Shown: positions 1-64,000 of the stretch, in pieces
Layout of the letters: each line of letters starts with the position of its first letter
How positions within the stretch are numbered: the first letter of the stretch is position 1
Assembly (NCBI GenBank): GCA_044228505.1
Contig: JBGAUT010000016.1
Location: forward strand, 43,387 to 107,386
DNA from: Polyangia bacterium
GTDB lineage: Bacteria; Myxococcota_A; Polyangia; Palsa-1104; JAEUJZ01
Direction of reading: 5' to 3'
Length of the DNA: 64,000 nucleotides
Translations under genes and position numbers: made by a program
The notes under the pieces: generated by a model
What the model was told of the DNA's origin: nothing
Seen by the model: the letters and a program-made list of their open reading frames with translations, nothing else
The model's database searches: none

Positions 1-504
1 TGTGTGATGGTGGTGCAGCATCTTCCTGTCGGTTTTGCCGACCACTTTGCATCATTTCTGCGGGTGCGAATCCAGCTTCCGGTGGAAGTACCGAACCACC
101 GTTTGGCGATCGTGGCAGGGAAGGTGATAGTTGCTCCTGATGATGCACACTTGGTGATCGGAACTCACGGTCTATGCCAGCCCCTGCACTCTGCTGCGGT
201 TCGTGGACATCGTCCCTCCATTGATCTTCTGTTCGAGTCGATGGCACGCTTCTATGGAGCAGCGAGTGTTGGTGTGGTTCTCAGCGGAATAGGGAATGAT
301 GGCACGGTCGGGCTGCGCGCCATTCAGAAGAGTGGCGGATTGACCGTTTGTCAGGATGGTGAAAGTGCGGCAGTCAACGGCATGCCACGGGCCGCCAGCG
401 ATAGCGGGGCCGCCGCATTTTGTCAAACTCCCAGAGAGATCATTCAGACTCTACTTCGCGTAGGTTCTCGGAACAGAGAGTCAGGAGGACTTCATGGAAC
501 CTGA
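1..504 (+). CDS. cheB: protein-glutamate methylesterase CheB, C-terminal catalytic domain; 5' end cut by window edge
   Basis: Open frame continues from base 1. Contains GVVLSGIGNDGTVGL...GGLTVCQDGESAAVNGMPRAA, the CheB methylesterase active-site region. Confidence 0.75.
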   Translation, partial: CVMVVQHLPVGFADHFASFLRVRIQLPVEVPNHRLAIVAGKVIVAPDDAHLVIGTHGLCQPLHSAAVRGHRPSIDLLFESMARFYGAASVGVVLSGIGNDGTVGLRAIQKSGGLTVCQDGESAAVNGMPRAASDSGAAAFCQTPREIIQTLLRVGSRNRESGGLHGT

Positions 505-1849
505 CTCATTGATCCTGCGGCTCATCGAGCGCATTGAGGAGTGGTACGCAATCGATCTCCGGCAGCGTGAATCAGAAGTGGAGCAGTGGCTGCGTGCGCG
601 TTCTCCATCCGAAGATTCCAAAGGTGCATCCGAGCTGGCAGAGACCATCACGAGTCCGCACAGTCCGCTTGCCAAGGAGCTGCTCCATTGCTTCACGGTA
701 CCGCATACTCGCTTCTTTAGAGACTCAGAGCAGTTCCGTGCGATCGATAGCGCGCTGGCTACGCTTGCTGGAGCCAGACTCCGCATCTGGGTTGCGGGTT
801 GTTCCACAGGCGAAGAGGCGTACACGTTGGCGCTGCTCGCACTGGAGCGCAATCGGGATGTCGAGATCGTCGGGTCAGACATCAATGCCAGTTCGCTCGG
901 GCAGGCCCAGCGTGGCCGCTATCCCGCCAGCGTGCTGGAACACATACCCCGCTCCTTTCACCATCACCTTGTGCATCATGGCTTGGTCGTCGACATATCG
1001 CCCCAGGTGAGTCGGCTCGTGCGGTTTGTCGAACACAACCTAGCAAACCCTCCGCTGCGACCGCAGACTGGTCTTGGCTGGGATATGATTCTCTGTCGAA
1101 ACGTGCTCATCTACTTTCGTGGATCAGTAGTGACAACGACCTTGCACCGGCTGAGCCAAGTACTGGTTCCGGGGGGCTACTTGATGCTAGGGGCGAGTGA
1201 GTTTCATCATCGCTTTTCGAAAGAACTTGTCCCGGTGCGTATTGCTGAGCGGATCGTTCTACAGCGTTTACCGAAGATCGCTTATGAATCGATGTCAGCG
1301 CCTGCTTTCGCTGCACCCATTGTGCGGTCCCGGCCGCTGGAGATTTCTGCGTTGAGCAGAGACTCCTCCATTCCCAAGCCACACCCAATGGCGCAGCGGT
1401 TGCTGTCGGGTCAGCTCGAGTCTGTGTTGACCGAGTCCCTGGCAATGCTGATTCAGGACGAGGCCGCGCAGCCCGCGTTGCTGCTGGCCGGGATTGCGTT
1501 TCATTTGAAGGGCAACCACCAAGAGGCCATCGCGCTCCTTGAACAGACCCAACACCAGCATCCTACCTGCTGGTTGGCTACCTATTATCTGGCTGTGAGT
1601 CTCGATGCATTGGGACGGTATGATGATGCGCGGGAGGCCTATCGATTGCTCCTGCAGAGTCCGTCTCCGACTCCGGCCGCCGAAGCTCTGATCGCGCTAC
1701 TGGATTTGCAACTGTGGAAGGGCGAAGCCTTTGCGCTCGCTCGTTCGCGTTTAAGGGGGTCTCAAGACCGAATTCCCACAGCGATATCCATGACCAGAAG
1801 CGCAGTAACACTCGACGTACGGAAGGAACATGACCAACCGAAGGTTTAA
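494..1849 (+). CDS. cheR: chemotaxis protein methyltransferase CheR with C-terminal TPR-like extension
   Basis: AGGAGGA RBS precedes ATG 494. Contains TRFFRD and RIWVAGCSTGEEAYT SAM-MTase motifs typical of CheR. The C-terminal ~150 aa are helical and TPR-like. The stop overlaps CheB by 11 bp. Confidence 0.8.
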   Translation: MEPDSLILRLIERIEEWYAIDLRQRESEVEQWLRARSPSEDSKGASELAETITSPHSPLAKELLHCFTVPHTRFFRDSEQFRAIDSALATLAGARLRIWVAGCSTGEEAYTLALLALERNRDVEIVGSDINASSLGQAQRGRYPASVLEHIPRSFHHHLVHHGLVVDISPQVSRLVRFVEHNLANPPLRPQTGLGWDMILCRNVLIYFRGSVVTTTLHRLSQVLVPGGYLMLGASEFHHRFSKELVPVRIAERIVLQRLPKIAYESMSAPAFAAPIVRSRPLEISALSRDSSIPKPHPMAQRLLSGQLESVLTESLAMLIQDEAAQPALLLAGIAFHLKGNHQEAIALLEQTQHQHPTCWLATYYLAVSLDALGRYDDAREAYRLLLQSPSPTPAAEALIALLDLQLWKGEAFALARSRLRGSQDRIPTAISMTRSAVTLDVRKEHDQPKV

Positions 1850-2213
1850 AGTACTGCTGGTCGACGACAGTGAGATCTGTCGAGAGACTGCGAAGCTCAT
1901 GCTAGATGACTACGGCTTTGATGTCATCGCACTCGACTCACCGATAGGATTTAGTGTTCGAATGCGCGAGCACAAGCCAGACGTGGCCTTGATTGACGTG
2001 AGTATGCCTGCTCTGAACGGTACACACTTGGTCGAGATCGCGCATCGCCATGGCAACAAAGGAGTCTGCCCCATCATCTTGTTTTCAGGCCGTAGTCGTC
2101 GTGAATTGGACACTCTGGCCCGTCAGTGTGGAGCGGATGGAGTGATCTCGAAGTCTGATGACTGGCCTACCATCGCGAGACTTCTGACCGAGTACCTGCG
2201 TCGTGCGCGTTAG
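1830..2213 (+). CDS. response regulator receiver domain protein (CheY-like)
   Basis: KVLLVDDS...DVALIDVSMPALNGTHLV...ILFSG: single REC domain with conserved Asp pocket. Overlaps the cheR stop. Confidence 0.8.
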   Translation: MTNRRFKVLLVDDSEICRETAKLMLDDYGFDVIALDSPIGFSVRMREHKPDVALIDVSMPALNGTHLVEIAHRHGNKGVCPIILFSGRSRRELDTLARQCGADGVISKSDDWPTIARLLTEYLRRAR

Positions 2214-2544
2214 GGTCAATTCCTACTGATCGATCCTGCAAAAATCCATACGATAGGTTCCGTCAGCACAGGTGGGCGAGTTTCCCGCAGAAGTGCTTCT
2301 CCGGAAACCGTTCGCGAAGATCCTCTGTCGTCAGTAGGGTTCCTCTTTTGCGGACTGGCAAGGGTTGCTGGCAAAACTTGCCGGGTTGCAAGTTTGGAGA
2401 TCCTTGCTAGCAAGCACTTTGCGTCGGGAACGTCTAACTTGGCTGCCCCATCGGAGCATCAGAGCGGTGGCACAGATTTCGCTTTTGAATCTACTTGTCC
2501 TCCATCGCTTACCAATCCTTAGTGACTTGAAAGGGACCGCTACC

Positions 2545-4407
2545 ATGGCCAAGAGAACACCGATCCTGACCTGCTTCGGACTACTCCTTTGCACTGCAGC
2601 AGCTGGATGTTCTGCCTCGTCGAGTGGGGCGGATGCAATTGCTCCGGTGAATTCCTCCAGCACTGCCGACCGGGCCATCGCGGAGGCAGACATCATTGCG
2701 CTTGATAGCGGCAGGCTCTATGCACTCTCTGCGGCAGGGACGGTCTCTGTGGTAGACGTTTCAGTTCCTAGTCAGCTAGCGCTGCTTGGACAAACGAGAA
2801 TGGCGGGTGAGCCGTTTGAGATGTACCGCAGGGGTGATTTCCTGATCACCATGTGGAATGGATCGTTTTCCGCAACTGGAACCGCGAATCCACCGCTCCC
2901 CGAGCCAAGCAGCACTCGCTATGTTCCACCGCCTCCCCGCGATCCGAACTCCGGTGCTGCGGTCGTGGTGCTCGACGTTCGCGATCCGTCACGAATTCGT
3001 CCGGTGGCAACGTTTCCAGTTCCCGGCGAGTTAGCCGATTCTCGAATCGTGGGCGATGTGTTGTACCTTGCGACCTACCAAAACGCCAAGTGTTACAATT
3101 GTGGTGATACCCAGCGTACTGTGGTTACCAGCTTCGATGTGAAGAACACTCTGTCGCTTCGTCGGGTCGACCAGGTTGTCTTTAAGAGCAATGCACCAGA
3201 GTCTTTCAATTTACCCTGGGGTTCGAACTGGAAGCGGAGTCTGTTTGTCACCAATGAGCGTCTCTACGTTGGCGGACATGCTGACCTTGACCCGCGTCTG
3301 TACGGAGATTCCGCTCAAGCGGCAAAGGAAGGAATCATCGACGTACTTGATGTGACGGATCCCGGAGGTCGACTACAACTTGGCGCTCGGATTGAAGTGG
3401 CTGGAGCGGTACTCAGTCGCTGGCAAATGGAAGAGCGTGATGGTGTGCTGCGGGTCATTAGCCAGCGCGGAGCAGGGCGCACGGGAAATGGTCAGGGAAT
3501 GCCGCAGGTCGACACGTATTCGATCGTGAACACCAAGACCTATCTACCGCTCGGCCACACGTCGATCAAACTGCCTCGGCAAGAAGGTCTGCGCACCGTC
3601 CGTTTTGACAAAGATCGCGCCTATGCCATTACCTACAATCAGACCGATCCACTGTTTACCATCGATCTGAAGGATCCCGCTGTGCCCATGGTTCGGGGTG
3701 AGCTAACCATGCCAGGCTTTATGTACTACCTGGAACCATACGGAGATCGGTTGATTGGTCTGGGAGTCGACCGCGATGACCCGCGAGGAAGCCTGAACGT
3801 CTCTCTGTTCGATGTCAGCAACCTAGACCGACCAAAAATGATCAGCCGGGTTCCATTTGGTACTCGCTCTGTGGGCGAAGACTACGTGGTGATCAACTAC
3901 GAGCTGCCTGAAGATCAGGATCGAATTCAAAAGGCTTTTCGTGTGTTCCCAGATGGCCTCGTTGCCGTTCCCTACTCTGATGTGCGCACCTACTACTCCG
4001 GTGATACTTGTGATTCACTACGGAGTGGAATTCAGTTGATGGACTGGTCCGGAGATTCTTTGGTGAAGCGGGCATTCCTCCCTGTCAAAGGGAATCCTCG
4101 TCGAGCTATTGAGCTGGGAACCGAACTGCTGGCGGTGTCGGATGCTACGGTGAGCTCGTTCTCTTTGGTGGACCATGGCGTTGCCAAGAAGACCGCTGAT
4201 GTGACGATTGGAACCTGCACTCCGCGTGTTTTGCCTGAAAACTATGGTTTTGATGGAGAGGGAGACTACTACGGCTTCGGCCTGTTTGGTTGCACGGTGG
4301 GCGGTCCTACTGTACGGCCTGCACAAGGTGCGGGTGCCGCCGTAGTGTTGCTGTTTGGCCTCCTGCTCCGTTTGATCGCTCGTCGCAAGTCATCCCTCCG
4401 TGCTTGA
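2545..4407 (+). CDS. secreted beta-propeller-like lipoprotein with C-terminal MYXO-CTERM-like sorting tail
   Basis: ATG at 2545 gives MAKRTPILTCFGLLLCTAAAGCS, a lipoprotein signal. The C-terminus is GC...GAGAAVVLLFGLLLRLIARRKSS: Gly/Cys, a hydrophobic helix, then an Arg-rich tail. Confidence 0.6.
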   Translation: MAKRTPILTCFGLLLCTAAAGCSASSSGADAIAPVNSSSTADRAIAEADIIALDSGRLYALSAAGTVSVVDVSVPSQLALLGQTRMAGEPFEMYRRGDFLITMWNGSFSATGTANPPLPEPSSTRYVPPPPRDPNSGAAVVVLDVRDPSRIRPVATFPVPGELADSRIVGDVLYLATYQNAKCYNCGDTQRTVVTSFDVKNTLSLRRVDQVVFKSNAPESFNLPWGSNWKRSLFVTNERLYVGGHADLDPRLYGDSAQAAKEGIIDVLDVTDPGGRLQLGARIEVAGAVLSRWQMEERDGVLRVISQRGAGRTGNGQGMPQVDTYSIVNTKTYLPLGHTSIKLPRQEGLRTVRFDKDRAYAITYNQTDPLFTIDLKDPAVPMVRGELTMPGFMYYLEPYGDRLIGLGVDRDDPRGSLNVSLFDVSNLDRPKMISRVPFGTRSVGEDYVVINYELPEDQDRIQKAFRVFPDGLVAVPYSDVRTYYSGDTCDSLRSGIQLMDWSGDSLVKRAFLPVKGNPRRAIELGTELLAVSDATVSSFSLVDHGVAKKTADVTIGTCTPRVLPENYGFDGEGDYYGFGLFGCTVGGPTVRPAQGAGAAVVLLFGLLLRLIARRKSSLRA

Positions 4408-4546
4408 TTCTGCTCGCCGGTTTCAGCAGACCGGCAGCGCTTGCCTGGAAAATCAGCCACGATGACAGGCCGAGCCGCTTCACCGCTTCCATCGAATCTG
4501 CTCTAACGATATTGTCCGCGACACTGGCTCAACGTACAGTGCCGCC

Positions 4547-5659
4547 ATGTTGGAACTGCAACACACCGACAAAGCCGTTGAGAGCCCAGATTTGTCTCCG
4601 ATTTTCGTGATTGGAACGGGTCGATCGGGAACCACCCTGTTGCGGCAGATGTTGAACGCGCATCCCCGCATTCACATCACACACGAAGCTGCATTCTACA
4701 GCTATGCGCAGCACATGCCAGCGGGTTCATCCGTGGATGAATGGCTGGAGCGTTACTTCGAGACGTTCTCATTTGCGTGGATGCATTTGGATCCACGCGA
4801 GGTTCGCGAGGCGCTGCCAAGGGGTCTATCAAAGGACCAGATGCGCGAGGTGTATCTCACCATCATGAGACTGCAAGCGCGACAGCGGGGCAAGGTGCGC
4901 TTCGGTGAAAAGAATCCTCTCGATACCCACAATCTCCCGCGTATTTTTTCGGACTTTCCGGATGCCAGGGTGATCTGCATCATGCGCGATCCTAGACCGA
5001 CGGTACTGTCGTTCAATCGGATGCCATTTGGCACAACCAGTACGATGCTCAACGCGCAGTTGTGTCGCATTCAGTACGAACACATCAAGCCGTACCTGAA
5101 CCGTATCTTGGAAGTACGGCTGGAAGACCTAACTGCCGAGCCCATGCAGACCATGCGGTCCATCCTGCATTTTGTGGGCGAGCCGTGGGATGACGTGGTG
5201 CTTGATCATGTGAAGCACTCGCAGACCGATGATGTACCGCCACTGCCGTGGTTTGTTGGGGCAACTCAACGAGCACCGAATCAGCGTGAGAGCCGAGGCC
5301 GCGATGAGTTAGATCCGGTGTGGACCCGGATCGTCGAATGGGTGAATCAGGAATCGATGACCCACTATGGGTACGAACGGGCCGTGCTTGTGAAGGAACC
5401 GTCGCGTTGGGAGTATGTCTGGGCATTTTGCAAAGACATAAGAGGCATGGCGGAGGCTGCATATCGTCTGTTGTCCATGAAGCGGCTGCTCGATCGTCAC
5501 TTCCAAGGTCGTGAGCGACTCGACCCTCAACGCGGAATGGAAGAGAACGTGCAGCTTAACCCAGCAGCCTGGAGCAACTATCCACAGTTCGAGATGCCGC
5601 AAGTTCCCCGACCAGCGGCCCTCCTGCCCCGCACGATTCAAACGTCTCAAGGCCAATGA
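4547..5659 (+). CDS. sulfotransferase family protein
   Basis: N-terminal IFVIGTGRSGTTLL PAPS-binding P-loop typical of sulfotransferases; ~370 aa. Confidence 0.65.
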   Translation: MLELQHTDKAVESPDLSPIFVIGTGRSGTTLLRQMLNAHPRIHITHEAAFYSYAQHMPAGSSVDEWLERYFETFSFAWMHLDPREVREALPRGLSKDQMREVYLTIMRLQARQRGKVRFGEKNPLDTHNLPRIFSDFPDARVICIMRDPRPTVLSFNRMPFGTTSTMLNAQLCRIQYEHIKPYLNRILEVRLEDLTAEPMQTMRSILHFVGEPWDDVVLDHVKHSQTDDVPPLPWFVGATQRAPNQRESRGRDELDPVWTRIVEWVNQESMTHYGYERAVLVKEPSRWEYVWAFCKDIRGMAEAAYRLLSMKRLLDRHFQGRERLDPQRGMEENVQLNPAAWSNYPQFEMPQVPRPAALLPRTIQTSQGQ

Positions 5660-5726
5660 ATCGGTAAGGTAGCAGGGTTGTGCCATCGGAACTTCGGCTG
5701 AGAGGAGTCGAGAGGAGTCGAGAGGA

Positions 5727-7073
5727 ATGACGATGAAGAGCAGTCTGCAGCGAGCCGGATCACCGAGAAGTCTTCTATCGCAGCTTATTTCTGCACCTGA
5801 TTTGGTACAAACCGTGCGGGCGCTTCCGGCTCCGGCCTTTTCTGCTTTGATTCGACACGTTGGCGTGGAAGATGCGGGAGAGCTTGTCGCACTGGCGACG
5901 AAAGAGCAGCTCGTGACCGCGTTCGATGAGGATCTCTTTGTCAACACCCGGCCCGGCGAAAGGGAGACGTTCGATGGGGCCCGCTTTGCGGTCTGGCTTG
6001 AAGTCCTTCTCGAAGCTGGTGATGAGGTCGCTGCCCGTCGAGTTGCCGATCTTTCGGAAGACTTTGTGGTGCAGGCGATTTCAAGGCTCATCGTGGTACT
6101 GGATCATGATGCGCTGCTTGGCCGCATGAACGAACGAGGACGCGATGTAGAGTACGCAGACAAGGCGATCGAGCGTGCTCTGTCCGAGGAGATTGATGGG
6201 TATTTGCTGCTCTGTCGGGAGTACGATGGTTGGGACGCGGTGATGTCGCTCATCCTGGCGCTGGATCGGAATCAACGTGATTTTTTGGAACGGATCCTGA
6301 GCCGATGTGCAGCGCTGGCCAGTGGATACCTCGATGATCTAAGTGTGCTCACGGGCATATTGTCCGCAGAGGACTCGCTCAGTGAAGATGTCGAAGCTGA
6401 GCGTGAGGATCGTCGCAGCCAGCAAGGCTACGTAGAGCCTCGTTCCGCCCGAGCGTTCCTTGCACTTGCGAGGCAGCCCGGCGCTTCTGATCGAAAATGG
6501 AGCGAACGCGATCCGATGACGCAGTCCTATTTTCGTGAACTGGCGCGGGCCTCGGCGGCTCTCCCCACGACTGTGCCTTCGGTGGAATCGGCCTCTCCCA
6601 AACTCATGGCTTTGCTCGCTGAAGTTGGAGTTGTGCAGCGTGCACCAGGTCGTGCGTTACTCGGAGCCGCTGCTCCGACGTCGATGAATGCACAGAGTCC
6701 GCTGCTTGCGGCGTTGCAGCTACTGTTTGAACAGAATCCGGAGTGCTTCCATCTGCGAATGGAGGAACTGGCCTATCTTTCTAATGTCCTTGTGGCTGGG
6801 GCCAACAACAAGGGGGCTCGATTCCGTGCAGCGGAAGCGGCCGAAGCGGCGCTGGCGACCTGTCGTTTGGGGGCGCAACTGGTTCACGCGGAACGGAGCG
6901 ATGCTTCGCAGCGTTTGTCTCAGCCCGTGACACCGCAGGCCCTTTGTCAGGTGCTCAAGGCCTATGGTGCCGACCTGCTGTTTCGCAGAGCCAGCAGCAT
7001 GCTGGTCACCCATCATCCCCGCTCACCAGGATTCCTTCGATCTGAGGCAGAACTCGACGAACTGGTAAAATGA
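5727..7073 (+). CDS. hypothetical protein (448 aa)
   Basis: Long ORF with a triple GAGAGGAGTC repeat immediately upstream acting as an SD-like motif. No recognisable motif. Confidence 0.5.
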   Translation: MTMKSSLQRAGSPRSLLSQLISAPDLVQTVRALPAPAFSALIRHVGVEDAGELVALATKEQLVTAFDEDLFVNTRPGERETFDGARFAVWLEVLLEAGDEVAARRVADLSEDFVVQAISRLIVVLDHDALLGRMNERGRDVEYADKAIERALSEEIDGYLLLCREYDGWDAVMSLILALDRNQRDFLERILSRCAALASGYLDDLSVLTGILSAEDSLSEDVEAEREDRRSQQGYVEPRSARAFLALARQPGASDRKWSERDPMTQSYFRELARASAALPTTVPSVESASPKLMALLAEVGVVQRAPGRALLGAAAPTSMNAQSPLLAALQLLFEQNPECFHLRMEELAYLSNVLVAGANNKGARFRAAEAAEAALATCRLGAQLVHAERSDASQRLSQPVTPQALCQVLKAYGADLLFRRASSMLVTHHPRSPGFLRSEAELDELVK

Positions 7074-7096
7074 AGCTGTCTGAATCGTTGCTGTGA

Positions 7097-7711
7097 TTGG
7101 CAGAGTGGATTAGGCTACGGTCCACTTTGTCTGAACAGCGCTCAATCTCGCCCGATGAGATGTTTGACCTGCCGATCCGTCGTTACGACGGGGCAGTCTA
7201 CTTGGTAAGCACGCCGCAAGATCGTGAGCGAGCATTGGCCGACATCAGGACAGAGAGCGTAGTTGGTTTTGACACCGAGACACGACCTGCTTTTCGAAAA
7301 GGAGAGAGCTATCTTCCTTGCCTGGCGCAGGTTGCAACTGCACGAGCGGTCTATTTGTTCCAGCTTCAGCAGCAGGATTTTTCTGCGGAAATGCGAGAGC
7401 TACTGGCCTCCGAGCGAGTCGCCAAAGCAGGGGTTGCTCTGGCCAATGATCTTCGCGGGTTAAAGAAGCTGATCGAGTTCGATGCTCGATCCATCGTCGA
7501 CCTGGATCGGGTGGCGCGACACCATGGATTCAAGCAGCCGGGAGTGCGCAACCTCGCAGGTCTGCTTCTCGGTTTTCGGATTCCCAAAGGAACCAAGACT
7601 TCAAACTGGGCCGCACGACAATTGTCTCCCCAGCAGATTTTGTATGCAGCTACGGATGCGTGGGCGTGTCGGGAGCTATACCTTCGGTTCTGTGAGCTCC
7701 GCCTGGTCTAA
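7097..7711 (+). CDS. 3'-5' exonuclease domain protein (RNase D-like, DEDD family)
   Basis: VGFDTETRP (Exo I motif) and YAATDAWA (Exo III). Track start is TTG 7097; ATG 7160 (MFDLPIRRY) is an alternative start. Confidence 0.65.
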   Translation: MAEWIRLRSTLSEQRSISPDEMFDLPIRRYDGAVYLVSTPQDRERALADIRTESVVGFDTETRPAFRKGESYLPCLAQVATARAVYLFQLQQQDFSAEMRELLASERVAKAGVALANDLRGLKKLIEFDARSIVDLDRVARHHGFKQPGVRNLAGLLLGFRIPKGTKTSNWAARQLSPQQILYAATDAWACRELYLRFCELRLV

Positions 7712-7785
7712 GCCTGGCCATTAGGTGCCCAACTTGGCCTGAGAATCCCATTGTTTGGACGCGGACCGTATGCGATCCTAGCGAG

Positions 7786-8961
7786 GTGAGACTCTGGGGA
7801 CCATACAAGCCCACACCTCCTAAAACGCAGTGGCGACTGGTGATCTCGGAGCACGGCTCGCGACGCTCGGTCTGTTTCAATTCAGAAACCGAGGCACTGC
7901 ATTTTCGAGAGAATCTGCGGGCACAAGCGGCGGATCTTGCAACTCATTCGCTGACCGCAAGACAGGCGATTGAAGAGTACATCTCGGAAAAAGAGCGAGA
8001 GTGTGTGGCGGTCTCTGTGCTTACGGTGAGGGAACGCCTGATGCGATTCCTTCCGCTCGATACGCCGCTCCGTTACTTCGATGACGTGCTTGCTCAGCAG
8101 ATCTATGATCGCGAGGTCCAGCGGATTACCAAGCGAAGGAAGCCTGTGGCTGCCGCAACCCATCGCGCAACCCTTCGAACCACGAAAGAGTTTTGGCGAT
8201 GGTTGGTGATGCGGAAGTACGTGAATCACAATCCCTGGGCGCAGATTCTACCTGTAGGAAGACTGAATCATGGCAAGCCGCAGCCCACCATTGGCCAGGC
8301 GCAGAGGCTGGAGTCCTATTTGGTGGCTGGTGCGCAGGCGAATGAGGGCAAGCTGGCGCTGCTTCTGCAACTATATTGCGGACTCCGCAGCGGGGAAGTA
8401 TTGGCACTGAAGGTTCGAGACATCGAGCAGGTCGTCATTGCAGGAGAACGGGTGATCCAAGTCTGCGTCGACCGTGGAAAAACCAAGCATGCGCGGCGAG
8501 CGGCTCGCGTCGCACCCCGAGTCGGAGAACTCCTCATTGATTACATCAAGGGTCGACCAGCGGAGCAGAGAGTGTTTGCTGCCGATCGCTCCGCTCCGCC
8601 GAAAGGTGCATGGCTTCACAAGAGACTGGCTCTGATCTGTCAGGAGCTCGGATTGCCACAGTACTGTCCGCATAGCCTGCGCGGCCTCAACGCAACGATT
8701 GCGCTGGAGGGCGGTGCTACGATGGAAGCCATTGCCAAGGTTCTCGGTCATGGCAGCACTGCCGTGACGGCCAAGCACTATGCCAAGCCGGACAGCGTCT
8801 TAAATGCCAGCCTTCGAAGGGTTGCGGAAGTCCTGTCGAGTGCGTCTTCCTACGTGGAAGAGTCGGTGGTATCCGAAGAAGCGGCGGTGTCTGCGGTTGT
8901 GAGTTCGCTCAGTCCCGGTCAGCTCGCGCTGCTGCGCAAGGTAATCCTTCAGCACGGTTGA
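7786..8961 (+). CDS. site-specific tyrosine recombinase / phage-type integrase
   Basis: C-terminal catalytic domain with LRSGEVLAL (Arg), HSLRG (H-x-x-R), LGHGS (His) and HYAKP (Tyr nucleophile). Starts at GTG 7786. Confidence 0.75.
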   Translation: MRLWGPYKPTPPKTQWRLVISEHGSRRSVCFNSETEALHFRENLRAQAADLATHSLTARQAIEEYISEKERECVAVSVLTVRERLMRFLPLDTPLRYFDDVLAQQIYDREVQRITKRRKPVAAATHRATLRTTKEFWRWLVMRKYVNHNPWAQILPVGRLNHGKPQPTIGQAQRLESYLVAGAQANEGKLALLLQLYCGLRSGEVLALKVRDIEQVVIAGERVIQVCVDRGKTKHARRAARVAPRVGELLIDYIKGRPAEQRVFAADRSAPPKGAWLHKRLALICQELGLPQYCPHSLRGLNATIALEGGATMEAIAKVLGHGSTAVTAKHYAKPDSVLNASLRRVAEVLSSASSYVEESVVSEEAAVSAVVSSLSPGQLALLRKVILQHG

Positions 8962-9147
8962 CCCTGCGTGTTCAGCTACTGCCGCAACCTCGCTGTCGGA
9001 TGGCGCATACAATGTCATGACGCATCGTGCATGTCAGACGGCAGTGACTGCGATGCCGAACGCAAAGTATCAGAGCTTCCATCGATCTGCTTGTAACATA
9101 GAGCGTGAGAGTGCGCGCCACGGGCCGCCCTATCCGGGTCAGCCATC

Positions 9148-9588
9148 ATGCAAGTCGAATCACCAGAAGCACGGACGTGGATCGGGCAGATCATCGGGAA
9201 CCATCGCCTGGTCCGTGTGCTGGGACGTGGCGGTATGGGAATGGTGTTCGAAGCGGTTCACGAGGGAGTGCTAGGGCGGGCAGCGATCAAGATTCTGCGT
9301 CCCGATGTCACCAGCCGAACGGATGTGACGACTCGCTTCTTCAATGAAGCCCGTGCTGCCAATGCCGTCCAGCATCCAGGCATTGTGCGCATCTTCGATT
9401 GTGGATTTACGGAGTCCGGGGTCGCCTATCTGTCGATGGAGTTCTTGGAAGGGGAGTCGCTTCGATCGCGACTGGCCAGGGTGAGGCAGCTACCCACCAA
9501 GACCGCGCTGCGAGTAGCACGTCAGATTGCCTCAGCGCTTGCAGCCGCGCATCGAGTGAAAATCATCCATCGAGATCTCAAACCCGAT
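9148..9588 (+). pseudogene. Hanks-type Ser/Thr protein kinase, N-terminal fragment (subdomains I-VIb) interrupted after HRDLKPD
   Basis: LGRGGMGMVF (Gly loop), AAIKIL (Lys), HPGIVRIF, SMEFLEGESL, IIHRDLKPD. The frame then reads 10 unrelated codons to a stop at 9621. Confidence 0.7.
9581..9588. repeat. 8-bp direct repeat AACCCGAT (left copy) flanking the insertion in the kinase gene
   Basis: An identical octamer recurs at 13847-13854, exactly where kinase homology resumes. Confidence 0.6.
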
Positions 9589-9754
9589 CATCTTCGCTTT
9601 CGTCTGGCGGCGTTGGGATAGGTTCCATTGTGCGAGTGATAGGGCAGGGAACAAAGTTCGGAAACGATCTGCGCGCTCTCGGTCTGGCACAATTGCGTAG
9701 AGGTCACCGATTGTGGCATCAAAGTACGGTACTAAACCAACGATGGAGACAAAG

Positions 9755-11218
9755 ATGAGTGACACCAAGAAGCTGACTACCGCAGCGGGGGCACCAGTTG
9801 TCGACAACCAGAACTCGATGACCGCCGGTCCGCGAGGACCTCTTTTGATGCAAGACATCTGGTTCCTGGAGAAGCTTGCGCATTTCGACCGCGAAGTGAT
9901 TCCAGAGCGTCGCATGCATGCCAAGGGGTCGAGTGCGTATGGATCATTTACCGTAACACACGACATCTCTAAGTACACCCGAGCGAAGATATTCGCTCAG
10001 GTTGGCAAGAAGACCGATCTGTTTGTTCGCTTCTCCACCGTCGCTGGAGAGCGAGGTGCTGCGGATGCAGAGCGCGACATTCGGGGCTTTGCGATCAAGT
10101 TCTATACCGAGGAAGGAAACTGGGATCTGGTTGGCAACAACACGCCGGTATTCTTCCTTCGTGACCCTCTCAAATTTCCAGACCTAAACCATGCGGTGAA
10201 GCGCGATCCGCGAACCAACTTGCGCAGTGCTCGCAACAATTGGGACTTCTGGACCTCGCTACCGGAGGCGCTGCACCAGATTACCATGACCATGAGTGAG
10301 CGAGGAATTCCCTATTCCTATCGACACATGCATGGATTTGGGAGTCACACCTTCAGCTTGATCAACTCCCAGAACGAGCGCTTCTGGGTGAAGTTCCATC
10401 TGCGGACGCAGCAAGGGATCAAGAATCTGTCTGATGCAGAGGCCGAGGCGATCATTGGCAAGGATCGCGAGAGTCACCAGCGAGATCTGTTTGACAGCAT
10501 TGAGAGACGGGACTTTCCTCGCTGGACGCTGTTCATTCAGGTGATGCCGGAACGGGAAGCCGCCACGTGTCCGTACAACCCGTTTGACCTTACCAAAGTC
10601 TGGCTGCACAAGGACTATCCGCTCATCGAAGTGGGCGTGATGGAGCTGAACCGCAATCCCGAAAACTACTTTGCAGAGGTTGAACAGTCGGCGTTCAATC
10701 CGGCGAACGTGGTGCCCGGAATCGGTTTTTCACCAGATAAGATGCTTCAGGGACGACTCTTTTCGTACGGCGATGCCCAGCGCTATCGGCTTGGGGTGAA
10801 TCATCAGTCCATTCCGGTGAATGCGCCTCGCTGTCCGGTCCATAGCTACCATCGTGATGGCGCGATGCGAGTCGATGGAAACTTCGGAGGTCAGCTTGGC
10901 TATGAACCGAATAGCTATGGACAGTGGCAACAGCAGCCGGGCTTTGCGGAACCTCCGCTCTCGCTGGAGGGGTCCGCAGATCACTGGAACCATCGTCAGG
11001 ATGAAGACTACTACTCCCAGCCAGGCTTGCTGTTCCGGCTCATGACGGGAAACCAGCAGCAGACACTGTTTGATAACACTGCGCGAGCGATGGGTGATGC
11101 ACCAAGAGAGATCAAGCTTCGTCACATCGGCAATTGTCTGAAGGCCGACCCCGCGTATGGAGCAGGTGTCGCAAAGGCACTCGGCCTGCCTCTGAGCGAA
11201 ACGCGCAGCTCATCCTAA
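9755..11218 (+). CDS. katA: monofunctional heme catalase (clade-3-like)
   Basis: [63 protein letters not shown] and the heme-ligand region [22 protein letters not shown] precedes ATG 9755; an in-frame ATG at 9713 is also possible. Confidence 0.85.
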
Positions 11219-11239
11219 CGCCCGTGGATCGACTCCGCA

Positions 11240-13699
11240 TCAACACTTGATCCGTTTCATATCGGGATCGTACAGCGGTCGCAGAGACGCGATCGCTGGA
11301 TAGCGCTGCCCGGCAATGTCTACTTCCCACATGCCTCGATCGAGATACTCTTGATCGAGCGCTTGTCCCGCTTCGATCATGGCCAATCCGACGGCTCCTC
11401 CGATGGTGAAGCCATACGAGGCGGCGCGAATGTATCCGACCGGGTGGCCGTTGCGGTAGACAATCTCAGCATGGAACATCAGTGGCTCCGGATCTTTCAC
11501 CAGCACTTGCACCAGGCGTCGCGTTAGCGGTCCTTCTGCTTTTTTGGCGAGCACTGCATCGCGTCCCAGAAATCCACCCGGCTTCTTTAGATCTACCGCA
11601 AAGCCAAGACCTGCCTCCAAGACCGAGTCGGTGTTGTCGATATCGTGACCATAATCACGGTATCCCTTTTCCATGCGCAAGCTGGCCAGCGCCTTGAGTC
11701 CGGCATGTCGTAAACCGAATTCTGATCCGGTTTCTACAATCCGATCATAGACATGGGGGGCTTGCTCGGAGGGGATGTAGAGTTCGTAGCCCAGCTCACC
11801 CAGATAGGTGATGCGGATACAGAGTGCCCGTGCAAAGCCGATGTCGATTTCGCGGGCGGTGCGGAATGGGAATGCCGTATTGCTAAGATCGGTGGTGGTC
11901 ACCCGTTGCAGCAGCTCTCGCGAGCGAGGTCCTTGAATGTTGATCTGCGCGTAGCCAGAGGTCACATCGGTTACAAAGGCGTGTGCGTGCGCCGGGACAT
12001 GGCGACGCATCCAGGTCTCTGCATGCCGATGAGCGGTGTCTGAGGCTACGACCCAGTATCGCTCATCATCGAGCTTGGTAACGGTCAGGTCCGCTTCGAG
12101 CGTGCCGCCCTCGTTGAGCCACTGCGTGTAGGTGATAAGCCCGCTTGGTCCGTCGACTTGGTTGGCCGACAGATAATTGAGAAGGGCTCCTGCGTCCCGA
12201 CCTTGCACCAAGAACTTCGCCATGAACGACATGTCCATCAAGATCACGCCTTCACGGGTCGCTTGATGCTCTGCTTGCCAGTAGGGAAACCAGTTCTGTC
12301 TGCCAAAGGACAATCGCTCGACCTTTGGCTCGATGCCAGGCGGCGCATACCAGTCCGGTCCTTCCCAACCACTGACGTCCTTAAAGTATGCGCCCTGCGC
12401 GGCCAGCCGATCATAGATGGCCGATCTCTTACAGCCGCGTGCGGTCTGCATGGAGCGCGTAGGATAGTGGCACTGATACACCATTCCAAGCGATTCCACC
12501 GTACGGGTGCGACGGTACTCCGGGTTCGACTGGTATGTGTGGAAGCGATCGATGTGCATGCCGGTGACATCACAGTCGGGTCGACCGTTGATGATCCAAT
12601 GGGCCAACACCCGTCCCATGCCACCACCCGTGATGATTCCGATCGAGTTGAGTCCGGCAGCCACAAAGTAGTTCTTTAGTTCTGGTGCTTCTCCGACCAC
12701 CGGACGCAGATCCGCGGTGAAGCTCTCCGGTCCGCAGAAGAATTTTTTGACTCCTGCATCTAGCGAGATGGGAATTCGCTCCATTGCCTTTTGCAGGTAT
12801 GGACCCATTCGCTCCCAGTCCGGACTGATCTCTCCAAAAGAAAAGTCGTCCGGAATACCACCGACTTTCCACGGAGCACAGACTGGCTCGAACAGACCGA
12901 CAAGCAGGCCGCCGACTTCCTCTCGATAGTATCCGTAGGAGCTGGGGTCTTCGAGAACCGGCAGAGAGGCGGTGAGCTGGGGGATCTTCTCTGTGATGAG
13001 ATAGTAGTGTTCTGCAGCCTGCAATGGAACGTTGACCCCGGCTTGGGCTCCGAGCTGACGTGCCCACATTCCGGCGCAGTTTACCACGTATTCTGCTTCG
13101 ATGTTTCCGTAGGGAGTCTGGACGCCAGTGACCACACCACGCTTGGATAGGAGTCCGATGGCAGGCACTCCTTCCAGGATGGTTGCACCTTGCATTCGGG
13201 CCCCTTTGGCAAGTGCCATTGTGATGTCAACGGGATTGGCACGGCCATCTTCCTTGACGTAGAAACCAGCCAAAATGTCGTCGGTGCGGGCCAATGGAAA
13301 GAGCTGTTCTACTTCCTTAGCGGAAATCTCATGGACATCCACTCCGCAGTGTCGATTGAACGCAGAGACACGCCGGTATTCCTCCAATCGGTCTTCATCC
13401 GCTGCGACTTCGATGAATCCGACCTGCTTGAATCCGGTCGATAGTCCAGTTTCTGCTTCGAGCCGCAGGTACAGATCGCGGGAGTACTTCCTCATCTCAG
13501 TCGATGTCTCAGAGGTCGAACCAAACGTCACGATGAGCCCTGCCGCATGCCAGGTCGTGCCAGAGGTGAGCCGATCCCGCTCGAGTACGACTACGTCCTT
13601 CCATCCCATGTGGGCCAGGTGGTATGCGACGGAGGTTCCGATGATTCCACCGCCAATGACGACAACGCGAGCGCGAGCAGGAAGGTTTGTGGGGTACAT
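11240..13699 (-). CDS. FAD-dependent oxidoreductase fused to a GcvT-like folate-binding domain: dimethylglycine/sarcosine dehydrogenase or dimethylglycine oxidase family (819 aa)
   Basis: N-terminal VVVIGGGIIGTSVAYHL Rossmann dinucleotide motif and TTWHAAGL (the covalent-FAD His region of this family). The C-terminal ~350 aa resemble the aminomethyltransferase (GcvT) fold. The size matches DMGDH/DMGO. Confidence 0.8.
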   Translation of the reverse strand: MYPTNLPARARVVVIGGGIIGTSVAYHLAHMGWKDVVVLERDRLTSGTTWHAAGLIVTFGSTSETSTEMRKYSRDLYLRLEAETGLSTGFKQVGFIEVAADEDRLEEYRRVSAFNRHCGVDVHEISAKEVEQLFPLARTDDILAGFYVKEDGRANPVDITMALAKGARMQGATILEGVPAIGLLSKRGVVTGVQTPYGNIEAEYVVNCAGMWARQLGAQAGVNVPLQAAEHYYLITEKIPQLTASLPVLEDPSSYGYYREEVGGLLVGLFEPVCAPWKVGGIPDDFSFGEISPDWERMGPYLQKAMERIPISLDAGVKKFFCGPESFTADLRPVVGEAPELKNYFVAAGLNSIGIITGGGMGRVLAHWIINGRPDCDVTGMHIDRFHTYQSNPEYRRTRTVESLGMVYQCHYPTRSMQTARGCKRSAIYDRLAAQGAYFKDVSGWEGPDWYAPPGIEPKVERLSFGRQNWFPYWQAEHQATREGVILMDMSFMAKFLVQGRDAGALLNYLSANQVDGPSGLITYTQWLNEGGTLEADLTVTKLDDERYWVVASDTAHRHAETWMRRHVPAHAHAFVTDVTSGYAQINIQGPRSRELLQRVTTTDLSNTAFPFRTAREIDIGFARALCIRITYLGELGYELYIPSEQAPHVYDRIVETGSEFGLRHAGLKALASLRMEKGYRDYGHDIDNTDSVLEAGLGFAVDLKKPGGFLGRDAVLAKKAEGPLTRRLVQVLVKDPEPLMFHAEIVYRNGHPVGYIRAASYGFTIGGAVGLAMIEAGQALDQEYLDRGMWEVDIAGQRYPAIASLRPLYDPDMKRIKC

Positions 13700-13846
13700 A
13701 AAAGGGAGAATAATCTCAGGAGACCTGTGCTCGGCAAGCCCTTGTGTCTGAGCACCGCACGAAGGAACCCATTCTTCCTTTCCCCGCTCATTCCTTGTTC
13801 CTCGTTCTCCGGAGATTTCTCGTCCAATCCTGCCGATTTGTGAGTC

Positions 13847-13854
13847 AACCCGAT
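13847..13854. repeat. 8-bp direct repeat AACCCGAT (right copy)
   Basis: Identical to 9581-9588; encodes the PD of HRDLKPDN in the resumed kinase frame. Confidence 0.6.
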
Positions 13855-15357
13855 AACATCATGCTGGTTCCTGACCAGGACTTCCCTGGTGGAGAGCGGG
13901 TTAAGATCCTCGACTTCGGAATTGCCAAGATGGCCGAGGGCTTAAGTGCTCAGCCACTTCGCACCAAGAGCGACGTACTCATGGGCACTCCGACCTATAT
14001 GGCACCGGAGCAGTGTCGTGGTGCGAAACTCGCGACCGACCGATCCGATGTGTATTCACTCGGGGTCATTTTGTATCAGATGCTTGCGGGGTATCCGCCA
14101 TTTTTGGGGGCCTCGATGGGCGACTTGATCGCGATGCATTTGATGGATGAGCCGCCACGACTAACGGACGCCGTGCCTGAGATCAGTCCCAAGATTGCAA
14201 AGCTCGCCTATGCGATGCTCGCCAAAAAGCCTGATTCTCGACCCTCGATGGAGAAGGCACAAAAGACGCTGCTCCGATTGGAAGAGGAAGCCCAACTGGC
14301 ACCGCCGCTACCGGCAGTGCAGCGAGACATCGAGACGTCGTACGGTGACTCTCAGCACGGCACTGTGGATGTTCCGGATGGGCATCCGAACAGGATTCCT
14401 GCGGATGCAAACGAGCTGAAGGTGCCAGTACCCAATCGGGAAGGAGCGACTGACAAACGTCCGTCGGAAATGAAAGCCGCAGGGTCCTCGCGTCCGTTGC
14501 CGAGCCGTATCGTAACAGACTCTCGTCACGTACATATTCCCAAGCGAACACTTCAAGTCATTATCGCGGCCTTCGTTGCCAGTACACTACTGGTGACGAC
14601 TGGGATTCTGCTGGGAACACAGGCCCGGCGTCCGATAGACCGCAGTGCACGCTCGGTTCTTCCGGAACCGGAACACAGAGACGATGTTCCAGCGTCCTCG
14701 GTTGCACCGCAATCGGCCAGACCAACACCGGAAGTCGCGGCCAGTAGGCCCATTCCAGCGATTCCAGGGGATGTCCCTCCTTCGAGCAAAGCAGACAAAG
14801 GGGGCGCTCCACATCGTGAGCCCACCTTGACCGCCAGCAAACATGTAGACAGCCCGAACGCGACAGGCAGCAAGGTTCATTCTAGTGGTGCGGCGATTGA
14901 AGAGAAGCCGGTCGCTATGGTTGAGGAGAAGCCGGTCAGTGTGGTGGAGCAAAAGCCCCCCACGCAGAGCCCGTCCTCGGTCAGTCCTGAGCAAGCTGTT
15001 CCGGCACAGCCTCCGACGGTGATTGCGCCTCCTCCTCAGGTTGCTCCCGTTCCTAGACCTGTTCCTGTGCCGGAGCGTACTGTCGATGATCCGTTTGATC
15101 CGCTGCGCACCGCAGAGGACTTCATCTTGCAAGGGAACTATCGTCGCGCAATGGATCTGGCCACGCAGTTTGGAAAGCAAGATCCGATGCGTGCTTGGGA
15201 AATCTACGGCCGTGCAGCGTGTGGGATGCGGCTGCAGGACCGGGCGAGTCGGGCGATGCGTGAACTGCAGCAGCGGCATGAAGACCGCCGCATTCAGTCT
15301 CTGCTCGCGTATTGCCGACTTCACAAGCTACCGCTATCTGCGCCTGACTCGCAGTAG
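13847..15357 (+). pseudogene. Ser/Thr protein kinase C-terminal fragment (subdomains VIb-XI) with Pro-rich linker, one TM helix and a small C-terminal helical domain
   Basis: PDNIMLV...ILDFGIAK...GTPTYMAPEQ...DVYSLGVILYQMLAGYPPF, then a P/A/S-rich region, the TM helix IIAAFVASTLLVTTGILLG, and a C-terminal TPR-like tail. The nearest in-frame upstream Met (13744) lies in non-kinase sequence. Confidence 0.65.
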
Positions 15358-15752
15358 TTCGTTCCTAAGGCTTGCGATCAGTGCCCGAGCGTTGTCCTTC
15401 TGCAATCGGCAGCCCGGCCATCTGCTCCTTGCTCATGGCTCCCGAGTAATCGCTGCTTTGGCCATACGGTCGGTCCAGTCGGTGTAGTTTCGCCGTCCTA
15501 TGGTCTAGGCCAGACCGCGACCGTGAAATTGGGCACCAGCACTGGGCTGAGTGTTCTGCAGGTCATCACGAGATCTCATCCGGTTCTCTCCCCGTCGACG
15601 CGAATCGAGTATCAGCACCAAGCAGCCGAAGTTGCGTAGATTCTCAGTAGTTTGGCCGACTCAGGTGATTGCAGAGCGGCAGTGTGTCGCCACTTCCTGA
15701 ACAGTTCCCCTGCAGGATTTGAGGGCGATTTTCTCGTCGCAGGTATTCTTGC

Positions 15753-17801
15753 CTAATGTCCTCGATGGACGATTCCCTGGCTGTGGGCAGTGTCTAGGAC
15801 CGAACAGATCTGGCGGGTCAGTGTAAGGACTCGTGCGATAGGCAGCGGTCGTGGCGCTTTGCCTTTCGGACTGATGATCTCATCGAGCGACTGCCCGTCG
15901 ATGAACTCCATCACCAAGTAGAACAAGGCACCACTCACATTGCCGTGATCGTAGATAAAGACGCTGTTTGGGTGATTGATTTGAGAGGATAGTTTGGCTT
16001 CCCGCTGAAACAGTTCGATGGCATCCGGGGCGACCATTGCTGACGGTGAGAGTACTTTGACCGCTGCTTCCCTGCCGAGCTCCGTGTGGCGAGCCTTGTA
16101 GACCATGCCCATCCCGCCTTCTCCCAGTCGGGCGTAGCAAGTGTACTGACCCACCGTGAAGGGATCGATCTCGCCTCTGCTGGACTTGGCTTCCTCGGCT
16201 TTGGTCGTGGGAAAGGTGTCGGCTTCGCTCCCAGCTCGCTGGGTCTTGGCATTCTGTAACACCAGCAGGCGGTCGCGCCGAATCACCCACAGCAGCAGAC
16301 CGGCACCCAGGGCCGCTGCCAGCGCGATGATGAGCAGTACGATTCCCAAGAACAGCTTCTTCTTGTCTGCGTGCGGAGCAGGTTGTTGCTGCGCCGTCTC
16401 GGGGGAAACGCTCCCGCCCCCGCCCGACCCAGGACTCGGGACCATGAGGCGGTTCTGCGTGGACTCAGCTTGAGCAGGTTCCGCTGGTGGCTCCACTTGA
16501 TCGGATTTTTGCTTTGATGACTCGGTGAGCTTGATGCGCTCATCGTCGTCGCGGCTGTCTGGACCAGGACCACGTACTCTCTGTTTCTTTCCTGCTTGTG
16601 CGGTGCTGGGCGCGGTCTTCGCGGGGGCCTTCTTCAGTTGTTTGGCTTCGGCAGGTACTTGCTTGTGCCCCGTGACCATCGGTCTCGGGGGCGCGGCGGC
16701 ACCAGGGGCGCTAGGGGCTCTCGGTGCTTCAGGGGGCGGGCTTTCGATGGCAAATGAATCAGTTTCGCCTGCGCGTGAAGGTGGTGCCGCACCTTGCTGG
16801 ACGGACGCGGCTTCTGCTCGTGGGCGCGCAGGGGCTCTCGTTGTGCTTTTGGGTTTGAACTTGCGTTTGATGGGTGCGGTGGTCTTTTCTTCTTCTGGTG
16901 CTGGCTGTGCTTTCTTGTCGGCGAGAGGCATCGCCTCCTCAGACGCCTTCCCGATAGGACGAGAAGCCTCCAGCGCGGGCGGCGGGGCTCCGGGTTGGAC
17001 TGCGGCGGGGGCACTGGCTTGCGGTGCGTGCTCGGGGCTGCTGCGCAGAAGCAGCAATGAGCCCGAGGCCAGCAGCAGCACCACCGCAACAAGCAGCGCC
17101 GCGACAGCAGATTTGCTCTTGCGGGCCTGCGCTGGCGAAGCTGGACCTTTTGAACCCTCCGCAAACGCTGAAGCCCGCATCGGAGAGCTCGGTACGGACC
17201 TGGCCGCGCTGTCCTCTTGTGATGCCGACGATGCAGCTGGGACCGCGTGCTGTGCGGTATCGAGCAGCTTTGCAACCAGCTCGTCCAACGATCGTGGTCG
17301 TGCGGCAGGTTGCTTATCGAGCGCATGCAATAGCGTCTGCGCAAGCTCGGCGGACAGCTCGGGTCGTAGGCTGCGCGGATTCTCGGGCCGCTCTAGCAGA
17401 ACCTTGATCCGGATGGCGGCGGGGCTGCTTCCGGCAAACGGAGGCTGTCCGGTTAGCAGATGGTAAGCGACCGCAGCGACGTGGTAGACCGTGCTCGCCA
17501 CTGCCTCGGGCTTGCCTGCAAAGACCTCTGGCGCGACGTAGGCTGCGACCAAATCGACAGATGGATCTTTGGCTGCCTCGGGCCCAGCAAGGGTGATGGC
17601 AGAAAGCTCACCGATGGATTCGTCCCCGGTCGCTGAGGTGACCAGTTTGACCTGCGATGGGTGAACAAGCCGTGCCTTGCCATCGGTAAGCTGCGATGAC
17701 AGCGTCTTACATAGCTCGCTGACCAGACGAAGTACACGCGGAATATCGTGACTTCCGGCCAGCGAAGCCATCGTTTGCGCTTCGCTTTCGCTGCTCGACA
17801 T
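15753..17801 (-). CDS. anomalous 682-aa ORF: degenerate kinase C-lobe (pseudokinase-like) at the N-terminus, Pro/Ala-rich region, one TM helix, then a canonical kinase N-lobe ending ...GIVHRGH-stop
   Basis: The C-terminal part reads LGEGGMGMVYKARH...AVKVL...HPNSV...VMEFIDGQSL...IVHRG then stop, and nothing kinase-like follows in any frame. The N-terminal part reads ARLVHPSQVKL (catalytic D, K and N all replaced), then YVAPEV and LLTGQPPFAG. A possible TM helix is LFLGIVLLIIALAAALGAGLLLWVI. Confidence 0.5.
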   Translation of the reverse strand: MSSSESEAQTMASLAGSHDIPRVLRLVSELCKTLSSQLTDGKARLVHPSQVKLVTSATGDESIGELSAITLAGPEAAKDPSVDLVAAYVAPEVFAGKPEAVASTVYHVAAVAYHLLTGQPPFAGSSPAAIRIKVLLERPENPRSLRPELSAELAQTLLHALDKQPAARPRSLDELVAKLLDTAQHAVPAASSASQEDSAARSVPSSPMRASAFAEGSKGPASPAQARKSKSAVAALLVAVVLLLASGSLLLLRSSPEHAPQASAPAAVQPGAPPPALEASRPIGKASEEAMPLADKKAQPAPEEEKTTAPIKRKFKPKSTTRAPARPRAEAASVQQGAAPPSRAGETDSFAIESPPPEAPRAPSAPGAAAPPRPMVTGHKQVPAEAKQLKKAPAKTAPSTAQAGKKQRVRGPGPDSRDDDERIKLTESSKQKSDQVEPPAEPAQAESTQNRLMVPSPGSGGGGSVSPETAQQQPAPHADKKKLFLGIVLLIIALAAALGAGLLLWVIRRDRLLVLQNAKTQRAGSEADTFPTTKAEEAKSSRGEIDPFTVGQYTCYARLGEGGMGMVYKARHTELGREAAVKVLSPSAMVAPDAIELFQREAKLSSQINHPNSVFIYDHGNVSGALFYLVMEFIDGQSLDEIISPKGKAPRPLPIARVLTLTRQICSVLDTAHSQGIVHRGH

Positions 17802-17882
17802 CCAATCCCCCTGGCCCCTATGGTGCCATACGGCTGAGTTGGCAACTCACAGATCGCTACCCAGCGATGGCCTGCGTGGGGG

Positions 17883-18821
17883 CTAGCTACGGCAGGGATT
17901 GCTGACTCTACCGCCCGGCGCAACAGAGTCCGTGACCCAGGTGTTGCCGCCGATGATTGCACCTCGGCCAATCACCGTCTCCCCTCCGAGGATCGTCGCG
18001 TTGGCGTAGATGAGGACATCGTCTTCGATGGTTGGGTGTCGCTTACGGTTCTGTTGCTGACGGGTCTTCCCGGTTGGTAGGCTCATCGCGCCGAGCGTCA
18101 CTCCCTGGTAGATGCGGACCCGGTTGCCGATGATGGATGTCTCACCGATGACGACTCCGGTTCCGTGGTCAATAAAGAAGGACTTACCGATTTTGGCACC
18201 CGGATGGATATCGATGCCGGTCTCGGTATGAGCCTGCTCGGTCATCATACGGGGCACAATCTGGGCTCCGAGGTGAAGCAAGGTGTGTGCAATTCGATAT
18301 GCAGTCACGGCCCGAACACCGGGATAGCACCAAGCGACCTCGATCAGACTTCGCGCAGCCGGATCACCCTCGAAGGCGGCCTGAACATCGAGCAGCACAT
18401 CGTTCCGCAGCGCGGGCACTCGGTTCAAGAACTTGCCGACGAGCCCTGTCGCTTCTTCTTGGCACTTGTCACACAGTGGTTGAGGTATCGGACAGCCGAC
18501 GTGTAGCCCTCGGCAGACCTGCTCGGTGAGCAGCACCCTGAGCGAGGCAATCCGGCCCTCCAACGAGGACCGTAGCATCGACGGTGCTGGACCTGGGCAT
18601 CCAGCCGAACCGGGCAGCATGAGTTCGCGCAGATTATCCAGTGCCGCAGATACTGCGATCCGCGATGGTAGCTCGTGTCCAGCGGTCAGTAGTACGCCAG
18701 TCTGTCGATAGGATGCGGCCAGCGCATCGGCCAGCTCGCAGTTTGACCGCGCAGCCTCCTCTGACTCTTGGGCAACCGAAGCTACCGACTCTGTTTGGGG
18801 AGAGGTTTGATCCATGTTCAT
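17883..18821 (-). CDS. cysE: serine O-acetyltransferase
   Basis: SATase N-terminal helical domain followed by left-handed beta-helix hexapeptide repeats: IHPGAKIGKSFFIDHGTGVVIGETSIIGNRVRIYQGVTLGA. Confidence 0.8.
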   Translation of the reverse strand: MNMDQTSPQTESVASVAQESEEAARSNCELADALAASYRQTGVLLTAGHELPSRIAVSAALDNLRELMLPGSAGCPGPAPSMLRSSLEGRIASLRVLLTEQVCRGLHVGCPIPQPLCDKCQEEATGLVGKFLNRVPALRNDVLLDVQAAFEGDPAARSLIEVAWCYPGVRAVTAYRIAHTLLHLGAQIVPRMMTEQAHTETGIDIHPGAKIGKSFFIDHGTGVVIGETSIIGNRVRIYQGVTLGAMSLPTGKTRQQQNRKRHPTIEDDVLIYANATILGGETVIGRGAIIGGNTWVTDSVAPGGRVSNPCRS

Positions 18822-18950
18822 CGTGTTCTTGCAATGTACCGCGAAACGTTGCGTCGACTCTGCGCTACAAACCTGCGCTGTCGGTGCAGTGTGGCCAATT
18901 CGATGTCCGTGACACGCAGGGAATTGAGCGTCGCTCCGGGCCGAAGGAAC

Positions 18951-19214
18951 TCAGTGCAGGTTTGGGAGCGCTGACCAAACCTGCGTCGAGAATACCACCA
19001 GCTTGGATACCAGATACGGACCAGTCACAAACAGGGCTACCATTCCCAATAGCAACCGCACGGCGACCGGCAGCGAGGAGTCCGTGATGCCCATCCGCGC
19101 TTGGAGCCACGACGTGACAACGGCGGATAGCACCGCGACCAGCAACACAGGTAGGCTGCACAGCACAGCCAGCCACAGACCCGATGACAGCAGCGGCAAT
19201 AGCGACTCGCTCAT
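18951..19214 (-). CDS. fliQ: type III secretion / flagellar export apparatus protein SctS (FliQ family)
   Basis: 87 aa with two TM helices. PVLLVAVLSAVVTSWLQARMGITDSSLPVAVRLLLGMVALFVTGPYL aligns with the FliQ core (LLVALVTGLIISILQAATQINEMTLSFIPKI...AGPWML). A 4-bp overlap with the upstream gene indicates coupling. Confidence 0.75.
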   Translation of the reverse strand: MSESLLPLLSSGLWLAVLCSLPVLLVAVLSAVVTSWLQARMGITDSSLPVAVRLLLGMVALFVTGPYLVSKLVVFSTQVWSALPNLH

Positions 19215-19864
19215 GAGTACCCCAGAAGCAGGCCGCGATACAGCAGCGTGAATCCATCGCAGACCAGGAACAGCAGCAGCTTAAACGGCAGCGTCACCGC
19301 CCGTACCGACAGCCCACCTAGCTGAAGTCCCGACAGTAGCAGAGCCGCCAGCAGATCGAGAACCAGGAAGGGAAGCAGCAGCACAAAGGCAAGCTGAAAC
19401 GCACGTCGCAGCTCTCCCAGCAGGAAAGCCGCCACCAGCACTGGCAGTTCATTTGGTTCAAGCGTCGCTCCGTGCCGCTGGGCCAGCTTCTGGGTCAGCG
19501 CCTCGACCTGCGCTTTGTCGCCAGCAGGTGTGTGCTCTATCAAAAACTGTCGAAGCGGAGCAGTGCCAACCTGAACCAAGTCTGCCGCCGTCGCTGTCGG
19601 CGGTGAGGTGTTCACCTCGGTAAGGCTGCGCTTGATAAGCGGAGACATGGACAGCGTTGCCAGCGTGAGTCCGAGCAACACAGTCACCAGCAGTGGTGGG
19701 ACTCCTCCTCCGAGACCTCGTCGGAGAACCTGCAGCACGATCGCAACTTTGACGTACGCGAGCAGCGATAGCAGCACAAACAGCAGCAGTGGTAGAAGCG
19801 TCCGTAACAGATCCGGCTGCGACAGCATTAACGCGTGGCTCCGTTTATGCCCGATTGTGGCCAC
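19211..19864 (-). CDS. fliP: type III secretion / flagellar export apparatus protein SctR (FliP family)
   Basis: LPFKLLLFLVCDGFTLLYRGLLLGY matches the FliP signature LPFKLMLFVLVDGWQLL; there are also a signal-like N-terminus and VLLLPFLVLDLLAALLLSGLQ. Starts at GTG. Confidence 0.8.
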   Translation of the reverse strand: MATIGHKRSHALMLSQPDLLRTLLPLLLFVLLSLLAYVKVAIVLQVLRRGLGGGVPPLLVTVLLGLTLATLSMSPLIKRSLTEVNTSPPTATAADLVQVGTAPLRQFLIEHTPAGDKAQVEALTQKLAQRHGATLEPNELPVLVAAFLLGELRRAFQLAFVLLLPFLVLDLLAALLLSGLQLGGLSVRAVTLPFKLLLFLVCDGFTLLYRGLLLGYS

Positions 19865-20250
19865 TTCGCGTCAAGGGATGGCCAGGCCGGTATCGTGACG
19901 CGCTCTGGTTCTGCGTGGTTCTCCTGGGTCGGTTCAAGCGCTGGCGGGTCCAGCTCACAAATCGTCGTCAATCCTTGAGGTGACGCACCAAGCAAAAGTG
20001 AGCGCGAGCCGACCTTCACCAGGAACAGCGAGTGACTTGCCGAAAGTCGTCGGTGCTCCACGACGTGGAGCAGCCCCTTAGTGGCTGACTGCTGAGTTCG
20101 TCGCCACAGCCACAGCACCGCAACCATGCCAAGCACCACGCAACAGGCGCGCCCGAGCAGTCCCAGCACATGCCAGGACTCCATCCCTGCGGCATCGGAA
20201 AGCTGAGCCAGCATACTTTGATGAGAAGCTAGTGACCCATCCGGTGTCAA
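19828..20250 (-). CDS. fliO: FliO-like protein (single-TM flagellar/T3SS export accessory)
   Basis: TM helix VVLGMVAVLWLWRR. LHVVEHRRLSASHSLFLVKVGSRSLLLGASPQGLTTICEL aligns with the E. coli FliO core LKISASASLGARERVVVVDVEDARLVLGVTAGQINLLHKL. Overlaps the fliP start by 37 bp; start codon uncertain. Confidence 0.5.
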   Translation of the reverse strand: MTPDGSLASHQSMLAQLSDAAGMESWHVLGLLGRACCVVLGMVAVLWLWRRTQQSATKGLLHVVEHRRLSASHSLFLVKVGSRSLLLGASPQGLTTICELDPPALEPTQENHAEPERVTIPAWPSLDAKWPQSGINGATR

Positions 20251-20305
20251 GGTAGATGGAGAATATTAGGTATCCACAACGGCTGAGGCGTACAGTTCGC
20301 CACGC

Positions 20306-21112
20306 ATGATGCGGAAGCGCTGTCTGACAAGGTCCGTTTGGTTCAAGTGGATTCAGCCGATTGGTGCGGTGGTATTGGTCGGCTGTCTGAACTCGAACGG
20401 TGGTTACGTCGATGATCCCGGTTCGAATCGAGGCGCTCGAGATCTGTCGCTCGAGTCTCATCTCGATCTTTCGGTGGTTGATGCGGGATCAATGGATCTG
20501 GCTCAGCCGGGCGATCGTGATGCGGGTGTACGGGATGGTAGTGCTCGGAGCGACGCTGGTGCCATGCCGACCGATCCGTTCGACCCCGCGAGCTGTTCGG
20601 ATCCCGCTCTGTCTTCTGCGCAAGCCGTGACGATCCTCGGCATGAACACGCGCAGCAAGTTGGCCGATGCGACACTGTACCGGCGCACCCGCACCTGCAC
20701 CGGCATGTCTCCTCCCACCTGTGGAGCGTGGAGTTCACCGGTTCCACATACACAAGACCTCCTTACGTACTCGGGGGGGGTGACCACTGCCTATAAGAAC
20801 TTTGCCTTTCCAACCCACCTCATCCTGTTTTCGCAGGCTGGCACGCCCAAGTGGACCATCCGTCATGAGACGGACTATCGCCACGATGCAACCGCGAACA
20901 ATCGAGGCGTGGGCTTTTCGTTCGGTAGCGACCCAATGGTAAACACCTATCCGGTGATCTATGTGTGGGACTTTGCACCGGCACCAAATCGCTACGACGA
21001 CCTGCAAGGTTTACTGGGAGAGAAGGCTCAGCTACACGCTGCCGAGCACTGCGCACGAGTCGTGTTCACCAGCGGGATCACCACGGAAATTGCTGCCCTG
21101 TATACCTACTAG
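20306..21112 (+). CDS. hypothetical secreted lipoprotein
   Basis: Signal plus lipobox AVVLVGCLNS followed by a D/G/S-rich low-complexity stretch; no recognised domain. Confidence 0.5.
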   Translation: MMRKRCLTRSVWFKWIQPIGAVVLVGCLNSNGGYVDDPGSNRGARDLSLESHLDLSVVDAGSMDLAQPGDRDAGVRDGSARSDAGAMPTDPFDPASCSDPALSSAQAVTILGMNTRSKLADATLYRRTRTCTGMSPPTCGAWSSPVPHTQDLLTYSGGVTTAYKNFAFPTHLILFSQAGTPKWTIRHETDYRHDATANNRGVGFSFGSDPMVNTYPVIYVWDFAPAPNRYDDLQGLLGEKAQLHAAEHCARVVFTSGITTEIAALYTY

Positions 21113-21321
21113 TTCCTGGGCCGGACGCGACGGCTGCGCGGCCACGGGTGAGGGTCGGAGGGTCGAGGCGGCTGGGTCACCAAGCACGGTCACCGATCGG
21201 CAGGCTGAGCTGAGGGGTGGAAAGGCAGTCGCTTGGCTACGGTAGGTCGCCCGTTGGGTCCGAGAACCCTTGTCTTGGCCATGACAGGCAAATCCGTGGG
21301 TGCGAAACACTGCAGCTAGCG

Positions 21322-21530
21322 GTTGGCAGGGGTATGGGCTGGGTATGGAAGGCACGGGCTGGCGGTTGGCTGGTACGGCTGGCGGGTTGGCAGGGGTGTG
21401 GGCTGGGTATGGAAGGCATGGGCTGGCGGTCGGTAGGGATGTGGGCTGGGTATGGAAGGCACGGCTGGTGGGTTGGCAGGGGTGTGGGCTGGGAATGAAA
21501 GGCACCGGGGGGTGGTTGCCAAGGGTAGAG
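21322..21530. repeat. 43-bp tandem repeat array, about 4.5 copies, intergenic
   Basis: The unit is GTTGGCAGGGGTRTGGGCTGGGTATGGAAGGCAYGGGCTGGCG, repeated with a few substitutions and one half-unit. The unit length is not a multiple of 3, and all frames are open across it. Confidence 0.8.
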
Positions 21531-21684
21531 GCCCAATCGGGAAGGCCATCGCCAGCAGTTGGAACAGCCTAGGTTGAATCTGAAACAGACCGGCTTGGGT
21601 CTTACGCCGTCGCGGCAGCCCGGGCTACCGAGTTGCGACTCCGGTGAAGCTGGGGATGTGCCGTGAGAGAGGAGACACTTGCGG

Positions 21685-24420
21685 CTATTGGGTAAGGACC
21701 AGCCCCAGGCGTGCATAACGGACGCCGCTGGGAACTGCACCCAGGAGTGCTTCGGCCAACTCGACCGGACGAACGCCACCCTGATTGTCGATGCGGACGC
21801 GGGCTCGCACGACTTCGTAATCAGTCGACCATCCGAGTTCAGTGCGCACCGACTGCGACGACTCGCCAGCGAGATGCTCGGCTTGCATCAGGAACTGCTG
21901 CACGTCAACGCGTTTGGCTTCACTACCCGCTTTGCCCGGACGTTCAACAACCAGTGGTCGCTTGGACCAGGTCTGCACCTGATCAAGAGCGCTCTGGACC
22001 TCGGGAGAGGAGTCGTCTTTGGGAACACCGATCGCGAAGTCAGCCGCGGTGATGAGTCGGGATACCGCCTTGTCTTCAGGGGTCAGCAGCAGCACCTCAT
22101 CGACGATGAAGCCTTCGGGGGCAGCGGCGAGCAGCCTGTTTCGTAGTTCCTCCGCTGAAATGAAGTCACTACAGTCTTTGGGTCGCTCCAGCCGCAGGTC
22201 CACCACCTCGCCCAGGCTGACCACGCCGAGTCCGAGTGCTGGGCCAAACACCATGTCGGGCTTGGGATGGAAACCGCGAGTGTAAATCGGCTCACAGCCT
22301 GCCCTGCGCAGCATCCGCTGCAGCAGTCGCATGGCGTCGAGATGCCCGATAAAGGCAGCCCGTCCTAGTTTGCGATAGATCAGCCGATAGCGCTGTCCAT
22401 CGCTCTGGGCAAAGGCCGCCTTTTTGCGCGGCTGGCCTCTTTCGGACTGCTCCTTGGCCACTTCTTCATTGGAGCGGGGCGTTTCAGGGCGGTTTTCGGC
22501 ACCAAGCTTGCGAAGTGCGACCAGCCTCTCATCCCGCATCTGGGTCAGGTCACAGGCAATACCGCAGTCAAAACAGACCAGCTTGCGGGTATCAGCCAGT
22601 GCGTCATCGACATTGCTGTGGTGGAGCAGCGATCCATAGGGCTTCCCGCATGGCGGCGAAAGGCGGTCTTTGAGCGCCTTTTTGTACTCGCTGCGTAGAA
22701 AGCCTTCTTCAAGCCCAATGTCGAGGTGATCCCACGGTAGCCGCGCCGTCAGCGGCAGCGTCATGAAGTACGGTTCGGGATCGATACCCACCTCGGCCAG
22801 TGCTTTTTGCCAGATCTCGACGTCGAATTGATCGTCCCAGCTGTCGAATCGCGCCCCGTTGCGGTGGGCAAGCTCGATGACGTCGGCCAGTCGGCGGTCG
22901 CCGCGAGAAAAGATGCCTTCGAGCCATGACATCTGCCTCTCGTGGTATTTGAACTCGATCCGCTCTCGTCGCGCCAGCTCGCGCAGTAGCTGCTGCTTGC
23001 GGGCCAACTCACTGAGGTTGTCTTGGCTACACCACTGAAACGGTGTGTGCGGCTTGGGTACGTGATTCGACACCGACACGGTGACTTCGGCATCACGGCG
23101 AATTCGTCGACCAAGTCTGCGGAGCCGCACCGCTGTCTCGATGATACCAGCGACGTCTTCGTCAGTCTCCGTCGGGAGGCCGATCATGAAGTAGAGCTTC
23201 ATGCGAGACCAGCCGCGAGAGAATACGTTTTCTGCCGAGCGGCTGATGTCCTCTTCGGTGATGTTCTTGTTGATGACATCGCGCATGCGCTGGGTGCCTG
23301 CCTCGGGGGCGAACGTCAGGCCAGTGGCGCGCACACTCGACATCTCATCAAGAATCTCGGGCGATAGGCCGTAGGCGCGCAGCGAGGAGACTGATAGCGA
23401 TACTCGCTCCTCTCGCAGGCGCCCCATGACCTTTTTCATGAGCGGCAGGATGCATGAAAAGTCCGCCGTCGACAGTGATGTCAGCGAAGTCTCATCGTAG
23501 CCGCCCTTCTTGATGCTTTGGAGCACCGATTCGACGATGGAATCGGGGTCACGCTCACGAACCGGACGATAGATCATGCCGGCTTGGCAGAAACGACAAC
23601 CCTCGGTACAGCCTCTGGCAATCTCGATGCTGGCGCGGTCGAAGATCGCTTCGGCATACGGCACCGGTGTATCCGATGGGAATGGGAAGTCGTTGAGGTT
23701 GGCGACGTAGATCCGAGTGACCCGCTCAGGCACTCGTGGATCGAGGGGTCGGTCGACAACCTGTCGTCCAGTTTCGGGATCAACAGTGAGCGAGTACAGA
23801 GACGGTACATACAGGTAGCCGCGCTCGGCCAGCCGAATCAGACGTTCTTGGCGGGGTACGCCTTCCCGTTTCCAGCGTGTCCAATCGAGCAGCACGCTGG
23901 GCAGAACCTGCTCCGCTTCACCGATCAGGATGCAGTCGAAAAATGGAGCCACCGGTTCGGGATGGGTCGCAACCGGGCCGCCTCCTAGGATGAGCGGATG
24001 GTGCTCTGTGCGGTCGACGCTACGCAGCGGGATTCCGCCTAGCTCCAGCAGCGTCAGGCAGTTGGTGTAGGTCAGCTCGTACTGGAGCGACATTCCGATG
24101 ACATCGAAGTCCGAGAGTGGGCGCGCCGATTCCAGCGACAAAAGCGGTAGCTTTCGCTTGCGCAACTCGCTTTCCATATCCACCCACGGCGTGAAGGTTC
24201 GCTCGCAGAGGATGCGCGGATCTTTGTTCAGCAGCGAATACAGGATCTTCGTCCCTAGATGAGACATGCCGATCTCGTAGACGTCGGGGAACGCCAGGGC
24301 GACCCGTACCTCGGCGGTGTCAAAGTCCTTGCGCACCGATTGGTATTCGCCGCCCAAGTAGCGGGCAGGCTTGTCGACGAAAGAGATAAACTCCGAATAG
24401 GGATGATTTAGGAGCAGCAT
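21685..24420 (-). CDS. radical SAM protein, TIGR03960-like N-terminal B12-like/radical-SAM region fused to a DUF2344/TIGR03936-like C-terminal region (about 910 aa)
   Basis: The preferred start is MLLLNHPYSEFISFVDKPARYLGGEY at 24420, which avoids overlap with the downstream-strand neighbour; ATG 24516 is an alternative. The radical-SAM cluster is ARGCTEGCRFCQAG. A long conserved C-terminal extension follows. Confidence 0.8.
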   Translation of the reverse strand: MLLLNHPYSEFISFVDKPARYLGGEYQSVRKDFDTAEVRVALAFPDVYEIGMSHLGTKILYSLLNKDPRILCERTFTPWVDMESELRKRKLPLLSLESARPLSDFDVIGMSLQYELTYTNCLTLLELGGIPLRSVDRTEHHPLILGGGPVATHPEPVAPFFDCILIGEAEQVLPSVLLDWTRWKREGVPRQERLIRLAERGYLYVPSLYSLTVDPETGRQVVDRPLDPRVPERVTRIYVANLNDFPFPSDTPVPYAEAIFDRASIEIARGCTEGCRFCQAGMIYRPVRERDPDSIVESVLQSIKKGGYDETSLTSLSTADFSCILPLMKKVMGRLREERVSLSVSSLRAYGLSPEILDEMSSVRATGLTFAPEAGTQRMRDVINKNITEEDISRSAENVFSRGWSRMKLYFMIGLPTETDEDVAGIIETAVRLRRLGRRIRRDAEVTVSVSNHVPKPHTPFQWCSQDNLSELARKQQLLRELARRERIEFKYHERQMSWLEGIFSRGDRRLADVIELAHRNGARFDSWDDQFDVEIWQKALAEVGIDPEPYFMTLPLTARLPWDHLDIGLEEGFLRSEYKKALKDRLSPPCGKPYGSLLHHSNVDDALADTRKLVCFDCGIACDLTQMRDERLVALRKLGAENRPETPRSNEEVAKEQSERGQPRKKAAFAQSDGQRYRLIYRKLGRAAFIGHLDAMRLLQRMLRRAGCEPIYTRGFHPKPDMVFGPALGLGVVSLGEVVDLRLERPKDCSDFISAEELRNRLLAAAPEGFIVDEVLLLTPEDKAVSRLITAADFAIGVPKDDSSPEVQSALDQVQTWSKRPLVVERPGKAGSEAKRVDVQQFLMQAEHLAGESSQSVRTELGWSTDYEVVRARVRIDNQGGVRPVELAEALLGAVPSGVRYARLGLVLTQ

Positions 24421-24481
24421 CGACGGCGGTGTATCCACAATCTGACGTAACGTCAAGTTTGAGAGGACAACATCCCCAAGC

Positions 24482-25096
24482 CTAGTGGCTGGGAAGCTCT
24501 GGGGCGCAGCAGCCATGGAAGCCGGTTTGACCGGGCATCGGGCGGGGCGTCTTTAGCACGGGGCCTCGCTCGACCAGACCCTTGAGCGTGGCGAGGTTTG
24601 CCTTCATGGCGTGTTCCACATCGGGGGCGAACAGTGGCGTGAGCAGGCGCAAGACCAGTGAGTTGTAGTGAGCCAAAGAGCGCTGGTGGAGCGTGGTGGT
24701 CTTGCCGGTTGGTCCGTCGTGCTCGACCAGCTTGTAGTCGATGTCATCCACGAACTCTGCATGTTCGAGTCGAATGGTGAGCGACTGCGGCGGTACCATC
24801 GCGAGCGTCTCACTGGTCAGTTCTTGGCGACGACCACCGATGACCATGACCACTTGGGCACGTCCTCCGACCTTGGGCTCGTCAGTGCTTTGAAAAGACT
24901 CCATGCCATGGATCCACTTGAGGAGGCTCGGTCCATCGGTCAAAAACGGGAAGACCGCAGCCGCAGGGCGGTCGATTTCTATCTCGGCTTCGGTTGTCGC
25001 CACGTTACGGCCACCGCCGAGCAGCACCATCACGCCCACAAACGCGATGAGTAGCAGTCCCACCGCCGAACCGAGCCGCACCAGCCACTTGATCAT
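24482..25096 (-). CDS. SRPBCC (START/Bet v1-like, polyketide cyclase/dehydrase-type) membrane-anchored protein
   Basis: AAAGGAG RBS precedes ATG 25096 (MIKWLVRLGSAVGLLLIAF, an N-terminal TM), followed by a ~150-aa SRPBCC-like fold. Confidence 0.5.
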   Translation of the reverse strand: MIKWLVRLGSAVGLLLIAFVGVMVLLGGGRNVATTEAEIEIDRPAAAVFPFLTDGPSLLKWIHGMESFQSTDEPKVGGRAQVVMVIGGRRQELTSETLAMVPPQSLTIRLEHAEFVDDIDYKLVEHDGPTGKTTTLHQRSLAHYNSLVLRLLTPLFAPDVEHAMKANLATLKGLVERGPVLKTPRPMPGQTGFHGCCAPELPSH

Positions 25097-25584
25097 GAAC
25101 GCTCCTTTGTAGGTGGGCGTGTATAGCGAACGCTCGCCTACGTCAAGGTTGCCTTTACGGAGGCAGCACAAACGCGATATGGTGGAAATGAAAAGCAATC
25201 TAGCCGCAGCGCTCCTGGCTGTAGGAATGCGCTGGTTCGGAAGGAAAAGGACGATGCCCGATCAACCTGTAGAGAGTGAGACGCCACCCGAGGTCGCTGT
25301 TGCCAACGATGAGGCCAAAGGCCGCGATGGCGATCCAAACCCCAACGCCGATGAGCAGAACGATCCGGGCAGCGAACTGCAGCAGCGAGCCTAGCTCCTA
25401 GCGAGCCGTAAGTCCCTTCGCAAGTGTTCCGCTGGATAGGGAAGTGCGCTTCCCAGGTCGCCCGGGATCGGGCGGACCGCAACGCTCTCAAAAGATTGGA
25501 GAATTTGGAGGTTTCTTCGGGCTGGTTCTGACACTAGCTTATGAAGTAACCACACCGAATACACAGTCATAAAGGAGAGCGATC

Positions 25585-27405
25585 ATGCCGTTCCGCCTAC
25601 GTGCTTTGAATCCACGATCACGCTTCCTTCTCGTCTCGACTCTGGCGCTTTCGGTCGGTGTCTCTACGACTCAGTGCGGGAGCACGATCCTGGGCGGAGA
25701 GGAGCCCGGCGAGGACATGGGCTCGGATCACCCGAAACAGCTCCTGTACCTGACAGTCTCTCCTGACAATGATGTGATCCAAGTCGACGTGAACCAGATG
25801 GTTCAGAAGTCGTTCACCGTCGTGGCTCATTACAGTGACTCTTCGACGGCAGATGTCACGGCGAGTTCCACTCTGTCGCTGGAAAATGCCACGGTGGGCA
25901 CGCTGACTGGGATGACCTTCACCTCTGCAATGAGTGCGACGGCCAAGGTCGGCTTTACCAAGGTGATTGCGAGCTATACCGCGAATGGCCAAACCCTGAC
26001 CGGTTATGCCAACCTGACGGTGGTATGGTTGCGACTGAGCGGTGCGGCGACGGACTTCTTTTTCAAGCTGCCGTACATGGGCGGCGCACAGGACCAACCG
26101 CTTCAGTTTGGCACCAACGTGCAGTCGCTCGACTCGTTCTTCGCCGTCGATACGACCGGCAGCATGGGGCCATCGATTATGGCGCTGAAGAACAGCCTGA
26201 CCAATACCATCATCCCCGGAGTCAAAGCGGGCGCGGCCAAGGATGCTCAGTTCGGGGTCGCTGCGGTCGAGGACTTCCCTTATGGTAGTTACGGCACAGC
26301 CAATAGCTTTCCGGGGAATCTGGACGATCAGCCGCTGATTATGCTCCAGAACATCTCGGCGGATGTGACGGCGGCCCAGACGGCGGTTGCCAAGCTACTC
26401 AATGGCTCGAACCCACGTGGGGCGGGGGCCGATCTGCCGGAAGGACAGATGGAGGCGCTCTTTCAACTGGCGACCGGCGTTGGCAACATTGTCTCGGGAG
26501 TCGTCAACATCCCGGCGAACAAAGTCGGATTGGGTGGCGCGGGGTTCCGCAAGGGAGCGCTGCCTGTGATCACGATGATTTCGGATGCCGTGTTTCACAC
26601 CAAGGGCGAATCTGCGACGCCTTGCTCATACCAAGATGGAGCCGGGAATCATCCGGTGGCCAGTGACTACGCTGGCGCGGTGGCAAACGCCGCCCACAAC
26701 AGGTCCGAGACGCATGCGGCGCTAAACAACATCTGTGCCAAGGTGATTGGTGTATCGGCACTGAGGACAACGATTGGTTACACCACCAATCCAAACGGCG
26801 TGTGTTCAGCCACGGCTGACCTTGTGGCGGCAGCGAAGGCCACCGGCGCGGTGGTATTGCCATCGGCTTGGGACGCGGGTGCTCGTCCGGCGGGCTGCGG
26901 TGCGGGTCTGTGCTGCACGGGACTAAACGGTGTGGGTGAAGCGGCGGACACAAATGGTGAGTGTCCGCTGGTGTTCAAGGTCGCGCAGGACGGTTCGGGA
27001 CTTGGCTCGCAGGTCACTGCGGGGATCACACAGGTGGCGCGGTTTTCGAAGTTCAACGTGACGACCCAGACCTCGGGCAACGTGGCCGGGGATCTGGGCG
27101 AGATGCTCCCAGCGGGCAAGACGGCCGCAGATTTCATCACGGCGATTGTGCCAAAGGATGCCGCGCCCCCTGCCGCACCTCCGGTTCTGCCCGCACCCGT
27201 GATCGCAGGCAGTGCCTTCACCAAGGTGTATCCAGGCAGCACCGTGCGCTTTACCATCACAGCAGAGAATCAGATGGTGCCAGCGACCGCGACTCCGCAG
27301 GTCTTCCGCGCCAAGGTCAAGGTTCTCGCCGGTGGCTGCACAGACCTAGATGAGCGCGAGGTCATCATCCTCGTTCCGCCTCAAGCGCCGCCGGTTGTCG
27401 GGTAG
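25585..27405 (+). CDS. secreted protein with Ig-like N-terminal region and a vWA-like domain (possible MIDAS motif DTTGSM)
   Basis: Signal peptide MPFRLRALNPRSRFLLVSTLALSVGVST. FFAVDTTGSMGPSIMALKNSL resembles a vWA MIDAS motif. 606 aa. Confidence 0.55.
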   Translation: MPFRLRALNPRSRFLLVSTLALSVGVSTTQCGSTILGGEEPGEDMGSDHPKQLLYLTVSPDNDVIQVDVNQMVQKSFTVVAHYSDSSTADVTASSTLSLENATVGTLTGMTFTSAMSATAKVGFTKVIASYTANGQTLTGYANLTVVWLRLSGAATDFFFKLPYMGGAQDQPLQFGTNVQSLDSFFAVDTTGSMGPSIMALKNSLTNTIIPGVKAGAAKDAQFGVAAVEDFPYGSYGTANSFPGNLDDQPLIMLQNISADVTAAQTAVAKLLNGSNPRGAGADLPEGQMEALFQLATGVGNIVSGVVNIPANKVGLGGAGFRKGALPVITMISDAVFHTKGESATPCSYQDGAGNHPVASDYAGAVANAAHNRSETHAALNNICAKVIGVSALRTTIGYTTNPNGVCSATADLVAAAKATGAVVLPSAWDAGARPAGCGAGLCCTGLNGVGEAADTNGECPLVFKVAQDGSGLGSQVTAGITQVARFSKFNVTTQTSGNVAGDLGEMLPAGKTAADFITAIVPKDAAPPAAPPVLPAPVIAGSAFTKVYPGSTVRFTITAENQMVPATATPQVFRAKVKVLAGGCTDLDEREVIILVPPQAPPVVG

Positions 27406-27665
27406 CACACCTCTTTTGTGTCAACCGCGAAGCAGGATGAGTGGTTGCTTCGCTCCGCCCCTTAACCGGATGTGCTGGCTGGGGTGGCGTTCATCGCTCG
27501 GGTCCACTCTGATTCGCTGCCAAGTGGTGGGCGTACCTTTTTCATGCGGGTGCGTCAATCCGAGGATGCTTGCTGCCCGGTGTCTGCGTCGCCGCCGTCT
27601 TCATCTGAAAACGGCCTTGCAACTTTTCGTGCCCGCGGCGGACAATCGGCGCTAGGCTGCGGCGC

Positions 27666-28415
27666 ATGTCGTCGCCTCCTACTTCCGAACACACCTCTTC
27701 GTTTCCGTCGCCATCACCTGCTGAGGAGCTGTCGGCCACCCAGGCTCTGTGGCGCATTGCTCGGGCACTTCCTATCGTCGAGCGCAGCTACGCAATCATT
27801 CGCTTTATGATTTTGCGGGTGAAACTGCTGGCGACAATGGACCTGCTCCTGCCCGCAGAGGGTCCGATCCTGGACGTGGGCTGTGGTTTTGGATTGTGGT
27901 CCGCGTACTTTTCGCAGATGCAGCCGGGTCGTCGCATCATCGGGATTGATCCAAATGCACACCGCATCGCGATGGCCCAGAAGGTGGCGGAGAAGCTTGG
28001 AGTGAAGACCAAGTTTTTTGCTGAGGACGTTCGACAGACCGCAGCCAGGGGTCCATTCCGTGCGGTGTATTTGCTCGACGTACTACACCACATTCCGTCA
28101 GCGGATCAGGTTGAGGTGGTCAGTCAGTTGACCGACATGCTGGAGGAGGGGGGCACGCTGGTGATCAAAGACATCACCACCAAGCCGTGGCTGGGACTTA
28201 AGTTTACCGAGATCTTGGACCGAGCCATGGTTGGAATGAAAGAGGAGCTGGCCTATCGCCACCATAACGAGTGGAGCGAGCTGCTCCGCGACCTGGGCTA
28301 TTCCGTTCGTGTCGTCCGTGTTCCCGACGTACTGCCGTACCCGCACGTCATCATCGCTGCTACCAAGGGCAAGCGCCCCGTCGTTGCTTCGTCGCAGAGC
28401 GCCGTCCTGAATTAA
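27666..28415 (+). CDS. class I SAM-dependent methyltransferase
   Basis: ILDVGCGFGLWSAYF (motif I) and AVYLLDVLHHIP (motif post-I/II). Confidence 0.7.
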   Translation: MSSPPTSEHTSSFPSPSPAEELSATQALWRIARALPIVERSYAIIRFMILRVKLLATMDLLLPAEGPILDVGCGFGLWSAYFSQMQPGRRIIGIDPNAHRIAMAQKVAEKLGVKTKFFAEDVRQTAARGPFRAVYLLDVLHHIPSADQVEVVSQLTDMLEEGGTLVIKDITTKPWLGLKFTEILDRAMVGMKEELAYRHHNEWSELLRDLGYSVRVVRVPDVLPYPHVIIAATKGKRPVVASSQSAVLN

Positions 28416-28569
28416 GTTCCACCGTTTCCTTTCCGCCTCGTGCTCGCTTTTCAGACCGGTGGGTTGAGTAGCGTGCTGCGGGCGAAACTCCCTGCGTGTG
28501 CTTGCTGAGGCTGTCGGTTGGATCGCGAGCGTGTCGCTTGACAGCTCGCAGGGTGTAGGTCAGCCTTGT

Positions 28570-28599
28570 AAATGAATAGCCATTCATTTGGATGAATGG
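28570..28599. promoter_or_regulatory. candidate TetR operator: three ATGAAT/ATTCAT half-sites forming two overlapping palindromes
   Basis: The sequence is AAATGAATagccATTCATTtggATGAATGG. It lies immediately upstream of, and overlapping, the TetR start region. Confidence 0.5.
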
Positions 28600-29250
28600 C
28601 GCTTCAATGCGAGGCCGTCTGTGACCAGCAAGACCGATCCGATCCACGCCCAGCTTGTTGATGCGCGGCGGAACCAGATTCTCGATGCCGCAACCAAGGT
28701 GTTTGCGGACAAGGGATTCCATCTGGCTACGATTCGCGACATTGCCCGAACCGCAGGCATTGCCGACGGAACCATCTACAACTACTTCAAGAACAAGCCC
28801 GACCTGATGCTCGGCATCCTCAACCGGCTCAACGAAACGGAGCGTCGGGCGGTGGACTTGGCGCAGGGCATAAGTGGCGAGGTCAACGTACGGTCGTTCT
28901 TTGCCGGGTACCTGCGTCACCGGCTTTCGGTGCTAGACGCAGACTTGGCTACCTTCCAAGCTGTGCTGCCGGACCTACTGACCAACCCGGAGTTGCGCGA
29001 GCGCTATCTGCGGGAGGTGATCGAGCCGAGCTTTCGGCTGGCCGAGCCGCTATTCGAGCAGTGGATTGCGATCGGGGCGCTTCGGTCGGTGGATGCTGCG
29101 CTGGCGATGCGCACCGTGCCGAGCTTGGTGCTCGGTCTGATGGTGATGCGGATGCTCGGCGATCGCACCATTGAACAGCGCTGGGCGGAGCTACCGGAGT
29201 TTCTGACAGGGCTCATCTTCGACGGATTGAAGAAGGAGGAATGCCGATGA
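28588..29250 (+). CDS. TetR/AcrR family transcriptional regulator
   Basis: HTH region [43 protein letters not shown]. The start is uncertain: TTG 28588 or GTG 28621. Confidence 0.8.
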
Positions 29251-30494
29251 GTGCAGCGTTGGTTGACAAACAAGCAGAGAGATCCACCAGTCCGCTGATT
29301 GACATCACTCGGCCCGAGTTCAAGGCCAATCCCTTTCCGTACTACGCGAAGCTTCGCGACCGCGAGCCGGTATCACGGGCTCGGATGGGGCGGATGGAGG
29401 GCTGGCTGGTGACTCGTTACGATGATGTGCTGACTACTCTCAAAGACCCACGGTTTGGGAAAGACGTGCGGCGGGTACAGAACGCAGCGGAGCTTTCCAA
29501 GCGACCGTGGATGCCGGAGTTCTTGCGGGCGATGGAGTGCAACATGCTGGACCAAGACGACCCCAACCACGCCCGGTTGCGTGCCTTGGTCCATCGAGCG
29601 TTCACACCGGCACGAATCGAGCGTTTGAAGAGTCGAATCGTGACACTGGCCGGCGAGCTGCTCGATAAGGTACAGGCCCAAGGGGAGTTGGAGCTCATCC
29701 GAGACTTTGCACTGCCGCTGCCGCTGACCGTGATTGGTGAACTCCTTGGGGTGTCTGCGGAAGACAGAGTGCGGTTTCAGCGCCTTTCGCAAAACGCACT
29801 GTTGCCGCCGACGACGTTAAACATCGTCAGGATGCTCCCTGCGATGTGGCTGCTCATCCGGTATGTCCGCAAGCTGCTGGCGGAACGGTGTCAACACCCG
29901 CAAGACGATCTGTTGACCGCGCTGTCGCAAGCTGAGGAATCCGGAGATCGTTTGAGTGAGGATGAGCAGGTGGCGATGGTGCTGCTGCTGCTGATTGCCG
30001 GTCATGAAACGACGGTCAACTTGATCTCTTCGGGGATGCTGGCGCTTCTGCTACATCCAGAGCAGATGGAGTGGCTGCGGAGACGACCCGAGTCCATCCG
30101 GCCCGCCGTCGAAGAGCTGCTGCGCTACACCAATCCGGTGGAGACCGCTACGGAGCGGTATGCAGGAGAGGACATTTCGATGCACGGACAGACGATACGC
30201 TGCGGTGAGTTGGTATGGGCGGTGTTGGCTTCGGCAAACCGCGATCCATCGCATTTTGATCGACCTGATGAACTGAACCTGCAGCGGGAGCCAAACCGCC
30301 ACCTGGCGTTCGGTCATGGGAGCCACTTTTGTCTGGGTGCACCGCTGGCCCGGATGGAGGGTCAGATCGCGATCAACGCCATTCTGGAGCGGCTCCCCAA
30401 GCTTCGTTTGGCTGTTCCTGCCGAATCGCTCCGTTGGCGAGCAACGCCAGTGGTGCGGGGACTGGCATCGCTACCGCTGCAGTTTGGGCCGTGA
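29247..30494 (+). CDS. cytochrome P450
   Basis: Heme-binding loop [17 protein letters not shown], the EETTVN-like I-helix AGHETTVN, and EELLRY (the ExxR motif). GGAGG RBS upstream. Confidence 0.85.
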
Positions 30495-30510
30495 GTCTCT
30501 TTGCACAAGG

Positions 30511-31710
30511 CTAGCGGTAGTACAGCTCGCCAAAGATCTGCTTGTACTCGAAGTAAGCAAGGAATCCGTAGTCATCCGCCGCGCCGCTCATGGGGGAGGC
30601 CTGCGGGCAGCCGACACCGGTTGAGCCCTCCTTAAATGCAGCACTGGCGCAGCCGGTGTCTCCATCGAACTCGATGCCCCAGCCGGTGTTTCCTTTGCCG
30701 TTGCACGTTCCGTTGGTGTAGTAGAAGGCCTTGCAGCCCCCCTCTCCGCCGTTTCCACAGTATGTGCGAGTGCCGGTATTCAAGTAGGGGGCCCAGACCG
30801 CGCCGCTGGTCAGGCAAACGGTAGTTTTATTTAGGAGTGCCCCAAGGACCGCGTTGCTGGTGCTGTTGGTCGCGTTGAACTTCCAGGCCGCATACTGGTT
30901 GGCCGTTACGTCCTTGACGAGGAGTGCAGAGACCGCGCTGCCATCTGGAATCTTGGCAGAGCAGACATTCATTGCTGGGTCACACTGATCGAGCGTTTGA
31001 CCGAGCGGATCTTGTCCGCTCGGGAATGCTGCTCGGACCCAGTTGAAGCGGGTCCATCCGCCACCATCAAGGGTCATGTCGCAAACGACTGGGAAGTCGG
31101 CTTTGCCGGTGTTGTAGCCATCGGGATCGATGCGATAGGTACCGCTCGTCGTGCTGGGTTGGGCTTGCAGAAGCTCCAGACAGCTCACTGGGGGACGGCA
31201 GATGTAGCCGGCACAGACTCCATTTGCGCAGTCGGCGTTTCCACTGCACGTCTTACCAAAGCCGCACGGTCCGCAGCTACCACCGCAGTCGACATCAAGT
31301 TCGTTGCCGTTCTTGACGGCATCGGAGCAGCTTGCAGCCTGACAGACTCCGCTTTTGCAGACTCCGGATCGGCACTGCGTCGCTTCCGCACAGGTCTTGC
31401 CGTCGCTACATAGCCCGCAAGTTCCACCGCAGTCTGCGTCTACCTCGCTGCCGTTCTTGACGCCATCTGTGCAGCTCGCTGGCTGGCACTTCCCTGCGCT
31501 ACACACCCCGGAGCTGCAGTTGACGTTGGCAATTCCGCAGTTCTTGCCGTCAGAGCACTGGGCACATGGACCGCCACAGTCAATGTCGCTCTCTCCTTCA
31601 TTCAATAGGCCATCGATGCAGGACGGCGGAATCTCAACATTGACGTTTTCCGAAGAACAGGTGGCAGGTGTAAGTGCCAGCAGCACCCACAGCGATTGAT
31701 ATCGTTTCAT
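30511..31710 (-). CDS. secreted protein with four tandem Cys-rich repeats and a C-terminal fibrinogen-related domain (FReD)
   Basis: Signal peptide. Four repeats of C-x-DGVKNG-x-E-x-D-x-DCGG-x-CG-x-C-x-x-GK-x-C-...-C-x-SGVC-x-x-G-x-C. Then TSGTYRIDPDGYNTGKADFPVVCDMTLDGGGWT, the FReD signature. Confidence 0.7.
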   Translation of the reverse strand: MKRYQSLWVLLALTPATCSSENVNVEIPPSCIDGLLNEGESDIDCGGPCAQCSDGKNCGIANVNCSSGVCSAGKCQPASCTDGVKNGSEVDADCGGTCGLCSDGKTCAEATQCRSGVCKSGVCQAASCSDAVKNGNELDVDCGGSCGPCGFGKTCSGNADCANGVCAGYICRPPVSCLELLQAQPSTTSGTYRIDPDGYNTGKADFPVVCDMTLDGGGWTRFNWVRAAFPSGQDPLGQTLDQCDPAMNVCSAKIPDGSAVSALLVKDVTANQYAAWKFNATNSTSNAVLGALLNKTTVCLTSGAVWAPYLNTGTRTYCGNGGEGGCKAFYYTNGTCNGKGNTGWGIEFDGDTGCASAAFKEGSTGVGCPQASPMSGAADDYGFLAYFEYKQIFGELYYR

Positions 31711-31857
31711 GACAGTTCCCCCCTTGGAACACAGCTTATCATAGGCGATAATGTGTATTACCTATGCCTCTATTTCTGCGGCAACGGGGAGGAAGCAGGA
31801 AGAGGCGGACTGCACAATGAGTCAGGAGTGCAGCGTGCGGAACAGAATCCTCTGAAT

Positions 31858-32313
31858 CTAGGTGGCGGGCATCACAACCGGTTTGGCTTCGGGCTTGCCT
31901 TCAGGCTTGGCTTCGGGCTTGCCTTCAGGCTTGGCACCGGGCTTGCCTTCGGGCTTCTTTTCAACTTTGAGCTTGTGCAGCTTCATGTTGATCTCGTTGA
32001 TCAGCTTGCCGTCTGCCTTGACCTTGTCTTTGGCTGCTTTGACGGCGTCGCCTTTGGCTGCGGCCGCGGCCTTTTTGTCTTCCGCAAGCTGAGCGTTAGC
32101 TTTCTTCAGTTCTTCCAGGAGCTGCTCCCGGGTCTCGCCAGTGGCTGCGGGGGCCGTCTTGGCTGCGGCGTCACTCTTGGTCGCTGCGGGCTCGGCTTTG
32201 GTTACCGGTGCCGAGGCGGCCTTCCCCGCATCGCCGTCAGCAAAAGCACTGCCCAGCAAGGAAAAGGTAAACAGGCCAACGACTGCGGAGATGGTCTTGA
32301 TGTAGGTCTTCAT
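31858..32313 (-). CDS. small secreted Lys/Ala-rich protein with (KPEGKPEA)n C-terminal repeats
   Basis: AAGGAA RBS precedes ATG 32313 (MKTYIKTISAVVGLFTFSLLGSAFA, a signal peptide). The C-terminal KPEGKPGAKPEGKPEAKPEGKPEAKP is encoded by 3 x 24-bp DNA repeats (31885-31956). Confidence 0.5.
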   Translation of the reverse strand: MKTYIKTISAVVGLFTFSLLGSAFADGDAGKAASAPVTKAEPAATKSDAAAKTAPAATGETREQLLEELKKANAQLAEDKKAAAAAKGDAVKAAKDKVKADGKLINEINMKLHKLKVEKKPEGKPGAKPEGKPEAKPEGKPEAKPVVMPAT

Positions 32314-32434
32314 CAGTAATTCGTTCCTTTCAGCGAGGTGAGACGTGACGCCGTACAAAAATATTTTCCGAGGCCACCCATGCCAAGCGGTTGACTTGCG
32401 GTGTTTGTATCCAAGCCTGCTACATGGGAGATTT

Positions 32435-32469
32435 CTAAATATTAGTCATGGTAGAGTGCTAATATTTAG
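32435..32469. promoter_or_regulatory. perfect 11-bp AT-rich inverted repeat CTAAATATTAG-N13-CTAATATTTAG
   Basis: An AT-rich island in a GC-rich region. It lies upstream of the KPEG-repeat gene and downstream of the esterase gene, so it is a candidate protein-binding site. Confidence 0.3.
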
Positions 32470-32570
32470 CTGCCTTGGATCGTGCGCGGTCTAGTAGATG
32501 CTTCCTCTGTTCGTGTCCGCGCATGAGTCATCGAGTGACATCGTCTTACATGACGGGCTGGAAGGGAAGC

Positions 32571-34256
32571 CTAGTACGTAAAAACCAGGGCTGGGCTGAG
32601 TGGGCCGTCGCTGCCGCCGTGAAACTCAATGGCGTCGGCCTTTAGGTCGATGGCAGTAGTCGCCCGCAGTCGTAGCTGGAGCCGACCACTCGGCCCAGGG
32701 AAACTACCGAGAGCGGACATCGGTAGCGCGATGGTGACGGTGCCGTCATCGCGATCTGGTGGCGAGAAGTAGGCGACGCCGCTCTGGCTGGGACTGGCTC
32801 CGTAATCTTCTTGAGCGATGGCCGCAGTCTTTCCAAAGAAGCCGTTTTTGGCGTCGATGGTAATGCCGCTGACGCTACCGCTCTGCGTCTTGCGCACTAG
32901 GACCAGCTCAGCCTTCTTGATGGGGCGAACTGGCAGTCGGCCCACATCGAACGACAGGATGGCTCGGAAGGTATCGCCGTTATACATGCCCTTGTCACCG
33001 AGCTTGAGCGTACCGCTGGCCGCACCGTCAGCGGGTAACTGGCCGGCATAGCCATTTTCAGCCGCACTGGTGATGACTCGAATGGCTCCATCGCTTGCGT
33101 CAGTTCCCAGGTCGCGACCGAGATCGAGCGAGAGGTCGGCACGAGCGCCGAAGTCGCGACCGAGATCGATGGTGAGGTCGGCGCGGCTGCTCAGATCAAG
33201 CAGGCCCGCGTCGCGAACGCCGGCATCGCTGAGCCCTGCATCCGCAGGACTGGTTCCCCCGATCGGATGAGCACGAAAAAACTCCCAGCTCATGGCGGTG
33301 GCATCTGGGCCCTTGGGATCGGTAAAGGAGCCTGCCGAGCTTCCCCCGGACCACGCGTGTCCCATGCCGTCCACCATCACCTTCACCAATACTTCTTCAC
33401 GGCTGGTACGGTCGCGATAGACCGATCGACTGTAGGTGCGCCCTCCGCGTGCCGTGCCGGTGGTGGTAGCAGATGGCGTGTCGGTGAGATTGCCATCGGC
33501 GACACCATCTGCCGCAAGATCATCGGTCTTGGCCCACTGTGAGATGATCTGATCGGCATTCACTTTGGCGACGGTGGCGTCAGCGCTGCCATGAAAAACA
33601 ATCACCGGCACGGTGCGCGCTGCCGAGCCCATGGCTCGATAGGCCGCCGTCCCTTGCGCCGTGGGACTGGGTCCACCGCTGCGCATCGCAGTGAGGGCAT
33701 CAATCGAGCTAGCCGCTGCTTTGTATTCCAGACCGGACCCGACCGCGATGGCCGCAAAGACATCGGGATAGGTGGCACCGAGGATCACCGCCATGGCTGC
33801 ACCAGCGGACAGACCTCCTGCATAGACGCGGCGGTTGTCGATGCTGTACTTCTTGCCTAGCTCTCCGACGAGTCCGGTAAGGAGCGCGGGCTGACCGCCG
33901 CCGCGTGCTTGATGGGCCGAGGAATACCAGTTCCAGCATTTGCTGCTATCGACGCTGCTCGGCTGTTCTGGGTAGACCACCAAAAAGCCTTCGGATTCGG
34001 CGAGCGCGTTCATCTGCGTGCCTGCGGCAAACTGGGTAGGATCTTGGGTACAGCCGTGCAGCATCATCACGAGCGGCATTGCCCGACCGGGAGAGTAGCC
34101 GCTGGGAACAAACAGCTTGTAGTTGTGTCCACCGTACGATCCGTCGACCAACAGTGAGCTGCTCAGCACACTCAACGATGGGTCAGGATCGCTTGTGACA
34201 CACCCAACCAGCAGCGAGCCAACCAAAGACAGAGGAATCACAGAAGTGGTGCGCAT
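32571..34256 (-). CDS. PHB-depolymerase-family esterase lipoprotein (alpha/beta hydrolase) with long repeat-containing C-terminal extension
   Basis: GGAGG RBS precedes ATG 34256 (MRTTSVIPLSLVGSLLVGC, a lipobox). LHGCTQ...YPEQ...CWNW...GLSAGAAMA (the esterase/PHB depolymerase family signature with the nucleophile Ser in GLSAG). The C-terminus has ADLxxDLGRD repeats. Confidence 0.7.
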   Translation of the reverse strand: MRTTSVIPLSLVGSLLVGCVTSDPDPSLSVLSSSLLVDGSYGGHNYKLFVPSGYSPGRAMPLVMMLHGCTQDPTQFAAGTQMNALAESEGFLVVYPEQPSSVDSSKCWNWYSSAHQARGGGQPALLTGLVGELGKKYSIDNRRVYAGGLSAGAAMAVILGATYPDVFAAIAVGSGLEYKAAASSIDALTAMRSGGPSPTAQGTAAYRAMGSAARTVPVIVFHGSADATVAKVNADQIISQWAKTDDLAADGVADGNLTDTPSATTTGTARGGRTYSRSVYRDRTSREEVLVKVMVDGMGHAWSGGSSAGSFTDPKGPDATAMSWEFFRAHPIGGTSPADAGLSDAGVRDAGLLDLSSRADLTIDLGRDFGARADLSLDLGRDLGTDASDGAIRVITSAAENGYAGQLPADGAASGTLKLGDKGMYNGDTFRAILSFDVGRLPVRPIKKAELVLVRKTQSGSVSGITIDAKNGFFGKTAAIAQEDYGASPSQSGVAYFSPPDRDDGTVTIALPMSALGSFPGPSGRLQLRLRATTAIDLKADAIEFHGGSDGPLSPALVFTY

Positions 34257-34266
34257 CAAGACCTCC

Positions 34267-35997
34267 CTAGAAAAAGAAGAAGCCAACCCCTTGTATCGCA
34301 TGGGTGGTGGCATGGACGCCGTCGGCGTATTGATCGTCGAAGTACGCCCAGTCACAGCCGACGCGGATCGCTTGTGAGATGTCCACAAAGAAGCCGGCAT
34401 TATAGAACATCTCGTTATCGCGAACTTTCGCCGGATTGACATACAGATCGGAGTCGAGGAGCTTGGTCCGTGCGAGGTTCGCAAACAGTCCCAGGCGACC
34501 TCCCACTTTTGGTGGATAGTACTCGAGTCCCACGATGAAGGTCATCCAGTGCGGCAGCCGTAGTTCGCCGTTTTTGTCGTAGACCGCCAGGCCTGGATCA
34601 TCACCGGGAACAAATACCGGCGCGGCCATTCCGCCCTGCGCGGGGAGTGGTGGATTGCTGACTCCACCCACGAGACCGACGTACATATCGTTGATACCTT
34701 GGCCACTCACAAACTCACCAACCACAGACAGCGAGTTGTCCCGTTTGTCTTTGGTTCCCGGAATGATCGGCAGGAATGCATCCACCGCAACGCCAAGTCC
34801 GATCGCTGAGTTTGTGTCCTGCGGAATCGCCGAGAACTGTGGCAGCGTGAAGCGTCGCAGATCCCCACTGATTGCAATGGTGGCGGGCATGGTGGTTGTG
34901 GAAGTGACATACAGGGTATGAACGCCGGTCCAGCCGTTGAAGGAGATCTTCGCCCCCGCTTCAAACTCCGGAGTCATGGAGTCGCGCTGCGGTGGACGGT
35001 TGCCGGAGACGACAAACTCAAGGGTCACCGGCTTGGTCTTCACGGTCTTGGAAATGCGAAGCTGCATTGTCCGTGCAAACAGAGAGCCGACGACTCCTGA
35101 CCATTGCACATCAGCGGGCACGAAGCTCGGTTGGAATCCGAAAACGTGCCACGTGTGACCAAACAGGATGTCGACAATCGGCGTTTCCATCTTGAAGTAG
35201 GCATGACGGATGCGCAGGACTGGATTGTTGAAAAATGAAGCTTCGCTGATGCTGCTGCCAATGGATCCTGTCGGTCCTAGGAAGTCCATTTCGAGCAGGG
35301 CGGAAGCACGGAGCCATGACAGTTCGGGGGCATCAATGCGGAATCCGATGCGTGAGTCACGGGCGGTGAACTCGGTGCGACCGTGCTGCCCGGCAAATGT
35401 ATCGGGTCGTGCAATCTGGAGGTTTCCCGCGTAGTCGTTAAAGCTCTGCGTGGAGAAGTACATCACGTCGGCCTGCGCAAACCCGAACAGCGTTGTGGCC
35501 CATTTCCCAATGACCAGGGTTGTACTGTCTGCAGCGCGACCTCCCAGGCTGCTGGCGAGGTCTCTCATTGCGCTGTCGTAGTCGGCTTGTGAGCTGAGTC
35601 CCCGTTCGCGAAGGAGTCGCAGCGAAGTCAGCTCGATAAACGAGCGCTGCGCAGGAGGCGGTAGCACCGTGGGTACCAGCGGGACCGCTTCCGGAGTTGG
35701 CAGAATCCGAGGCGGCGCCACCACGGTGGGGTCTGCGGTTTGGGGAGTCGCTCCACCTGCCACGCTATTGGGGATTTTGCTTGGGACTTCGTCCGGAGGA
35801 AGCGACAGATTGGGAGGCGGAGGCAAATTCGGTGGTGGCGGTGGCAGGTTGGGCGGAGGTACGTACTCCGGAACAGGTTGGAGAATCGAAGCGGGCTGGT
35901 TCGGTGGACTCTGGGCCGAGCTTGGCGCTGCATCAAACAGAGCCAGCATCAGCGTTGCGATTCCTGCGGCCCAACGTGAGCGAGACAAAGCGTGCAT
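34267..35997 (-). CDS. putative outer-membrane beta-barrel (porin-like) protein with Pro-rich N-terminal region
   Basis: Signal peptide ending AQS. A PPPNLPPPP region. The remainder is an amphipathic beta-strand pattern ending in an aromatic C-terminus ...GVGFFFF. The stop lies 8 bp before the esterase start. Confidence 0.5.
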   Translation of the reverse strand: MHALSRSRWAAGIATLMLALFDAAPSSAQSPPNQPASILQPVPEYVPPPNLPPPPPNLPPPPNLSLPPDEVPSKIPNSVAGGATPQTADPTVVAPPRILPTPEAVPLVPTVLPPPAQRSFIELTSLRLLRERGLSSQADYDSAMRDLASSLGGRAADSTTLVIGKWATTLFGFAQADVMYFSTQSFNDYAGNLQIARPDTFAGQHGRTEFTARDSRIGFRIDAPELSWLRASALLEMDFLGPTGSIGSSISEASFFNNPVLRIRHAYFKMETPIVDILFGHTWHVFGFQPSFVPADVQWSGVVGSLFARTMQLRISKTVKTKPVTLEFVVSGNRPPQRDSMTPEFEAGAKISFNGWTGVHTLYVTSTTTMPATIAISGDLRRFTLPQFSAIPQDTNSAIGLGVAVDAFLPIIPGTKDKRDNSLSVVGEFVSGQGINDMYVGLVGGVSNPPLPAQGGMAAPVFVPGDDPGLAVYDKNGELRLPHWMTFIVGLEYYPPKVGGRLGLFANLARTKLLDSDLYVNPAKVRDNEMFYNAGFFVDISQAIRVGCDWAYFDDQYADGVHATTHAIQGVGFFFF

Positions 35998-36015
35998 CGG
36001 TTTGCCGAGTCCTTG

Positions 36016-37431
36016 TTAGTAACGATGGGTGAGGTAATAGAACGCAATCACCAAGAACACCGCTGCGGTCTTGATGAGCGTCATCGCAAAGATGTCGAGG
36101 TAGGATTGGCGGTGGGATAGTCCGGTGACCGCGAGCAGCGTGATCACCGCGCCGTTGTGAGGCAGTGTGTCCATTCCACCACTGGCCATCGCCGCAACGC
36201 GATGTAGCACCTCGGGCGGGATTCCCAGCTCGGTGGCACGGCTGAGATACGTCTGTCCCATGGTTGCCAACGCGATGCTCATTCCGCCTGACGCTGATCC
36301 CGTGATTCCGGCCAGGCTGGTGGTGGTCACGGCGAGTGATACGAGCGGGTTGCTGAAGGCATGCGACATAAACTCGCTGATGACTTTGAAGCCAGGGAGC
36401 GCAGCGATGATGCCGCCGAATCCGTATTCGGAAGCGGTGTTGACTGCAGCGAGCATGGCTCCCGCGATGGCGAGGTTGGCGCTGCTCGCAAAGCGTGGTG
36501 TGACGCGACGATAGGCAGACATCACCACAGTGAGGATGCCAACAAGGAGTGCTCCCTCGACGGCCCAAATGGCGACAAGCTTGCTCACATCAAGAGTGGC
36601 GGTCTGGCTGACTCCAAGCTTGGCAAAGTCAAAGCTCTGCGGATAGAGCTTGGGGAGCACTCCGGTGAACACCCGATTCAGGCTGCCCACCAAGATCAGC
36701 GGTGACAGCGCGAGCAGAGGAGACGGCAGTGGACCGTCCGTCGCGGCGATCGATGGATTCCCAACTCCCTTGGGATCGAGTGCAGCGTTCTCTCCGTATC
36801 CTTCCTGGGCGCGAGCCGCACGCTTGCGCTGATACGTTAGGTACGCCATTCCGGCTGCGAGTACGACCAGCGCTCCGAACAGTCCCAACTTGGGGGCAGC
36901 CCAGGTGGTGGTATGAAAGAATGTTGTCGGGATGATGTTCTGAATTTGCGGCGAACCAGGTAGTGCATCCATCGTGAACGTGAAGGAACCGAGGGCGATG
37001 GTGCCAGGGATAAGTCTTCGCGGAATGTCCGCCGCTTTGAATAACTCGGCAGCAAATGGATAGACGGCGAACGCAGCAACGAACAGAGACACCCCGCCAT
37101 ATGTCAGCAGTGCGCAGACCGCAACCACGGCCAGCATCGCATTGTTCTTTCCGAGCAGTACCACCACCCGGGAGGTGATCGCTTTGGCGAAGCCCGAAAT
37201 CTCGATGAGCTTGCCGAAGATGGCTCCGAGTAGAAACACCGGAAAATAGAGCTTTAGGAATCCGACCAGCTTTTCCATGTAGATGCCCGAGAAGAACGGC
37301 AAGACATGGTGAGGCGATACCCACGCGACCGCGAACAGCGCGGCCAGCGGAGCGAACAGGATGACGCTGAAGCCACGGTAAGCGACAAACATCAGGAAGC
37401 AGAGCGCCGCAATTGTTGTGAGGATTTCCAT
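36016..37431 (-). CDS. GntP-family (gluconate/H+ symporter-type) permease
   Basis: About 12 TM helices. Similar to the GntP/DsdX family (FAKAITSRVVVLLGKNNAMLAVVAVCALLTYGGVSLFVAAFAVYP...GMDTLPHNGAVITLL). Starts at ATG 37431 (MEILTTIAAL). Confidence 0.75.
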   Translation of the reverse strand: MEILTTIAALCFLMFVAYRGFSVILFAPLAALFAVAWVSPHHVLPFFSGIYMEKLVGFLKLYFPVFLLGAIFGKLIEISGFAKAITSRVVVLLGKNNAMLAVVAVCALLTYGGVSLFVAAFAVYPFAAELFKAADIPRRLIPGTIALGSFTFTMDALPGSPQIQNIIPTTFFHTTTWAAPKLGLFGALVVLAAGMAYLTYQRKRAARAQEGYGENAALDPKGVGNPSIAATDGPLPSPLLALSPLILVGSLNRVFTGVLPKLYPQSFDFAKLGVSQTATLDVSKLVAIWAVEGALLVGILTVVMSAYRRVTPRFASSANLAIAGAMLAAVNTASEYGFGGIIAALPGFKVISEFMSHAFSNPLVSLAVTTTSLAGITGSASGGMSIALATMGQTYLSRATELGIPPEVLHRVAAMASGGMDTLPHNGAVITLLAVTGLSHRQSYLDIFAMTLIKTAAVFLVIAFYYLTHRY

Positions 37432-37484
37432 AGGGGTTCCTTGTATTGCGAGCATCGGACAGCTACAAACGGGGCTCAACTGAC

Positions 37485-40400
37485 ATGTCCTTACATCCGC
37501 TCTTTCCTCGTCCGTGCAGCGCGTTCGTTGGTCGGTCAGATGCGCTGCGACGCACCAGCGAGCTTCTACCCACCGAGGTGCTGTTCCTGGTGTATGGAGT
37601 CGCGGGCATCGGCAAGAGCGAGTTCGTCTACCGGGTGGTGGAAGCGGCGCAGCAGACTCCGCAGTTCTCACGGGCCAAGGCAGTCTTGGTTACAGCCCAA
37701 CGCGAACAAACAGGCGCTCAACTGGTGACGCAGATTCAGCACGCTCTGCAACTTCATTCGCCAGTGCGGCGTGCTCCATCGCGAGGGACGCCAGACGACT
37801 TTGCTGCCCTGGCTCGGATTCTAGATGATGCGGCACAGCCGTTTCTGCTGTGCTTGGATGAGCTTCAGTTGCTATCGGAGGGCGCAGAGACTCTGCTCAG
37901 CGAGCTGTTGGCTTTCCTGAGCCGTCACGTTCGCAGCAGTCGGATTTTTGTGTGTGCTCGGGTGGAGTTGACGCTCCCTGCATCAACGCAGATCCCAGTG
38001 GTGTTGCGCCTGCCCCCACTATCTACCGCAGAGTCGATTCAGCTTGCGGACTCCTTGCTGGTGAGGCTCGGTCCTGAATCAGCCATTGCTGAAGATGTCC
38101 TTCGGACCTGTCTAGGGAGTCCGCTGCTGATTCGTCAAGCGCTGTTGCGCACTGCGGGAGGAGACGATTCCTCGTCGAGAATTCCGTCAGAAACGCTGGT
38201 GACGCTGGTTCCAGAGCAGAGACAGATTCTGCTCTTGGGTCGGATTCTTTCTGGTCGGCAAGCGCTGACGCTTCCGGAACTGCAGCAGATGTTTCCATCC
38301 GTGACATCTCTGCCCGAGTTGGTGCGACAGCTAGCGCGACGATTTTTGATCGATCTCGATGGTGGAACGATCAAGGTCTCGTTGCCGCTGTGGAACGTAC
38401 TGGTGTCGACCTGGCCACATGCAGATCTATCGTATACGCGTCGGTCGGTAGCCTCACTGCTGCTCGGTCGCTTTTTGATGGCACCACAGCGTCGAGCCCA
38501 TGAAGGAATCGAAGCGATCAAGCAACTGCTGCTGTCCGGGGCTTATGCGCAAGCGGTACAGGTGTTGCGGCAGACTCATCGGGCGATCTCGGCGGCTTGG
38601 TTGGATTCGCAACTGCTGGATTTGCTGCGGACACTGCGCCAAGAGCTACAAGCAGAGAGTGATGAAACGTCACGGAATACGCAGCGAGTCGAGGTCGAGT
38701 TGCTTACGGCTCGGCTGCTGCTTCGGCGTTCCGATGTGATCCGTTCACAGTCGATTGTGGAGTCACTCAGGCTAGAACCGATGGTGCTTCATTCATCGCG
38801 CTATCACGGACTGCTCGGCGAGATCTGTCAGCGGAGCGGGCGCTTGACAGAGTCACGGAGGCACTTTGCAGAAGCACGAAACCGTGCTGATTCGCCACGC
38901 GAGCTGTTTCGGATTTCGCTCCAGTTTGCGCAGACCTTGGCGCTTTCTGGAGAGCCGGAGCAGGCGAGCCAATTGCTGCATGAATCGCTGACAGAGCTGA
39001 CTGCGCCAGAGCCGGCCGACACGGCCTATTGGCAGGGGGCGCTATCGCTCGGATTGATACTGGAAGATCGACTGAGCGAGGCGGCTGAAGCTGCACGCCA
39101 AGCACTGGCGATCCTGGGGGTCGGTGGTGCACTGGGGCTTTCACTCGCGCTGCACGAGGTGATCGCACGCGTGGGCTGTGATGACATCGGAGCGGCAAGA
39201 GCACTGGTCGACCGACTGCTTTTTCAATTTGCAACAAGCGGCGCGGCAGCCAGTTCGGCGCAGGTGCCGTCCGTTCCGATGCCGTCCGTTCCGATGATGA
39301 CGCTGCTGCGTGGGGTGGTGTTGTGCGCGCAAGGCGAGCTGAGCTCTGCGCGGACTGTGCTTGCGGAGTCGATGGGAGTATTCGAGGAACAAAACGATTT
39401 GTTGGCAGCGATGGTGGCGGGCTTTTATCTGGGAAAGGCTCTGTTTGGACTGGGGGATCTAGCGGGAGCCCACCAGGTACTGACGCGGACGCTGGCGTTT
39501 TCGCGACAAGCGGGAGCGAGGCCGCTGTCACAACGGATCGAGCTACTGTGTGCGCAGGTGCTGCTGGGGATGGCGATTCCTGTGGCCGCATGTACACATG
39601 TGGAGAGGGTGCTCGGTTCACAGGCACCGCAGTTGTCGGCGCGGCTGCGGGCTGCGGCGGTGAGTATCAAGGCACGGGCCGATGCGCTATCTGCGCTTGA
39701 TGCGGGTGCGCTGGGGAGCGATGCGATCGCTCAGGCTGCGGCGTGCGCAATGGAACAGGCGAGTGCTTGGAGCCGGGAGGCAGGGAGGGCATCCGAGGTG
39801 TCCATCGATGTCGAGAGAGCTGAGCTGTGGACTCTGCTGGTAACGCTGCCAGAGCCGGGACTCCTTCCGATTGTGCAGCGCACGGAGCAAGCACTGCTGC
39901 ACTACGCGGCATGCGAGCGTCGGTATGAAGAGGCTCGGGCCGCACTGGCGCTTTCTGGGCTACTGCTCTGTCATGGCTCCTCGATGGACTTGACGCGTGC
40001 GGATGAAGCACTGGTACGTGCTCAAGAGCTGTCCACGCGACATGCCTTTGGTCTTCTGCATCTGCGCGGATTGCTACTGGAAGCGGTCTTTGCGAGACGG
40101 CAAGGAAATACACGACAGATGCTCCGGTTGCTGCGGCAAGGAGTCGAGTATGCCGGGGTACAGACCGATCTGCTGGAGGTGCAATTGCTGCGGGAAGCGC
40201 TGCGGGAGTTGGATCGACAGCCCGGAGATCCAGAGGAACGTGCACCGCGAATCGACTCTTTGCTGTCGCGACTGGGTCTGCGCTGTGTGCTTCCGTATGA
40301 GATCATCGATCGCAGCGGCCGACGCGAGGCGGATGAGGAGTCACGACGGCGCGCTTTCATCGACTACGAACTGTTCATCGAACCCGAGCGCGGGATGATC

Positions 40401-40724
40401 ACACGCGGTGGAGATCCGACAGGAGCTGCCATCGTGGGGCGACCGTTGCTGGCGGCTCTACTGGCAGCCTTGCTGATTGCACCGACGGAAGGTGCGAGCG
40501 CAGAGCGACTCTTTTACGATGTCTGGGGAGGTCGCGAGTACCACCCGCTGCAGCACCGCAACACGATCTATGTGGCGATTGGTCGGCTCCGACAAGCCAT
40601 CAGAGAATTACTTCCGGGGCGCGAGATTATCGAAACTGGCGTCGGAGGCTGGCGTCTGTCTGAGGTCGTCAGCGTGTGTATCATCCGCAAAAAGAGTCGT
40701 GAAAAAGTCCTCTTATCGTGCTGA
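37485..40724 (+). CDS. large STAND-type NTPase regulator: N-terminal P-loop ATPase, central TPR-like helical repeats, C-terminal OmpR/PhoB-type winged-helix DNA-binding domain
   Basis: Walker A LVYGVAGIGKSEF, a long helical Leu/Ala-rich middle region, and a C-terminal wHTH ...ERLFYDVWGGREYHPLQHRNTIYVAIGRLRQAIREL...GWRL. The start is likely ATG 37485, given the divergent GntP start at 37431. Confidence 0.6.
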   Translation: MSLHPLFPRPCSAFVGRSDALRRTSELLPTEVLFLVYGVAGIGKSEFVYRVVEAAQQTPQFSRAKAVLVTAQREQTGAQLVTQIQHALQLHSPVRRAPSRGTPDDFAALARILDDAAQPFLLCLDELQLLSEGAETLLSELLAFLSRHVRSSRIFVCARVELTLPASTQIPVVLRLPPLSTAESIQLADSLLVRLGPESAIAEDVLRTCLGSPLLIRQALLRTAGGDDSSSRIPSETLVTLVPEQRQILLLGRILSGRQALTLPELQQMFPSVTSLPELVRQLARRFLIDLDGGTIKVSLPLWNVLVSTWPHADLSYTRRSVASLLLGRFLMAPQRRAHEGIEAIKQLLLSGAYAQAVQVLRQTHRAISAAWLDSQLLDLLRTLRQELQAESDETSRNTQRVEVELLTARLLLRRSDVIRSQSIVESLRLEPMVLHSSRYHGLLGEICQRSGRLTESRRHFAEARNRADSPRELFRISLQFAQTLALSGEPEQASQLLHESLTELTAPEPADTAYWQGALSLGLILEDRLSEAAEAARQALAILGVGGALGLSLALHEVIARVGCDDIGAARALVDRLLFQFATSGAAASSAQVPSVPMPSVPMMTLLRGVVLCAQGELSSARTVLAESMGVFEEQNDLLAAMVAGFYLGKALFGLGDLAGAHQVLTRTLAFSRQAGARPLSQRIELLCAQVLLGMAIPVAACTHVERVLGSQAPQLSARLRAAAVSIKARADALSALDAGALGSDAIAQAAACAMEQASAWSREAGRASEVSIDVERAELWTLLVTLPEPGLLPIVQRTEQALLHYAACERRYEEARAALALSGLLLCHGSSMDLTRADEALVRAQELSTRHAFGLLHLRGLLLEAVFARRQGNTRQMLRLLRQGVEYAGVQTDLLEVQLLREALRELDRQPGDPEERAPRIDSLLSRLGLRCVLPYEIIDRSGRREADEESRRRAFIDYELFIEPERGMITRGGDPTGAAIVGRPLLAALLAALLIAPTEGASAERLFYDVWGGREYHPLQHRNTIYVAIGRLRQAIRELLPGREIIETGVGGWRLSEVVSVCIIRKKSREKVLLSC

Positions 40725-42659
40725 CTTCGAATCGGTCGCTTGGTGAAAGCTGTGTGCTTGGTCGGCTGTCTCAAACAACTGCGGAGCGACGCCTCGCTTG
40801 GTCAGCACATCATCCAGTTTGACTCGCATAAACGCGCTGGTGGTATAGCGCGACACCTGGGTGTAGTAGCGGTCCATGAGGTAGCGGACCATGTCTGCAT
40901 AGGCCTCGGTGACAGCGTCTTCGATCTGAAAGGAGTCGTAGTTTACGATCACCGCAACTCTGCGTCCGACGGAACGACACTTCTTTTCGACGGCCTCGCG
41001 GATGGCTTCCACATCGCGCTGGTTGCGGACCTCCATGCCTTCGAAGTTGTTAAACAGGATGTTGCGCTGCGGGTCGTAGCTGATGCGTTGCTTGAGATCG
41101 AGTCGGAGTAACTCGCGCTTCAGTTCCATCGTTTCGGGACGGAAGATCCGCTCGTCCATCAACTTGGGACTGCGCACGATCGGCGCAAACCCCATGTGGG
41201 CCAAGATGTCGTCGTGCAGATCGATGCCAGGCGCGATTTCGATCAGCTCTAGTCCGGCCGGGACGAGCTGAAACACGCAGCGTTCGGTGACGTAATACAC
41301 TTGCTGCTGCTGCTGGGCGGCATAGGCACCACTGAAAGTAATTTGCTCGACTTTTTTGACGAACTTGCGGCTGCGGCCCTCGTGGAGGATACCGAGCTTG
41401 CCACCGCCGACCGCGACCTCGAGTCCGTCGGTGGTGAATGTTCCAACAAACACCAAGCGACGGGCATTTTGGCTGATGTTGATAAAGCCTCCGGCACCCG
41501 CCAGGCGCTTGCCAAACCGACTCACATTGATGTTGCCGTGCTCATCACACTCGGCCATTCCCAAGCAGGCAAGGTCGAGTCCTCCGCCATCGTAGAAGTC
41601 GAACTGCTGATTTTGCGCGATGATTGCGTCGGTGTTGATCGCTGCGCCAAAGTCTAGGCCACTTGCGGGAACGCCGCCGATGACACCGGGCTCGGTCGTC
41701 AGCGTCAAGTAGTCCAGGAGCTTTTCCTCGCGTGCGACCGCCGCCACTCCTTCTGGCATGCCGATTCCCAAGTTGCAGACCGCGTTTGGTGACAACTCAC
41801 AGGCCGCACGACGGGCAATCACCTTGCGGATATCGAGTGGCAGTGGCGGAGCGCCATCGACGGGAACACGAATCTCGGCAGCAAAGGCGGGACTGTAGGC
41901 AGTTGCATAGGTCTGGACGTGATACTCCGGCGATGCCACGACCACGCAGTCGACCAAGATGCCGGGAATCACGACTTGACGGGGATGAAGGGAGCCGGCC
42001 GCTGCGATGCGTTCGACCTGGACGATGACCAATCCCTGGCTGTTTTTCACCGCCTGTGCCATCGCCAGGTTGTCGAGGACCAGGGATTCTCGTTCCATGG
42101 TGATGTTGCCGTTCGGATCGGCGGAAGTGCCACGCAGGAACGCGACGTGAATCGGAAACGACTTGTAAAACAGCCATTCCTTGCCATCGATCTCGAGCAG
42201 GCGCACCAGATCTTCCTGCGCCAAGCGATTGACCTTGCCACCCTCGATGCGCGGATCGACAAAGGTGTGCAGTCCAACCTTGGTGATGACGCCAGGCTTG
42301 CCGGCCGCGATGTCGCGATACAGGTGGGAAATACAGCCCTGCGGCAGGTTGTACGCTTCGATCTTGTCGTCGAGAGCGAGCTTGCTGACTTTGGGAATCA
42401 GGCCCCAATGACCACCGATCACCCGTTTGAGCAGTCCCTCGTGCGCGATCCGGTTGAGTCCGCGATGCTTGCCATCGCCTTGTCCGGCGGCAAATACCAG
42501 CGTCAGATCTTTGGGTGACTGCGTTTGCACGAAGCGCTGCTCGAGTGCATGCAGCAGTCCGTCAGGAGTTCCCGTTCCGACAAAACCAGAAGTACAGAGT
42601 GTGTCGCCATCGCGGATGAGCGCGACGGCCTCGTCCGAGGATACGACCTTGTTTCGCAT
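40713..42659 (-). CDS. acyl-CoA:acetate/3-ketoacid CoA-transferase (YdiF/propionate-CoA-transferase family) with ~120-aa C-terminal extension
   Basis: The N-terminus SSDEAVALIRDGDTLCTSGFVGTGTPDGLLHALEQRF and the central region match family I CoA-transferases. Confidence 0.75.
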   Translation of the reverse strand: MRNKVVSSDEAVALIRDGDTLCTSGFVGTGTPDGLLHALEQRFVQTQSPKDLTLVFAAGQGDGKHRGLNRIAHEGLLKRVIGGHWGLIPKVSKLALDDKIEAYNLPQGCISHLYRDIAAGKPGVITKVGLHTFVDPRIEGGKVNRLAQEDLVRLLEIDGKEWLFYKSFPIHVAFLRGTSADPNGNITMERESLVLDNLAMAQAVKNSQGLVIVQVERIAAAGSLHPRQVVIPGILVDCVVVASPEYHVQTYATAYSPAFAAEIRVPVDGAPPLPLDIRKVIARRAACELSPNAVCNLGIGMPEGVAAVAREEKLLDYLTLTTEPGVIGGVPASGLDFGAAINTDAIIAQNQQFDFYDGGGLDLACLGMAECDEHGNINVSRFGKRLAGAGGFINISQNARRLVFVGTFTTDGLEVAVGGGKLGILHEGRSRKFVKKVEQITFSGAYAAQQQQQVYYVTERCVFQLVPAGLELIEIAPGIDLHDDILAHMGFAPIVRSPKLMDERIFRPETMELKRELLRLDLKQRISYDPQRNILFNNFEGMEVRNQRDVEAIREAVEKKCRSVGRRVAVIVNYDSFQIEDAVTEAYADMVRYLMDRYYTQVSRYTTSAFMRVKLDDVLTKRGVAPQLFETADQAHSFHQATDSKSAR

Positions 42660-42727
42660 AGCCCGCCACACTCGCAGCTTGGCACGCCTCTGCCAAGTGA
42701 CTTCGTCTTACAACCAGTTTCTGCGGA

Positions 42728-43777
42728 CTACGGAACAGCGGGCCGCTGCGATTCGCCGAGGAAGTAGCGTTCCATCTCTTGTGCAGCGGGCTTGTGACGC
42801 ATGGTGTAGCCGCGTGAGGCCCGTCCGCCCCAGCCGTAGTAGTTCCAGAAGTAGACGCCGGACAGCAGGGGTTCGCCCTGCCAGACCCGTGCAAACGCTT
42901 CATAGGCTCGACGCTGATCTTCTAGATCAACCGGCTTTTCTGCGGCTTCTTCCCACGGCCAGGCTGCCGCCCCTCGCTGACTTAAGTAGCCCACTTCGGT
43001 CAGCAGAATCGGCTTCTGCTTGGTCCGCGCAAATGAGACCAGTTCATCCCGCTTTTTGCGCCAGGCACCGATCATGTCTTCGACGGCGACAGGCGGGGTG
43101 CGGAGCCGACTCGCCAGCGGAAAGTACGCGCACAGTCCCGCGCTATCGCACAACTCGTAGAGCGCGACCTGCTCAAAGTGATCCCAGTTGCCCGAGTATG
43201 TCAGCCGACCTTTGTACGTCTGCCGGACCTTGCCAACGAGCCGCTTCCAATCGGGGAGATCGCGCTCGCCATCCAAGGTCGATAGCTCGCTGCCCACCGA
43301 ATACTGTTCCACCTTGTGATTCTGGGCGAGCTTGGCCAGATGCAGAATCAGCCGCTCGTAGCTTGCCCACCACGCCTTGCGATCGTCGGGGCTCAGTGTG
43401 CCGCGCCACTCCGAAGAGCTACGCGGACTATTCAGCCGTACGATCGGAAACAACATCACCTTCAGTCCCAGTGCATGCGCTTCCTGAATCGTACGCGTGA
43501 TGGTTTCATCGGGAACGCTGAAGCGTGGATGACCGTAAATGCTCGTAGAGCCGGCATGATCTTGATAGTACGCAGGCACCAGCGAGACGTGGCTTGCCGA
43601 CAGATCTTTGATCTCACGCAGCAGACCCGCGTACGACCACAACGGATCCTCGTGAAACAGCCCGAGTGCCACGCCGCGCTGAAGTGGGGCAGGGGACTCC
43701 GCTCGCGTAGAAGGTAGCGCAGACAGCGACAACCCACTGCCGATCAGTGCTTGCAGAACCTGTCGCCGCGAGGTCAT
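42728..43777 (-). CDS. TAT-secreted TIM-barrel glycoside hydrolase (GH5/GH26/GH113-like)
   Basis: Twin-arginine signal MTSRRQVLQALIGSGLSLSALP. A TIM-barrel-like pattern with the candidate catalytic Glu residues in GSELS and LTEVGY. A 4-bp overlap with the upstream gene. Confidence 0.55.
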   Translation of the reverse strand: MTSRRQVLQALIGSGLSLSALPSTRAESPAPLQRGVALGLFHEDPLWSYAGLLREIKDLSASHVSLVPAYYQDHAGSTSIYGHPRFSVPDETITRTIQEAHALGLKVMLFPIVRLNSPRSSSEWRGTLSPDDRKAWWASYERLILHLAKLAQNHKVEQYSVGSELSTLDGERDLPDWKRLVGKVRQTYKGRLTYSGNWDHFEQVALYELCDSAGLCAYFPLASRLRTPPVAVEDMIGAWRKKRDELVSFARTKQKPILLTEVGYLSQRGAAAWPWEEAAEKPVDLEDQRRAYEAFARVWQGEPLLSGVYFWNYYGWGGRASRGYTMRHKPAAQEMERYFLGESQRPAVP

Positions 43778-44604
43778 CGCCCGAGCTTCCAAATCACCGT
43801 CAGCCAGGACCGCCCGAGGTACAGCGTGTGTGCGCATAGGTACGGCAGCAAGAACCACTCCATGCGTCCGAACAGCGCCGGGAAGATGAACCACGCCGGA
43901 TAGTGCAGCGTCAGCTTTCCCAAGGACTCGAGCAGTCGAATCGGCAGCAGGATCAGCCTTTTGAGAGGTGAGCTCGGAGCTGGCTCCGTGGGTTCTTTCC
44001 ACTTGGTGTAGCCCGCGACGCGCTCGCCCTTTTTGCCATGTACCGCCTCGAAGTACTCCGGTCGGCGCATAAACGTCGTGGTCGAGATTCCTGCCGCCGC
44101 AATGCAGACGCCGAGCAGTCCGAGTCCCAGCCAAAATACCTGCGGTGAGACACCGGTAAAGAGGAGCGGTGCCCGACCGTCGATGGCGAGCCTCCCGGCA
44201 CAGCTTGCCACCAGCAGCACCGCTTTGATCTCATCGACCAAGAAGTCTAGGTAGGCACCGACCGGTGATGACAAGCCCTTGATTCGTGCGAGTTGACCAT
44301 CGACGCAGTCGAGGACAAACGCCAGATGTAGCACCAGCGCTGCCGACACCAGACCGATCCAGCCTGGGCACAAAAGCAGGGTGGCAATTCCCACAAGCGA
44401 GGTGAACAGCGAAAGCAGTGTGACTTGATTGGGAGTAATCGGGGTAGGGCGCAGCAGATACACGAGCACTGCTGCCTTGGGCCGAGCGATGTAGCGATTG
44501 AAGCGAAGATCCTCTGCTTTGACGCTGCGCCGATAGATCTCGACCACCGAGAGCGGCCCGACAGATGGTGCGCCGGTAGGCGGTTCGGTGGTCTGCGCGC
44601 TCAT
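43774..44604 (-). CDS. CDP-alcohol phosphatidyltransferase family protein
   Basis: Signature DCVDGQLARIKGLSSPVGAYLDFLVDEIK (D-G-x2-A-R-x8-G-x3-D-x3-D). Multiple TM helices. The start ATG overlaps the gyrA stop (TGATG). Confidence 0.7.
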   Translation of the reverse strand: MSAQTTEPPTGAPSVGPLSVVEIYRRSVKAEDLRFNRYIARPKAAVLVYLLRPTPITPNQVTLLSLFTSLVGIATLLLCPGWIGLVSAALVLHLAFVLDCVDGQLARIKGLSSPVGAYLDFLVDEIKAVLLVASCAGRLAIDGRAPLLFTGVSPQVFWLGLGLLGVCIAAAGISTTTFMRRPEYFEAVHGKKGERVAGYTKWKEPTEPAPSSPLKRLILLPIRLLESLGKLTLHYPAWFIFPALFGRMEWFLLPYLCAHTLYLGRSWLTVIWKLGR

Positions 44605-47309
44605 CAGGTCGTCTCGGGCTCGTCTGCTGCTTCATCGGGCTCGTCGTGAAGATCTTCCTCGCCTTCCACATCGTCGAGCACTTCGATCGGGCTTGGGGCA
44701 AGCTCTTCTTCGCTGCCTTCAACGGGCTCCGAGCCATCCTTGCCTGGATCACTCAGTGCTTCGACGGCGACCACGCGCTCTCCACTCGCCGGATCGATGC
44801 GGATGAGTCGCACGCCTTGGGTGTTGCGGCCTCGGGTCGGGATGTCGCGGACGCGAATGCGGATCACTCGCCCGGTGTCGGTGACGAGCATCAAATCTTC
44901 GCTATCGACCACCGTCAACACTCCGACCACCTTGCCGTTGCGGTCGTTGGTCTTGATGGTGATGACGCCCTGCGTGCCGCGGTTCTTCAGCGGGTAATCG
45001 GACGCGGGAGTGCGCTTGCCGAATCCCTTTTCACAAACGGTGAGGAGCGTGGTTTCGCTGCCTGAGTCGCGGCTGAGCACTTGCATTGCGACGATGCGAT
45101 CGCTGGCGCTCTTGAGGGTGACACCCCGAACGCCGCGTGCGGTGCGACCCATGGCGCGGACTTGCTCTTCTCGGAAGCGGACTACGTAGCCGTCGCGGGT
45201 ACACAGCGCGATGTCGCTTTGACCATCGGTGATTCCGGCCCCAACCAGATCGTCCCCTTCGTCGAGATCGACGGCGATGATACCGGTCGAACGAATCGCT
45301 GAAAACGCATCGAGCTCAGTCTTCTTCACGACACCTTTGGCCGTCGCGAGTAGCACGAACTTCCCGGCTTCGAATCCCGGCAGCGGCAGCATCTCGACGA
45401 TGCGTTCACCGGGCTGAAGCTCCAGGAAGTTGACCATCGCCTTGCCCTTGCCCGAGCGCGACTGCGACTCTGGCAGGTCGAATACACGCTTTGAGTAGGC
45501 GCGACCCGTGTTCGTGAACATCAGCACGTAGTCATGGGTGCTGGCGACGAACAGCTTGTGGATCAGATCTTCTTCCTTGGTCGTCGCTCCTTGCACGCCA
45601 CGGCCACCACGACCCTGCGAGCGATACTCCGACAGCGAGACCCGACGAACGTAGCCTTCGCGGGACAGCGTCACCACCATCGGTTCGACGGCGATGAGCT
45701 CTTCCAGTCGAATCTCGCCCGCATCATCAATGATCTGGGTGCGGCGAGGCTCGCTGTACTGGGCGCGCAGCTCGGTGAGCTCTCCAGCGATGACATCGCG
45801 CAGGCGCGACTCGCTGGCCAAGATCGCTTCCAGACCAACGATGGTGGTGGTCAGCTCGCGATACTCCTCGGCGAGCTTGTCTCGCTCCAGTCCGGTCAGG
45901 CGCTGGAGTCTCATCTCCAGGATGGCTTTCGCCTGCGGTTCACTAAAGTACAGCGCGCCACGACCGGTGCGAGCGGCGATCTCTTCCTCGGGGCGACCAG
46001 CGCGGCGGAGGAACTCGGCCAGCCCGGTGAGCGGCTCAGCCATCAAGTGATCCTTGGCTTCCGCCGGATCCTTGGCCGCACGAATGATCGCGATGATGCG
46101 ATCGATCTGATCGATCGCCAGACCCAGTCCTTCCACAATCTCGCGACGAGCCCGCGCCTGCTTGAGCATGAACAGCGAGCGTCGCAGCACGATCTGTCGG
46201 CGGTGCTCAAGGAAGTGTCCGAGCGCGTCTCGCAGCGATAGAATTCGCGGTCTGCCGTCGACAATCGCCAGCATGATGACGCCAAAGGTCACCTGTAAGC
46301 TGGTCTGCGCGTAGAGCTGGTTTAGCACCACCTGACCCACCGCATCGCGCTTCAGCTCGATGACGAGACGCATGCCTTCGCGGCTCGACTCGTTGCGGAG
46401 ATCCGAGATGCCTTCGATCTTCTTTTCGCGGACCAGCTCGGCGAGGCGCTCGATCACTCGGTTGGGGTTCACCTGATAGGGAACCTCGGTGACGATGATC
46501 TGCGACTTGTTGTTTTTCAGCTCTTCGATTTCGGTCTTGGCGCGCAGCGTCAGCGAGCCTCGGCCGGTTTCGTAGGCCTGACGGATGCCCGCCTTGCCGT
46601 AGATAAAACCGTAGGTCGGGAAGTCGGGACCGGGCACTAGCTTCATGAGATCGGCATTGGTCGATTGCGGCTCTCGCAGAAGCAGCAGGGCCGCATCGAG
46701 CACTTCGCCCAGGTTATGGGGCGGAATGTTCGTCGCCATACCGACCGCGATACCCGAGGCACCATTGACGAGCAGATTCGGCAGCATTGCCGGCAGCACC
46801 GTCGGTTCGCGCTCTTTGTCATCGAAGTTCGGTACAAAATCGACCGTCTCTTTATCGAGATCGCCGAGCATCGCCGACGACACGCGCTGAAGTCGACACT
46901 CGGTGTATCGATACGCGGCCGGCGGATCACCTTCAATCGAACCGAAGTTGCCTTGCCCGTCGATGAGCGGGTGGCGCATGTTCCAGTCTTGCGCCAATCG
47001 AACGAGTGCGTCGTAGACCGAAGCATCACCGTGTGGGTGGTACTTACCGAGCACTTCACCGACGACGCGGGCGCACTTAACGTGAGAGCGATTCCAGACG
47101 ATGTTGCCTTCGTGCATCGCGTACAGGATGCGACGATGCACGGGCTTGAGTCCGTCGCGGGCGTCGGGAAGCGCACGTGAGATGATGACGCTCATCGCGT
47201 AGTCCATAAACGATGTGCGCATCTCGTCGTGGATTTGCTGGACGAAGATGGAGGTCGGCGGTTGGCCGGCGGGAGGAGCTACGGTCGATGTCGAGTTATC
47301 TTGAGCCAT
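44604..47309 (-). CDS. gyrA: DNA gyrase subunit A
   Basis: N-terminal [24 protein letters not shown] (active-site Tyr region), a full-length GyrA with the C-terminal beta-pinwheel, and an acidic tail. Confidence 0.95.
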
Positions 47310-47449
47310 GTGACGAAGAGAGTCCTAAGTTCACGGGCCAGCTTGGATTGTGGCCGCACCGGAATGGGGCCTTTTATCTCAATTGGCCGACGACGGCAAG
47401 CGGTGCGTCAATTTTGTGTGTTCCGCCCCGCGTATATTCGAGCGCTGTA

Positions 47450-49342
47450 CTAGGCTTGGTGGTCCGGATCGAGCGGATCAGACGACTTTTGGTGTCGGTG
47501 ATTCTCTGACTGATCGTGGCCATGCCCGTGCGGATGGTCATGCCCGTGCGGATGGTCATGCCCGTGCGGATGGTCATGCCCGTGCGGATGGTCATGCCCG
47601 TGATCGAGCGAGTGGTCATGTGCGCTGCCCGGATCGAGAGAGAGCTGGCGAATGAAACCACGCGGTCCTTGCCGCAAAAACGAACTCACAAACAGCAGCA
47701 CCACGATCGCCAGACAGGCTGGATAGAGCACTCCTGGGTGATCGTGCCCTACATGAAACGGATAGCCTGGATGCGCGCCCACCACGCGGTTGGTCAGATA
47801 TCCCAGCAGCACGGTAATCGTCGCAATCGACAGTCCGTAGCCAATCGCGATCCGTCGTCCATGCAGCTTCGCCAATACCCCGTAGGTCGTTGCATTGGTC
47901 GCGGGGCCGGTCAGCAAAAACGCGATCGCTGCGCCGGGCGAGACTCCCTTATGAATCAGCACTGCGACCAGCGGAGTCGCCGAAGAGGCGCATACGTACA
48001 TCGGCATTCCCAACACCGCGAGCAGCGGCACATCCAGACCCGCCGGTAACGAGGTGACCCAGTCCATCCGCAGCAGTGGTTCGATCGCCGCCGCCACTCC
48101 CAGACCAATCACAATCCACGGGCCGGTGTGATCGACGGTCTCGACAAAGCCAAGTCGGAACGCCGCACGGAGCCGAGTTCTCATCGTGCCTTTCGGAGGC
48201 TCTTCGGTTGATTGCGGAGGAGCGCTCGGTGTGCTTTTTGTCATCATGCCACCGACGAGGACTCCCACTCCGATCGCAACGATGGTGGCGCAGACAATGC
48301 GAGCAATCGTGAGCGGCAGTCCGAGCAGCGGAAACGACAGCAGCACCGCATCGACACCCAGCTCCGGCGCAGCCACCAAAAACGCCATTGCTGCGGCAGA
48401 CGGTACGCCGCGTGCAATGAGGCTGCGATACACCGGCAGGACTCCACAGGAGCAAATTGGAAGCGGGAGTCCGAACACCACGCCGCGAAGGGCCTGAGTG
48501 ATGGGCCGCCCCCGTCCCATCCACGCCACTCCCGCCGATGGAAGAAAGACCCCAATCAAGCCAGCCGAGGCATAGGCAATCAGCAGCGCGGGCGCACTTT
48601 CTACAGCGAGCAGCGTCAACGTCCTTGCCATGCTGGCTTCGCCCATTCGGCTGGTCGGCAGCAGCTCACTGTGCAGCAGAGCCAGCAGTCCGATCGCTGC
48701 CAGGCCCCCAATTCCTTCAAACACCACATGATTGCCGCGGCCGCCCTGCTGCTCGTGGACCACCACATGAAGCAGCGCTCCTGCCACCAGGCTCTGGAAG
48801 ATACCGATTCCGACGCCTCCGCTATGCTCAAACAGCTCGGTCGAGAGTCCGTAACCGAGCGCTGTCGAGCCAGCAATAAACACCAGGCCGACCACGCTCC
48901 AACTGGTTCCCAGTCGCCTCAGCAGCCACCACACCGACAGGCCGACCGGAATGCGATGGAGCACGATCGCCAGCGGCAACAGGGCATCGGCCGCATGATC
49001 GTGATCACCTCGCCCCATGGCCAGCGCGAGTCCATCCAGGAACTCGTGCATGGCTAGCCCCAATAGCCCAAGCACCACCGCGACTTTGTGCGCACGTCGA
49101 CCTCCGACATGCTGCATGCGTTCGATTTGTCGGACGGCCAAGTAACCCGCAATCGCGATGGGCAAGGTCGGCCATCCCGCCGCCGAGTAGGCCGCTGGAA
49201 TCAGTCGCCCCAAGATGATGCCCACCACCAGCAGCAGCACAAAACCATCGAGCGCGGCCATCGCCGCCTTGGCCCACCGGAGCGACCTTTGCAAAAGCGG
49301 CCCCAAAAAAAGCGCCACCGTCGATAAAAGTAGCAGCTTCAT
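47450..49342 (-). CDS. metal-ion transporter: ZIP-like N-terminal half fused to a YraQ/ArsP-like permease half, with His-rich (HGHDHP)n C-terminal tail
   Basis: HEFLDGLALAM and HRIPVGLS (ZIP-like metal-binding helices), PICSCGVLPVY (the CxC motif of permease family 2), and a C-terminal HDHSLDHGHDHPHGHDHPHGHDHPHGHDHPHGHGHD. Confidence 0.55.
   Translation of the reverse strand: MKLLLLSTVALFLGPLLQRSLRWAKAAMAALDGFVLLLVVGIILGRLIPAAYSAAGWPTLPIAIAGYLAVRQIERMQHVGGRRAHKVAVVLGLLGLAMHEFLDGLALAMGRGDHDHAADALLPLAIVLHRIPVGLSVWWLLRRLGTSWSVVGLVFIAGSTALGYGLSTELFEHSGGVGIGIFQSLVAGALLHVVVHEQQGGRGNHVVFEGIGGLAAIGLLALLHSELLPTSRMGEASMARTLTLLAVESAPALLIAYASAGLIGVFLPSAGVAWMGRGRPITQALRGVVFGLPLPICSCGVLPVYRSLIARGVPSAAAMAFLVAAPELGVDAVLLSFPLLGLPLTIARIVCATIVAIGVGVLVGGMMTKSTPSAPPQSTEEPPKGTMRTRLRAAFRLGFVETVDHTGPWIVIGLGVAAAIEPLLRMDWVTSLPAGLDVPLLAVLGMPMYVCASSATPLVAVLIHKGVSPGAAIAFLLTGPATNATTYGVLAKLHGRRIAIGYGLSIATITVLLGYLTNRVVGAHPGYPFHVGHDHPGVLYPACLAIVVLLFVSSFLRQGPRGFIRQLSLDPGSAHDHSLDHGHDHPHGHDHPHGHDHPHGHDHPHGHGHDQSENHRHQKSSDPLDPDHQA
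47520..47601. repeat. 18-bp tandem repeat (CATGCCCGTGCGGATGGT), about 4.5 copies, encoding the (HGHDHP)n tail
   Basis: Perfect tandem units readable directly in the sequence. Confidence 0.85.
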
Positions 49343-49400
49343 AGATTCCTAACCGTCTGGCAGTTTGAGCTCGGGCCCATCACGACGCACCGAAAGGTAA

Positions 49401-50840
49401 ATGGACAGCCCCGCAAGATGCAACGTGAATGCGAGCGGCGATAAGTGTATCGCTGTCAGCGAAAGGGCTTGGCTTTGCTACCGGTTTGGATACTTTCTTT
49501 CGGTGCCAAATAGCGAAGCGAACTCTGAAAAGCGTCAGCTCACCCTGATCGACTGCTTGGGAATTGGCATCAATGGGATCGTTGGCTCTGGAATTTTTCT
49601 TTTGCCTGCGGTGCTCTGGCGAAAGGCTGGCTCACAGGCCCCTTGGGCATGGTTTGTCGCCGGTGGTCTATGTTGCTTGGTGGCTTTGGTCTTCGCCGAA
49701 GCCGCGGGTCGCACCGACCGTTCCGGAGGCCCTTATCGCTATGCCTGTGATGCGTTCGGACCTTACGTTGGCTTTGCCGTTGGTTGGGTTACCTTGGTCA
49801 GCGTCTTGCTCGGTTATTCCGCAGTGGCACGAGGCTTTGGCACGACGGCGGCGCAAATCTGTCACGACGTGCTTGGGGTGCAGCTTGGCAATGGAGGCGT
49901 GGTCGCGATCTCATGCCTAGTGGTGATTGTTCTATCGATTGTGAACATCCTGGGCGTTCGCAGCTCGGCTCATACCAGTGATGTCATCTCGGCGGTGAAA
50001 CTGCTCAGCTTGTTTGGGTTTATTGCCGTCGGTTTGTTTTTCGTAAAGCTTGGCAACATCAGCCAACCTCCAGCCCCCGCACCGGGTGAAACGACGGGAA
50101 TCTTGGCAGCGGCGTTTGCGGGCCTGTTTGCGACCACCGGCTTCGAGTTCATTCCGGTTCCTGCCGGTGAAGCGAAGAACCCACGGCGGACGGTGCCGCT
50201 CGCGATGGTGGTGAGCGTGCTGGTGACCACCTGCTTATACGCGCTGGTGCAGCTTGTGGCGACAGGACTGCATCCAAACCTGGGTGGCTCAGAGACGCCG
50301 CTGGCCGATGCGGTCGCGCAGTTTGCTGGTTCACGGGGTCGCGAGCTGATGAACGTGGCCGGCCTCATCTCGATGTTTGGGTTCTGTGCGGGCAGCGCGC
50401 TCGTCGGGCCTCGCTATCTGGAGTCGTTTGCGGAGGATCGCTTTGTGCCGACGATCTTTGCGTATCGACCGCCGAAGTTGGGCTCACCGGTGTGGTCGGT
50501 GGTGCTGCTGTCGGTATTGGTGATGCTGTTTCTGATGCTCGGGCTCGAGTTCAAGCAGCTTGCCGATATCTCGAACGTCGCCGTGGTGGTGCAGTACATC
50601 GCAACTTGTGTGGCTGTGATGCTCATGCGCCGTCGGGGAGCGGCACCGAAGGATGCGTTCGTCAACCCGGCGGGGCCGCTGGTTCCACTGCTCGCGCTGT
50701 TTGGCTGCGCGGTCTTCTTGCTAGGGGTTGCGATGAGTCCAGATGGGGTAAGTGCGCTGAAGTGGGCGGCGATTCTCATCGCAGTGGGCTTGCTCCTGGG
50801 CTCAGGGTTTCGGAAAATGATGCTTTCCACCCGTCGCTAA
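49401..50840 (+). CDS. APC-superfamily amino acid permease
   Basis: 12-TM architecture with the N-terminal GIGINGIVGSGIFLLPA amino-acid permease signature. The start is uncertain; an in-frame GTG at 49503 is plausible. Confidence 0.75.
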   Translation: MDSPARCNVNASGDKCIAVSERAWLCYRFGYFLSVPNSEANSEKRQLTLIDCLGIGINGIVGSGIFLLPAVLWRKAGSQAPWAWFVAGGLCCLVALVFAEAAGRTDRSGGPYRYACDAFGPYVGFAVGWVTLVSVLLGYSAVARGFGTTAAQICHDVLGVQLGNGGVVAISCLVVIVLSIVNILGVRSSAHTSDVISAVKLLSLFGFIAVGLFFVKLGNISQPPAPAPGETTGILAAAFAGLFATTGFEFIPVPAGEAKNPRRTVPLAMVVSVLVTTCLYALVQLVATGLHPNLGGSETPLADAVAQFAGSRGRELMNVAGLISMFGFCAGSALVGPRYLESFAEDRFVPTIFAYRPPKLGSPVWSVVLLSVLVMLFLMLGLEFKQLADISNVAVVVQYIATCVAVMLMRRRGAAPKDAFVNPAGPLVPLLALFGCAVFLLGVAMSPDGVSALKWAAILIAVGLLLGSGFRKMMLSTRR

Positions 50841-50853
50841 GGAGGGCTGCGGG

Positions 50854-51642
50854 ATGAGTGGGGGGCACAGCTTGCGGGTCGGTCAGCGCTCGTCCATCGG
50901 GAAGCTGATCCTTTTGCCGGAAGCTGACCTGCTCGGTCTGGCCACGGCTCTCGTCGAGTCATCTGCCCATGGGGCGATCGCGGTTGCGCCCCTACCTGAG
51001 TCATTGCTAGCGACGCTGAGACAGCGTCTTCTTCGCCCCGCGACCGTGCGAAAGCCACTTCATCCGCTGCTCCCGGCGCACTGCCCGATATTTGACCATG
51101 AGGTCTGTGACTATCGAGAAAAGGGGCTCACCGTGGCCTTGGTGGCAGACTGGGCGGCCAGTCTGGGTCTACCCTCTCGGCATGTGTTAGCACTCGAACA
51201 AGCGGTCGATGAGCTGTTGCTCAACGCGCTCTACGATGCGCCTCGTGATGAGCAGGGGCAGCCACGGTATGCGGCAGTACTTCCGTCGGAGCGGGTGCTT
51301 CTGCGGGCATTGCCAGGCGAGTCGGCACGAGTTCGTTTTGCCACTGACGGTGTGCGTCTGGCGGTGGGCGTGTCGGATAGGATGGGCAGGCTGCGTCGGC
51401 GAACCGTGCTCGATTACCTGATTCGCTGTGCGACGGCTCAGCAGCGGCACCAAAGTCCGCTGGAAGACAAAAAATCTGGCGCGGGAGTCGGCCTGTTTTT
51501 GACCGCCAGCGCAGCGAGCGAGCTTATCTTTCGGTTGCGTAGCGGGCGGTTGACGGAGATCGTGTTCTGTCAGTATCTCAGTCGGCCGAGGCCACTGCGG
51601 GTGCTGGTGGTCGATGACGATGCGATGGAGCCAAACCGATGA
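50854..51642 (+). CDS. hypothetical protein, translationally coupled to hemN
   Basis: 262-aa ORF overlapping the hemN start by 4 bp; no clear motif. Confidence 0.4.
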   Translation: MSGGHSLRVGQRSSIGKLILLPEADLLGLATALVESSAHGAIAVAPLPESLLATLRQRLLRPATVRKPLHPLLPAHCPIFDHEVCDYREKGLTVALVADWAASLGLPSRHVLALEQAVDELLLNALYDAPRDEQGQPRYAAVLPSERVLLRALPGESARVRFATDGVRLAVGVSDRMGRLRRRTVLDYLIRCATAQQRHQSPLEDKKSGAGVGLFLTASAASELIFRLRSGRLTEIVFCQYLSRPRPLRVLVVDDDAMEPNR

Positions 51643-53006
51643 CCGCAACGCTGCTGCATCCCAACCTGCTGGAGCGCTACGGCAGTGTGCCGCTGCCTCG
51701 ATATACCAGCTATCCACCGGCCAACCTGTGGGGAGGGCGCGACCAAACACTGGCCCAAGAGGCCCTGTCCACCGTTGGTAGCCGTCCACTGTCGCTGTAC
51801 GTTCACGTGCCGTTTTGTCGCAAGCTGTGTCTGTACTGCGGCTGCAACATGCTGGTTACGCGCAGCCAGGATCTGGTCGAGCGCTACCTGCACGCCCTGG
51901 ATGCAGAGGTCGCCCGTGTCGCCGCCTGTCTCCCCGAACGGTCTGAGGTGGTGCAGGTTCATCTGGGCGGAGGCACCCCCACCTATCTGGACGAAGCGCA
52001 GCTCTCGCGGTTGTGGCAATCGCTCGCGAGCCGCTTTCACATTCCACGCGGCATCGAGGCCTCGATCGAGATCCATCCTCCGGTGACGAGCCATGCGCAG
52101 ATGCAGCGACTTGCCGAGCTGGGCTTTGTTCGCGTGTCGATGGGGGTGCAGGACTTCGATCCCATCGTCCAAAAGCGAGTGAATCGGATTCAGCCGTTCG
52201 AGCAGACCCGCGATTTGGTGCTGCTCGCCCGTCAGCTCGGATTTGTCAGCGTCAACATTGATTTGATGTATGGGTTGCCACTGCAAACGGTCGAGCGGTT
52301 TTCCATGACCCTCGACCGCGTCGCGGAGCTGCGTCCGGACCGCGTTGCCCTGTTTGGATATGCGCATATGCCCGCGCTGCGGAAGCATCAGTCGGTGTTT
52401 CGCAGCGAGGAGCTACCGGATGCCACCACTCGTGCCGCCCTCTTTGAGCTGGCGCTGACCCGGCTGCTTGCAATCGGCTATGTTTACGTCGGGCTCGACC
52501 ACTTTGTGTTGCCAGAGGATGAACTGCTCGTTGCTCGCCACAAAGGGGAGCTGCGCCGCAACTTCATGGGCTACACCACCTGCAAGTCGAGCGATGTGCT
52601 GGCGTTTGGTCCGTCGTCGATCTCCGAGATTGGTCGGCACTACGTACAGAACGAGCGAGAGGTCGCAGCCTATTGCGAACGGGTCGAGTCCGGGGTGCTG
52701 CCGGTGGTGCGCGGTTACTCGCTCACCAGCGATGATCTGATTCGCCGCGATCTCATCATGCAGCTTCTGTGCAACTTGGTGATCGATACGGCTGACTTTT
52801 CGATGCGCCACGGGATTGATTTCGAGTCCTACTTCGCGAGCGAACTACGGCTGCTGCAGCCACTTATCAATGACGGTCTGTGCGGCTGGGACGCTGGCAA
52901 GCTACGGATATTGCTTCCGGGTCAGCTTCTGCTTCGAACGGTGGCTGCCATCTTTGATGCGACGCTTCATCAGCCCGCACCACGCCATCACGCAGCGGCG
53001 GTGTGA
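51639..53006 (+). CDS. hemN: oxygen-independent coproporphyrinogen III oxidase (radical SAM HemN family)
   Basis: YVHVPFCRKLCLYCGC (the CxxxCxxC cluster in the HemN context) and the HemN C-terminal domain. Confidence 0.85.
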   Translation: MTATLLHPNLLERYGSVPLPRYTSYPPANLWGGRDQTLAQEALSTVGSRPLSLYVHVPFCRKLCLYCGCNMLVTRSQDLVERYLHALDAEVARVAACLPERSEVVQVHLGGGTPTYLDEAQLSRLWQSLASRFHIPRGIEASIEIHPPVTSHAQMQRLAELGFVRVSMGVQDFDPIVQKRVNRIQPFEQTRDLVLLARQLGFVSVNIDLMYGLPLQTVERFSMTLDRVAELRPDRVALFGYAHMPALRKHQSVFRSEELPDATTRAALFELALTRLLAIGYVYVGLDHFVLPEDELLVARHKGELRRNFMGYTTCKSSDVLAFGPSSISEIGRHYVQNEREVAAYCERVESGVLPVVRGYSLTSDDLIRRDLIMQLLCNLVIDTADFSMRHGIDFESYFASELRLLQPLINDGLCGWDAGKLRILLPGQLLLRTVAAIFDATLHQPAPRHHAAAV

Positions 53007-53057
53007 GCCGATTCCTAACCGATTCCTAACCGATTCTCCCAAAGGAGCCCGAAACAG

Positions 53058-53477
53058 ATGCTGTGGATCAAAGCGCTGCACGTCATCATGGTCATTAGCT
53101 GGATGGCCGGTCTGCTCTACCTGTACCGGCTGTTTGTCTATCACGCGATGGAAACAGAGGCCGTCGTTCGTGAACGCTTTCAGGTGATGGAGCGCAAGCT
53201 CCTGCGCGGCATTGCTCATCCATCGGGTGCGCTTTCGCTGATTACTGGGATCACGATGCTGGTGATGAATCCCGGCTATCTGAAGATGCCATGGATGCAC
53301 GTCAAGCTCACGTTGGTGCTGGGGCTCCTGGTCAGCCATGGACAAGGGATGTACTACCGGCAGCGTCTCATCACCGAACCTACCGCGTACTCGCATAAGA
53401 AGTTTCGCCTGCTGAACGAGGTGCCGACGTTGCTGATGATCGGTATCGTGATCATGGTGATCGTCCGGCCTTTCTAA
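53058..53477 (+). CDS. hemJ: protoporphyrinogen IX oxidase HemJ (UPF0093/CopD-like family)
   Basis: MLWIKALHVIMVISWMAGLLYLYRLFVYHA is the characteristic HemJ N-terminus. About 140 aa with 4 TM helices. Confidence 0.8.
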   Translation: MLWIKALHVIMVISWMAGLLYLYRLFVYHAMETEAVVRERFQVMERKLLRGIAHPSGALSLITGITMLVMNPGYLKMPWMHVKLTLVLGLLVSHGQGMYYRQRLITEPTAYSHKKFRLLNEVPTLLMIGIVIMVIVRPF

Positions 53478-53616
53478 GTGGCGGCGACTTTCCCATCACG
53501 AACCAACGCCAAAGACATATGAGTCATGCAGGATGACTAATATCCTGCACCATCCAACTGGCCCCATTGCCGAGACGCGGACAGGCTGGTAGCAAAACGA
53601 CCATCAGGGGACTGTT

Positions 53617-54021
53617 TCAATCGGGCAGGTGGAATCCGAATGCCTTGTTGTGTACATAGACGAGCTTGCAGTCCTCGATGTACTTGGCGTCGTGGATTCG
53701 ACCAGCGCGGACATAGCCGACTTCCCCTTTGTGAAGGAAGATCCGCTCGCCATCCGGAACCAGTCCACCCGCTTCCTTGCGGTAGAATTGGATCGACATC
53801 TTTCCTTCCACAACCACCGTCATGTCGTCGCCTGGGTGCGAGTGGGGAGGCTCTTCGGTGCCTGGTCGCCAGCGTTCAAGCATCACTTCGACGCCATCTG
53901 GATTCGCTGGGTAGCAGGTGCGAACGGTGAAACCTTCGGGGGTTCCGGGTACGGGCACATGACTACTCCATACGTCGCTTGTCTCCGAGGTCACATTTGA
54001 ATTTACGCGATCAGCAGACAT
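53617..54021 (-). CDS. cupin domain protein
   Basis: HSHPGDDMTVVVEGK...G.IHDAKY, a two-His cupin motif. Starts MSADRVNS. Confidence 0.6.
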   Translation of the reverse strand: MSADRVNSNVTSETSDVWSSHVPVPGTPEGFTVRTCYPANPDGVEVMLERWRPGTEEPPHSHPGDDMTVVVEGKMSIQFYRKEAGGLVPDGERIFLHKGEVGYVRAGRIHDAKYIEDCKLVYVHNKAFGFHLPD

Positions 54022-54224
54022 GGTCTTACTCCTCATCCAACGAGGTGGTGCGGTTTCGACCAGGAGACTCCTACAGGTCAAGGGCGCGAAATGCAAGGGG
54101 CGTGGGATTGTGAACCTTCAGACCGTGCGAATGTGCTAGTTGGATGGCAGGATCGAGCACAGGCCGGACCGGCCCATCAGAAACCGCACGCACGACGGAC
54201 TCGATCCGAACCACCAAGTGACAG

Positions 54225-56606
54225 ATGGCCAAACGAAGTCCTGATAAACACTCCTCGCGCAGTGGCCTGCTCCTGCCTGGACAGTCGCGGCGGGCGGCTC
54301 GTATCTATCGCGTGGTACGCACCATCGTACTGCTGATGCTGCTGGCGGGCTGCGTAGCCGTGACGGCAGTGGCCAGTGTGTTCCTGTATTACACCTCGGA
54401 CCCTTCGCTGCCGACCATCGATCGGATCGCGGACTACCGGCCCAAGGTGACCACCCGTGTGCTCGCCGCTGATGGTCAGTTGATCGGTGAGCTGTTTGAG
54501 GAGCGCCGTACTGTCGTTCCGTACGATCGTCTGCCGCGAGTGGTGATTGATGCCTTTGTCGATGCCGAGGACGCGCAGTTTTTTGAGCACCACGGCGTAA
54601 ACTACATCGGCATGGTGCGGGCCGTGCTCCAGAGCCTGGTGCAGGCTCGGCATTTGCGCGGTGCCTCGACGCTGACCCAGCAGCTCGTGAAGACCTATGT
54701 CCTCAAGAGCAGCGAGCGGAGCCTCAAGCGCAAAGTGCAGGAGATGTACCTGGCGCTGCGGCTCGAAAAAAAGCTGTCCAAGGACGAAATCCTGTGGCTG
54801 TACCTGTCGCAGATCTACTTTGGGCATGGGCGCTACGGGATCGAGGAGGCGACTCGTTTCTACTTTGGGAAGTCGGTCAGCGATGTCAACGCGGGGGAAG
54901 CAGCGCTGTTGGCTTCGCTGCCGAAAGGTCCGGAGGAGATCTCTCCGCGACGGAACCCAGACCGAGCCAAGCTGCGTCAGCGCTATGTGCTTTCACAGAT
55001 GGCGCGCTATCACCACCTCACCGATGCCGAGGCGGTCAAGTTTGCCGAGGCCCCCATCCAACTGGTCAAAGAGCCGCTTCCGATGGGCACGCTGGCACCC
55101 GAGTTTACCGAGGAAGTGGAAAAGCTGCTGGTGGAGCGTTTTGGGGCGGAGCGGCTACCGTTTCTGGGTCTGAACGTGCGCACGAGCTGTAACCTCGATG
55201 TGCAGCGAGCAGCGCGGGCGGCACTCGAGCAGGGACTGCAACGGATTGACGAGCGCAACGGCTTTCGCAAGGGTCGCAAGATGGATCCAGCGGCGCGAAC
55301 GGCTCACTTGGCGCAGCTCAAGAAAGACTTTCCGTCGGGTCCACCGGTAGGACGAGGCATCGATGGCGTGGTCACCAAAGTGCTGGACGGTGAAAAAGGG
55401 AACGGCTGGGCGATGGTGGATCTAGGCGCGGTGGTGGGCTCGCTGCCGCTACCGCAGACCGGAGATCGCTATAACCCGACGGGACTCTCGGCAACCAAGC
55501 GCTTCTTTGAAGGTGACATCGTTCGTGTTCATATCGGTCGGATGGCCAAGGAGGGTCCGATCCTCGTGCTCGATGCCGGACCTCAAGGTGCTGTGGCTGT
55601 CATCGATCCGGAGACCCGCAATGTGCTTGCGATGATTGGTGGTTATGGCTACCTGCGCGGCAGCTACAACCGGGTGCTGCGGGCCAAGCGACAGCCCGGA
55701 TCGGCGTTCAAGCCGTTCGTGTTTGCGACCGCGCTCGAGTCACGCAAGTACACCGCCGCGAGCATCCTGAACGATTCGCCGCAGGTGTACGACCTGCCAG
55801 ATCTGAAGTCATGGGCACCGAAGAACGCGGGCGCGCACAACACCAACTTTATGGGTCCGGTGCGGCTGCGGGTGGCGCTGGCCCAGTCGCTCAATACGGT
55901 TGCCTCGCAGCTTATCTATGAGCTAAAGCCCGCTCCGGTGGCAGCGATGGCCAAGTCGCTTGGCATCGAGTCGTCGCTGGAACAGACCTATGCGCTGGGG
56001 CTCGGTGCCTCGGTGGTGACGCCGCTAGAGCTAACCAACGCGTATGCGACGCTGGCGGCCAAGGGTCGGCTCGGTGAGCCGCAGTGGATCGTACAGGTCG
56101 GAAGCGAACCGCCCATCCTCACTGAGCTGCATCAAGCGGTGTCCGCAGACCTGGCCTTTGTGATGAGTCACGTTCTACAGAGCGTGATCGAGGAAGGCAC
56201 CGCAGTGTCGATCAAGGGCAAGCTCAAGCGACCGGCGGCTGGCAAGACCGGCACCACCAACGCGAACCGCGATGCATGGTTTGTCGGCTATACACCGGAC
56301 ATGGTCGCGGGCGTGTGGGTCGGCTTCGATGACTCGCGGCCCTTAGGGGAAAAAGAGCAAGGTGCGCGCTCGGCGCTGCCGATCTGGCTCGATGTCATGC
56401 AAGCCGCACTGCGGGACCGGCGGATTCAGAACTTCGTACAGCCGGCAGGAGTCGTCGTCCAGAGCATCGATCCCGTCACTGGCATGCTTCCCGCACCGCT
56501 GGCACCCAGCATCGAAGAAGTCTTCCTGTCCGGCACCGAACCCACCGAGCAGGCCCCGGTGCCCGGTGAGACCTCTACCGCCACCTGGAACATGAACCAG
56601 GACTAG
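54225..56606 (+). CDS. mrcA: penicillin-binding protein 1A (bifunctional glycosyltransferase/transpeptidase)
   Basis: N-terminal TM helix. GT51 motifs DAFVDAEDAQFFEHHGVNY and RGASTLTQQLVK. Transpeptidase motifs SAFKPF (SxxK), SLN (SxN) and KTGTTN. Confidence 0.9.
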   Translation: MAKRSPDKHSSRSGLLLPGQSRRAARIYRVVRTIVLLMLLAGCVAVTAVASVFLYYTSDPSLPTIDRIADYRPKVTTRVLAADGQLIGELFEERRTVVPYDRLPRVVIDAFVDAEDAQFFEHHGVNYIGMVRAVLQSLVQARHLRGASTLTQQLVKTYVLKSSERSLKRKVQEMYLALRLEKKLSKDEILWLYLSQIYFGHGRYGIEEATRFYFGKSVSDVNAGEAALLASLPKGPEEISPRRNPDRAKLRQRYVLSQMARYHHLTDAEAVKFAEAPIQLVKEPLPMGTLAPEFTEEVEKLLVERFGAERLPFLGLNVRTSCNLDVQRAARAALEQGLQRIDERNGFRKGRKMDPAARTAHLAQLKKDFPSGPPVGRGIDGVVTKVLDGEKGNGWAMVDLGAVVGSLPLPQTGDRYNPTGLSATKRFFEGDIVRVHIGRMAKEGPILVLDAGPQGAVAVIDPETRNVLAMIGGYGYLRGSYNRVLRAKRQPGSAFKPFVFATALESRKYTAASILNDSPQVYDLPDLKSWAPKNAGAHNTNFMGPVRLRVALAQSLNTVASQLIYELKPAPVAAMAKSLGIESSLEQTYALGLGASVVTPLELTNAYATLAAKGRLGEPQWIVQVGSEPPILTELHQAVSADLAFVMSHVLQSVIEEGTAVSIKGKLKRPAAGKTGTTNANRDAWFVGYTPDMVAGVWVGFDDSRPLGEKEQGARSALPIWLDVMQAALRDRRIQNFVQPAGVVVQSIDPVTGMLPAPLAPSIEEVFLSGTEPTEQAPVPGETSTATWNMNQD

Positions 56607-56669
56607 CGCTGGTTCGCTGCCTCCGCTGTGGTTGAATCCGACAGTGATCGAATCTGAGCAGAGTCGGGC

Positions 56670-57035
56670 TTAGGTTCGCACTTCGAGAAGCAGGTCGCCG
56701 TGACTGAGGGCGCGGACGGCATCGCTCGTCATCTTCTGCCATCCAATCTGCGGATCGAAGTAGAGGCTCTGCCGTACTTTCTGGCGGTGAGCATCGCGGA
56801 GGAAGTGGACGATTACCGTAATGGCTGAGGAGTTTAGGAAAGTCAGCGACTTAAAATCCATCGCGATGGAACAGTTCCGCTCACTGACCGCTTCCAGCAC
56901 CTTGCGAAGGAACGGGCCCAGAATTCTCTGCGGATAGCGTTCGGCGCAGCGGCCACTCCACTTGAGTAGCACGCCCCCGGAGTCCGGCTGATCGAGTACT
57001 TCGATCGTCAGGTGCTCGGTGACTAGGCCTTCCAT
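56670..57035 (-). CDS. DUF1987 (SiaC-like) partner-switching protein
   Basis: LKWSGRCAERYPQRILGPFL...FKSLTFLNSSAITVIVHFL resembles the SiaC/DUF1987 pattern (SG.S.PE...F...YxNSSS). Confidence 0.5.
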   Translation of the reverse strand: MEGLVTEHLTIEVLDQPDSGGVLLKWSGRCAERYPQRILGPFLRKVLEAVSERNCSIAMDFKSLTFLNSSAITVIVHFLRDAHRQKVRQSLYFDPQIGWQKMTSDAVRALSHGDLLLEVRT

Positions 57036-57454
57036 GACCGTCTTCCTGAGTCGGCCACGTCAGACTCTGGCGATGTGTTGCGGCTATCGATGTTCAGCAT
57101 GCTTCCTCCAAACACACTCAGGGTCGGAATTCCGACTCGCTGCCACTGATGTGTCATGTTGGTGAGCATCAGCAGCTTGTACGATGCACGCGGCGGGCCT
57201 TTCAGCAGTCGAAGCAGAAGCACCAGATTTCGCCAGCCCTCGGCGTTGGCGTAGGACAGAGCGCGCAGATCCAGCACCAGCTCATCGAGGCGGACGCGCT
57301 GCGCTTCTTCATGGATCGACACCAGCAGATCCTGTAGCCACGGCTCTTCGCCAGTCTCCCGAAAGACTCCGCTGATGCGGACGACATTCCCAGGGGACAG
57401 CCCGACCTCGACCACCGTGCTGCCACGACAGACCTTGCGAGTGGCGAGGATCAT
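57023..57454 (-). CDS. second DUF1987 (SiaC-like) protein, tandem paralogue
   Basis: VRISGVFRETGEEPWLQDLL...LRALSYANAEGWRNLVLLL; overlaps the neighbouring genes by 13 bp and 4 bp. Confidence 0.45.
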   Translation of the reverse strand: MILATRKVCRGSTVVEVGLSPGNVVRISGVFRETGEEPWLQDLLVSIHEEAQRVRLDELVLDLRALSYANAEGWRNLVLLLRLLKGPPRASYKLLMLTNMTHQWQRVGIPTLSVFGGSMLNIDSRNTSPESDVADSGRRSWKA

Positions 57455-58011
57455 TGTGCCGTCTCCTCGCTTACCGGATGCGCGTGTGCTTGCTGCGGAG
57501 AAATCCTACGTAGCGCGCTCACCGTCAACCAGCCGGGCCGAGAGATGCGGCACTGGAGCAGACACTCTCCCTCTGCGGCAATTCGAGCCAGGCCCAGCGT
57601 GCTTTGCGTCGATGATGCGCTAGCCAGTCCTTGCTCATAGACGGCGCTTAGTGCAGCCAGGTAGGCCTCTTTGGCACTGGGAAAGAGGCGGATGAACTCG
57701 ATTCGGGCACAGAGCTGCTCCACGCTGACAGAGTCCGGCTCAATCGCATTGCCGATCGCAATGTCCAACTGACCATCGATTTCCTCGACACACAACTCGA
57801 TCGGGCCTGTTTCACCGTGCTTGACGGCATTTTCCAGCAATTCCGAGGCCACCATCGCCATCTGCTCTGCGAGGAGCTCATTGTTCAAGCTCGCCGCAAT
57901 GACCGCCGATACGGCCTGGCGAACCGCCTCAATACAGTCCCATGAAAAGGGCAATCGTAGCCGCAGATGTAAGCGTCCCGGCGCGACGTTGTCGAGGGTA
58001 TTAGAGGCCAT
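57451..58011 (-). CDS. GHKL-type anti-sigma-factor-like Ser/Thr kinase (RsbW/SiaB-like)
   Basis: ASELLENAVKHG (N-box) and a TLGLARIAAEG G-box-like element; 186 aa. Confidence 0.6.
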   Translation of the reverse strand: MASNTLDNVAPGRLHLRLRLPFSWDCIEAVRQAVSAVIAASLNNELLAEQMAMVASELLENAVKHGETGPIELCVEEIDGQLDIAIGNAIEPDSVSVEQLCARIEFIRLFPSAKEAYLAALSAVYEQGLASASSTQSTLGLARIAAEGECLLQCRISRPGWLTVSALRRISPQQAHAHPVSEETAQ

Positions 58012-58330
58012 GCTGCACCGACACTAGGCGGAAGGTGACAGCGTACCACCGAGGGATCCGGGGTGTCGAGGTTGATTCGCAGTCTACCTACGGGTCGGAT
58101 GGGTCGTGCGTACCGGATCCTACAGTCAGACCGGACTCCGCACATGCGTCCTCTCGGCCGAGGGTTCGTGTCCGGCAGAATCTGGCTCTGTGCAGAGTCA
58201 GTAGTCGTGATATCATCGGGGTTTCTCTGTTCAGCGCGAGAGCCACACAGATGCTGACGCGGACACGTCCATATCCCTGATGGGATGAGTCCACTTGGTG
58301 GCTCGCTTTCACGGCAGATTGGGAGTTTTC

Positions 58331-58918
58331 ATGAACCGGTACCAGATTGTCGAATACGAAGCTGCATCGCCCGAAGTTCGAGCCATCTACGATGACGTCA
58401 AGGCCACACTTCAGACCACCAAGCTACCGATTTGGATCAAGGCCCTTGGCGCGTCGCCAACTCTGCTGCGCGGGAACTGGGAAAAGACCAAAGCAGTGCT
58501 CGTCAAAGGTAGCGTTCCGCACCTGCTCAAAGAGCTGATCATTTTCTACATCTCGACCAAGAGAGGCTCGGAATACTGTAGTGCGTGTCATGCGCATGCC
58601 GCTCTGCAGTTGGACCCCAGTCTTACCTATGCGGACCTCAAGAGTCTGGCCAATGGACAGGCCTATGGATCGATGCCCGAGAGCTTCAAGAGCGCGATCA
58701 CCGTTGCCGCCAAGTCAGCACTGTCATCGAGCGAAGTCAGCGATGAGGACTTCAAACTCCTAGAGGATGCCGGATTCACACCGGAGGAGATCGGAGAGAT
58801 CTTGGCGCAGGCCGATCTAGCGGTGATGTTCAACACCATCACCATGACCTACCGGCTGCCCTTGGATCCAGAGTACGTTTCCATGATGCAAGGCCCAGCC
58901 GCCGAACCCTCCGCGTAG
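58331..58918 (+). CDS. carboxymuconolactone decarboxylase (AhpD-like) family protein
   Basis: The CSACHAHA CxxH motif in a CMD fold. GGGAG RBS precedes ATG 58331. Confidence 0.65.
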   Translation: MNRYQIVEYEAASPEVRAIYDDVKATLQTTKLPIWIKALGASPTLLRGNWEKTKAVLVKGSVPHLLKELIIFYISTKRGSEYCSACHAHAALQLDPSLTYADLKSLANGQAYGSMPESFKSAITVAAKSALSSSEVSDEDFKLLEDAGFTPEEIGEILAQADLAVMFNTITMTYRLPLDPEYVSMMQGPAAEPSA

Positions 58919-58935
58919 AGTCCTACAGGAGGACC

Positions 58936-60276
58936 ATGGAACCCAAGGACTGCGTTCCGATTCTCCCACAGCGAGATGTCAGCACGCAGATTCGTTATGA
59001 GACGCTGATTCAGCTCATCGTTCAGCTGAATCAAGCGAGCTCGCTTCCCGCTGCTGCTGCTGCCCTGGTTTCGGGCATCAAGTACATCGTGCAGGTCAAG
59101 CAGTGGCGACTACTCCAGATCGAAGACCACGCCATTGTCGAGATAAGTGGAGACCTGCGCAGTCTTGATCTCAAAGCGGTCGACAAAGAAGATATCTCGG
59201 CCTTCGAGCGGACCGTCTTGGCCACCGGAGCACCCCTCCTGCTCGGTCCAGCAGAGATACTGTCTCGACGATCGGAGTTGCCAGCGCAGTTGGCCGGCAG
59301 TGGTGTGGAACAGATCTATGCGCTGCCAGCGCGCCTTCCGAATGGTACACCGGACAACGTATTCCTGATTGGTACAAGTGGTGCCAGCTTCAGCAGTCTT
59401 GATCTCAAGTTTGCGGGACTGGTCGCACGTTTGTTTTCGGACAAAGTGAAACAGCTTCGCACCGAAGCAAAGCTGCTGCAGGCAGAGCGTGAGATTCGTG
59501 AACGGAATCGTCAACTGGCCGAGACGCTGCATACTCTTGAGGAACGAGACTACGCCATTCAAGAGGACTTGGAACAGGCTCAGGGTTTTCAGCGAAGCCT
59601 CCTGACGATTCTGCCGAAGTCGGTGTCGCTGCAGTTTGCCAGCCTGTATTTGCCCGCAGAGAAGGTCGGGGGCGACATCTACGATGTGTCTGAGATCTCT
59701 CCCGATGTGTTCCGTTTGTTCCTGGCAGATACCACAGGACATGGTGTGCAGGCCTCACTGCGGACCATGGTGCTAAAGACTACGTATGATCGAATCAAAC
59801 TCGATGCCCCCGACCCAGCCTCTGCGCTGTACGCACTCAACCAATCACTCTGTGGCAACTACCCAGGCCTCGAACTGATGTGTACTGCGAGCTGTGTCGA
59901 CATCAGCGCCCGCACGGGAGTGGTCCGGTATGCCAACTGTGGTCAGGTTCCGATCCTGCTGCTGCAGGACCGACTTGTGCAGGAGCTGTATCAGCCCGGA
60001 CCATTTCTGGGAATGTCATCCGAGATTGAGCTGGTGAGTCAGGAGCTGGAGCTTCCCATCGGAGGCCGCATGCTGATAAGTACCGATGGACTGTACGAGC
60101 AGCGCAATCGCAGCGGAGAAGAGCTGGGGGTTGGGAATGTGGGGCGAATCGTGGCGACTGCTCCTCGTCTGGCAGATGCACTGATCCAGCTTACACAGGA
60201 AGTGAACCGGTACGCTCAGGCACCCTCCGAGCAGAATGACGACATCACCGTGCTGGCCATCGAACGAACTTCATGA
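58936..60276 (+). CDS. GAF-domain PP2C-family (SpoIIE/RsbU-like) Ser/Thr phosphatase
   Basis: An N-terminal GAF-like region, a coiled-coil linker, then GGDIYDV...FLADTTGHGVQAS...DGLYE, the PP2C metal-binding motifs. AGGAGG RBS upstream. Confidence 0.8.
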   Translation: MEPKDCVPILPQRDVSTQIRYETLIQLIVQLNQASSLPAAAAALVSGIKYIVQVKQWRLLQIEDHAIVEISGDLRSLDLKAVDKEDISAFERTVLATGAPLLLGPAEILSRRSELPAQLAGSGVEQIYALPARLPNGTPDNVFLIGTSGASFSSLDLKFAGLVARLFSDKVKQLRTEAKLLQAEREIRERNRQLAETLHTLEERDYAIQEDLEQAQGFQRSLLTILPKSVSLQFASLYLPAEKVGGDIYDVSEISPDVFRLFLADTTGHGVQASLRTMVLKTTYDRIKLDAPDPASALYALNQSLCGNYPGLELMCTASCVDISARTGVVRYANCGQVPILLLQDRLVQELYQPGPFLGMSSEIELVSQELELPIGGRMLISTDGLYEQRNRSGEELGVGNVGRIVATAPRLADALIQLTQEVNRYAQAPSEQNDDITVLAIERTS

Positions 60277-60304
60277 ACGCCGCCGGTGCTTCTGTTGTGC
60301 TCGG

Positions 60305-61030
60305 TCAGTGCTTGTGCGGACTGACGTAGAGGTTGTGGGGGAGAAAGCGAAACTGAAACGACGGAAAGCGTGGGCCTCTGTAGAAACAAAACCGCGCACC
60401 CAGCACGCACAGCATGAACAGAGAACCGATGTCCGCAAAGCCGAGTCGGCGGTGTGCCTGTAGCGAAGGGAGATTGCTGGGATCGACTTCGGTATAGACG
60501 TTGACGATGCCCTCTGTTCCTAGGCTACGAACCCACGAAAAGAAGATCTGTTGAATCCGACCCTGGCCGCGAAACTCGGGCTTGATGTACACATCTCGCC
60601 AAAAGAAGTGACGCTGGGAATCGAGTTCAAAGCGATAACCGGTGTCGGAGCGGATGGTCGATGGGCTGCTCACCCAAGCATACCCAACGCGGACAGAATC
60701 GTCGGTCAGGCACCAGCAAGACTCACCGCGCCGGAGTGCGGCAACCAGGACCGCCTCGCTCAGATCATTGAACCCGACGAGCTGAAGTGTCGCTTCTGGG
60801 GTCAGGCGTTCTGCTGTCGCCGAATGATCTCTGAGAACGGTCGCGAGGTTGATGCTGTTTTCAAACAGCACCCTGCGATCCCAGCTTAGCCAAGGGTTGC
60901 CCGATGGGAAGACTCTCTTGAGCACAGCGTGCAGCAATCCCCCGATGCCAGCGGTCCGCAAGAGCTGTCGTGCCCGCTGGAGTTTTCTGACCACGCTCAC
61001 CGCTGAACTCCTGTCGTTCGTCTCATCCAT
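60305..61030 (-). CDS. GNAT-fold N-acetyltransferase-like protein
   Basis: FRGQGRIQQIFFSW, the acetyl-CoA-binding Q/RxxGxG/A motif. The start is uncertain; the track ORF extends to 61168. Confidence 0.5.
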   Translation of the reverse strand: MDETNDRSSAVSVVRKLQRARQLLRTAGIGGLLHAVLKRVFPSGNPWLSWDRRVLFENSINLATVLRDHSATAERLTPEATLQLVGFNDLSEAVLVAALRRGESCWCLTDDSVRVGYAWVSSPSTIRSDTGYRFELDSQRHFFWRDVYIKPEFRGQGRIQQIFFSWVRSLGTEGIVNVYTEVDPSNLPSLQAHRRLGFADIGSLFMLCVLGARFCFYRGPRFPSFQFRFLPHNLYVSPHKH

Positions 61031-61068
61031 GTGCTGAGTGACCCATCCGAGCAGATTCTGTGTGGAGA

Positions 61069-61632
61069 TCAGTCGGTGTCCATCAGTTCTCGATAAAAGA
61101 CCGTGGTACTGCACAGCCCACCGTGTGGGAAGAGCGCATAGCCGGGAATGACGCCACAGCGCTGCCATCCCAGCTCAACATAGAGTCGCTCGGCATCGCT
61201 TCCGGTGACGGTGTCTAGCACGAGCAGGGTTCGTCCGGCTTGTCGCGCACAACTCTCGGCCGCCCGCATCAGCGCCGCTCCAACTCCACGTCGGCGCACA
61301 CTGCGGTGCACTTGCATCTTGGCGACATCGGCTCGGTGCGGTTGGTTGTCTGGCATGGTCAGCACCACCTGCACGGTGCCGATGACGGCTTTGGACGCGA
61401 GATCTTCGGCGATGAGCACAATCCGTTCCCCGCGTTGGGCACTGCCAAGGACGCTCTGCCAAAATGCCACGGCTTTTGCTCTTGGTAGCGGATGCATGAA
61501 TCCGATCGATGCGCCGCCTTCGACGCAGTCGATCAGCACATCAGCCAGCGCTTCGGCCTCTGCGAGGCTTGAATGGGCAGGGCGAATACGGAACAAGGCA
61601 GTCATGAGACACCAGATGTAGGCAACGCTCAT
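61069..61632 (-). CDS. GNAT family N-acetyltransferase
   Basis: VHRSVRRRGVGAALMRAAE (motif A). Confidence 0.75.
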   Translation of the reverse strand: MSVAYIWCLMTALFRIRPAHSSLAEAEALADVLIDCVEGGASIGFMHPLPRAKAVAFWQSVLGSAQRGERIVLIAEDLASKAVIGTVQVVLTMPDNQPHRADVAKMQVHRSVRRRGVGAALMRAAESCARQAGRTLLVLDTVTGSDAERLYVELGWQRCGVIPGYALFPHGGLCSTTVFYRELMDTD

Positions 61633-61771
61633 ATGGCACGGCCTGTGCCTCTGTGAACACTGGGGATTTCAAAAAAGTGACCCAGCTGGTGACAGATCGC
61701 CGTGACCCCGGTGTTTGAGGGAGCGAGCAGACAAACTGCCCCCCAAACTCCGATACCACCGAGGTGATGTC

Positions 61772-62125
61772 ATGCGTAGCCTATCCCTTCGTTCGCTTGC
61801 GACCGCGCTGCAGCTTCCTGTTCTTGCCGCCGCGATGCTCTTTGGCTCGGGCTGTTTCAAGACCACCGCCATCATCCCGAACTACCCCATGGCGATTTCG
61901 GAAACCAAGACCCTGTGGACCAATGGATTCTTCTGGGGAGCTGTTGGTGACACCGTGGACACTGGCGCGGTCTGTGATGGTCGTCCGGTCACTCGGGTGA
62001 CCACCGACCGCAGCTTTGGAAACGCCGTGGTGTCGTGGGTCACGCTCGGAATCTACACACCATCGCGGATGCGTGTCACCTGTGGCCAGCCGCCCGCTCA
62101 CGCCGGGTACTACCAGGGTTACTAG
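61772..62125 (+). CDS. Bor-family lipoprotein
   Basis: Lipobox LFGSGCF. The C-terminus AVVSWVTLGIYTPSRMRVTCGQ matches the Bor signature (GFITLGIYTP...VYCSQ). Confidence 0.55.
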   Translation: MRSLSLRSLATALQLPVLAAAMLFGSGCFKTTAIIPNYPMAISETKTLWTNGFFWGAVGDTVDTGAVCDGRPVTRVTTDRSFGNAVVSWVTLGIYTPSRMRVTCGQPPAHAGYYQGY

Positions 62126-62195
62126 TCCCATCTGATCGGATTCGACGGACTGAATCTCTGTTCGCATGCGCATTCGCCTGGGACCATGAGTAGGC

Positions 62196-63020
62196 TTGCG
62201 GCACAATCGGCGCATGACTCGTCCCTCTGAAAGAGACCTTGATCTCTTGGTTGATGCGCTGCGGCCACTGTCGCAGCTGGTCAGACCGTACTTCGATGGA
62301 CTGGAGCGCATCCCTGATTCCCGGCCGCTGCTGTTGGTTGGGAATCACACGCTCTACGGAGTCATCGACCTGCCATTCCTGTTCACAGAGCTTTGGCATA
62401 AAAAGCGCATCTGCATTCGCGGGTTGGGAGATCATTTTCACTTCAAAGTTCCTCTGTGGCGGGACTTCTTGGTTCGCTTTGGTGCCGTGGAAGGAACTCC
62501 CGAAAATTGTGCCCAGTTGATGCGACAAGGTGAATCGATCCTGGTCTTCCCTGGTGGCTCGCGAGAAGTGTTCAAGCGCAAAGGCGAGCAGTATCGGCTG
62601 ATATGGAAAGAGCGACTTGGCTTTGCTCGGCTCGCGATGGCGTATCGCTGCACCATCATTCCTTTCGCTGCGGTTGGTGCCGATGACTGTTACGACATTG
62701 TGTTCGATGGCGAAGAACTGCTCGCGACTCCGCTTGGTCGTTTGGCGCAGCGAATGGGATTGAAGCCTGATATGGCAGTACCGATCTCGCGGGGACTGCT
62801 CGGCACGCCGCTGCCTCGGCCAGAGCGCTTCTACTTTTCGTTCGGGGATCCGATTGTCGCGGAAGGGGATGCTACGGACTTGGATGCGGTTCGAGCCTTG
62901 CGCGATCGGACCCATGCTGCGGTGCGGGCTCGCTTGGATCACCTACTCAAGGTGCGAGCACAGGACCAGGATCGACCCCTGACCCGGCGACTGCTACGTG
63001 CGATCGGCGATCTCTTCTGA
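62196..63020 (+). CDS. lysophospholipid (1-acyl-sn-glycerol-3-phosphate) acyltransferase, PlsC family
   Basis: VGNHTLYGVID (the H-x4-D acyltransferase motif) and VFPGGSRE (the substrate-binding motif). Confidence 0.75.
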   Translation: MRHNRRMTRPSERDLDLLVDALRPLSQLVRPYFDGLERIPDSRPLLLVGNHTLYGVIDLPFLFTELWHKKRICIRGLGDHFHFKVPLWRDFLVRFGAVEGTPENCAQLMRQGESILVFPGGSREVFKRKGEQYRLIWKERLGFARLAMAYRCTIIPFAAVGADDCYDIVFDGEELLATPLGRLAQRMGLKPDMAVPISRGLLGTPLPRPERFYFSFGDPIVAEGDATDLDAVRALRDRTHAAVRARLDHLLKVRAQDQDRPLTRRLLRAIGDLF

Positions 63021-63124
63021 ACAGATGCGCTTGTGACATCAACGAATTGACGTTCGTTTCGTCGGCGATCCATATTCCGCGCAGATTGGCCGGAAACAGG
63101 CTGTGGCGTGGAAGGAGATTTGTG

Positions 63125-64000
63125 ATGAAGCGACTTTCGTGGATGATGTGTGGTGCCCTGTTGGTGCTTGCTGATGGGGGTTGCACGGAGTCGGGTGGTG
63201 GGCAGCCTGGGTCCGGTCCTCGGGGTGAAAAGGGTGATCCAGGAGACACCGGCGCAAAAGGTGACAAGGGGGACAAAGGCGAGCCTGGCGCGATGGGGGC
63301 AGCGGGAGTAGCCGGTGCCACCGGTCCGATGGGACCGATGGGTGTGCAAGGTAGCAAGGGCGACAAGGGAGATCCGGGCTCACCGGGAGCGACAGGCGCG
63401 ACCGGAGCGACAGGTTCGACCGGAGCGACAGGTTCAACCGGAGCCGCAGGCGCAACCGGAGCCACAGGCGCAACCGGAGCCAAGGGCGATCGCGGAGACA
63501 AAGGTGACCCGGGACCGCAAGGACCGACCGGCCCTGCGGGCAGTGGGGCCTACGCCGAAGATGTGGCGACCTTTGCTGGTTTCACGACCACGACGACGTC
63601 CGGAGCGGTGACAAATGGCCGCTTCGGAATGCACACCCTGTGCGCCGCTGCGTTCCCTGGATCGCATCTGTGTCACTACAGCGAGTATGCCTTCACAAAC
63701 TCTGCGGTCAGTCCCCCCACGGACGGTGCCTGGATCGATCCTTCCTACACGGTCGGGATTGCGGGCGTGCGGCAGTTTTCAGGAACCAGTTGTGATAGCT
63801 GGACGCAGGTTGGCTCGGGCTATTACGGGGTCTACATCTCAACGGCTGGGGCCGCGATGACCACGGACTGCGTGAAGCGCAAAGCACTTGCTTGCTGCAA
63901 CAGTCCAGCCCGCACCAAGTTTGTTGGATTTACCACTGCAACGACCAGTGGCAACGCGGGTGGTCGCATCAAGATGCATCAGATGTGCGTCGCTGAGTTT
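63125..64000 (+). CDS. collagen-like triple-helix repeat lipoprotein with duplicated Cys-containing C-terminal module; 3' end beyond window
   Basis: MKRLSWMMCGALLVLADGGCT, a lipoprotein signal. About 45 uninterrupted Gly-X-Y triplets (GEKGDPGDTGAKGDKGDKGEPG...). Then two copies of FxGFTTxTTSG..GRxxMHxxC. There is no stop before base 64000. Confidence 0.7.
   Translation, partial: MKRLSWMMCGALLVLADGGCTESGGGQPGSGPRGEKGDPGDTGAKGDKGDKGEPGAMGAAGVAGATGPMGPMGVQGSKGDKGDPGSPGATGATGATGSTGATGSTGAAGATGATGATGAKGDRGDKGDPGPQGPTGPAGSGAYAEDVATFAGFTTTTTSGAVTNGRFGMHTLCAAAFPGSHLCHYSEYAFTNSAVSPPTDGAWIDPSYTVGIAGVRQFSGTSCDSWTQVGSGYYGVYISTAGAAMTTDCVKRKALACCNSPARTKFVGFTTATTSGNAGGRIKMHQMCVAEF

Follow-up and report, generated by a model that had tools for sequence, protein, structure and literature searches.

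An integrative element of 23.3 kb from an uncultured Myxococcales bacterium, inserted in the codons for the catalytic loop of a Ser/Thr kinase

Most known integrative elements occupy tRNA genes or one of a few genes of sporulation or heterocyst formation. Those which disrupt genes include the skin element in sigK, SPbeta in spsM, the nifD, fdxN and hupL elements of Anabaena and the comK prophage of Listeria. Integrase-less cis-mobilisable elements flanked by att sites (CIMEs) are exemplified by those of the ICESt1/ICESt3 group of Streptococcus thermophilus, and conserved active-site codons are the targets of homing elements (inteins, homing-endonuclease introns). Gene-disrupting integrative genetic elements and 'regulated gene integrity' were surveyed by Mageeney et al. 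2020 (PMC7192596), and the word 'kinase' is absent from the main text of that survey. In our literature searches no earlier report was found of a clean, fully documented element placed within the catalytic loop of a Ser/Thr kinase of the eukaryote-like type.

The locus described here was found in a 64-kb stretch of DNA, called the window below. As in the systems of regulated gene integrity, an integrase element lies inside a protein gene and separates essential domain parts, precise excision would restore the gene, and attB, attP, attL and attR have a short identical core. Similarly to the hrpB-inactivating islands (PMC7192596), the element carries a different gene of the interrupted kind. However, it is inserted in the codons for the catalytic loop of a Hanks-type Ser/Thr kinase, at least three non-orthologous kinases, one of them the element's own, are hit at this same motif, and the cargo is a chemosensory operon and not phage genes. 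A link to development and regulated excision belong to the known systems, while the present element is known from sequence alone. Like the lambda-type integrase systems (lambda, HP1, P4-like tRNA islands) it has a tyrosine recombinase bearing the R..HxxR..H..Y signature, short boxes repeated in the two arms of attP, a core that does not differ from the chromosomal site, and an excised form that is circular. In contrast to them it has no tRNA target, its integration does not preserve gene function, the integrase is far from the characterised ones and no excisionase could be recognised in the element.

Two smaller insertions, a 4.26-kb cassette and a 1.75-kb insertion in a related genome (L020), resemble CIMEs, since they have no recombinase and are bounded by short direct repeats, and the ends of both are related to an arm of the integrase-encoding element. 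Unlike CIMEs, the cassettes are not in tandem at the parent att site but in a separate kinase gene, with a shift of 14 nt; the kinship of their ends is weak and limited to short boxes, and they would have been mobilised in trans. The insertion in the most conserved, catalytically essential codons of a protein family recalls the homing elements, and because of this conservation a target is guaranteed in many hosts and paralogues. In the present case, however, there is no RNA or protein splicing, the gene is physically broken, and multi-gene DNA is integrated by a recombinase.

The element and its attachment sites

The region studied forms the right-hand end of an integrative element of 23.3 kb, inserted in a gene designated kinase B. 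The element comprises 23,294 bp including one core; its right-hand 15.76 kb (1..15760, no strand assigned) is inside the window and 7,515 bp lies further upstream of it. Contig L179 is collinear with positions 1-12125 of the window and runs upstream to attL, and in the contig put together from L001 and L181 window position 15779 is joined to the upstream segment, which is followed by window position 1.

The att sites were recovered from contigs of independent metagenome assemblies (ENA, JGI and Logan), which were 99.3-100% identical mutually and to the window. The 19-bp core, CAGGGAATCGTCCATCGAG, is located on the minus strand at 15761..15779, is unique in the window and encodes Q-G-I-V-H-R of kinase B. 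It is identical in attB (B-arm, core and B'-arm; L004, with an intact 831-aa kinase B), in attP (P, core and P'; the circularly permuted contigs L001/L181), in attL (P, core and B'; L179, L182 and L180) and in attR (B, core and P'; the window and L007), so that the direct repeat present at attL and attR occurs once in the empty attB.

An excised circle joining both element ends across one core could be put together in silico, although a tandem array is also compatible with it. A 23,602-bp contig was rebuilt exactly from L001 and L181; it closes through a single IS, which lies in the DUF6178 gene with a 5-bp duplication and whose two termini form the ends of the contig. In a lineage with 88% identity the contigs of 18,922 bp (k141) and 18,557 bp (k119) are circular permutations of each other, and from the places of the genes in L010 and L011 a circle of about 18.78 kb is expected, in agreement with 18,922 minus 141. 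In an 81% lineage attP was obtained from L013 and the integrated form from L012; circular permutations (L010, L011, L013) were thus present in two lineages other than that of the window. The excised or circular form as well as the empty site appear to occur in nature, sometimes in one sample, since the Logan contigs end 0 or 11 nt past the core, as assembly-graph branch points predict.

The genes upstream of the window, up to attL, code for CheW, two unknown ORFs, DUF4154, MCP, CheA and CheB. Within the window the chemosensory cargo continues together with a beta-propeller gene on the plus strand (4..4407; ORFs labelled by Pfam through the identical genes in L179/L181): the CheB C-terminus (4-504), CheR (494-1849), a response regulator (1830-2213) and the beta-propeller protein (2467-4407). 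Further cargo on the same strand (4547..7711) consists of a sulfotransferase (4547-5659), a DUF6178 protein (5727-7073) and a 3'-5' exonuclease domain protein (7127-7711). The kinase A gene is also element-borne, located between the integrase and attP. A prophage nature of the element was considered and rejected on the virion, packaging and lysis genes, for which no Pfam or PHROG match was found among the element genes. No relatives of the element were found in IMG/VR. Replication genes were not recognised in the element either, though full-length circular contigs were assembled.

The tyrosine integrase of 373 aa (7840..8961, plus strand) matched Pfam Phage_integrase PF00589 (E=1e-13) and phrog_1 integrase (E=9e-31); the mechanical ORF (7786-8961) starts at 7786 and the gene callers placed the start at 7840. 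The catalytic residues of a tyrosine recombinase (R, HxxR, H/W, Y) are present as R183, H278xxR281, H304 and Y314. The matches to the NCBIfam Xer models were weak, all far below the cut-off, and the best solved structure was XerA (E=1e-4), which indicates only distant kinship to characterised integrases. The presence of the integrase in the element and the att structure suggest that it would be the catalyst of the attP x attB reaction. Since its relatives with 43-48% identity (L017, L018) do not adjoin kinases, the targeting of kinases may be confined to a narrow clade.

The interrupted kinases

At attR 680 codons are left of the upstream part of kinase B (15780..17801, minus strand). The corresponding ORF (15753-17801) ends in ...QGIVHRGH*, i.e. 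in a kinase N-lobe cut at the HRD codons, between HR and D (Q-G-I-V-H-R|D). The Gly-His-stop at 15753 is supplied by the element, and the gene is not restored by it: the integration breaks a functional domain, and the 149-codon C-lobe is found 23 kb away at attL, outside the window. The protein is composed of an N-terminal C-lobe-like pseudokinase domain (about 17265-17801), a TM segment, a low-complexity region, a second TM segment and the kinase N-lobe (about 15762-16166). The N-terminal domain is present in the uninterrupted L004 gene and in all kinase B orthologues and is under purifying selection (dN/dS 0.17-0.24). For the kinase N-lobe dN/dS was 0.008 between the window and L012 and 0.04 between the window and L020, even though each of the three alleles is interrupted. 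This strong purifying selection therefore points to insertions which are recent, recurrent or reversible, and not to an old pseudogenisation.

Kinase A is split on the plus strand into an N-terminal half (N-lobe to ...IIHRDLKPD; 9148..9588, Pkinase profile positions 4-127) and a C-terminal part with the C-lobe from NIMLV..., a TM segment and a Pro-rich tail (13855..15357, profile positions 126-259). The mechanical ORF of the latter begins at 13744, within the inserted DNA. Rejoined, the two parts give an ORF of 647 aa with no stop, and the intact orthologues P0001, P0002 and P0003 (631-647 aa) span 100% of the rejoined protein, with a dN/dS of 0.035-0.05 in the kinase domain. The 4,258 bp between them (9589..13846, no strand assigned) is an insertion, because the alignments of four related loci (L010-L013) break at 9588 and resume at 13847 with an overlap of 8 bases. 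Each of these empty sites has a single AACCCGAT, and in the window this octamer occurs only in the two plus-strand copies flanking the insertion, at 9581..9588 in the K-P-D codons and at 13847..13854. The insertion has no integrase and carries, by Pfam, a catalase (9755-11218, plus strand) and a dimethylglycine/sarcosine dehydrogenase-like FAD oxidoreductase/GcvT fusion (11240-13699, minus strand). The breaks of kinases A and B are 14 nt apart in kinase-frame terms (CGAG|ATCTCAAACCCGAT|). Kinase A, the kinase of the element itself, was hit later and recently by this second insertion, 14 nt further along the motif.

These results support much of what the preliminary description of the region had observed, namely an integrase, a kinase split by an insertion, a 5' kinase fragment truncated at the HRD codons and two breaks within 14 bp. 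It counted, however, three disrupted kinase fragments, including an orphan pseudokinase C-lobe. Only two genes are interrupted, since this C-lobe-like domain and the truncated N-lobe share one ORF, both in the intact gene and in all orthologues, and the supposed fragment is the N-terminal domain of kinase B. The integrase was also reported to have neither a tRNA nor an att site nearby. There is indeed no tRNA gene in positions 1-24000 of the window, but the kinase B break itself is an att junction, and the search for an att core yielded the 19-bp sequence in all four sites. The integrase of an unrelated prophage bounded elsewhere, which the same description had named as evidence against its view, was not what was found, as the gene sits in the element that ends at the kinase B break.

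Recurrent insertions and the ends of the inserted DNA

In 3/3 GTDB representatives covering the site (L019, L020, L023) the kinase B orthologue is broken at HR(D) or directly after it. The same break is present in the further metagenome lineages P0128, P0130 and P0131, with different neighbouring DNA. The contig of L022 ends at the kinase B site. Altogether this site is broken in at least five lineages with differing adjacent DNA; an integrase can be seen only in the lineage of the window and in those with 88% and 81% identity, where independent events and old inheritance are inseparable. At the L015, L016/L020 and L023 junctions no integrase was found within the DNA available. Two different insertions were found in the kinase A of near-identical strains (window/L179 vs L180), and that of L180 is placed after CATCGAG. 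A third kinase, kinase C of the L020 MAG, is split at HRDLKPD (KPD) by 1.75 kb without an integrase, flanked by the 7-bp duplication AGCCAGA. That the catalytic-loop DNA is a recurrent insertion target in this genome group, as had been proposed earlier, is therefore supported by hits in kinases A, B and C in several lineages. There is no other kinase-like sequence in the 64-kb window, so the window alone cannot support a census of kinases.

Many inserted ends have short subterminal boxes in common. The P' arm, the element end beside the kinase B N-lobe (15680..15760, minus strand), contains box A (CGACGAGAAAAT, 15728-15739) as well as box B (CAGGGGAAC, 15704-15712), and the arm is conserved in the lineages with 88% and 81% identity. 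Box A with at most 3 mismatches was found at +12 to +22 in 5/9 independent element ends (background 1.4%, 0.014), and 15 of the 66 pairs of element ends scored at <=7/300 shuffles, where about 1.5 were expected. In an nhmmer search with a profile of the P' arm only the right end of the L020 kinase C insertion matched (E=0.28). In the latter insertion box A lies close to either end, at +12 and +22, as an inverted pair. The right end of the 4.26-kb cassette, read inward, contains GGACGAGAAATC (13814-13825) at +22, which is box A with 3 mismatches, and GCGGGGAAAGG (13777-13787); the left end contains GCAGGGAAC (9644-9652) and no box A. The assignment of the cassette to this putative family of element ends is moderately supported.

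Mechanism and meaning

The breaks are best explained by site-specific integration and not by recombination between paralogues. The 23.3-kb integrase element has recombined into kinase B through the 19-bp core, which is the same in its attP and in the catalytic-loop codons of the gene. We consider the explanation as a whole probable, with the following part of it inferred. The kinase A cassette and similar small insertions would be satellites mobilised in trans by integrases of the family of the element. The short duplication at the satellites would be the crossover (overlap) region, the common subterminal boxes putative binding sites of the recombinase or of an accessory protein, and the recognition of the conserved HRD-loop coding sequence by the family would explain the recurrent hits in several kinases and lineages.

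The preliminary description explained the breaks by recombination at conserved kinase DNA. Homologous or illegitimate recombination of Ser/Thr kinase paralogues at HRDLKP DNA, with the integrase as a bystander, would fit the position of the breaks in the most conserved DNA of the kinase domain and their occurrence in three different kinases. However, the DNA joined at each break is not kinase sequence; kinase B displays a clean reciprocal attB x attP event with the full att set, the 19-bp core and a circular form; the insertions in kinases A and C are simple ones, with duplications of 8 and 7 bp and with intact alleles in which the site is empty; and the integrase is encoded within the element that ends at the kinase B break. 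This part of the earlier interpretation is thus very improbable, while the recurrent HRD target stands. We give hardly any credit to a mis-joining of contigs at a repeated conserved kinase motif, which would have created false breaks and a false circle. Although all data are metagenome assemblies and several contigs end exactly at the core, the common core of 19 bp is far shorter than k=141 and k=119, and shorter even than k=31, identical junctions were obtained from three assemblers and sources and at least eight samples, L012 and L179 span whole junction regions, and orthologous junctions occur in three lineages at 81-99.8% identity.

The small insertions need separate consideration, and the 8-bp duplication of the cassette fits a transposase equally well. 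The kinase A and the 1.75-kb L020 insertions might be the work of a DDE transposase on a non-autonomous (MITE/MIC-like) transposon preferring AARCCNGA and unrelated to the integrase element: the 8- and 7-bp duplications resemble target-site duplications, neither insertion contains an integrase, and the L020 insertion has the inverted box A pair. Nevertheless, this seems unlikely to us. The cassette in the window contains neither a transposase nor a true terminal inverted repeat but only inverted boxes in subterminal position; the box A found at the ends of the two insertions agrees with that in the P' arm of the integrase element and is equally far from the junction; the comparison of the P' arm (winB_P') with the right end of the L020 kinase C insertion scored above all 300 shuffles; and the integrase element itself hits the same motif. 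An overlap of 6-8 bp is usual for tyrosine recombinases too.

Beyond site-specific integration, a further reading can be offered only tentatively, with more doubt than confidence. Tyrosine-recombinase elements and their integrase-less satellites may land in the near-universal HRDLKPxN codons of Hanks-type kinases in the kinase-rich myxobacteria, where single kinases would be turned off by insertion and on again by precise excision. With the element would come a substitute kinase and a whole chemosensory pathway, and the nested hits, such as that of a satellite in the element kinase, would be a by-product.

Since the same motif was hit in several non-orthologous kinases and by different DNAs, the results suggest that conserved active-site codons of a large paralogous family may serve as distributed attachment sites. 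This would be a concrete route for the shuffling of kinase repertoires and chemosensory modules in myxobacteria. The recombinase and its att pair with the 19-bp core are a candidate for new genetic tools in a group which is hard to manipulate, and in annotation the 'truncated kinases' ending at HRD in these MAGs are to be read as att junctions and not as pseudogenes. If the switch reading is true, it would mean a mobile rewiring of signal transduction.

Attachment sites of the integrated element

Mechanical ORF calling and Pfam scans placed on the plus strand a tyrosine integrase (7786/7840-8961), a kinase N-lobe ending ...IIHRDLKPD (9148-9588), a catalase (9755-11218) and a kinase C-lobe starting ...NIMLV (13855-15357), and on the minus strand a FAD-oxidoreductase/GcvT fusion of the dimethylglycine/sarcosine dehydrogenase type (11240-13699). 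The two kinase parts belong to one gene, kinase A. They are followed by the 682-aa ORF of kinase B (15753-17801, minus strand), the C-terminus of which is a kinase N-lobe ending QGIVHRGH-stop, then by a hexapeptide acetyltransferase (cysE-like) gene and FliO/P/Q-type genes. The FliQ/FliP/FliO-type export-apparatus genes (18951-20250, minus strand) adjoin the cysE-like gene upstream of kinase B, and this synteny is maintained in every lineage examined (L004, L012, L014, L015). The base composition is even throughout the region, and the in-window census of the 64 kb gave no further kinase genes or kinase-like sequence.

Independent metagenome contigs, 99.3-100% identical to the window, were retrieved by exact-protein look-ups. 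The empty site, attB, was found in contig L004 (ENA ERZ27257534), which carries cysE, an uninterrupted kinase B of 831 aa and then MCP and FIST genes; its match to the window extends from 22965 down to 15761, and the contig then runs on as a kinase C-lobe. The element's own site, attP, was found in L001 from the same sample, which matches window positions 5907-15779 and then continues through a 7.5-kb chemosensory operon into window position 1. The core common to the window, L004 and L001 is exactly 19 bp, CAGGGAATCGTCCATCGAG (15761-15779, kinase sense); it codes for Q-G-I-V-H-R and occurs once in the window. The opposite junction, attL, was recovered in L179 (Logan), L182 (JGI) and L180, in the order chemosensory-operon arm, core, kinase B C-lobe (ACCTAAAGCC...) and MCP gene. 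Since the contigs for attB, attP, attL and attR share the core, the reaction attB x attP <-> attL + attR is documented base for base, and the collinearity of L179 with window 1-12125 means that the window represents the integrated state. The size of the element is 7,515 + 15,779 = 23,294 bp. These data demonstrate reciprocal site-specific recombination between the 19-bp core of the element and the HR(D) codons of kinase B, which results in a disrupted kinase B and an excised circle.

The preliminary description had noted an integrase with neither an adjacent tRNA nor a recognisable att site. The former holds, as no tRNA is present in window 1-24000, but the latter has to be withdrawn in view of the core. 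Inspection by eye revealed no convincing dyad symmetry or core-type inverted sites around the 19 bp, therefore no crossover position is claimed. Three direct copies of CAGGG(G)AA are spread across attP (L001:7860-8010), approx. 31 nt before the core, at the core start and 49 nt after the core, and two copies of TCCATCG are spaced 17 nt apart; these repeats may be binding sites. The integrase has the full catalytic signature, yet it is a generic family member only. Just 31 relatives reach E<=1e-10, and the two inspected (L017 and L018, 43-48% identity) have no kinase nearby, thus kinase targeting as a trait of the wider integrase family is unsupported outside the 78-100% clade.

Circular form and cargo

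A 23,602-bp ENA contig could be rebuilt exactly from the reverse complement of L001 and L181. Both of its ends are the two ends of one IS in the DUF6178 gene (window 5907-5911), with inverted repeats TGATCCGATTTGGT and a 5-bp duplication, CAGCT; thus the contig closes on itself via a repeat which the assembler could not cross. This IS, with an IS3-like OrfA start, is present in L001/L181 and in L182 and absent from the window; its carriers include a circular (ENA) as well as an integrated (JGI) copy of the element.

Circular forms were observed in other lineages as well. In an approx. 88% identical lineage two contigs of 18,922 bp (k141) and 18,557 bp (k119) are mutual circular permutations with the same gene order and without the catalase cassette, and subtracting the 141-bp terminal overlap from 18,922 gives the circle of approx. 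18.78 kb that is predicted from the gene positions. In a lineage of approx. 81-85% identity, the attP form is represented by L013 and the integrated form by L012 (GTDB MAG contig CALLYL010000722.1, 'uncultured Myxococcales'), in which kinase B is truncated to 682 aa. Short-k Logan contigs end 0 or 11 nt past the core, the expected product when two coexisting states branch the assembly graph.

The full-length circle was assembled in four samples, although it has no known replication functions; phage, conjugation and recognisable replication genes are all absent from among the element's genes. A phage origin was rejected, since IMG/VR contained neither a match to the attR/attP pattern nor a relative of the integrase. 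The cargo comprises a complete chemosensory operon, a beta-propeller protein, a sulfotransferase, the DUF6178 protein, a 3'-5' exonuclease-domain protein and kinase A. The mobile operon (window 1-4407 plus 7.5 kb upstream; L179:1050-10384) encodes CheW, MCP, a CheA-receiver hybrid, CheB, CheR and a response regulator; the chromosomal kinase B itself has MCP and FIST-domain genes downstream.

Interruption of kinases at the HRD-loop codons

All kinase B orthologues, intact or interrupted, start with MSSSE... and align over the same N-terminal C-lobe-like domain, which is followed by a TM segment, a fast-evolving low-complexity region (approx. 260 aa), a second TM segment and the C-terminal Hanks kinase domain. 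The N-terminal pseudokinase domain consists of a C-lobe only, without an N-lobe, and has HPS in place of HRD; this architecture (window 15753-17801, minus strand; orthologues P0122-P0131) is unusual but conserved. The dN/dS of the domain is 0.17-0.24, indicating purifying selection, as compared with 0.36-0.52 for the linker. The broken kinases reported in the preliminary description were thus confirmed, but their number was not: the supposed pseudokinase C-lobe fragment is a constrained domain present in every orthologue, therefore there are two interrupted kinase genes and not three fragments.

Five kinase B orthologues were found in GTDB genomes. Three of them (L019, L020, L023) end at residue ~682, the contig of L022 stops precisely there, and L021 is too short to be classified. 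In other metagenome lineages kinase B ends as HRGLVRLPS-stop (L016/L020), HRDLR-stop (L015) or HRDLKPH|KITPVEK (L014), with different DNA beyond the break in each case; intact kinase B also occurs in several lineages (L004, P0122, P0126, P0127). Between interrupted alleles the N-lobe dN/dS is 0.008-0.04, which rules out that these are old pseudogenes. In one Myxococcales MAG the truncated kinase B is immediately followed by an ORF (L020:12064-12612, plus strand, JAEUKA010000040.1) in which Pfam detects a Profilin domain (E=7.5e-19); profilins are a eukaryotic actin-binding protein family, rare in bacteria.

Two further kinases are cut in the same loop. Kinase A of L180, which is 99.75% identical to the window, is interrupted as ...ATCATCCATCGAG|TATTTTTTACGTAATTTTTCCGACGGAAAAT..., at the same position as kinase B; here CATCGAG is directly followed by another element end, AT-rich and with boxes of the family type (L180:17119-17223, Logan DRR545331), and the contig reaches 104 bp into it. 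A third kinase, kinase C in L020, is split ...IIHRDLKPD| / |ENLFL... by 1.75 kb flanked by AGCCAGA and reads HRDLKPENLFL when rejoined; the locus (L020:14867-18192) has box A, a short motif described below, inverted near both ends, and the ORFs within the insertion have no Pfam match. The earlier proposal that the HRD codons are a recurrent target is supported by kinase B in several lineages, kinase A in L180 and kinase C in L020. Recombination among kinase paralogues, the cause put forward for it, is unsupported; site-specific attB x attP recombination is documented instead.

In the window, kinase A, which sits inside the element between the integrase and attP, is interrupted by the catalase/dehydrogenase cassette. 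Rejoined (9148-9588 + 13855-15357) it forms a 647-aa ORF without stops, and full-length orthologues (88% and 81% identical) are known. The match of their loci, L010-L013, to the window extends to 9588 and starts anew at 13847, the octamer AACCCGAT being counted once; the insertion therefore comprises 4,258 bp and duplicated 8 bp at the K-P-D codons, 14 nt downstream of the point that corresponds to the crossover in kinase B. The octamer occurs twice in the window as against 1.5 expected, an unremarkable count, and is meaningful only through its position at both cassette junctions. The insertion is recent: the cassette is confined to the 99.8% lineage (window, L001, L179), and the dN/dS of the kinase A kinase domain against intact orthologues is 0.035-0.05. 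No recombinase or transposase is encoded inside the cassette, and its ends have no further copies elsewhere in the window. Classical transposon ends were rejected, since a repeat search and local alignment of both ends revealed no terminal inverted repeat. As to a donor, the exact-protein look-up returned only the L001 contig, and the relatives obtained with the dehydrogenase in one JGI metagenome scan did not exceed 83% identity; none of them lay beside this catalase or had the cassette ends.

Inserted ends and mode of recombination

The P' arm, the element end beside the kinase B N-lobe, contains CGACGAGAAAAT (box A) at +22 and CAGGGGAAC (box B) at +49 from the junction, both conserved in the 88% and 81% lineages. 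Box A, defined from the P' arm alone, was searched with up to 3 mismatches within the terminal 45 nt of nine further independent ends, and it was matched in five of them at +12 to +22 (L014, L180, both ends of the L020 kinase C insertion and the right end of the window cassette), the background probability being 0.014 per end. When 12 end sequences were compared all-against-all (66 pairs), 15 pairs were reached by no more than 7 of 300 shuffles, as against approx. 1.5 expected; the P' arm was linked to the L020 kinase C ends, L014, L023 and L180. Since the nhmmer profile of the P' arm was too weak, its only top non-self match being the right end of the kinase C insertion (E=0.28), the case for related ends is based on the box positions and the pairwise shuffles. 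From these we conclude that most of the inserted ends are distantly homologous, the evidence being moderate for the window cassette.

The recombination at kinase B would be performed by the element's own integrase. Such integrases may also move the small integrase-less insertions in trans, in which case the 7-8-bp duplications of these would correspond to the overlap region and the subterminal boxes to protein-binding sites. Since integration does not preserve the function of the gene and both states occur side by side, the system would fit the 'regulated gene integrity' class in the survey of Mageeney et al. (PMC7192596). Islands bearing a different copy of the gene they inactivate were noted there, and the present element likewise carries a kinase, kinase A, different from the one inactivated. 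What was found is an integrative element that disrupts the gene it enters, and its target, an unusual one, is common to paralogues.

What the first reader, a model, noticed from the sequence alone, without database searches (positions are those of the whole stretch)
9148..15357. Ser/Thr kinase gene split at its catalytic loop by a 4.26-kb insertion with 8-bp target-site-like duplication
The ORF at 9148 encodes a canonical kinase N-lobe (Gly loop, VAIK lysine, HRDLKPD). It then diverges abruptly into 10 junk codons and a stop. Kinase homology resumes 4.26 kb downstream at exactly the next residue (PDNIMLV, then DFG, APE and the C-lobe). The octamer AACCCGAT, which encodes KPD, is present at both junctions (9581-9588 and 13847-13854), as after a staggered-cut integration. 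The two fragments reconstitute one complete Hanks kinase with a Pro-rich linker, TM helix and C-terminal domain. I saw no inverted repeats at the insert ends.
Basis: seen in the sequence. Interest (0 to 1): 0.8.

Follow-up and report, generated by a model that had tools for sequence, protein, structure and literature searches.

The report
Integrase-less island splitting a kinase gene
A 4.26-kb block carrying a catalase and an amine oxidase gene sits exactly in the catalytic-loop codons of a bacterial Ser/Thr kinase gene, and it belongs to a seemingly undescribed family of integrase-driven islands in myxobacteria that use conserved kinase motifs as docking sites.

Summary
Kinase homology stops at 9588 and resumes at 13847. 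AACCCGAT flanks a 4258-bp insert (9589-13846). The spliced product is one complete Pkinase domain. Three related metagenomic loci carry the intact gene with a single AACCCGAT; BLAST pieces overlap by exactly 8 bp.

The insert is not a transposon. It has no transposase, no terminal inverted repeats and no integrase. It carries a catalase gene and a convergent DAO/GcvT oxidase gene.

Four other lineages have this kinase interrupted at the same core by different cargo. One insert carries a tyrosine recombinase 84 bp from the junction. One is a tandem array with three copies of the core and a repeated 116-nt arm. That array lies in flanks 99% identical to an empty-site locus.

A scan of 80 homologous integrase loci found about 25 next to kinase fragments, broken at HRD or at the alphaC RFxNEA motif, with 11-20-bp direct repeats. 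The window's first ~15.8 kb is itself such an island. It truncates a second kinase at HR|D and occurs elsewhere as an 18,781-bp circular (or tandem) assembly.

I read the 8-mer as a site-specific crossover core and the insert as an integrase-less, CIME-like element. The split kinase still shows dN/dS of about 0.1-0.2.

The parts
7786..8961 (+). Int1: tyrosine recombinase gene immediately upstream of kinase A. It is the integrase of the enclosing ~18.8-kb island, not of the 4.26-kb insert.
   Evidence: Pfam Phage_integrase E = 1e-13. It matches only generic Xer-like NCBIfam models, all below their cut-offs. It is also present in the empty-site loci L001-L003. It is 36% identical to the integrase inside the L029 insert.
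9148..9588 (+). Kinase A N-terminal fragment (Gly loop, VAIK lysine, HRDLKPD). The ORF reads on through 10 unrelated codons to a stop at 9621.
   Evidence: HMM positions 1-138. dN/dS on the window branch is 0.08.
9581..9588 (+). Left copy of the AACCCGAT core (attL side).
9589..13846 (.). The 4258-bp insert: an integrase-less, CIME-like integrative element.
   Evidence: It is absent from L001, L002 and L003, whose BLAST pieces abut with an 8-bp overlap. It has no transposase or integrase ORF and no terminal inverted repeats.
9589..9660 (+). Left arm of the insert. It is weakly homologous to the left arms in L088 and L029 and ~130 nt shorter than L088's. It holds a degenerate arm motif, TCGTCTGGCG, at 9600-9609.
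   Evidence: Alignment A2 and the motif test: 4 mismatches to TCGTCGAGAA, at nearly the same offset (11 nt) as in L029 (11 nt) and L088 (10 nt).
9755..11218 (+). Catalase gene (cargo). The ORF opens at GTG 9713; the likely start is ATG 9755.
   Evidence: Pfam Catalase E = 7e-192 plus Catalase-rel. 88.6% DNA identity to the L088 copy. dS 0.52 and dN/dS 0.04 against L088.
11240..13699 (-). DAO / FAO_M / GCV_T / GCV_T_C oxidase gene (dimethylglycine, sarcosine or 4-methylaminobutanoate oxidase-like; 819 aa). It is cargo, convergent with the catalase gene.
   Evidence: Pfam. Homologues at 80-88% identity across Polyangia. The same gene occupies the same end of the inserts in L007, L029 and L088.
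13760..13846 (+). Right arm of the insert, ending ...TTTCTCGTCCAATCCTGCCGATTTGTGAGTC. It is about 75% identical to the right arm of L088 element 1.
   Evidence: Alignment A3.
13847..13854 (+). Right copy of the AACCCGAT core (attR side).
13855..15357 (+). Kinase A C-terminal fragment: NIMLV, DFG, APE, C-lobe, Pro-rich linker, TM helix and C-terminal domain.
   Evidence: HMM positions 134-277. C-lobe dN/dS on the window branch is 0.04.
15664..15761 (-). Right-end arm of the enclosing island (Island 1), shared with the circular L001 form. It carries the arm motif GCGACGAGAA.
   Evidence: L001 6825-6940 = window 15664-15779. Sequences. Motif test.
15753..17801 (-). Kinase B, truncated at ...QGIVHR|GH* by Island 1. 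Its C-lobe is missing from this position.
   Evidence: Pkinase profile 2-122 only at residues 554-680. The intact 789-aa homologue in L005 reads GQGIVHRDLKPHNVMV...DFG.... L003 has the same truncation.

Best explanation
The 4258-bp insert is a member of a family of small integrative elements ('islets') found in Polyangia-type myxobacteria, and it has lost its own integrase. These elements integrate by tyrosine-recombinase site-specific recombination into the codons of conserved Hanks-kinase motifs.

Shown:
- The insert lies in a kinase gene that is intact in relatives, between two copies of AACCCGAT (codons K-P-D).
- The same core, in the orthologous kinase, flanks four other inserts with different cargo.
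- One of those inserts has a tyrosine recombinase gene at its edge.
- One is a tandem array with n+1 cores and repeated arms, in a genome 99% identical in its flanks to an empty-site genome.
- Integrases of this family are repeatedly found beside kinase fragments broken at HRD or at the alphaC motif.
- The enclosing island exists elsewhere as a circular (or tandem) contig.

Inferred:
- A circular element carrying an attP with the same 8-10-bp core recombined with the kinase gene. The integrase made cuts staggered across the core, so the core now appears on both sides.
- The element later lost its integrase, or arrived by tandem accretion, and kept a catalase plus an H2O2-forming-type oxidase as cargo.
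- While inserted it splits kinase A between the N-lobe with HRDLKPD and the rest of the protein, which should inactivate it.
- Excision across the two cores by a cognate integrase supplied in trans would restore the ORF exactly.
- Both halves remain under strong purifying selection. The insertion is therefore either recent in this strain or still reversible.
- The shortened, divergent left arm suggests that this copy is decaying.
For: Empty site and exact 8-bp overlap.

No transposase, integrase or terminal inverted repeats in the insert.

Same site occupied elsewhere:
- L007: 12.4-kb insert, right junction ...CAG|AACCCGAT|AACGTC.
- L029: AACCCGATAA on both sides, integrase stop 84 bp from the left junction.
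- L087.
- L088: catalase and oxidase 88.6-89.1% identical to the window's. A second core at 17133 follows ...GCGAGTC and precedes a 98%-identical second copy of a 116-nt arm.

Population polymorphism: L003 (empty) and L088 (occupied) are 99.0% identical in 2.5 kb of flank.

Family survey:
- 364 integrase relatives were detected in metagenome contigs and 80 loci were fetched.
- At least 10 loci have a kinase C-fragment starting at (I/V)HRDxKPxN 127-156 nt upstream of the integrase. The six full-length fragments compared, from six different kinases, are 34-54% identical to each other.
- At least 5 loci have an N-fragment ending at the catalytic loop (four at HR|D, L029 at KPD) 84-170 nt after the integrase stop.
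- L130 has both junctions, with the direct repeat ATCCACAGGGA.
- An alphaC-site subfamily has 17-20-bp repeats.

Shared arm motif: TCGTCGAGAA within 2 mismatches in 14 of 18 junction arms, against 6.8% of random windows.

Circular form of the enclosing island: L001 and L002 are 99.9-100% identical circular permutations, giving a circle of 18,781 bp. Its joint contains 19 nt of kinase B sequence.

Selection:
- Window-branch dN/dS is 0.16, against 0.19 on the intact L001 branch.
- Window versus L029, both interrupted, gives 0.07-0.08 at dS > 1.
- Cargo dS between window and L088 is 0.50-0.52, about equal to flank dS of 0.53-0.60.
Against: - No integrase lies in the window's insert, and no cognate integrase was seen elsewhere in the 64 kb. 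Int1 is a 36%-identical paralogue whose own site is HR|D of kinase B.
- No excised (attP) form of this insert was seen, and no empty site at about 100% identity to this strain.
- The left arm is about 130 nt shorter than in L088, and its arm motif is degenerate with 4 mismatches.
- The L029 integrase is 81-86% identical to integrases whose elements sit at the alphaC site rather than at KPD, so its assignment as the cognate enzyme of the KPD core is an inference.
- Only the right junction of the enclosing island lies in the window; its left junction was not seen.
- No recombination has been demonstrated experimentally.
Confidence: 0.8

Rival explanations
1. The element is still an active, trans-excised gene-intervening element. 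A cognate integrase encoded elsewhere in the genome excises it, perhaps under particular conditions or in a cell subpopulation. This would rebuild kinase A and make the insert an on/off switch for that signalling kinase, in the manner of skin/sigK, SPbeta/spsM or gin/gerE. This rival concerns present function, not origin, and it is compatible with the best explanation's mechanism.
For: - Both halves are free of stops and frameshifts, with dN/dS 0.04-0.16 on the window's own branch.
- dN/dS is 0.07-0.08 between two interrupted alleles at dS > 1.
- Cargo divergence matches host divergence, suggesting long residence.
- Empty and occupied alleles coexist at 99% flank identity.
- Precise reconstitution is possible in silico.
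- Known precedents have 9-bp cores (PMC5595907).
Against: - No integrase or directionality factor lies in or next to the insert.
- The left arm is degenerate.
- No empty-site or attP contig exists for this strain.
- In L007 the interrupted kinase has decayed: the C-fragment is cut after DFGIA and the left core is mutated. Interruption can therefore be terminal.
- Low dN/dS is equally explained by a recent insertion.
Confidence: 0.3
2. A non-autonomous DDE-type transposon or composite element was mobilised in trans and generated a true 8-bp target-site duplication.
For: An 8-bp direct repeat flanks the insert and there is no recombinase inside it. An IS630-family transposase gene lies in the insert of L087.
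Against: - There are no terminal inverted repeats and no transposase in the insert.
- The identical site is used in five lineages with different cargo.
- The repeat is 10 bp in L029 and L088, and 11-20 bp in sister elements. It is not a fixed length.
- The tandem array has a third core between two elements.
- Integrase genes lie at fixed spacing from the junctions.
- IS630 makes TA duplications (own knowledge) and sits well inside the L087 insert.
Confidence: 0.04
3. A one-off illegitimate event, such as end-joining capture of a chromosomal fragment at a staggered break, or an assembly chimera.
For: The cargo are ordinary, lineage-typical metabolic genes with host-like composition. In L005 the oxidase gene sits in an ordinary chromosomal context.
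Against: - Independent contigs reproduce both junction types (L004, L088).
- The same site is occupied repeatedly, with homologous arms.
- The event fits a wider family pattern.
Confidence: 0.02

Closest known systems
CIMEs (cis-mobilizable elements) and tandem accretion of ICESt1/ICESt3-type islands in Streptococcus (reviewed in PMC5704250)
   Same: Both lack integration and transfer genes yet are still bounded by attL- and attR-type sites. Both have relatives in head-to-tail arrays that share one core per junction; L088 has 3 cores for 2 elements. The presumed route is also shared: integration, decay of the integrase, then accretion of further elements at the hybrid site.
   Different: The host is a myxobacterium and no conjugation genes are present. 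The target is the middle of a protein-coding catalytic motif, so the target gene is destroyed rather than preserved, whereas CIMEs sit at a tRNA or gene 3' end. Cis-mobilisation has not been shown here.
Gene-intervening elements that are excised to rebuild a gene: skin in sigK, SPbeta in spsM (PMC4191935), gin in gerE (PMC5595907), and the nifD, fdxN and hupL elements of heterocystous cyanobacteria (own knowledge)
   Same: Each interrupts the coding sequence of a functional gene between short direct repeats (9 bp for gin, 11 bp for nifD). Precise recombination across the repeats restores the ORF. The interrupted gene stays under purifying selection. The element may be non-viral and carry little beyond cargo and a recombinase.
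   Different: Those elements encode their own recombinase, often of the serine type, and excision is shown experimentally to be developmentally regulated in terminally differentiating cells. Here there is no recombinase in the element and no evidence of regulated excision. The target is a motif shared by a large paralogous family, not a single gene.
Integrase families defined by a protein-gene target, for example the dusA-specific integrases (PMC4482086)
   Same: Both are clades of tyrosine integrases whose members are consistently found at one conserved coding position, with islands of variable cargo.
   Different: dusA islands use one single-copy gene and regenerate its 5' end. Here subfamilies use conserved motifs (HRDLKPxN, RFxNEA) in many different kinase paralogues. 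The gene is not regenerated, and elements nest inside kinases carried by other elements.
IS or MITE-like 'mobile insertion cassettes' with 8-bp target duplications (own knowledge)
   Same: Passenger genes without a transposase, flanked by a short direct repeat.
   Different: There are no terminal inverted repeats. The site is fixed. The repeat length varies among relatives. The association is with an integrase, not a transposase.

Membership tests
Tyrosine-recombinase integrative element (genomic islet) | Bounded by direct repeats identical to a single copy in the unoccupied target (attL/attR versus attB) | tested here: met
   AACCCGAT lies at 9581-9588 and 13847-13854. L001, L002 and L003 have a single copy, and the BLAST pieces overlap by exactly 8 bp.
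Tyrosine-recombinase integrative element (genomic islet) | Encodes its own integrase next to an att site | tested here: not met
   No integrase ORF or HMM hit lies in 9589-13846. The related insert in L029 has one 84 bp from attL. The nearest integrase in the window (7786-8961) lies outside the insert and is also present in empty-site loci.
Tyrosine-recombinase integrative element (genomic islet) | Site specificity: independent copies at the same sequence | tested here: met
   The same core in the orthologous kinase is occupied in L007, L029/L147, L087 and L088 by different cargo.
Tyrosine-recombinase integrative element (genomic islet) | Excised circular form carrying attP | tested here: inconclusive
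   None was found for this insert. An attP-equivalent joint (right arm, core, left arm) exists inside the L088 array. The enclosing island does occur as an 18,781-bp circularly permuted contig pair.
CIME (cis-mobilizable element; PMC5704250) | Has lost integration and transfer genes | tested here: met
   Only the catalase and oxidase genes are present.
CIME (cis-mobilizable element; PMC5704250) | Retains attL and attR | tested here: inconclusive
   Both cores are intact and the right arm is about 75% identical to L088's. The left arm is shortened by about 130 nt and its motif is degenerate.
CIME (cis-mobilizable element; PMC5704250) | Mobilised in cis after accretion with an integrase-bearing element | not testable with these tools
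   A tandem array is seen in L088, but its integrase-bearing partner lies beyond the fetched 21 kb.
Gene-intervening element (skin / SPbeta / gin / nifD type) | Interrupts an otherwise functional ORF, and recombination across the repeats restores it | tested here: met
   In-silico excision gives a full 647-aa kinase collinear with intact orthologues. Window-branch dN/dS is 0.16.
Gene-intervening element (skin / SPbeta / gin / nifD type) | Regulated, recombinase-dependent excision in vivo | not testable with these tools
   This needs culture or read-level data. The only support is indirect: empty and occupied alleles at 99% flank identity.
DDE transposon / insertion sequence derivative | Terminal inverted repeats | tested here: not met
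   No inverted-repeat pair joins the two termini, and inspection of the ends shows none.
DDE transposon / insertion sequence derivative | Transposase gene, or copies at many unrelated sites with duplications of fixed length | tested here: not met
   There is no transposase. All copies found lie at one site, and repeat length is 8-10 bp here and 11-20 bp in sister elements.

The most novel reading that the evidence does not exclude
Polyangia-type myxobacteria harbour a dedicated clade of tyrosine recombinases whose islets use the most conserved codons of Hanks kinases as multi-copy attachment sites. These codons are the HRDLKPxN catalytic loop and the alphaC RFxNEA motif. The islets would reversibly switch individual signalling kinases off and on. 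They nest inside kinases carried by other islets, as here: the insert lies in kinase A, inside an 18.8-kb chemotaxis-operon island, inside kinase B. They could also drive kinome rearrangement by recombination between sites in different kinases. On this reading the window's insert is a long-resident, trans-excisable 'kinase-intervening element' and not a dead insertion.
Probability: 0.3. Interest if true: 0.9.

Novelty: new variant of a known kind. Interest (0 to 1): 0.78.

Why it matters
Site-specific islands normally use tRNA genes or a single conserved gene. An integrase clade that docks on catalytic-motif codons shared by many paralogous kinases would be a new targeting strategy. I know of no comparable case, and five full-text searches found none.

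Consequences if the reading holds:
- Myxobacteria encode up to hundreds of such kinases (own knowledge), so elements would have many alternative landing sites within one genome.
- It explains 'truncated kinase' gene calls in myxobacterial MAGs as split genes, not necessarily dead ones.
- It provides a ready mechanism for reversible silencing of signalling kinases and for nesting and accretion of cargo. Here the cargo is an oxidase plus catalase pair and a whole chemotaxis operon.
- It offers recombinases with defined, short, protein-coding target cores.

For this window, the practical point is that kinase A and kinase B should be annotated as interrupted by nested integrative elements.

Tried and rejected
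- **Transposon reading.** I searched the insert and its ends for inverted or direct repeats and for a transposase or integrase. Nothing was found, so I rejected it.
- **Foreign-DNA signal.** Composition shows no contrast between insert and flanks, so it is uninformative.
- **Source genome by exact protein look-up.** The catalase is not on record. The contig of the 99%-identical Int1 cluster (L167) stops 126 nt into kinase A, before the junction.
- **Apparent long kinase matches.** L016, L017, L019 and L063 in the genome scan looked like further insertions. They are tandem kinase genes.
- **Integron-like capture by the upstream integrase.** Rejected. Int1 belongs to the enclosing island, its own crossover is at HR|D of kinase B, and it is present at empty sites.
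- **attP joint of the window's insert.** A search in all fetched loci found none.
- **Phage association of the integrase family.** There is one 29%-identical hit in IMG/VR, so the family is not phage-borne.
- **Literature.** Five full-text searches found gene-intervening elements, CIMEs and dusA integrases. None described integrases targeting kinase motifs. One query failed on syntax.
- **Left junction of the enclosing island.** It lies about 7.5 kb beyond the window start and is absent from every fetched locus.
- **Inverted-repeat core-binding sites.** I could not define them convincingly. The arm motif appears mostly in direct orientation, so I make no claim about binding-site geometry.
Full report
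**1. The observation**

The + strand ORF 9148..9621 encodes a Hanks-kinase N-lobe that ends ...KIIHRDLKPD, then runs through ten unrelated codons to a stop. The ORF 13744..15357 reads ...[30 protein letters not shown]... and continues through the C-lobe, a Pro-rich linker, a TM helix and a C-terminal domain.

AACCCGAT lies at 9581-9588 and 13847-13854 and nowhere else in the window on either strand. The neighbouring bases differ, so the repeat is exactly 8 bp. Joining 9148-9588 to 13855-15357 gives a 647-aa protein with a single uninterrupted Pkinase match, residues 22-284 against profile 4-259/263.

**2. The empty site**

A search with the spliced protein found full-length orthologues: P0001 (88% identity, 631 aa), P0002 and P0003 (81%). 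Their contigs (L001, L002, L003) are syntenic with the window: sulfotransferase, 3'-5' exonuclease, tyrosine recombinase, kinase. L003 also shares the downstream 682-aa kinase, a hexapeptide transferase and FliQPO.

BLASTN gives two pieces per locus, and in the query they overlap by exactly eight bases. For example, L001 1-5203 = window 4361-9588 and L001 5196-6694 = window 13847-15396. The unoccupied site therefore reads ...GATCTCAAACCCGATAACATC... with one core.

A JGI contig (L004) reproduces window 13462-15624 at 99.7% identity, so the right junction is not an assembly artefact.

**3. What the insert contains**

The insert spans 9589-13846 (4258 bp). It holds a catalase gene (9755-11218, +) and a convergent 819-aa DAO/FAO_M/GCV_T oxidase gene (11240-13699, -), with about 150-nt non-coding ends.

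It has no transposase and no integrase. No inverted repeats link the termini, and its composition does not contrast with the flanks. The oxidase has 80-88% identical homologues throughout Polyangia, and in L005 it lies in an ordinary chromosomal context. Pairing an H2O2-forming-type oxidase with a catalase is a plausible functional cassette; that is inference.

**4. The same site is occupied elsewhere by other cargo**

- **L007** (MAG GCA_016794365.1). The orthologous kinase is split at the same point by about 12.4 kb: an RND efflux system, an isochorismatase, an amidohydrolase, a DUF1275 gene, and the same oxidase at the same end. The right junction is ...ATACAG|AACCCGAT|AACGTCATGCTGG. Here the kinase has decayed.
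- **L029** (MAG JAEUKA01; L147 is the same sequence). The insert is about 4.6 kb. In order it carries a tyrosine recombinase (5516..6715, antisense to the kinase, stop codon 84 bp from the left junction), the oxidase, and a lipoprotein gene. AACCCGATAA is present on both sides.
- **L087.** The N-fragment ends AAACCCGA| and is followed by a different insert that includes an IS630-type transposase gene.
- **L088.** The window's cargo is present at 88.6-89.1% identity, plus one extra ORF. The element's right end ...GCGAGTC is followed by a second AACCCGAT. A 98%-identical second copy of the 116-nt left arm comes next, and then unrelated cargo (an ABC transporter and others). This is a head-to-tail array with one core per joint.

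In the exonuclease-integrase-kinase N flank, L088 is 99.0% identical to the empty-site locus L003 and 85% identical to the window. L001, also empty, is the window's closest relative at 90%. The tree is ((window, L001), (L003, L088, L087)) with occupancy +, -, -, +, +. The site has therefore been gained or lost precisely, more than once, and very recently in the L003/L088 population.

**5. The integrase family and its targets**

The integrase upstream of kinase A (Int1, 7786-8961) and the L029 integrase (Int2) are 36% identical. Neither reaches the cut-off of any specific NCBIfam model.

A metagenome scan with an alignment of six such integrases detected 364 relatives, of which 80 loci were fetched. 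I built a kinase-domain HMM from 98 sequences and scanned all six-frame ORFs.

Kinase fragments broken at the catalytic loop (HMM positions about 127-137) are common next to these integrases.

- **C-fragment upstream of the integrase.** A C-fragment starting (I/V/F)HRDxKPxN lies 127-156 nt upstream of, and divergent from, the integrase in L030, L113, L114, L116, L124, L127, L130, L134, L137 and L157.
- **N-fragment downstream of the integrase.** An N-fragment ending HR|D lies 90-170 nt after the integrase stop in L106, L117, L125 and L146.

The C-fragments compared (from L030, L114, L124, L130, L134 and L157) are only 34-54% identical to one another, so different kinases are hit.

L130 contains a whole 9.1-kb element with the direct repeat ATCCACAGGGA.

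A further subfamily splits kinases at the alphaC motif RFFNEA, with 17-20-bp repeats such as TCACCCGCTTCTTCAACGAA in L105. L109, L129, L142, L108 and L121 belong to the same subfamily.

A short arm motif, TCGTCGAGAA, lies 10-21 nt inside the element on the N-fragment side. It is within 2 mismatches in 14 of 18 junctions, against 6.8% of random 70-nt windows. The window's insert has a 4-mismatch version (TCGTCTGGCG, 9600-9609) at nearly the same offset as L029 and L088. The motif was derived from some of these same sequences, so the contrast is somewhat inflated.

The family is essentially absent from IMG/VR.

**6. The nested context**

The 682-aa ORF 15753..17801 (-), here called kinase B, ends ...QGIVHRGH*. 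It is cut at HR|D. L005 and L006 carry the intact 789-aa form, reading GQGIVHRDLKPHNVMV...DFG....

L001 and L002 come from two ENA samples. They are 99.9-100% identical and circularly permuted relative to each other. Together they close an 18,781-bp circle, which equals the 18,922-bp contig minus a k = 141 overlap. The circle carries the Che operon, a beta-propeller gene, the sulfotransferase, DUF6178, the exonuclease, Int1 and an intact kinase A.

The joint of that circle contains CAGGGAATCGTCCATCGAG, which is 19 nt of kinase B sequence. It is followed by the arm found at window 15664-15761.

Everything from window position 1 to about 15761 is therefore an integrated copy of this island, lying in kinase B. 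The 4.26-kb insert is nested in the island's own kinase A. Only the right junction of the island lies in the window; the left junction is inferred.

**7. Selection**

With L003 as outgroup, the window-specific branch of the spliced kinase A has 58 synonymous and 27 non-synonymous changes.

| Region | Window branch dN/dS | L001 branch (intact) dN/dS |
|---|---|---|
| Whole gene | 0.16 | 0.19 |
| N-fragment | 0.08 | 0.04 |
| C-lobe | 0.04 | 0.05 |

Between the window and L029, both interrupted, dN/dS is 0.07-0.08 at dS > 1.

Cargo dS between the window and L088 is 0.50-0.52, about the same as flank dS of 0.53-0.60. This fits long co-residence of cargo and host, with precise loss in the empty lineages. 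Repeated re-integration would fit equally well. Either way the interrupted gene has not been evolving as a pseudogene.

**8. Interpretation**

The 8-mer is the crossover core of site-specific integration by a tyrosine recombinase. The insert is an integrase-less, CIME-like derivative. The CIME definition is in PMC5704250.

It most resembles the gene-intervening elements of spore formers, such as gin in gerE with its 9-bp core (PMC5595907), and integrase clades tied to a protein-gene target, such as the dusA integrases (PMC4482086). It differs in three respects:
- It has lost its recombinase.
- It destroys its target instead of regenerating it.
- The family's targets are motifs shared by many paralogous kinases.

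Weak points:
- No cognate integrase was found in the window.
- No attP or empty site was seen for this strain.
- The left arm is shortened.
- Int2 is 81-86% identical to alphaC-site integrases, so its link to the KPD core is inferred.
- Nothing has been tested experimentally.

Five full-text searches found no description of kinase-motif-targeting integrases. That is absence within this library only.

**9. Verdict**

The repeat is refined from a 'target-site duplication' to an att core. The thing itself is a new variant of a known kind, namely site-specific integrative or gene-intervening elements. Interest is high because of the family-level targeting of kinase motifs and the nesting.

Noticed in passing
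window 1-15761 (right junction at about 15761/15762); L001 and L002: The whole left quarter of the window is an integrated copy of an ~18.8-kb island carrying a Che operon, beta-propeller, sulfotransferase, DUF6178, exonuclease, Int1 and kinase A. In two ENA samples the island assembles as an 18,781-bp circle, or possibly a tandem repeat. It truncates a second kinase (15753..17801, -) at HR|D.
   Followed up: partly
window 17265-17546 (-), inside ORF 15753..17801; also L003 11659-11940 and L005 19446-19727: The N-terminal region of kinase B contains a relic kinase C-lobe (HMM positions 182-275, with a degenerate HRD reading LVHPSQVKL) upstream of its real kinase domain. The relic is conserved in relatives. 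It may be the scar of an older recombination between kinase genes.
   Followed up: no
L105, L108, L109, L121, L129, L142: A subfamily of the same integrases, 81-89% identical to the L029 integrase apart from L129 (67%), sits in kinases split at the alphaC RFFNEA codons. The direct repeats are 17-20 bp, for example TCACCCGCTTCTTCAACGAA. L129 is a minimal 3.2-kb element holding an integrase and one beta-helix protein gene.
   Followed up: partly
L088 11789-11904 and 17133-17248: A 116-nt direct repeat at 98% identity starts with the AACCCGAT core. It marks a tandem array of two elements in kinase A. The oxidase gene of the first element has lost its first ~57 codons.
   Followed up: yes
L087 5203-6471: An IS630-family transposase gene lies about 450 bp inside yet another insert at the same kinase A core. 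The genome is 96% identical to L003 in the flanks.
   Followed up: no
L095-L155 (many loci, e.g. L112, L116, L123, L127, L131-L133, L136, L137, L141, L150, L153, L155): A striking number of metagenome contigs begin only 14-300 bp upstream of the integrase start. That is just where the kinase junction lies in longer contigs. Assemblies may break there because occupied and empty alleles coexist, or because the kinase motif is repeated.
   Followed up: no
L030 8304-11491 and window 7786-15357: An integrase gene immediately followed by a complete Ser/Thr kinase gene recurs in a distant Polyangia MAG (53% kinase identity), at the edge of an element that splits another kinase at K|PSN. Element-borne kinases may be a regular feature and may supply fresh attachment sites for nesting.
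   Followed up: partly
L005/L006 10001-12469: In a genome with an intact kinase B, the oxidase gene lies in an ordinary operon-like context (CoA-transferase upstream, alpha-amylase overlapping downstream) only about 5 kb from kinase B. The element's cargo may have been picked up locally from the chromosome.
   Followed up: no
window 5727-7073: The DUF6178 gene is present in the window and in L001/L002 but absent from the otherwise syntenic L003, L087 and L088. It is a presence/absence difference inside the island.
   Followed up: no

What the first reader, a model, noticed from the sequence alone, without database searches (positions are those of the whole stretch)
9589..13846. Insert cargo is a functionally coherent pair (H2O2-linked flavoenzyme plus catalase) with no mobility gene inside
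The insert carries only a clade-3-type catalase and an 819-aa FAD/GcvT-fold enzyme of the DMG dehydrogenase/oxidase family, on opposite strands. The oxidase members of that family release H2O2, so the pairing with catalase suggests a self-contained oxidative catabolic cassette. The segment has no transposase or resolvase. The only recombinase nearby (tyrosine integrase, 7786-8961) lies outside the direct repeats. Either the segment was mobilised in trans, or it is a new kind of non-autonomous cargo element.
Basis: partly seen in the sequence, partly recalled or inferred. Interest (0 to 1): 0.65.

Follow-up and report, generated by a model that had tools for sequence, protein, structure and literature searches.

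The report
Recombinase-less circular cargo cassette splitting a kinase gene
A 4.3-kb piece of DNA carrying a catalase and a flavoenzyme sits precisely inside a protein-kinase gene, is also found joined end-to-end (a circle or tandem copy) and cleanly absent in related bacteria, and seems to borrow the integrase of the larger mobile island that contains it.

Summary
Bases 9589-13846 hold only a clade-3 catalase and an 819-aa DMGDH-family flavoenzyme, flanked by the 8-bp repeat AACCCGAT. Removing the insert restores a 647-aa Ser/Thr kinase (K1) at HRDLKPD|NIML.

The insert behaves as mobile DNA.
- Two independent read assemblies join its ends through one AACCCGAT (a 4266-bp circle or a tandem copy).
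- A sister lineage has occupied and empty K1 alleles whose K1 sequence is 100% identical.
- The cassette has diverged in step with its host (dS 0.29-0.32 against 0.345 for K1).
- The K1 kinase domain stays under strong purifying selection (dN/dS 0.036).

The integrase outside the repeats belongs to a roughly 19-23 kb island (Che-like cluster, integrase, K1). That island circularises and is itself inserted at the HRD codons of a second kinase, K2, through a 19-bp core. Cassette and island share the same arm layout: GACGAGAAA, then GGAA-N7-GGAA 50-53 nt from the core. Three further junctions in K1 homologues have it too, so the integrase probably acts in trans.

The "H2O2-coherent pair" idea is not supported. 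The pairing is not conserved, the cargo varies between lineages, and the enzyme scores closer to dehydrogenases than to the oxidase. Verdict: a new variant of non-autonomous integrative elements.

The parts
9589..13846 (.). Cargo cassette, 4258 bp. With one core copy it makes a 4266-bp circle or tandem unit.
   Evidence: Flanked by AACCCGAT. Absent at exactly this point in L010, L011, L012 and L013. Its ends are joined through one core in L098 and L100.
9581..9588 (+). Left copy of the 8-bp core AACCCGAT (K-P-D codons of K1)
13847..13854 (+). Right copy of the 8-bp core AACCCGAT
9755..11218 (+). Small-subunit haem catalase, clade-3 type, 487 aa
   Evidence: Pfam Catalase 6e-192 plus Catalase-rel. 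Nearest solved structures are 2isa, 4e37 (KatA) and 1m85 (Proteus).
11240..13699 (-). 819-aa FAD/GcvT flavoenzyme of the dimethylglycine/sarcosine dehydrogenase-oxidase family
   Evidence: Pfam DAO, FAO_M, GCV_T and GCV_T_C. PDB 5l46 DMGDH 454 bits; 1pj5 DMG oxidase 355 bits. Homologues at 80-88% identity are spread across Polyangia.
13780..13794 (-). Distal arm box GGAATGAGCGGGGAA (GGAA-N7-GGAA), 52 nt from the core
   Evidence: The same box sits at the same distance in the island arm and in four other junctions.
13815..13825 (-). Proximal arm box GGACGAGAAAT
   Evidence: It matches CGACGAGAAAAT of the island arm at the same distance.
9148..9588 (+). K1 kinase, N-terminal part (through HRDLKPD)
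13855..15357 (+). K1 kinase, C-terminal part (from NIMLV...)
   Evidence: Intact orthologues are P0001-P0003.
7786..8961 (+). Tyrosine integrase of the surrounding island; candidate helper for the cassette
   Evidence: PF00589 and phrog_1 integrase 6e-32. The exo-int-K1 gene order is conserved in all lineages. The N-terminal extension from the GTG at 7786 is conserved.
1..15760 (.). Right-hand part of a ~23.3-kb integrative island: Che-like cluster, beta-propeller, sulfotransferase, DUF6178, exonuclease, integrase, K1 with cassette. Its left end lies about 7.5 kb before the window.
   Evidence: attP-type junctions in L001, L010, L011 and L013; attR-type in the window, L012 and L105; attL-type in L004. 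The L010 contig length equals the computed period of 18781 plus k = 141.
15761..15779 (-). 19-bp island core CAGGGAATCGTCCATCGAG (QGIVHR codons of kinase K2), attR-type junction
15694..15739 (-). Island arm boxes CGACGAGAAAAT (15728-15739) and GGAACTGTTCAGGAA (15694-15708)
15753..17801 (-). K2 kinase gene, cut after HR by the island (ORF ends ...IVHRGH*)
   Evidence: The intact 789-aa orthologue in L014 continues HRDLKPHNVMV....

Best explanation
The segment is a recombinase-less integrative cassette.

Its free or tandem form is a 4266-bp unit. The attachment site of that unit consists of the core AACCCGAT and, on the flavoenzyme side, an arm with the boxes GACGAGAAA (about +22) and GGAA-N7-GGAA (about +52). 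It enters and leaves the K-P-D codons of the kinase gene K1 by conservative site-specific recombination. Entry splits K1 at HRDLKPD|N. Exit leaves one core and restores the gene exactly.

The enzyme is supplied in trans. The most probable source is the tyrosine integrase encoded 620 bp upstream of the left core. That integrase belongs to a ~19-kb island (23.3 kb with the cassette) that itself circularises and integrates at the HRD codons of a second kinase gene (K2), through a 19-bp core flanked by the same two arm boxes at the same distances.

The cargo (catalase and flavoenzyme, each with its own upstream region) is simply carried along.

Shown here:
- the repeats and the precise empty sites;
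- the end-to-end junctions;
- the occupied/empty polymorphism;
- co-divergence of the cassette with its host;
- purifying selection on K1;
- the shared arm layout.

Inferred, not shown:
- that the junction contigs are free circles rather than tandem copies;
- that this particular integrase catalyses the reaction;
- what controls the direction of the reaction.
For: (1) The 8-bp repeat and exact restoration of the ORF.

(2) L098 (SRR34385852) contains the whole unit with its ends joined...GTGAGTC-AACCCGAT-CATCTTCGC.... It differs from the window by 6 SNPs. L100 (SRR35242013) has the same junction. L101 and L103 start exactly at 9581, as expected at a graph branch.

(3) L105 carries the cassette at the same site with the same core. 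Its joined K1 is identical (dN = dS = 0 over 1893 nt) to the intact K1 of L010/L011.

(4) Between the window and L105, dS is 0.289 for the catalase, 0.322 for the flavoenzyme and 0.345 for K1. The K1 kinase domain has dN/dS 0.036 and no stop codon or frameshift.

(5) The arm boxes occur at 50-53 nt from the junction in the cassette arms of the window, L105, L016 and L107. They occur at the same distance in the island arms of four lineages, in element X of L004, and at two further K1 junctions in L016. The background rate of GGAA-N7-GGAA is 5.6e-5 per position. Anchored identity between cassette arm and island arm is 36-42 of 100 in the cassettes that carry both boxes, against 26 +/- 4 at other offsets.

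(6) The same K1 site holds unrelated inserts in other lineages: L107 has a fatty-acid hydroxylase, TetR and other genes, and the N-half ORFs P0249, P0250/P0253/P0256, P0257 and P0303 break after LKPD(N) with different tails.

(7) The gene order int-K1 is conserved in all lineages.
Against: - The cassette core (AACCCGAT) differs from the island core (CAGGGAATCGTCCATCGAG), and no common core-type binding motif could be defined.
- The other arms of cassette and island share no boxes.
- No excisionase-like gene was found.
- Pfam finds no arm-binding domain in the integrase N-terminus. The structure model is of low confidence (pLDDT 43), although it shows three strands plus a helix there.
- Assemblies cannot distinguish a free circle from a tandem duplication.
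- In the window's own lineage no empty K1 allele was found.
- The arm boxes are weaker in L016 and L107.
Confidence: 0.6

Rival explanations
1. The same kind of site-specific, non-autonomous cassette, but the helper is a different integrase of the same family encoded elsewhere (for example on elements like X or Y that also target K1), not the adjacent one.
For: At least three other junctions with the same arm layout exist: X in L004, and two in L016. So several elements, and presumably several integrases, of this family circulate. The cores of cassette and island differ.
Against: The cassette arm matches the island arm best: GACGAGAAA is identical 9 of 9, and CCACTTCC...TTCCC is shared in L105. 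The island integrase is always in cis to the site. No second integrase appears in the 64-kb window among the ORFs tested.
Confidence: 0.2
2. A non-autonomous transposon moved by an unlinked copy-out/paste-in transposase. The 8 bp are a target-site duplication, and the junction contigs are transposon circles with the flank-derived spacer.
For: An 8-bp direct repeat and a circle junction carrying exactly that many bases between the ends are also what IS256- or IS3-type circles look like (own knowledge). An IS3-family element is active in the same population (L001).
Against: There are no terminal inverted repeats. The same nucleotide position and the same 8-mer are used in the window, L105 and L016, and the equivalent codons in L107. 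No second copy occurs at any other site. The arm boxes are shared with a tyrosine-integrase island.
Confidence: 0.07
3. A single old illegitimate insertion. Empty alleles are simply ancestral, and the end-to-end junctions are tandem amplifications formed by unequal crossing-over at the 8-bp repeats.
For: Composition matches the host. Assemblies cannot tell a tandem copy from a circle. The cassette has co-diverged with the host.
Against: Occupied and empty alleles have zero divergence in K1 within one lineage, while the cassette is about 0.3 dS diverged between lineages. K1 shows no relaxation of constraint. Unrelated cargo sits at the same site in other lineages. The att-arm boxes are conserved.
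Confidence: 0.05

Closest known systems
CIMEs (cis-mobilizable elements) and other 'hitcher' integrative elements that lack a recombination module and use the integrase of a related ICE or island
   Same: No recombinase of its own. Bounded by att sites whose arm resembles that of an autonomous element. Lies inside or next to the helper. An end-to-end (circle-type) junction is observed.
   Different: The core differs from the helper's core. The target is a coding sequence inside the helper's own kinase gene rather than the helper's attachment site, so it is not a simple tandem accretion. Dependence on the helper is not shown. (Concept from PMC5704250, PMC7563491 and PMC11389934, found; only abstracts seen.)
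Gene-intervening elements that split a gene and restore it on excision (skin in sigK, SPbeta in spsM, gin in gerE, the cyanobacterial nifD element)
   Same: Sits in a coding sequence between short direct repeats (gin: 9 bp). Excision restores the reading frame exactly. The interrupted gene stays under selection.
   Different: Those elements carry their own recombinase (PMC5595907 abstract; PMC4191935). The cassette here carries none. Only the surrounding island, which splits K2, fits that description fully. Developmental control is unknown here.
Integron gene cassettes
   Same: Recombinase-less circular cargo units inserted next to a tyrosine recombinase gene, with different cargo at the same site in different lineages.
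   Different: No attC-type hairpin (z = +1.7). The integrase does not reach any integron-integrase model. The cassette holds two or three genes with their own upstream regions. The site lies within a gene. No arrays were seen.
Lambda-type integrative elements (heterobivalent tyrosine integrase, core plus arm-type sites)
   Same: A short core of identity, conserved boxes tens of bases away on one arm, two direct GGAA boxes one helical turn apart, and all four junction types (attP, attB, attL, attR) observed for the island.
   Different: Binding of the boxes is untested. No recognised arm-binding domain or excisionase was found. The targets are the conserved catalytic-motif codons of Ser/Thr kinase genes rather than tRNA genes.

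Membership tests
Integron gene cassette | attC recombination site: imperfect inverted repeats that fold into a hairpin | tested here: not met
   The 148-nt joined-ends sequence folds worse than shuffled controls (-10 kcal/mol against a mean of -14.4; z = +1.72). No inverted repeat at the ends.
Integron gene cassette | Inserted at attI next to an IntI-type integrase | tested here: not met
   The best NCBIfam matches are weak Xer-like hits (52 bits against a cut-off of 335; XerA/integron model 47.6 against 220).
Non-autonomous integrative element (CIME-like) | Lacks an integrase or excisionase module | tested here: met
   Only a catalase and a flavoenzyme are present, and 334 nt are non-coding.
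Non-autonomous integrative element (CIME-like) | att sites related to those of an autonomous helper element | tested here: met
   The proximal GACGAGAAA box and the distal GGAA-N7-GGAA box lie at the same distances from the core as in the island arm. The cores themselves differ.
Non-autonomous integrative element (CIME-like) | Excision and integration depend on the helper's integrase | not testable with these tools
   Needs genetics or an in vitro assay.
Gene-intervening element | Interrupts a coding sequence, and precise excision reconstitutes it | tested here: met
   The joined ORF is 647 aa. Empty alleles are identical to the joined occupied allele. End-to-end junction contigs exist.
Gene-intervening element | Carries its own site-specific recombinase | tested here: not met
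   None in the cassette. This feature is met only by the surrounding island.
Insertion sequence / non-autonomous transposon | Terminal inverted repeats recognised by a transposase | tested here: not met
   The ends CATCTTCGCTTTCG... and GACTCACAAATCGG... show no complementarity.
Insertion sequence / non-autonomous transposon | Copies at several unrelated target sites | tested here: not met
   No other copy of either end in the window. Exact searches of JGI metagenomes gave 0 hits. All contigs found show either the K1 site or the joined ends.
Lambda-type tyrosine integrase system | Tyrosine recombinase catalytic domain | tested here: met
   PF00589 1.3e-13; phrog_1 integrase 5.7e-32.
Lambda-type tyrosine integrase system | N-terminal arm-binding domain | tested here: inconclusive
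   No Pfam hit. A single-sequence model shows three strands plus a helix at residues 2-51, but pLDDT there is only 56-78 and 43 overall. The N-terminal extension is conserved across lineages.
Clade-3 monofunctional catalase | Small-subunit haem catalase closest to clade-3 enzymes | tested here: met
   487 aa. The top solved relatives are 2isa, 4e37 (KatA) and 1m85 (Proteus mirabilis); mammalian catalases score above HPII. The clade assignment of those structures is from own knowledge.
H2O2-forming dimethylglycine/sarcosine oxidase | Uses O2 as electron acceptor | not testable with these tools
   The domain architecture fits both oxidases and dehydrogenases. The protein scores higher against DMGDH (454 bits) than against DMG oxidase (355 bits).

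The most novel reading that the evidence does not exclude
The integrase and K1 together form a cassette-exchange platform. In this reading, a family of tyrosine integrases in Polyangia uses the conserved catalytic-motif codons of Ser/Thr kinase genes (HRD, KPDN, DFG) as attachment sites. Recombinase-less cargo circles with matching arms are swapped in and out of these sites. Each event would switch a signalling kinase off or on while adding or removing metabolic cargo, which would make it a reversible and possibly regulated genetic switch rather than mere parasitism.
Probability: 0.2. Interest if true: 0.85.

Novelty: new variant of a known kind. Interest (0 to 1): 0.65.

Why it matters
It gives a concrete, sequence-defined example of how cargo genes without any mobility gene can still move. 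The cassette carries only an attachment site whose arm copies that of a helper island, and it sits inside that island's own gene.

It also shows two nested elements that each split a Ser/Thr kinase gene at its catalytic loop and can restore it. Several unrelated inserts use the same codons in related bacteria. Myxobacteria carry very many such kinases, so conserved motif codons may serve these elements much as tRNA genes serve other islands.

The att cores, arm boxes and junction sequences reported here make the system directly testable, by read mapping and by a simple recombination assay.

Tried and rejected
- **Inverted or long direct repeats at the ends:** none.
- **attC-like hairpin at the joined ends:** none.
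- **Foreign composition:** GC3 and tetranucleotide usage are host-like; 15% of equal-sized windows are at least as deviant.
- **Donor search:** the catalase's best reference-genome relatives (84-87%) are scattered over many phyla, and none has the flavoenzyme nearby. The flavoenzyme's relatives are Polyangia proteins in ordinary chromosomal settings. No donor locus was found.
- **Exact searches of JGI metagenomes** for either insert end: 0 hits.
- **Element X end in viral contigs:** 0 hits.
- **Unbiased shared k-mer search among element ends:** not significant. The arm boxes emerged only from alignment anchored at the core.
- **Shared boxes in the other arms** of cassette and island: none.
- **Replication, transfer or excisionase genes in the island:** none recognised.
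- **Relatives of the integrase among phages and plasmids:** only hits below 33% identity over half its length.
- **A common core-type binding motif for all junctions:** I could not define one.
- **tRNA or Rfam features in the window:** none.
Full report
**1. The observation**

The window between 9148 and 15357 encodes one Ser/Thr kinase (K1) in two pieces. The N-terminal piece ends ...IIHRDLKPD at 9588. The C-terminal piece resumes NIMLVPDQ... at 13855. Pfam's kinase profile is covered at positions 4-127 and 126-259 by the two halves.

The 4258 bp in between are bounded by AACCCGAT, which occurs nowhere else in the window. Deleting the insert and one repeat gives an open 647-aa kinase.

The insert holds a 487-aa catalase and, convergent with it, an 819-aa DAO/FAO_M/GCV_T/GCV_T_C flavoenzyme. 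Nothing else could be a gene. Its ends are not inverted repeats. The tyrosine recombinase at 7786-8961 lies outside.

**2. The insert is absent, at exactly the repeat, in relatives**

A protein search with the joined K1 found intact orthologues at 88% and 81% identity. Their contigs (L010/L011, L012, L013) keep the gene order sulfotransferase-(DUF6178)-exonuclease-integrase-K1. They align with the window up to 9588 and again from 13847, with the 8 bases shared. The site reads ...TCCATCGAGATCTCAAACCCGATAACATCATG.

L012 also continues into the same right-hand neighbours as the window (K2, hexapeptide transferase, FliQ/P/O). It is therefore a true empty site in conserved synteny.

**3. The insert's ends are found joined to each other**

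Looking up the exact catalase sequence returned eleven contigs.
- L098 (SRR34385852, 4258 nt) is window 12737-13854 followed by 9581-12728. This is the whole unit with its ends joined through a single AACCCGAT, less 8 nt at the contig ends. It differs from the window by six SNPs.
- L100 (SRR35242013) carries the same junction.
- L101 and L103 begin exactly at 9581. That is where a de Bruijn graph would branch if both the K1 context and the joined-ends context were present.
- L097, L099, L102 and L104 show the K1 context.

Because k = 31 exceeds the 8-bp repeat, junction-spanning reads must exist. The alternatives are a 4266-bp circle or head-to-tail copies, and assemblies cannot separate the two.

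**4. Occupied and empty alleles coexist in one lineage, and the cassette is an old resident**

Members of the K1 N-half protein cluster include variants with other tails. One of them led to L105 (ERZ27250671), which reads K1N-AACCCGAT-catalase-(957 nt with a small fn3-like gene)-flavoenzyme-AACCCGAT-K1C-K2N.

The joined K1 of L105 is identical at every one of 1893 nucleotides to the intact K1 of L010/L011. One of those contigs comes from the neighbouring accession ERZ27250670.

Between the window and L105, synonymous divergence is 0.289 for the catalase, 0.322 for the flavoenzyme and 0.345 for K1. The cassette has therefore travelled with this clade rather than arriving recently.

The K1 kinase domain nevertheless shows dN/dS 0.036, with no stop codon or frameshift. 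The branch leading to the window is no more relaxed than the branch leading to L010. A permanently broken gene would not look like this. K1 must be intact often enough to be selected.

No intact K1 above 90% identity was found for the window's own lineage.

**5. The integrase belongs to a larger element that also splits a kinase**

L001 (99.8% identical to window 5907-15779, cassette included) does not continue into K2 at 15779. It continues into a CheW-MCP-CheA-CheB-CheR cluster, and that cluster runs into window position 1.

L010 and L011 are circular permutations of each other. L010's length (18922) equals the computed period (18781) plus megahit's k of 141 (and my arithmetic).

Four junction types share the 19-mer CAGGGAATCGTCCATCGAG:
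- island-island, in L001, L010, L011 and L013;
- K2 N-part to island, in the window at 15761-15779, in L012 and in L105;
- island to K2 C-part, at the start of L004, where the core is followed by ACCTAAAGCCT (= DLKP);
- an uninterrupted K2 of 789 aa in the more distant L014.

The window up to 15760 is therefore the right part of a ~23.3-kb integrative island (about 19 kb without the cassette). That island is inserted at the QGIVHR|D codons of K2, which explains the odd 682-aa ORF ending ...IVHRGH*.

The integrase and K1 lie next to the island's attachment site. No replication, transfer or excisionase gene was recognised.

**6. Cassette and island share an arm layout**

I anchored the flavoenzyme-side ends of the cassettes from four lineages at the core. 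Each has TTCC-N7-TTCC 52-53 nt from it. Two of these inserts carry different cargo: L016 has RND efflux and other genes, and L107 has a fatty-acid hydroxylase, TetR and other genes.

With the motif defined on those sequences, I then found it in further places.
- It lies at 52-53 nt from the 19-bp core in the island arm of all four island lineages.
- It lies 50 nt beyond the break in L004, where K1 is cut after ...CCATCGAG by an AT-rich element X.
- It lies 52 nt beyond two further breaks of the K1 homologue in L016, after HR and after DFGIA.

The motif's background rate is 5.6e-5 per position and strand. Only four copies occur in the whole window, and two of them are these arms.

A second box, (C/G)GACGAGAAA(A)T, lies 21-33 nt from the core in the island, in the window and L105 cassettes, and (with one base missing) in X. 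Ungapped identity between cassette arm and island arm is 36-42 of 100 in register, against 26 +/- 4 out of register.

Two direct boxes one helical turn apart, at a fixed distance from a short core, is the layout of arm-type sites of lambda-like integrases (own knowledge). The integrase's conserved N-terminal extension is predicted, at low confidence, to form three strands and a helix. Pfam recognises nothing there.

This shared layout is my reason for naming the island integrase as the likely helper. It is an inference, not a demonstration. The cores differ, the opposite arms share nothing, and other integrases of the family must exist for X and the L016 elements.

**7. The K1 catalytic-loop region is a recurrent target**

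N-terminal K1-like ORFs from other lineages break after LKPD(N) with at least four further unrelated tails (P0249, P0250/P0253/P0256, P0257, P0303). Others break after HRD with a shared tail (P0254, P0267, P0269), or after DFGIA (P0251, P0252).

C-terminal ORFs start at the matching places (P0022/L107, P0010-P0018/L106). I could not fetch contexts for most of them, so whether an integrase is adjacent there is unknown.

**8. The cargo**

The catalase is closest to clade-3 structures. Its nearest genomic relatives (84-87%) are scattered across phyla, and none has the flavoenzyme beside it.

The flavoenzyme has 80-88% relatives throughout Polyangia.
- In L014/L015 it is an ordinary chromosomal gene without a catalase and without the arm boxes.
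- In L016 it occupies the same end of a 12.4-kb insert with quite different companions.
- It scores higher against mitochondrial dimethylglycine dehydrogenase than against the H2O2-forming oxidase.

Composition matches the host. The flavoenzyme, not the pair, is the constant passenger. A functional coupling through H2O2 is possible but nothing here points to it.

**9. Verdict**

The finding is real, and its "mobilised in trans" reading is largely borne out. The "coherent oxidative cassette" reading is not.

The element works like a CIME-type hitcher combined with a gene-intervening element. It fails the defining tests for integron cassettes and for transposons.

I rate it a new variant of a known kind. 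The literature searches I ran found no description of integrative elements that target kinase catalytic-motif codons, or of a recombinase-less cassette nested in its helper's own gene. Those searches cover open-access papers only.

Noticed in passing
window 1-15779 (left end about 7.5 kb before the window); L001, L004, L010-L013: A ~19-kb integrative island (23.3 kb with the cassette) carrying a complete Che-like chemosensory cluster, an integrase and kinase K1. It assembles as a circle in several metagenomes. In the window it is inserted in kinase K2 through the 19-bp core CAGGGAATCGTCCATCGAG.
   Followed up: yes
window 15753-17801 (-): The K2 ORF has a degenerate kinase C-lobe-like N-terminal domain, two membrane segments and a real kinase N-lobe that stops at ...IVHRGH*. 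The intact 789-aa orthologue in L014 shows that the island removes the last ~150 residues.
   Followed up: yes
window 5907 (inside the DUF6178 gene, 5727-7073); L001 17794-17935: In contig L001 an IS3-family element (OrfA begins MDKRKKEPRARRKFTSEYKAGAVRLV) is inserted at this position. The window lacks it, so this is a strain polymorphism.
   Followed up: partly
window 9574/9575; L004 17119-17223: In a 99.7%-identical strain (DRR545331), K1 is cut after ...ATCCATCGAG by an AT-rich sequence (TATTTTTTACGTAATTTTTCCGACGGAAAA...). This sequence carries the same arm boxes and so is the end of a third element (X) of the family. Its body is unknown.
   Followed up: partly
L105 2251-3207 (equivalent to window 11219-11239): The sister-lineage cassette has an extra 957-nt, lower-GC stretch between the catalase and the flavoenzyme. 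It encodes a 184-aa secreted fn3-like protein.
   Followed up: partly
L016 1-1420 and 13440-13874 (GCA_016794365.1, JAEUKB010000020.1): The K1 homologue is in three pieces: N part to HR|D, a 26-codon middle piece ([26 protein letters not shown]), and a further break after DFGIA. Each junction has GGAA-N7-GGAA 52-53 nt away.
   Followed up: partly
proteins P0264, P0274, P0345 (Polyangia MAG contigs of 0.85 and 1.0 Mb): Different kinase paralogues are truncated right after the ...YMSPE (APE) motif and continue with a near-identical tail, NITLQLSDGDHRQTGSWGLIGD. This suggests another element family that targets a conserved kinase motif.
   Followed up: no
L106 9000-9080: Upstream of a K1 C-terminal fragment that starts at GIAK lies CAGGGAAGGAATCGTCC, which resembles the island's 19-bp core. 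An 8-kb gene for a 2403-aa fn3-rich protein lies next to it.
   Followed up: no
window 14897-14944: A 24-nt tandem duplication in the low-complexity tail of K1 (EEKPVAMV / EEKPVSVV).
   Followed up: no
window 44604-47309 (-): gyrA, with a penicillin-binding protein gene at 54225-56606 and other housekeeping genes. The window is therefore chromosomal. It has no tRNA or Rfam features.
   Followed up: partly
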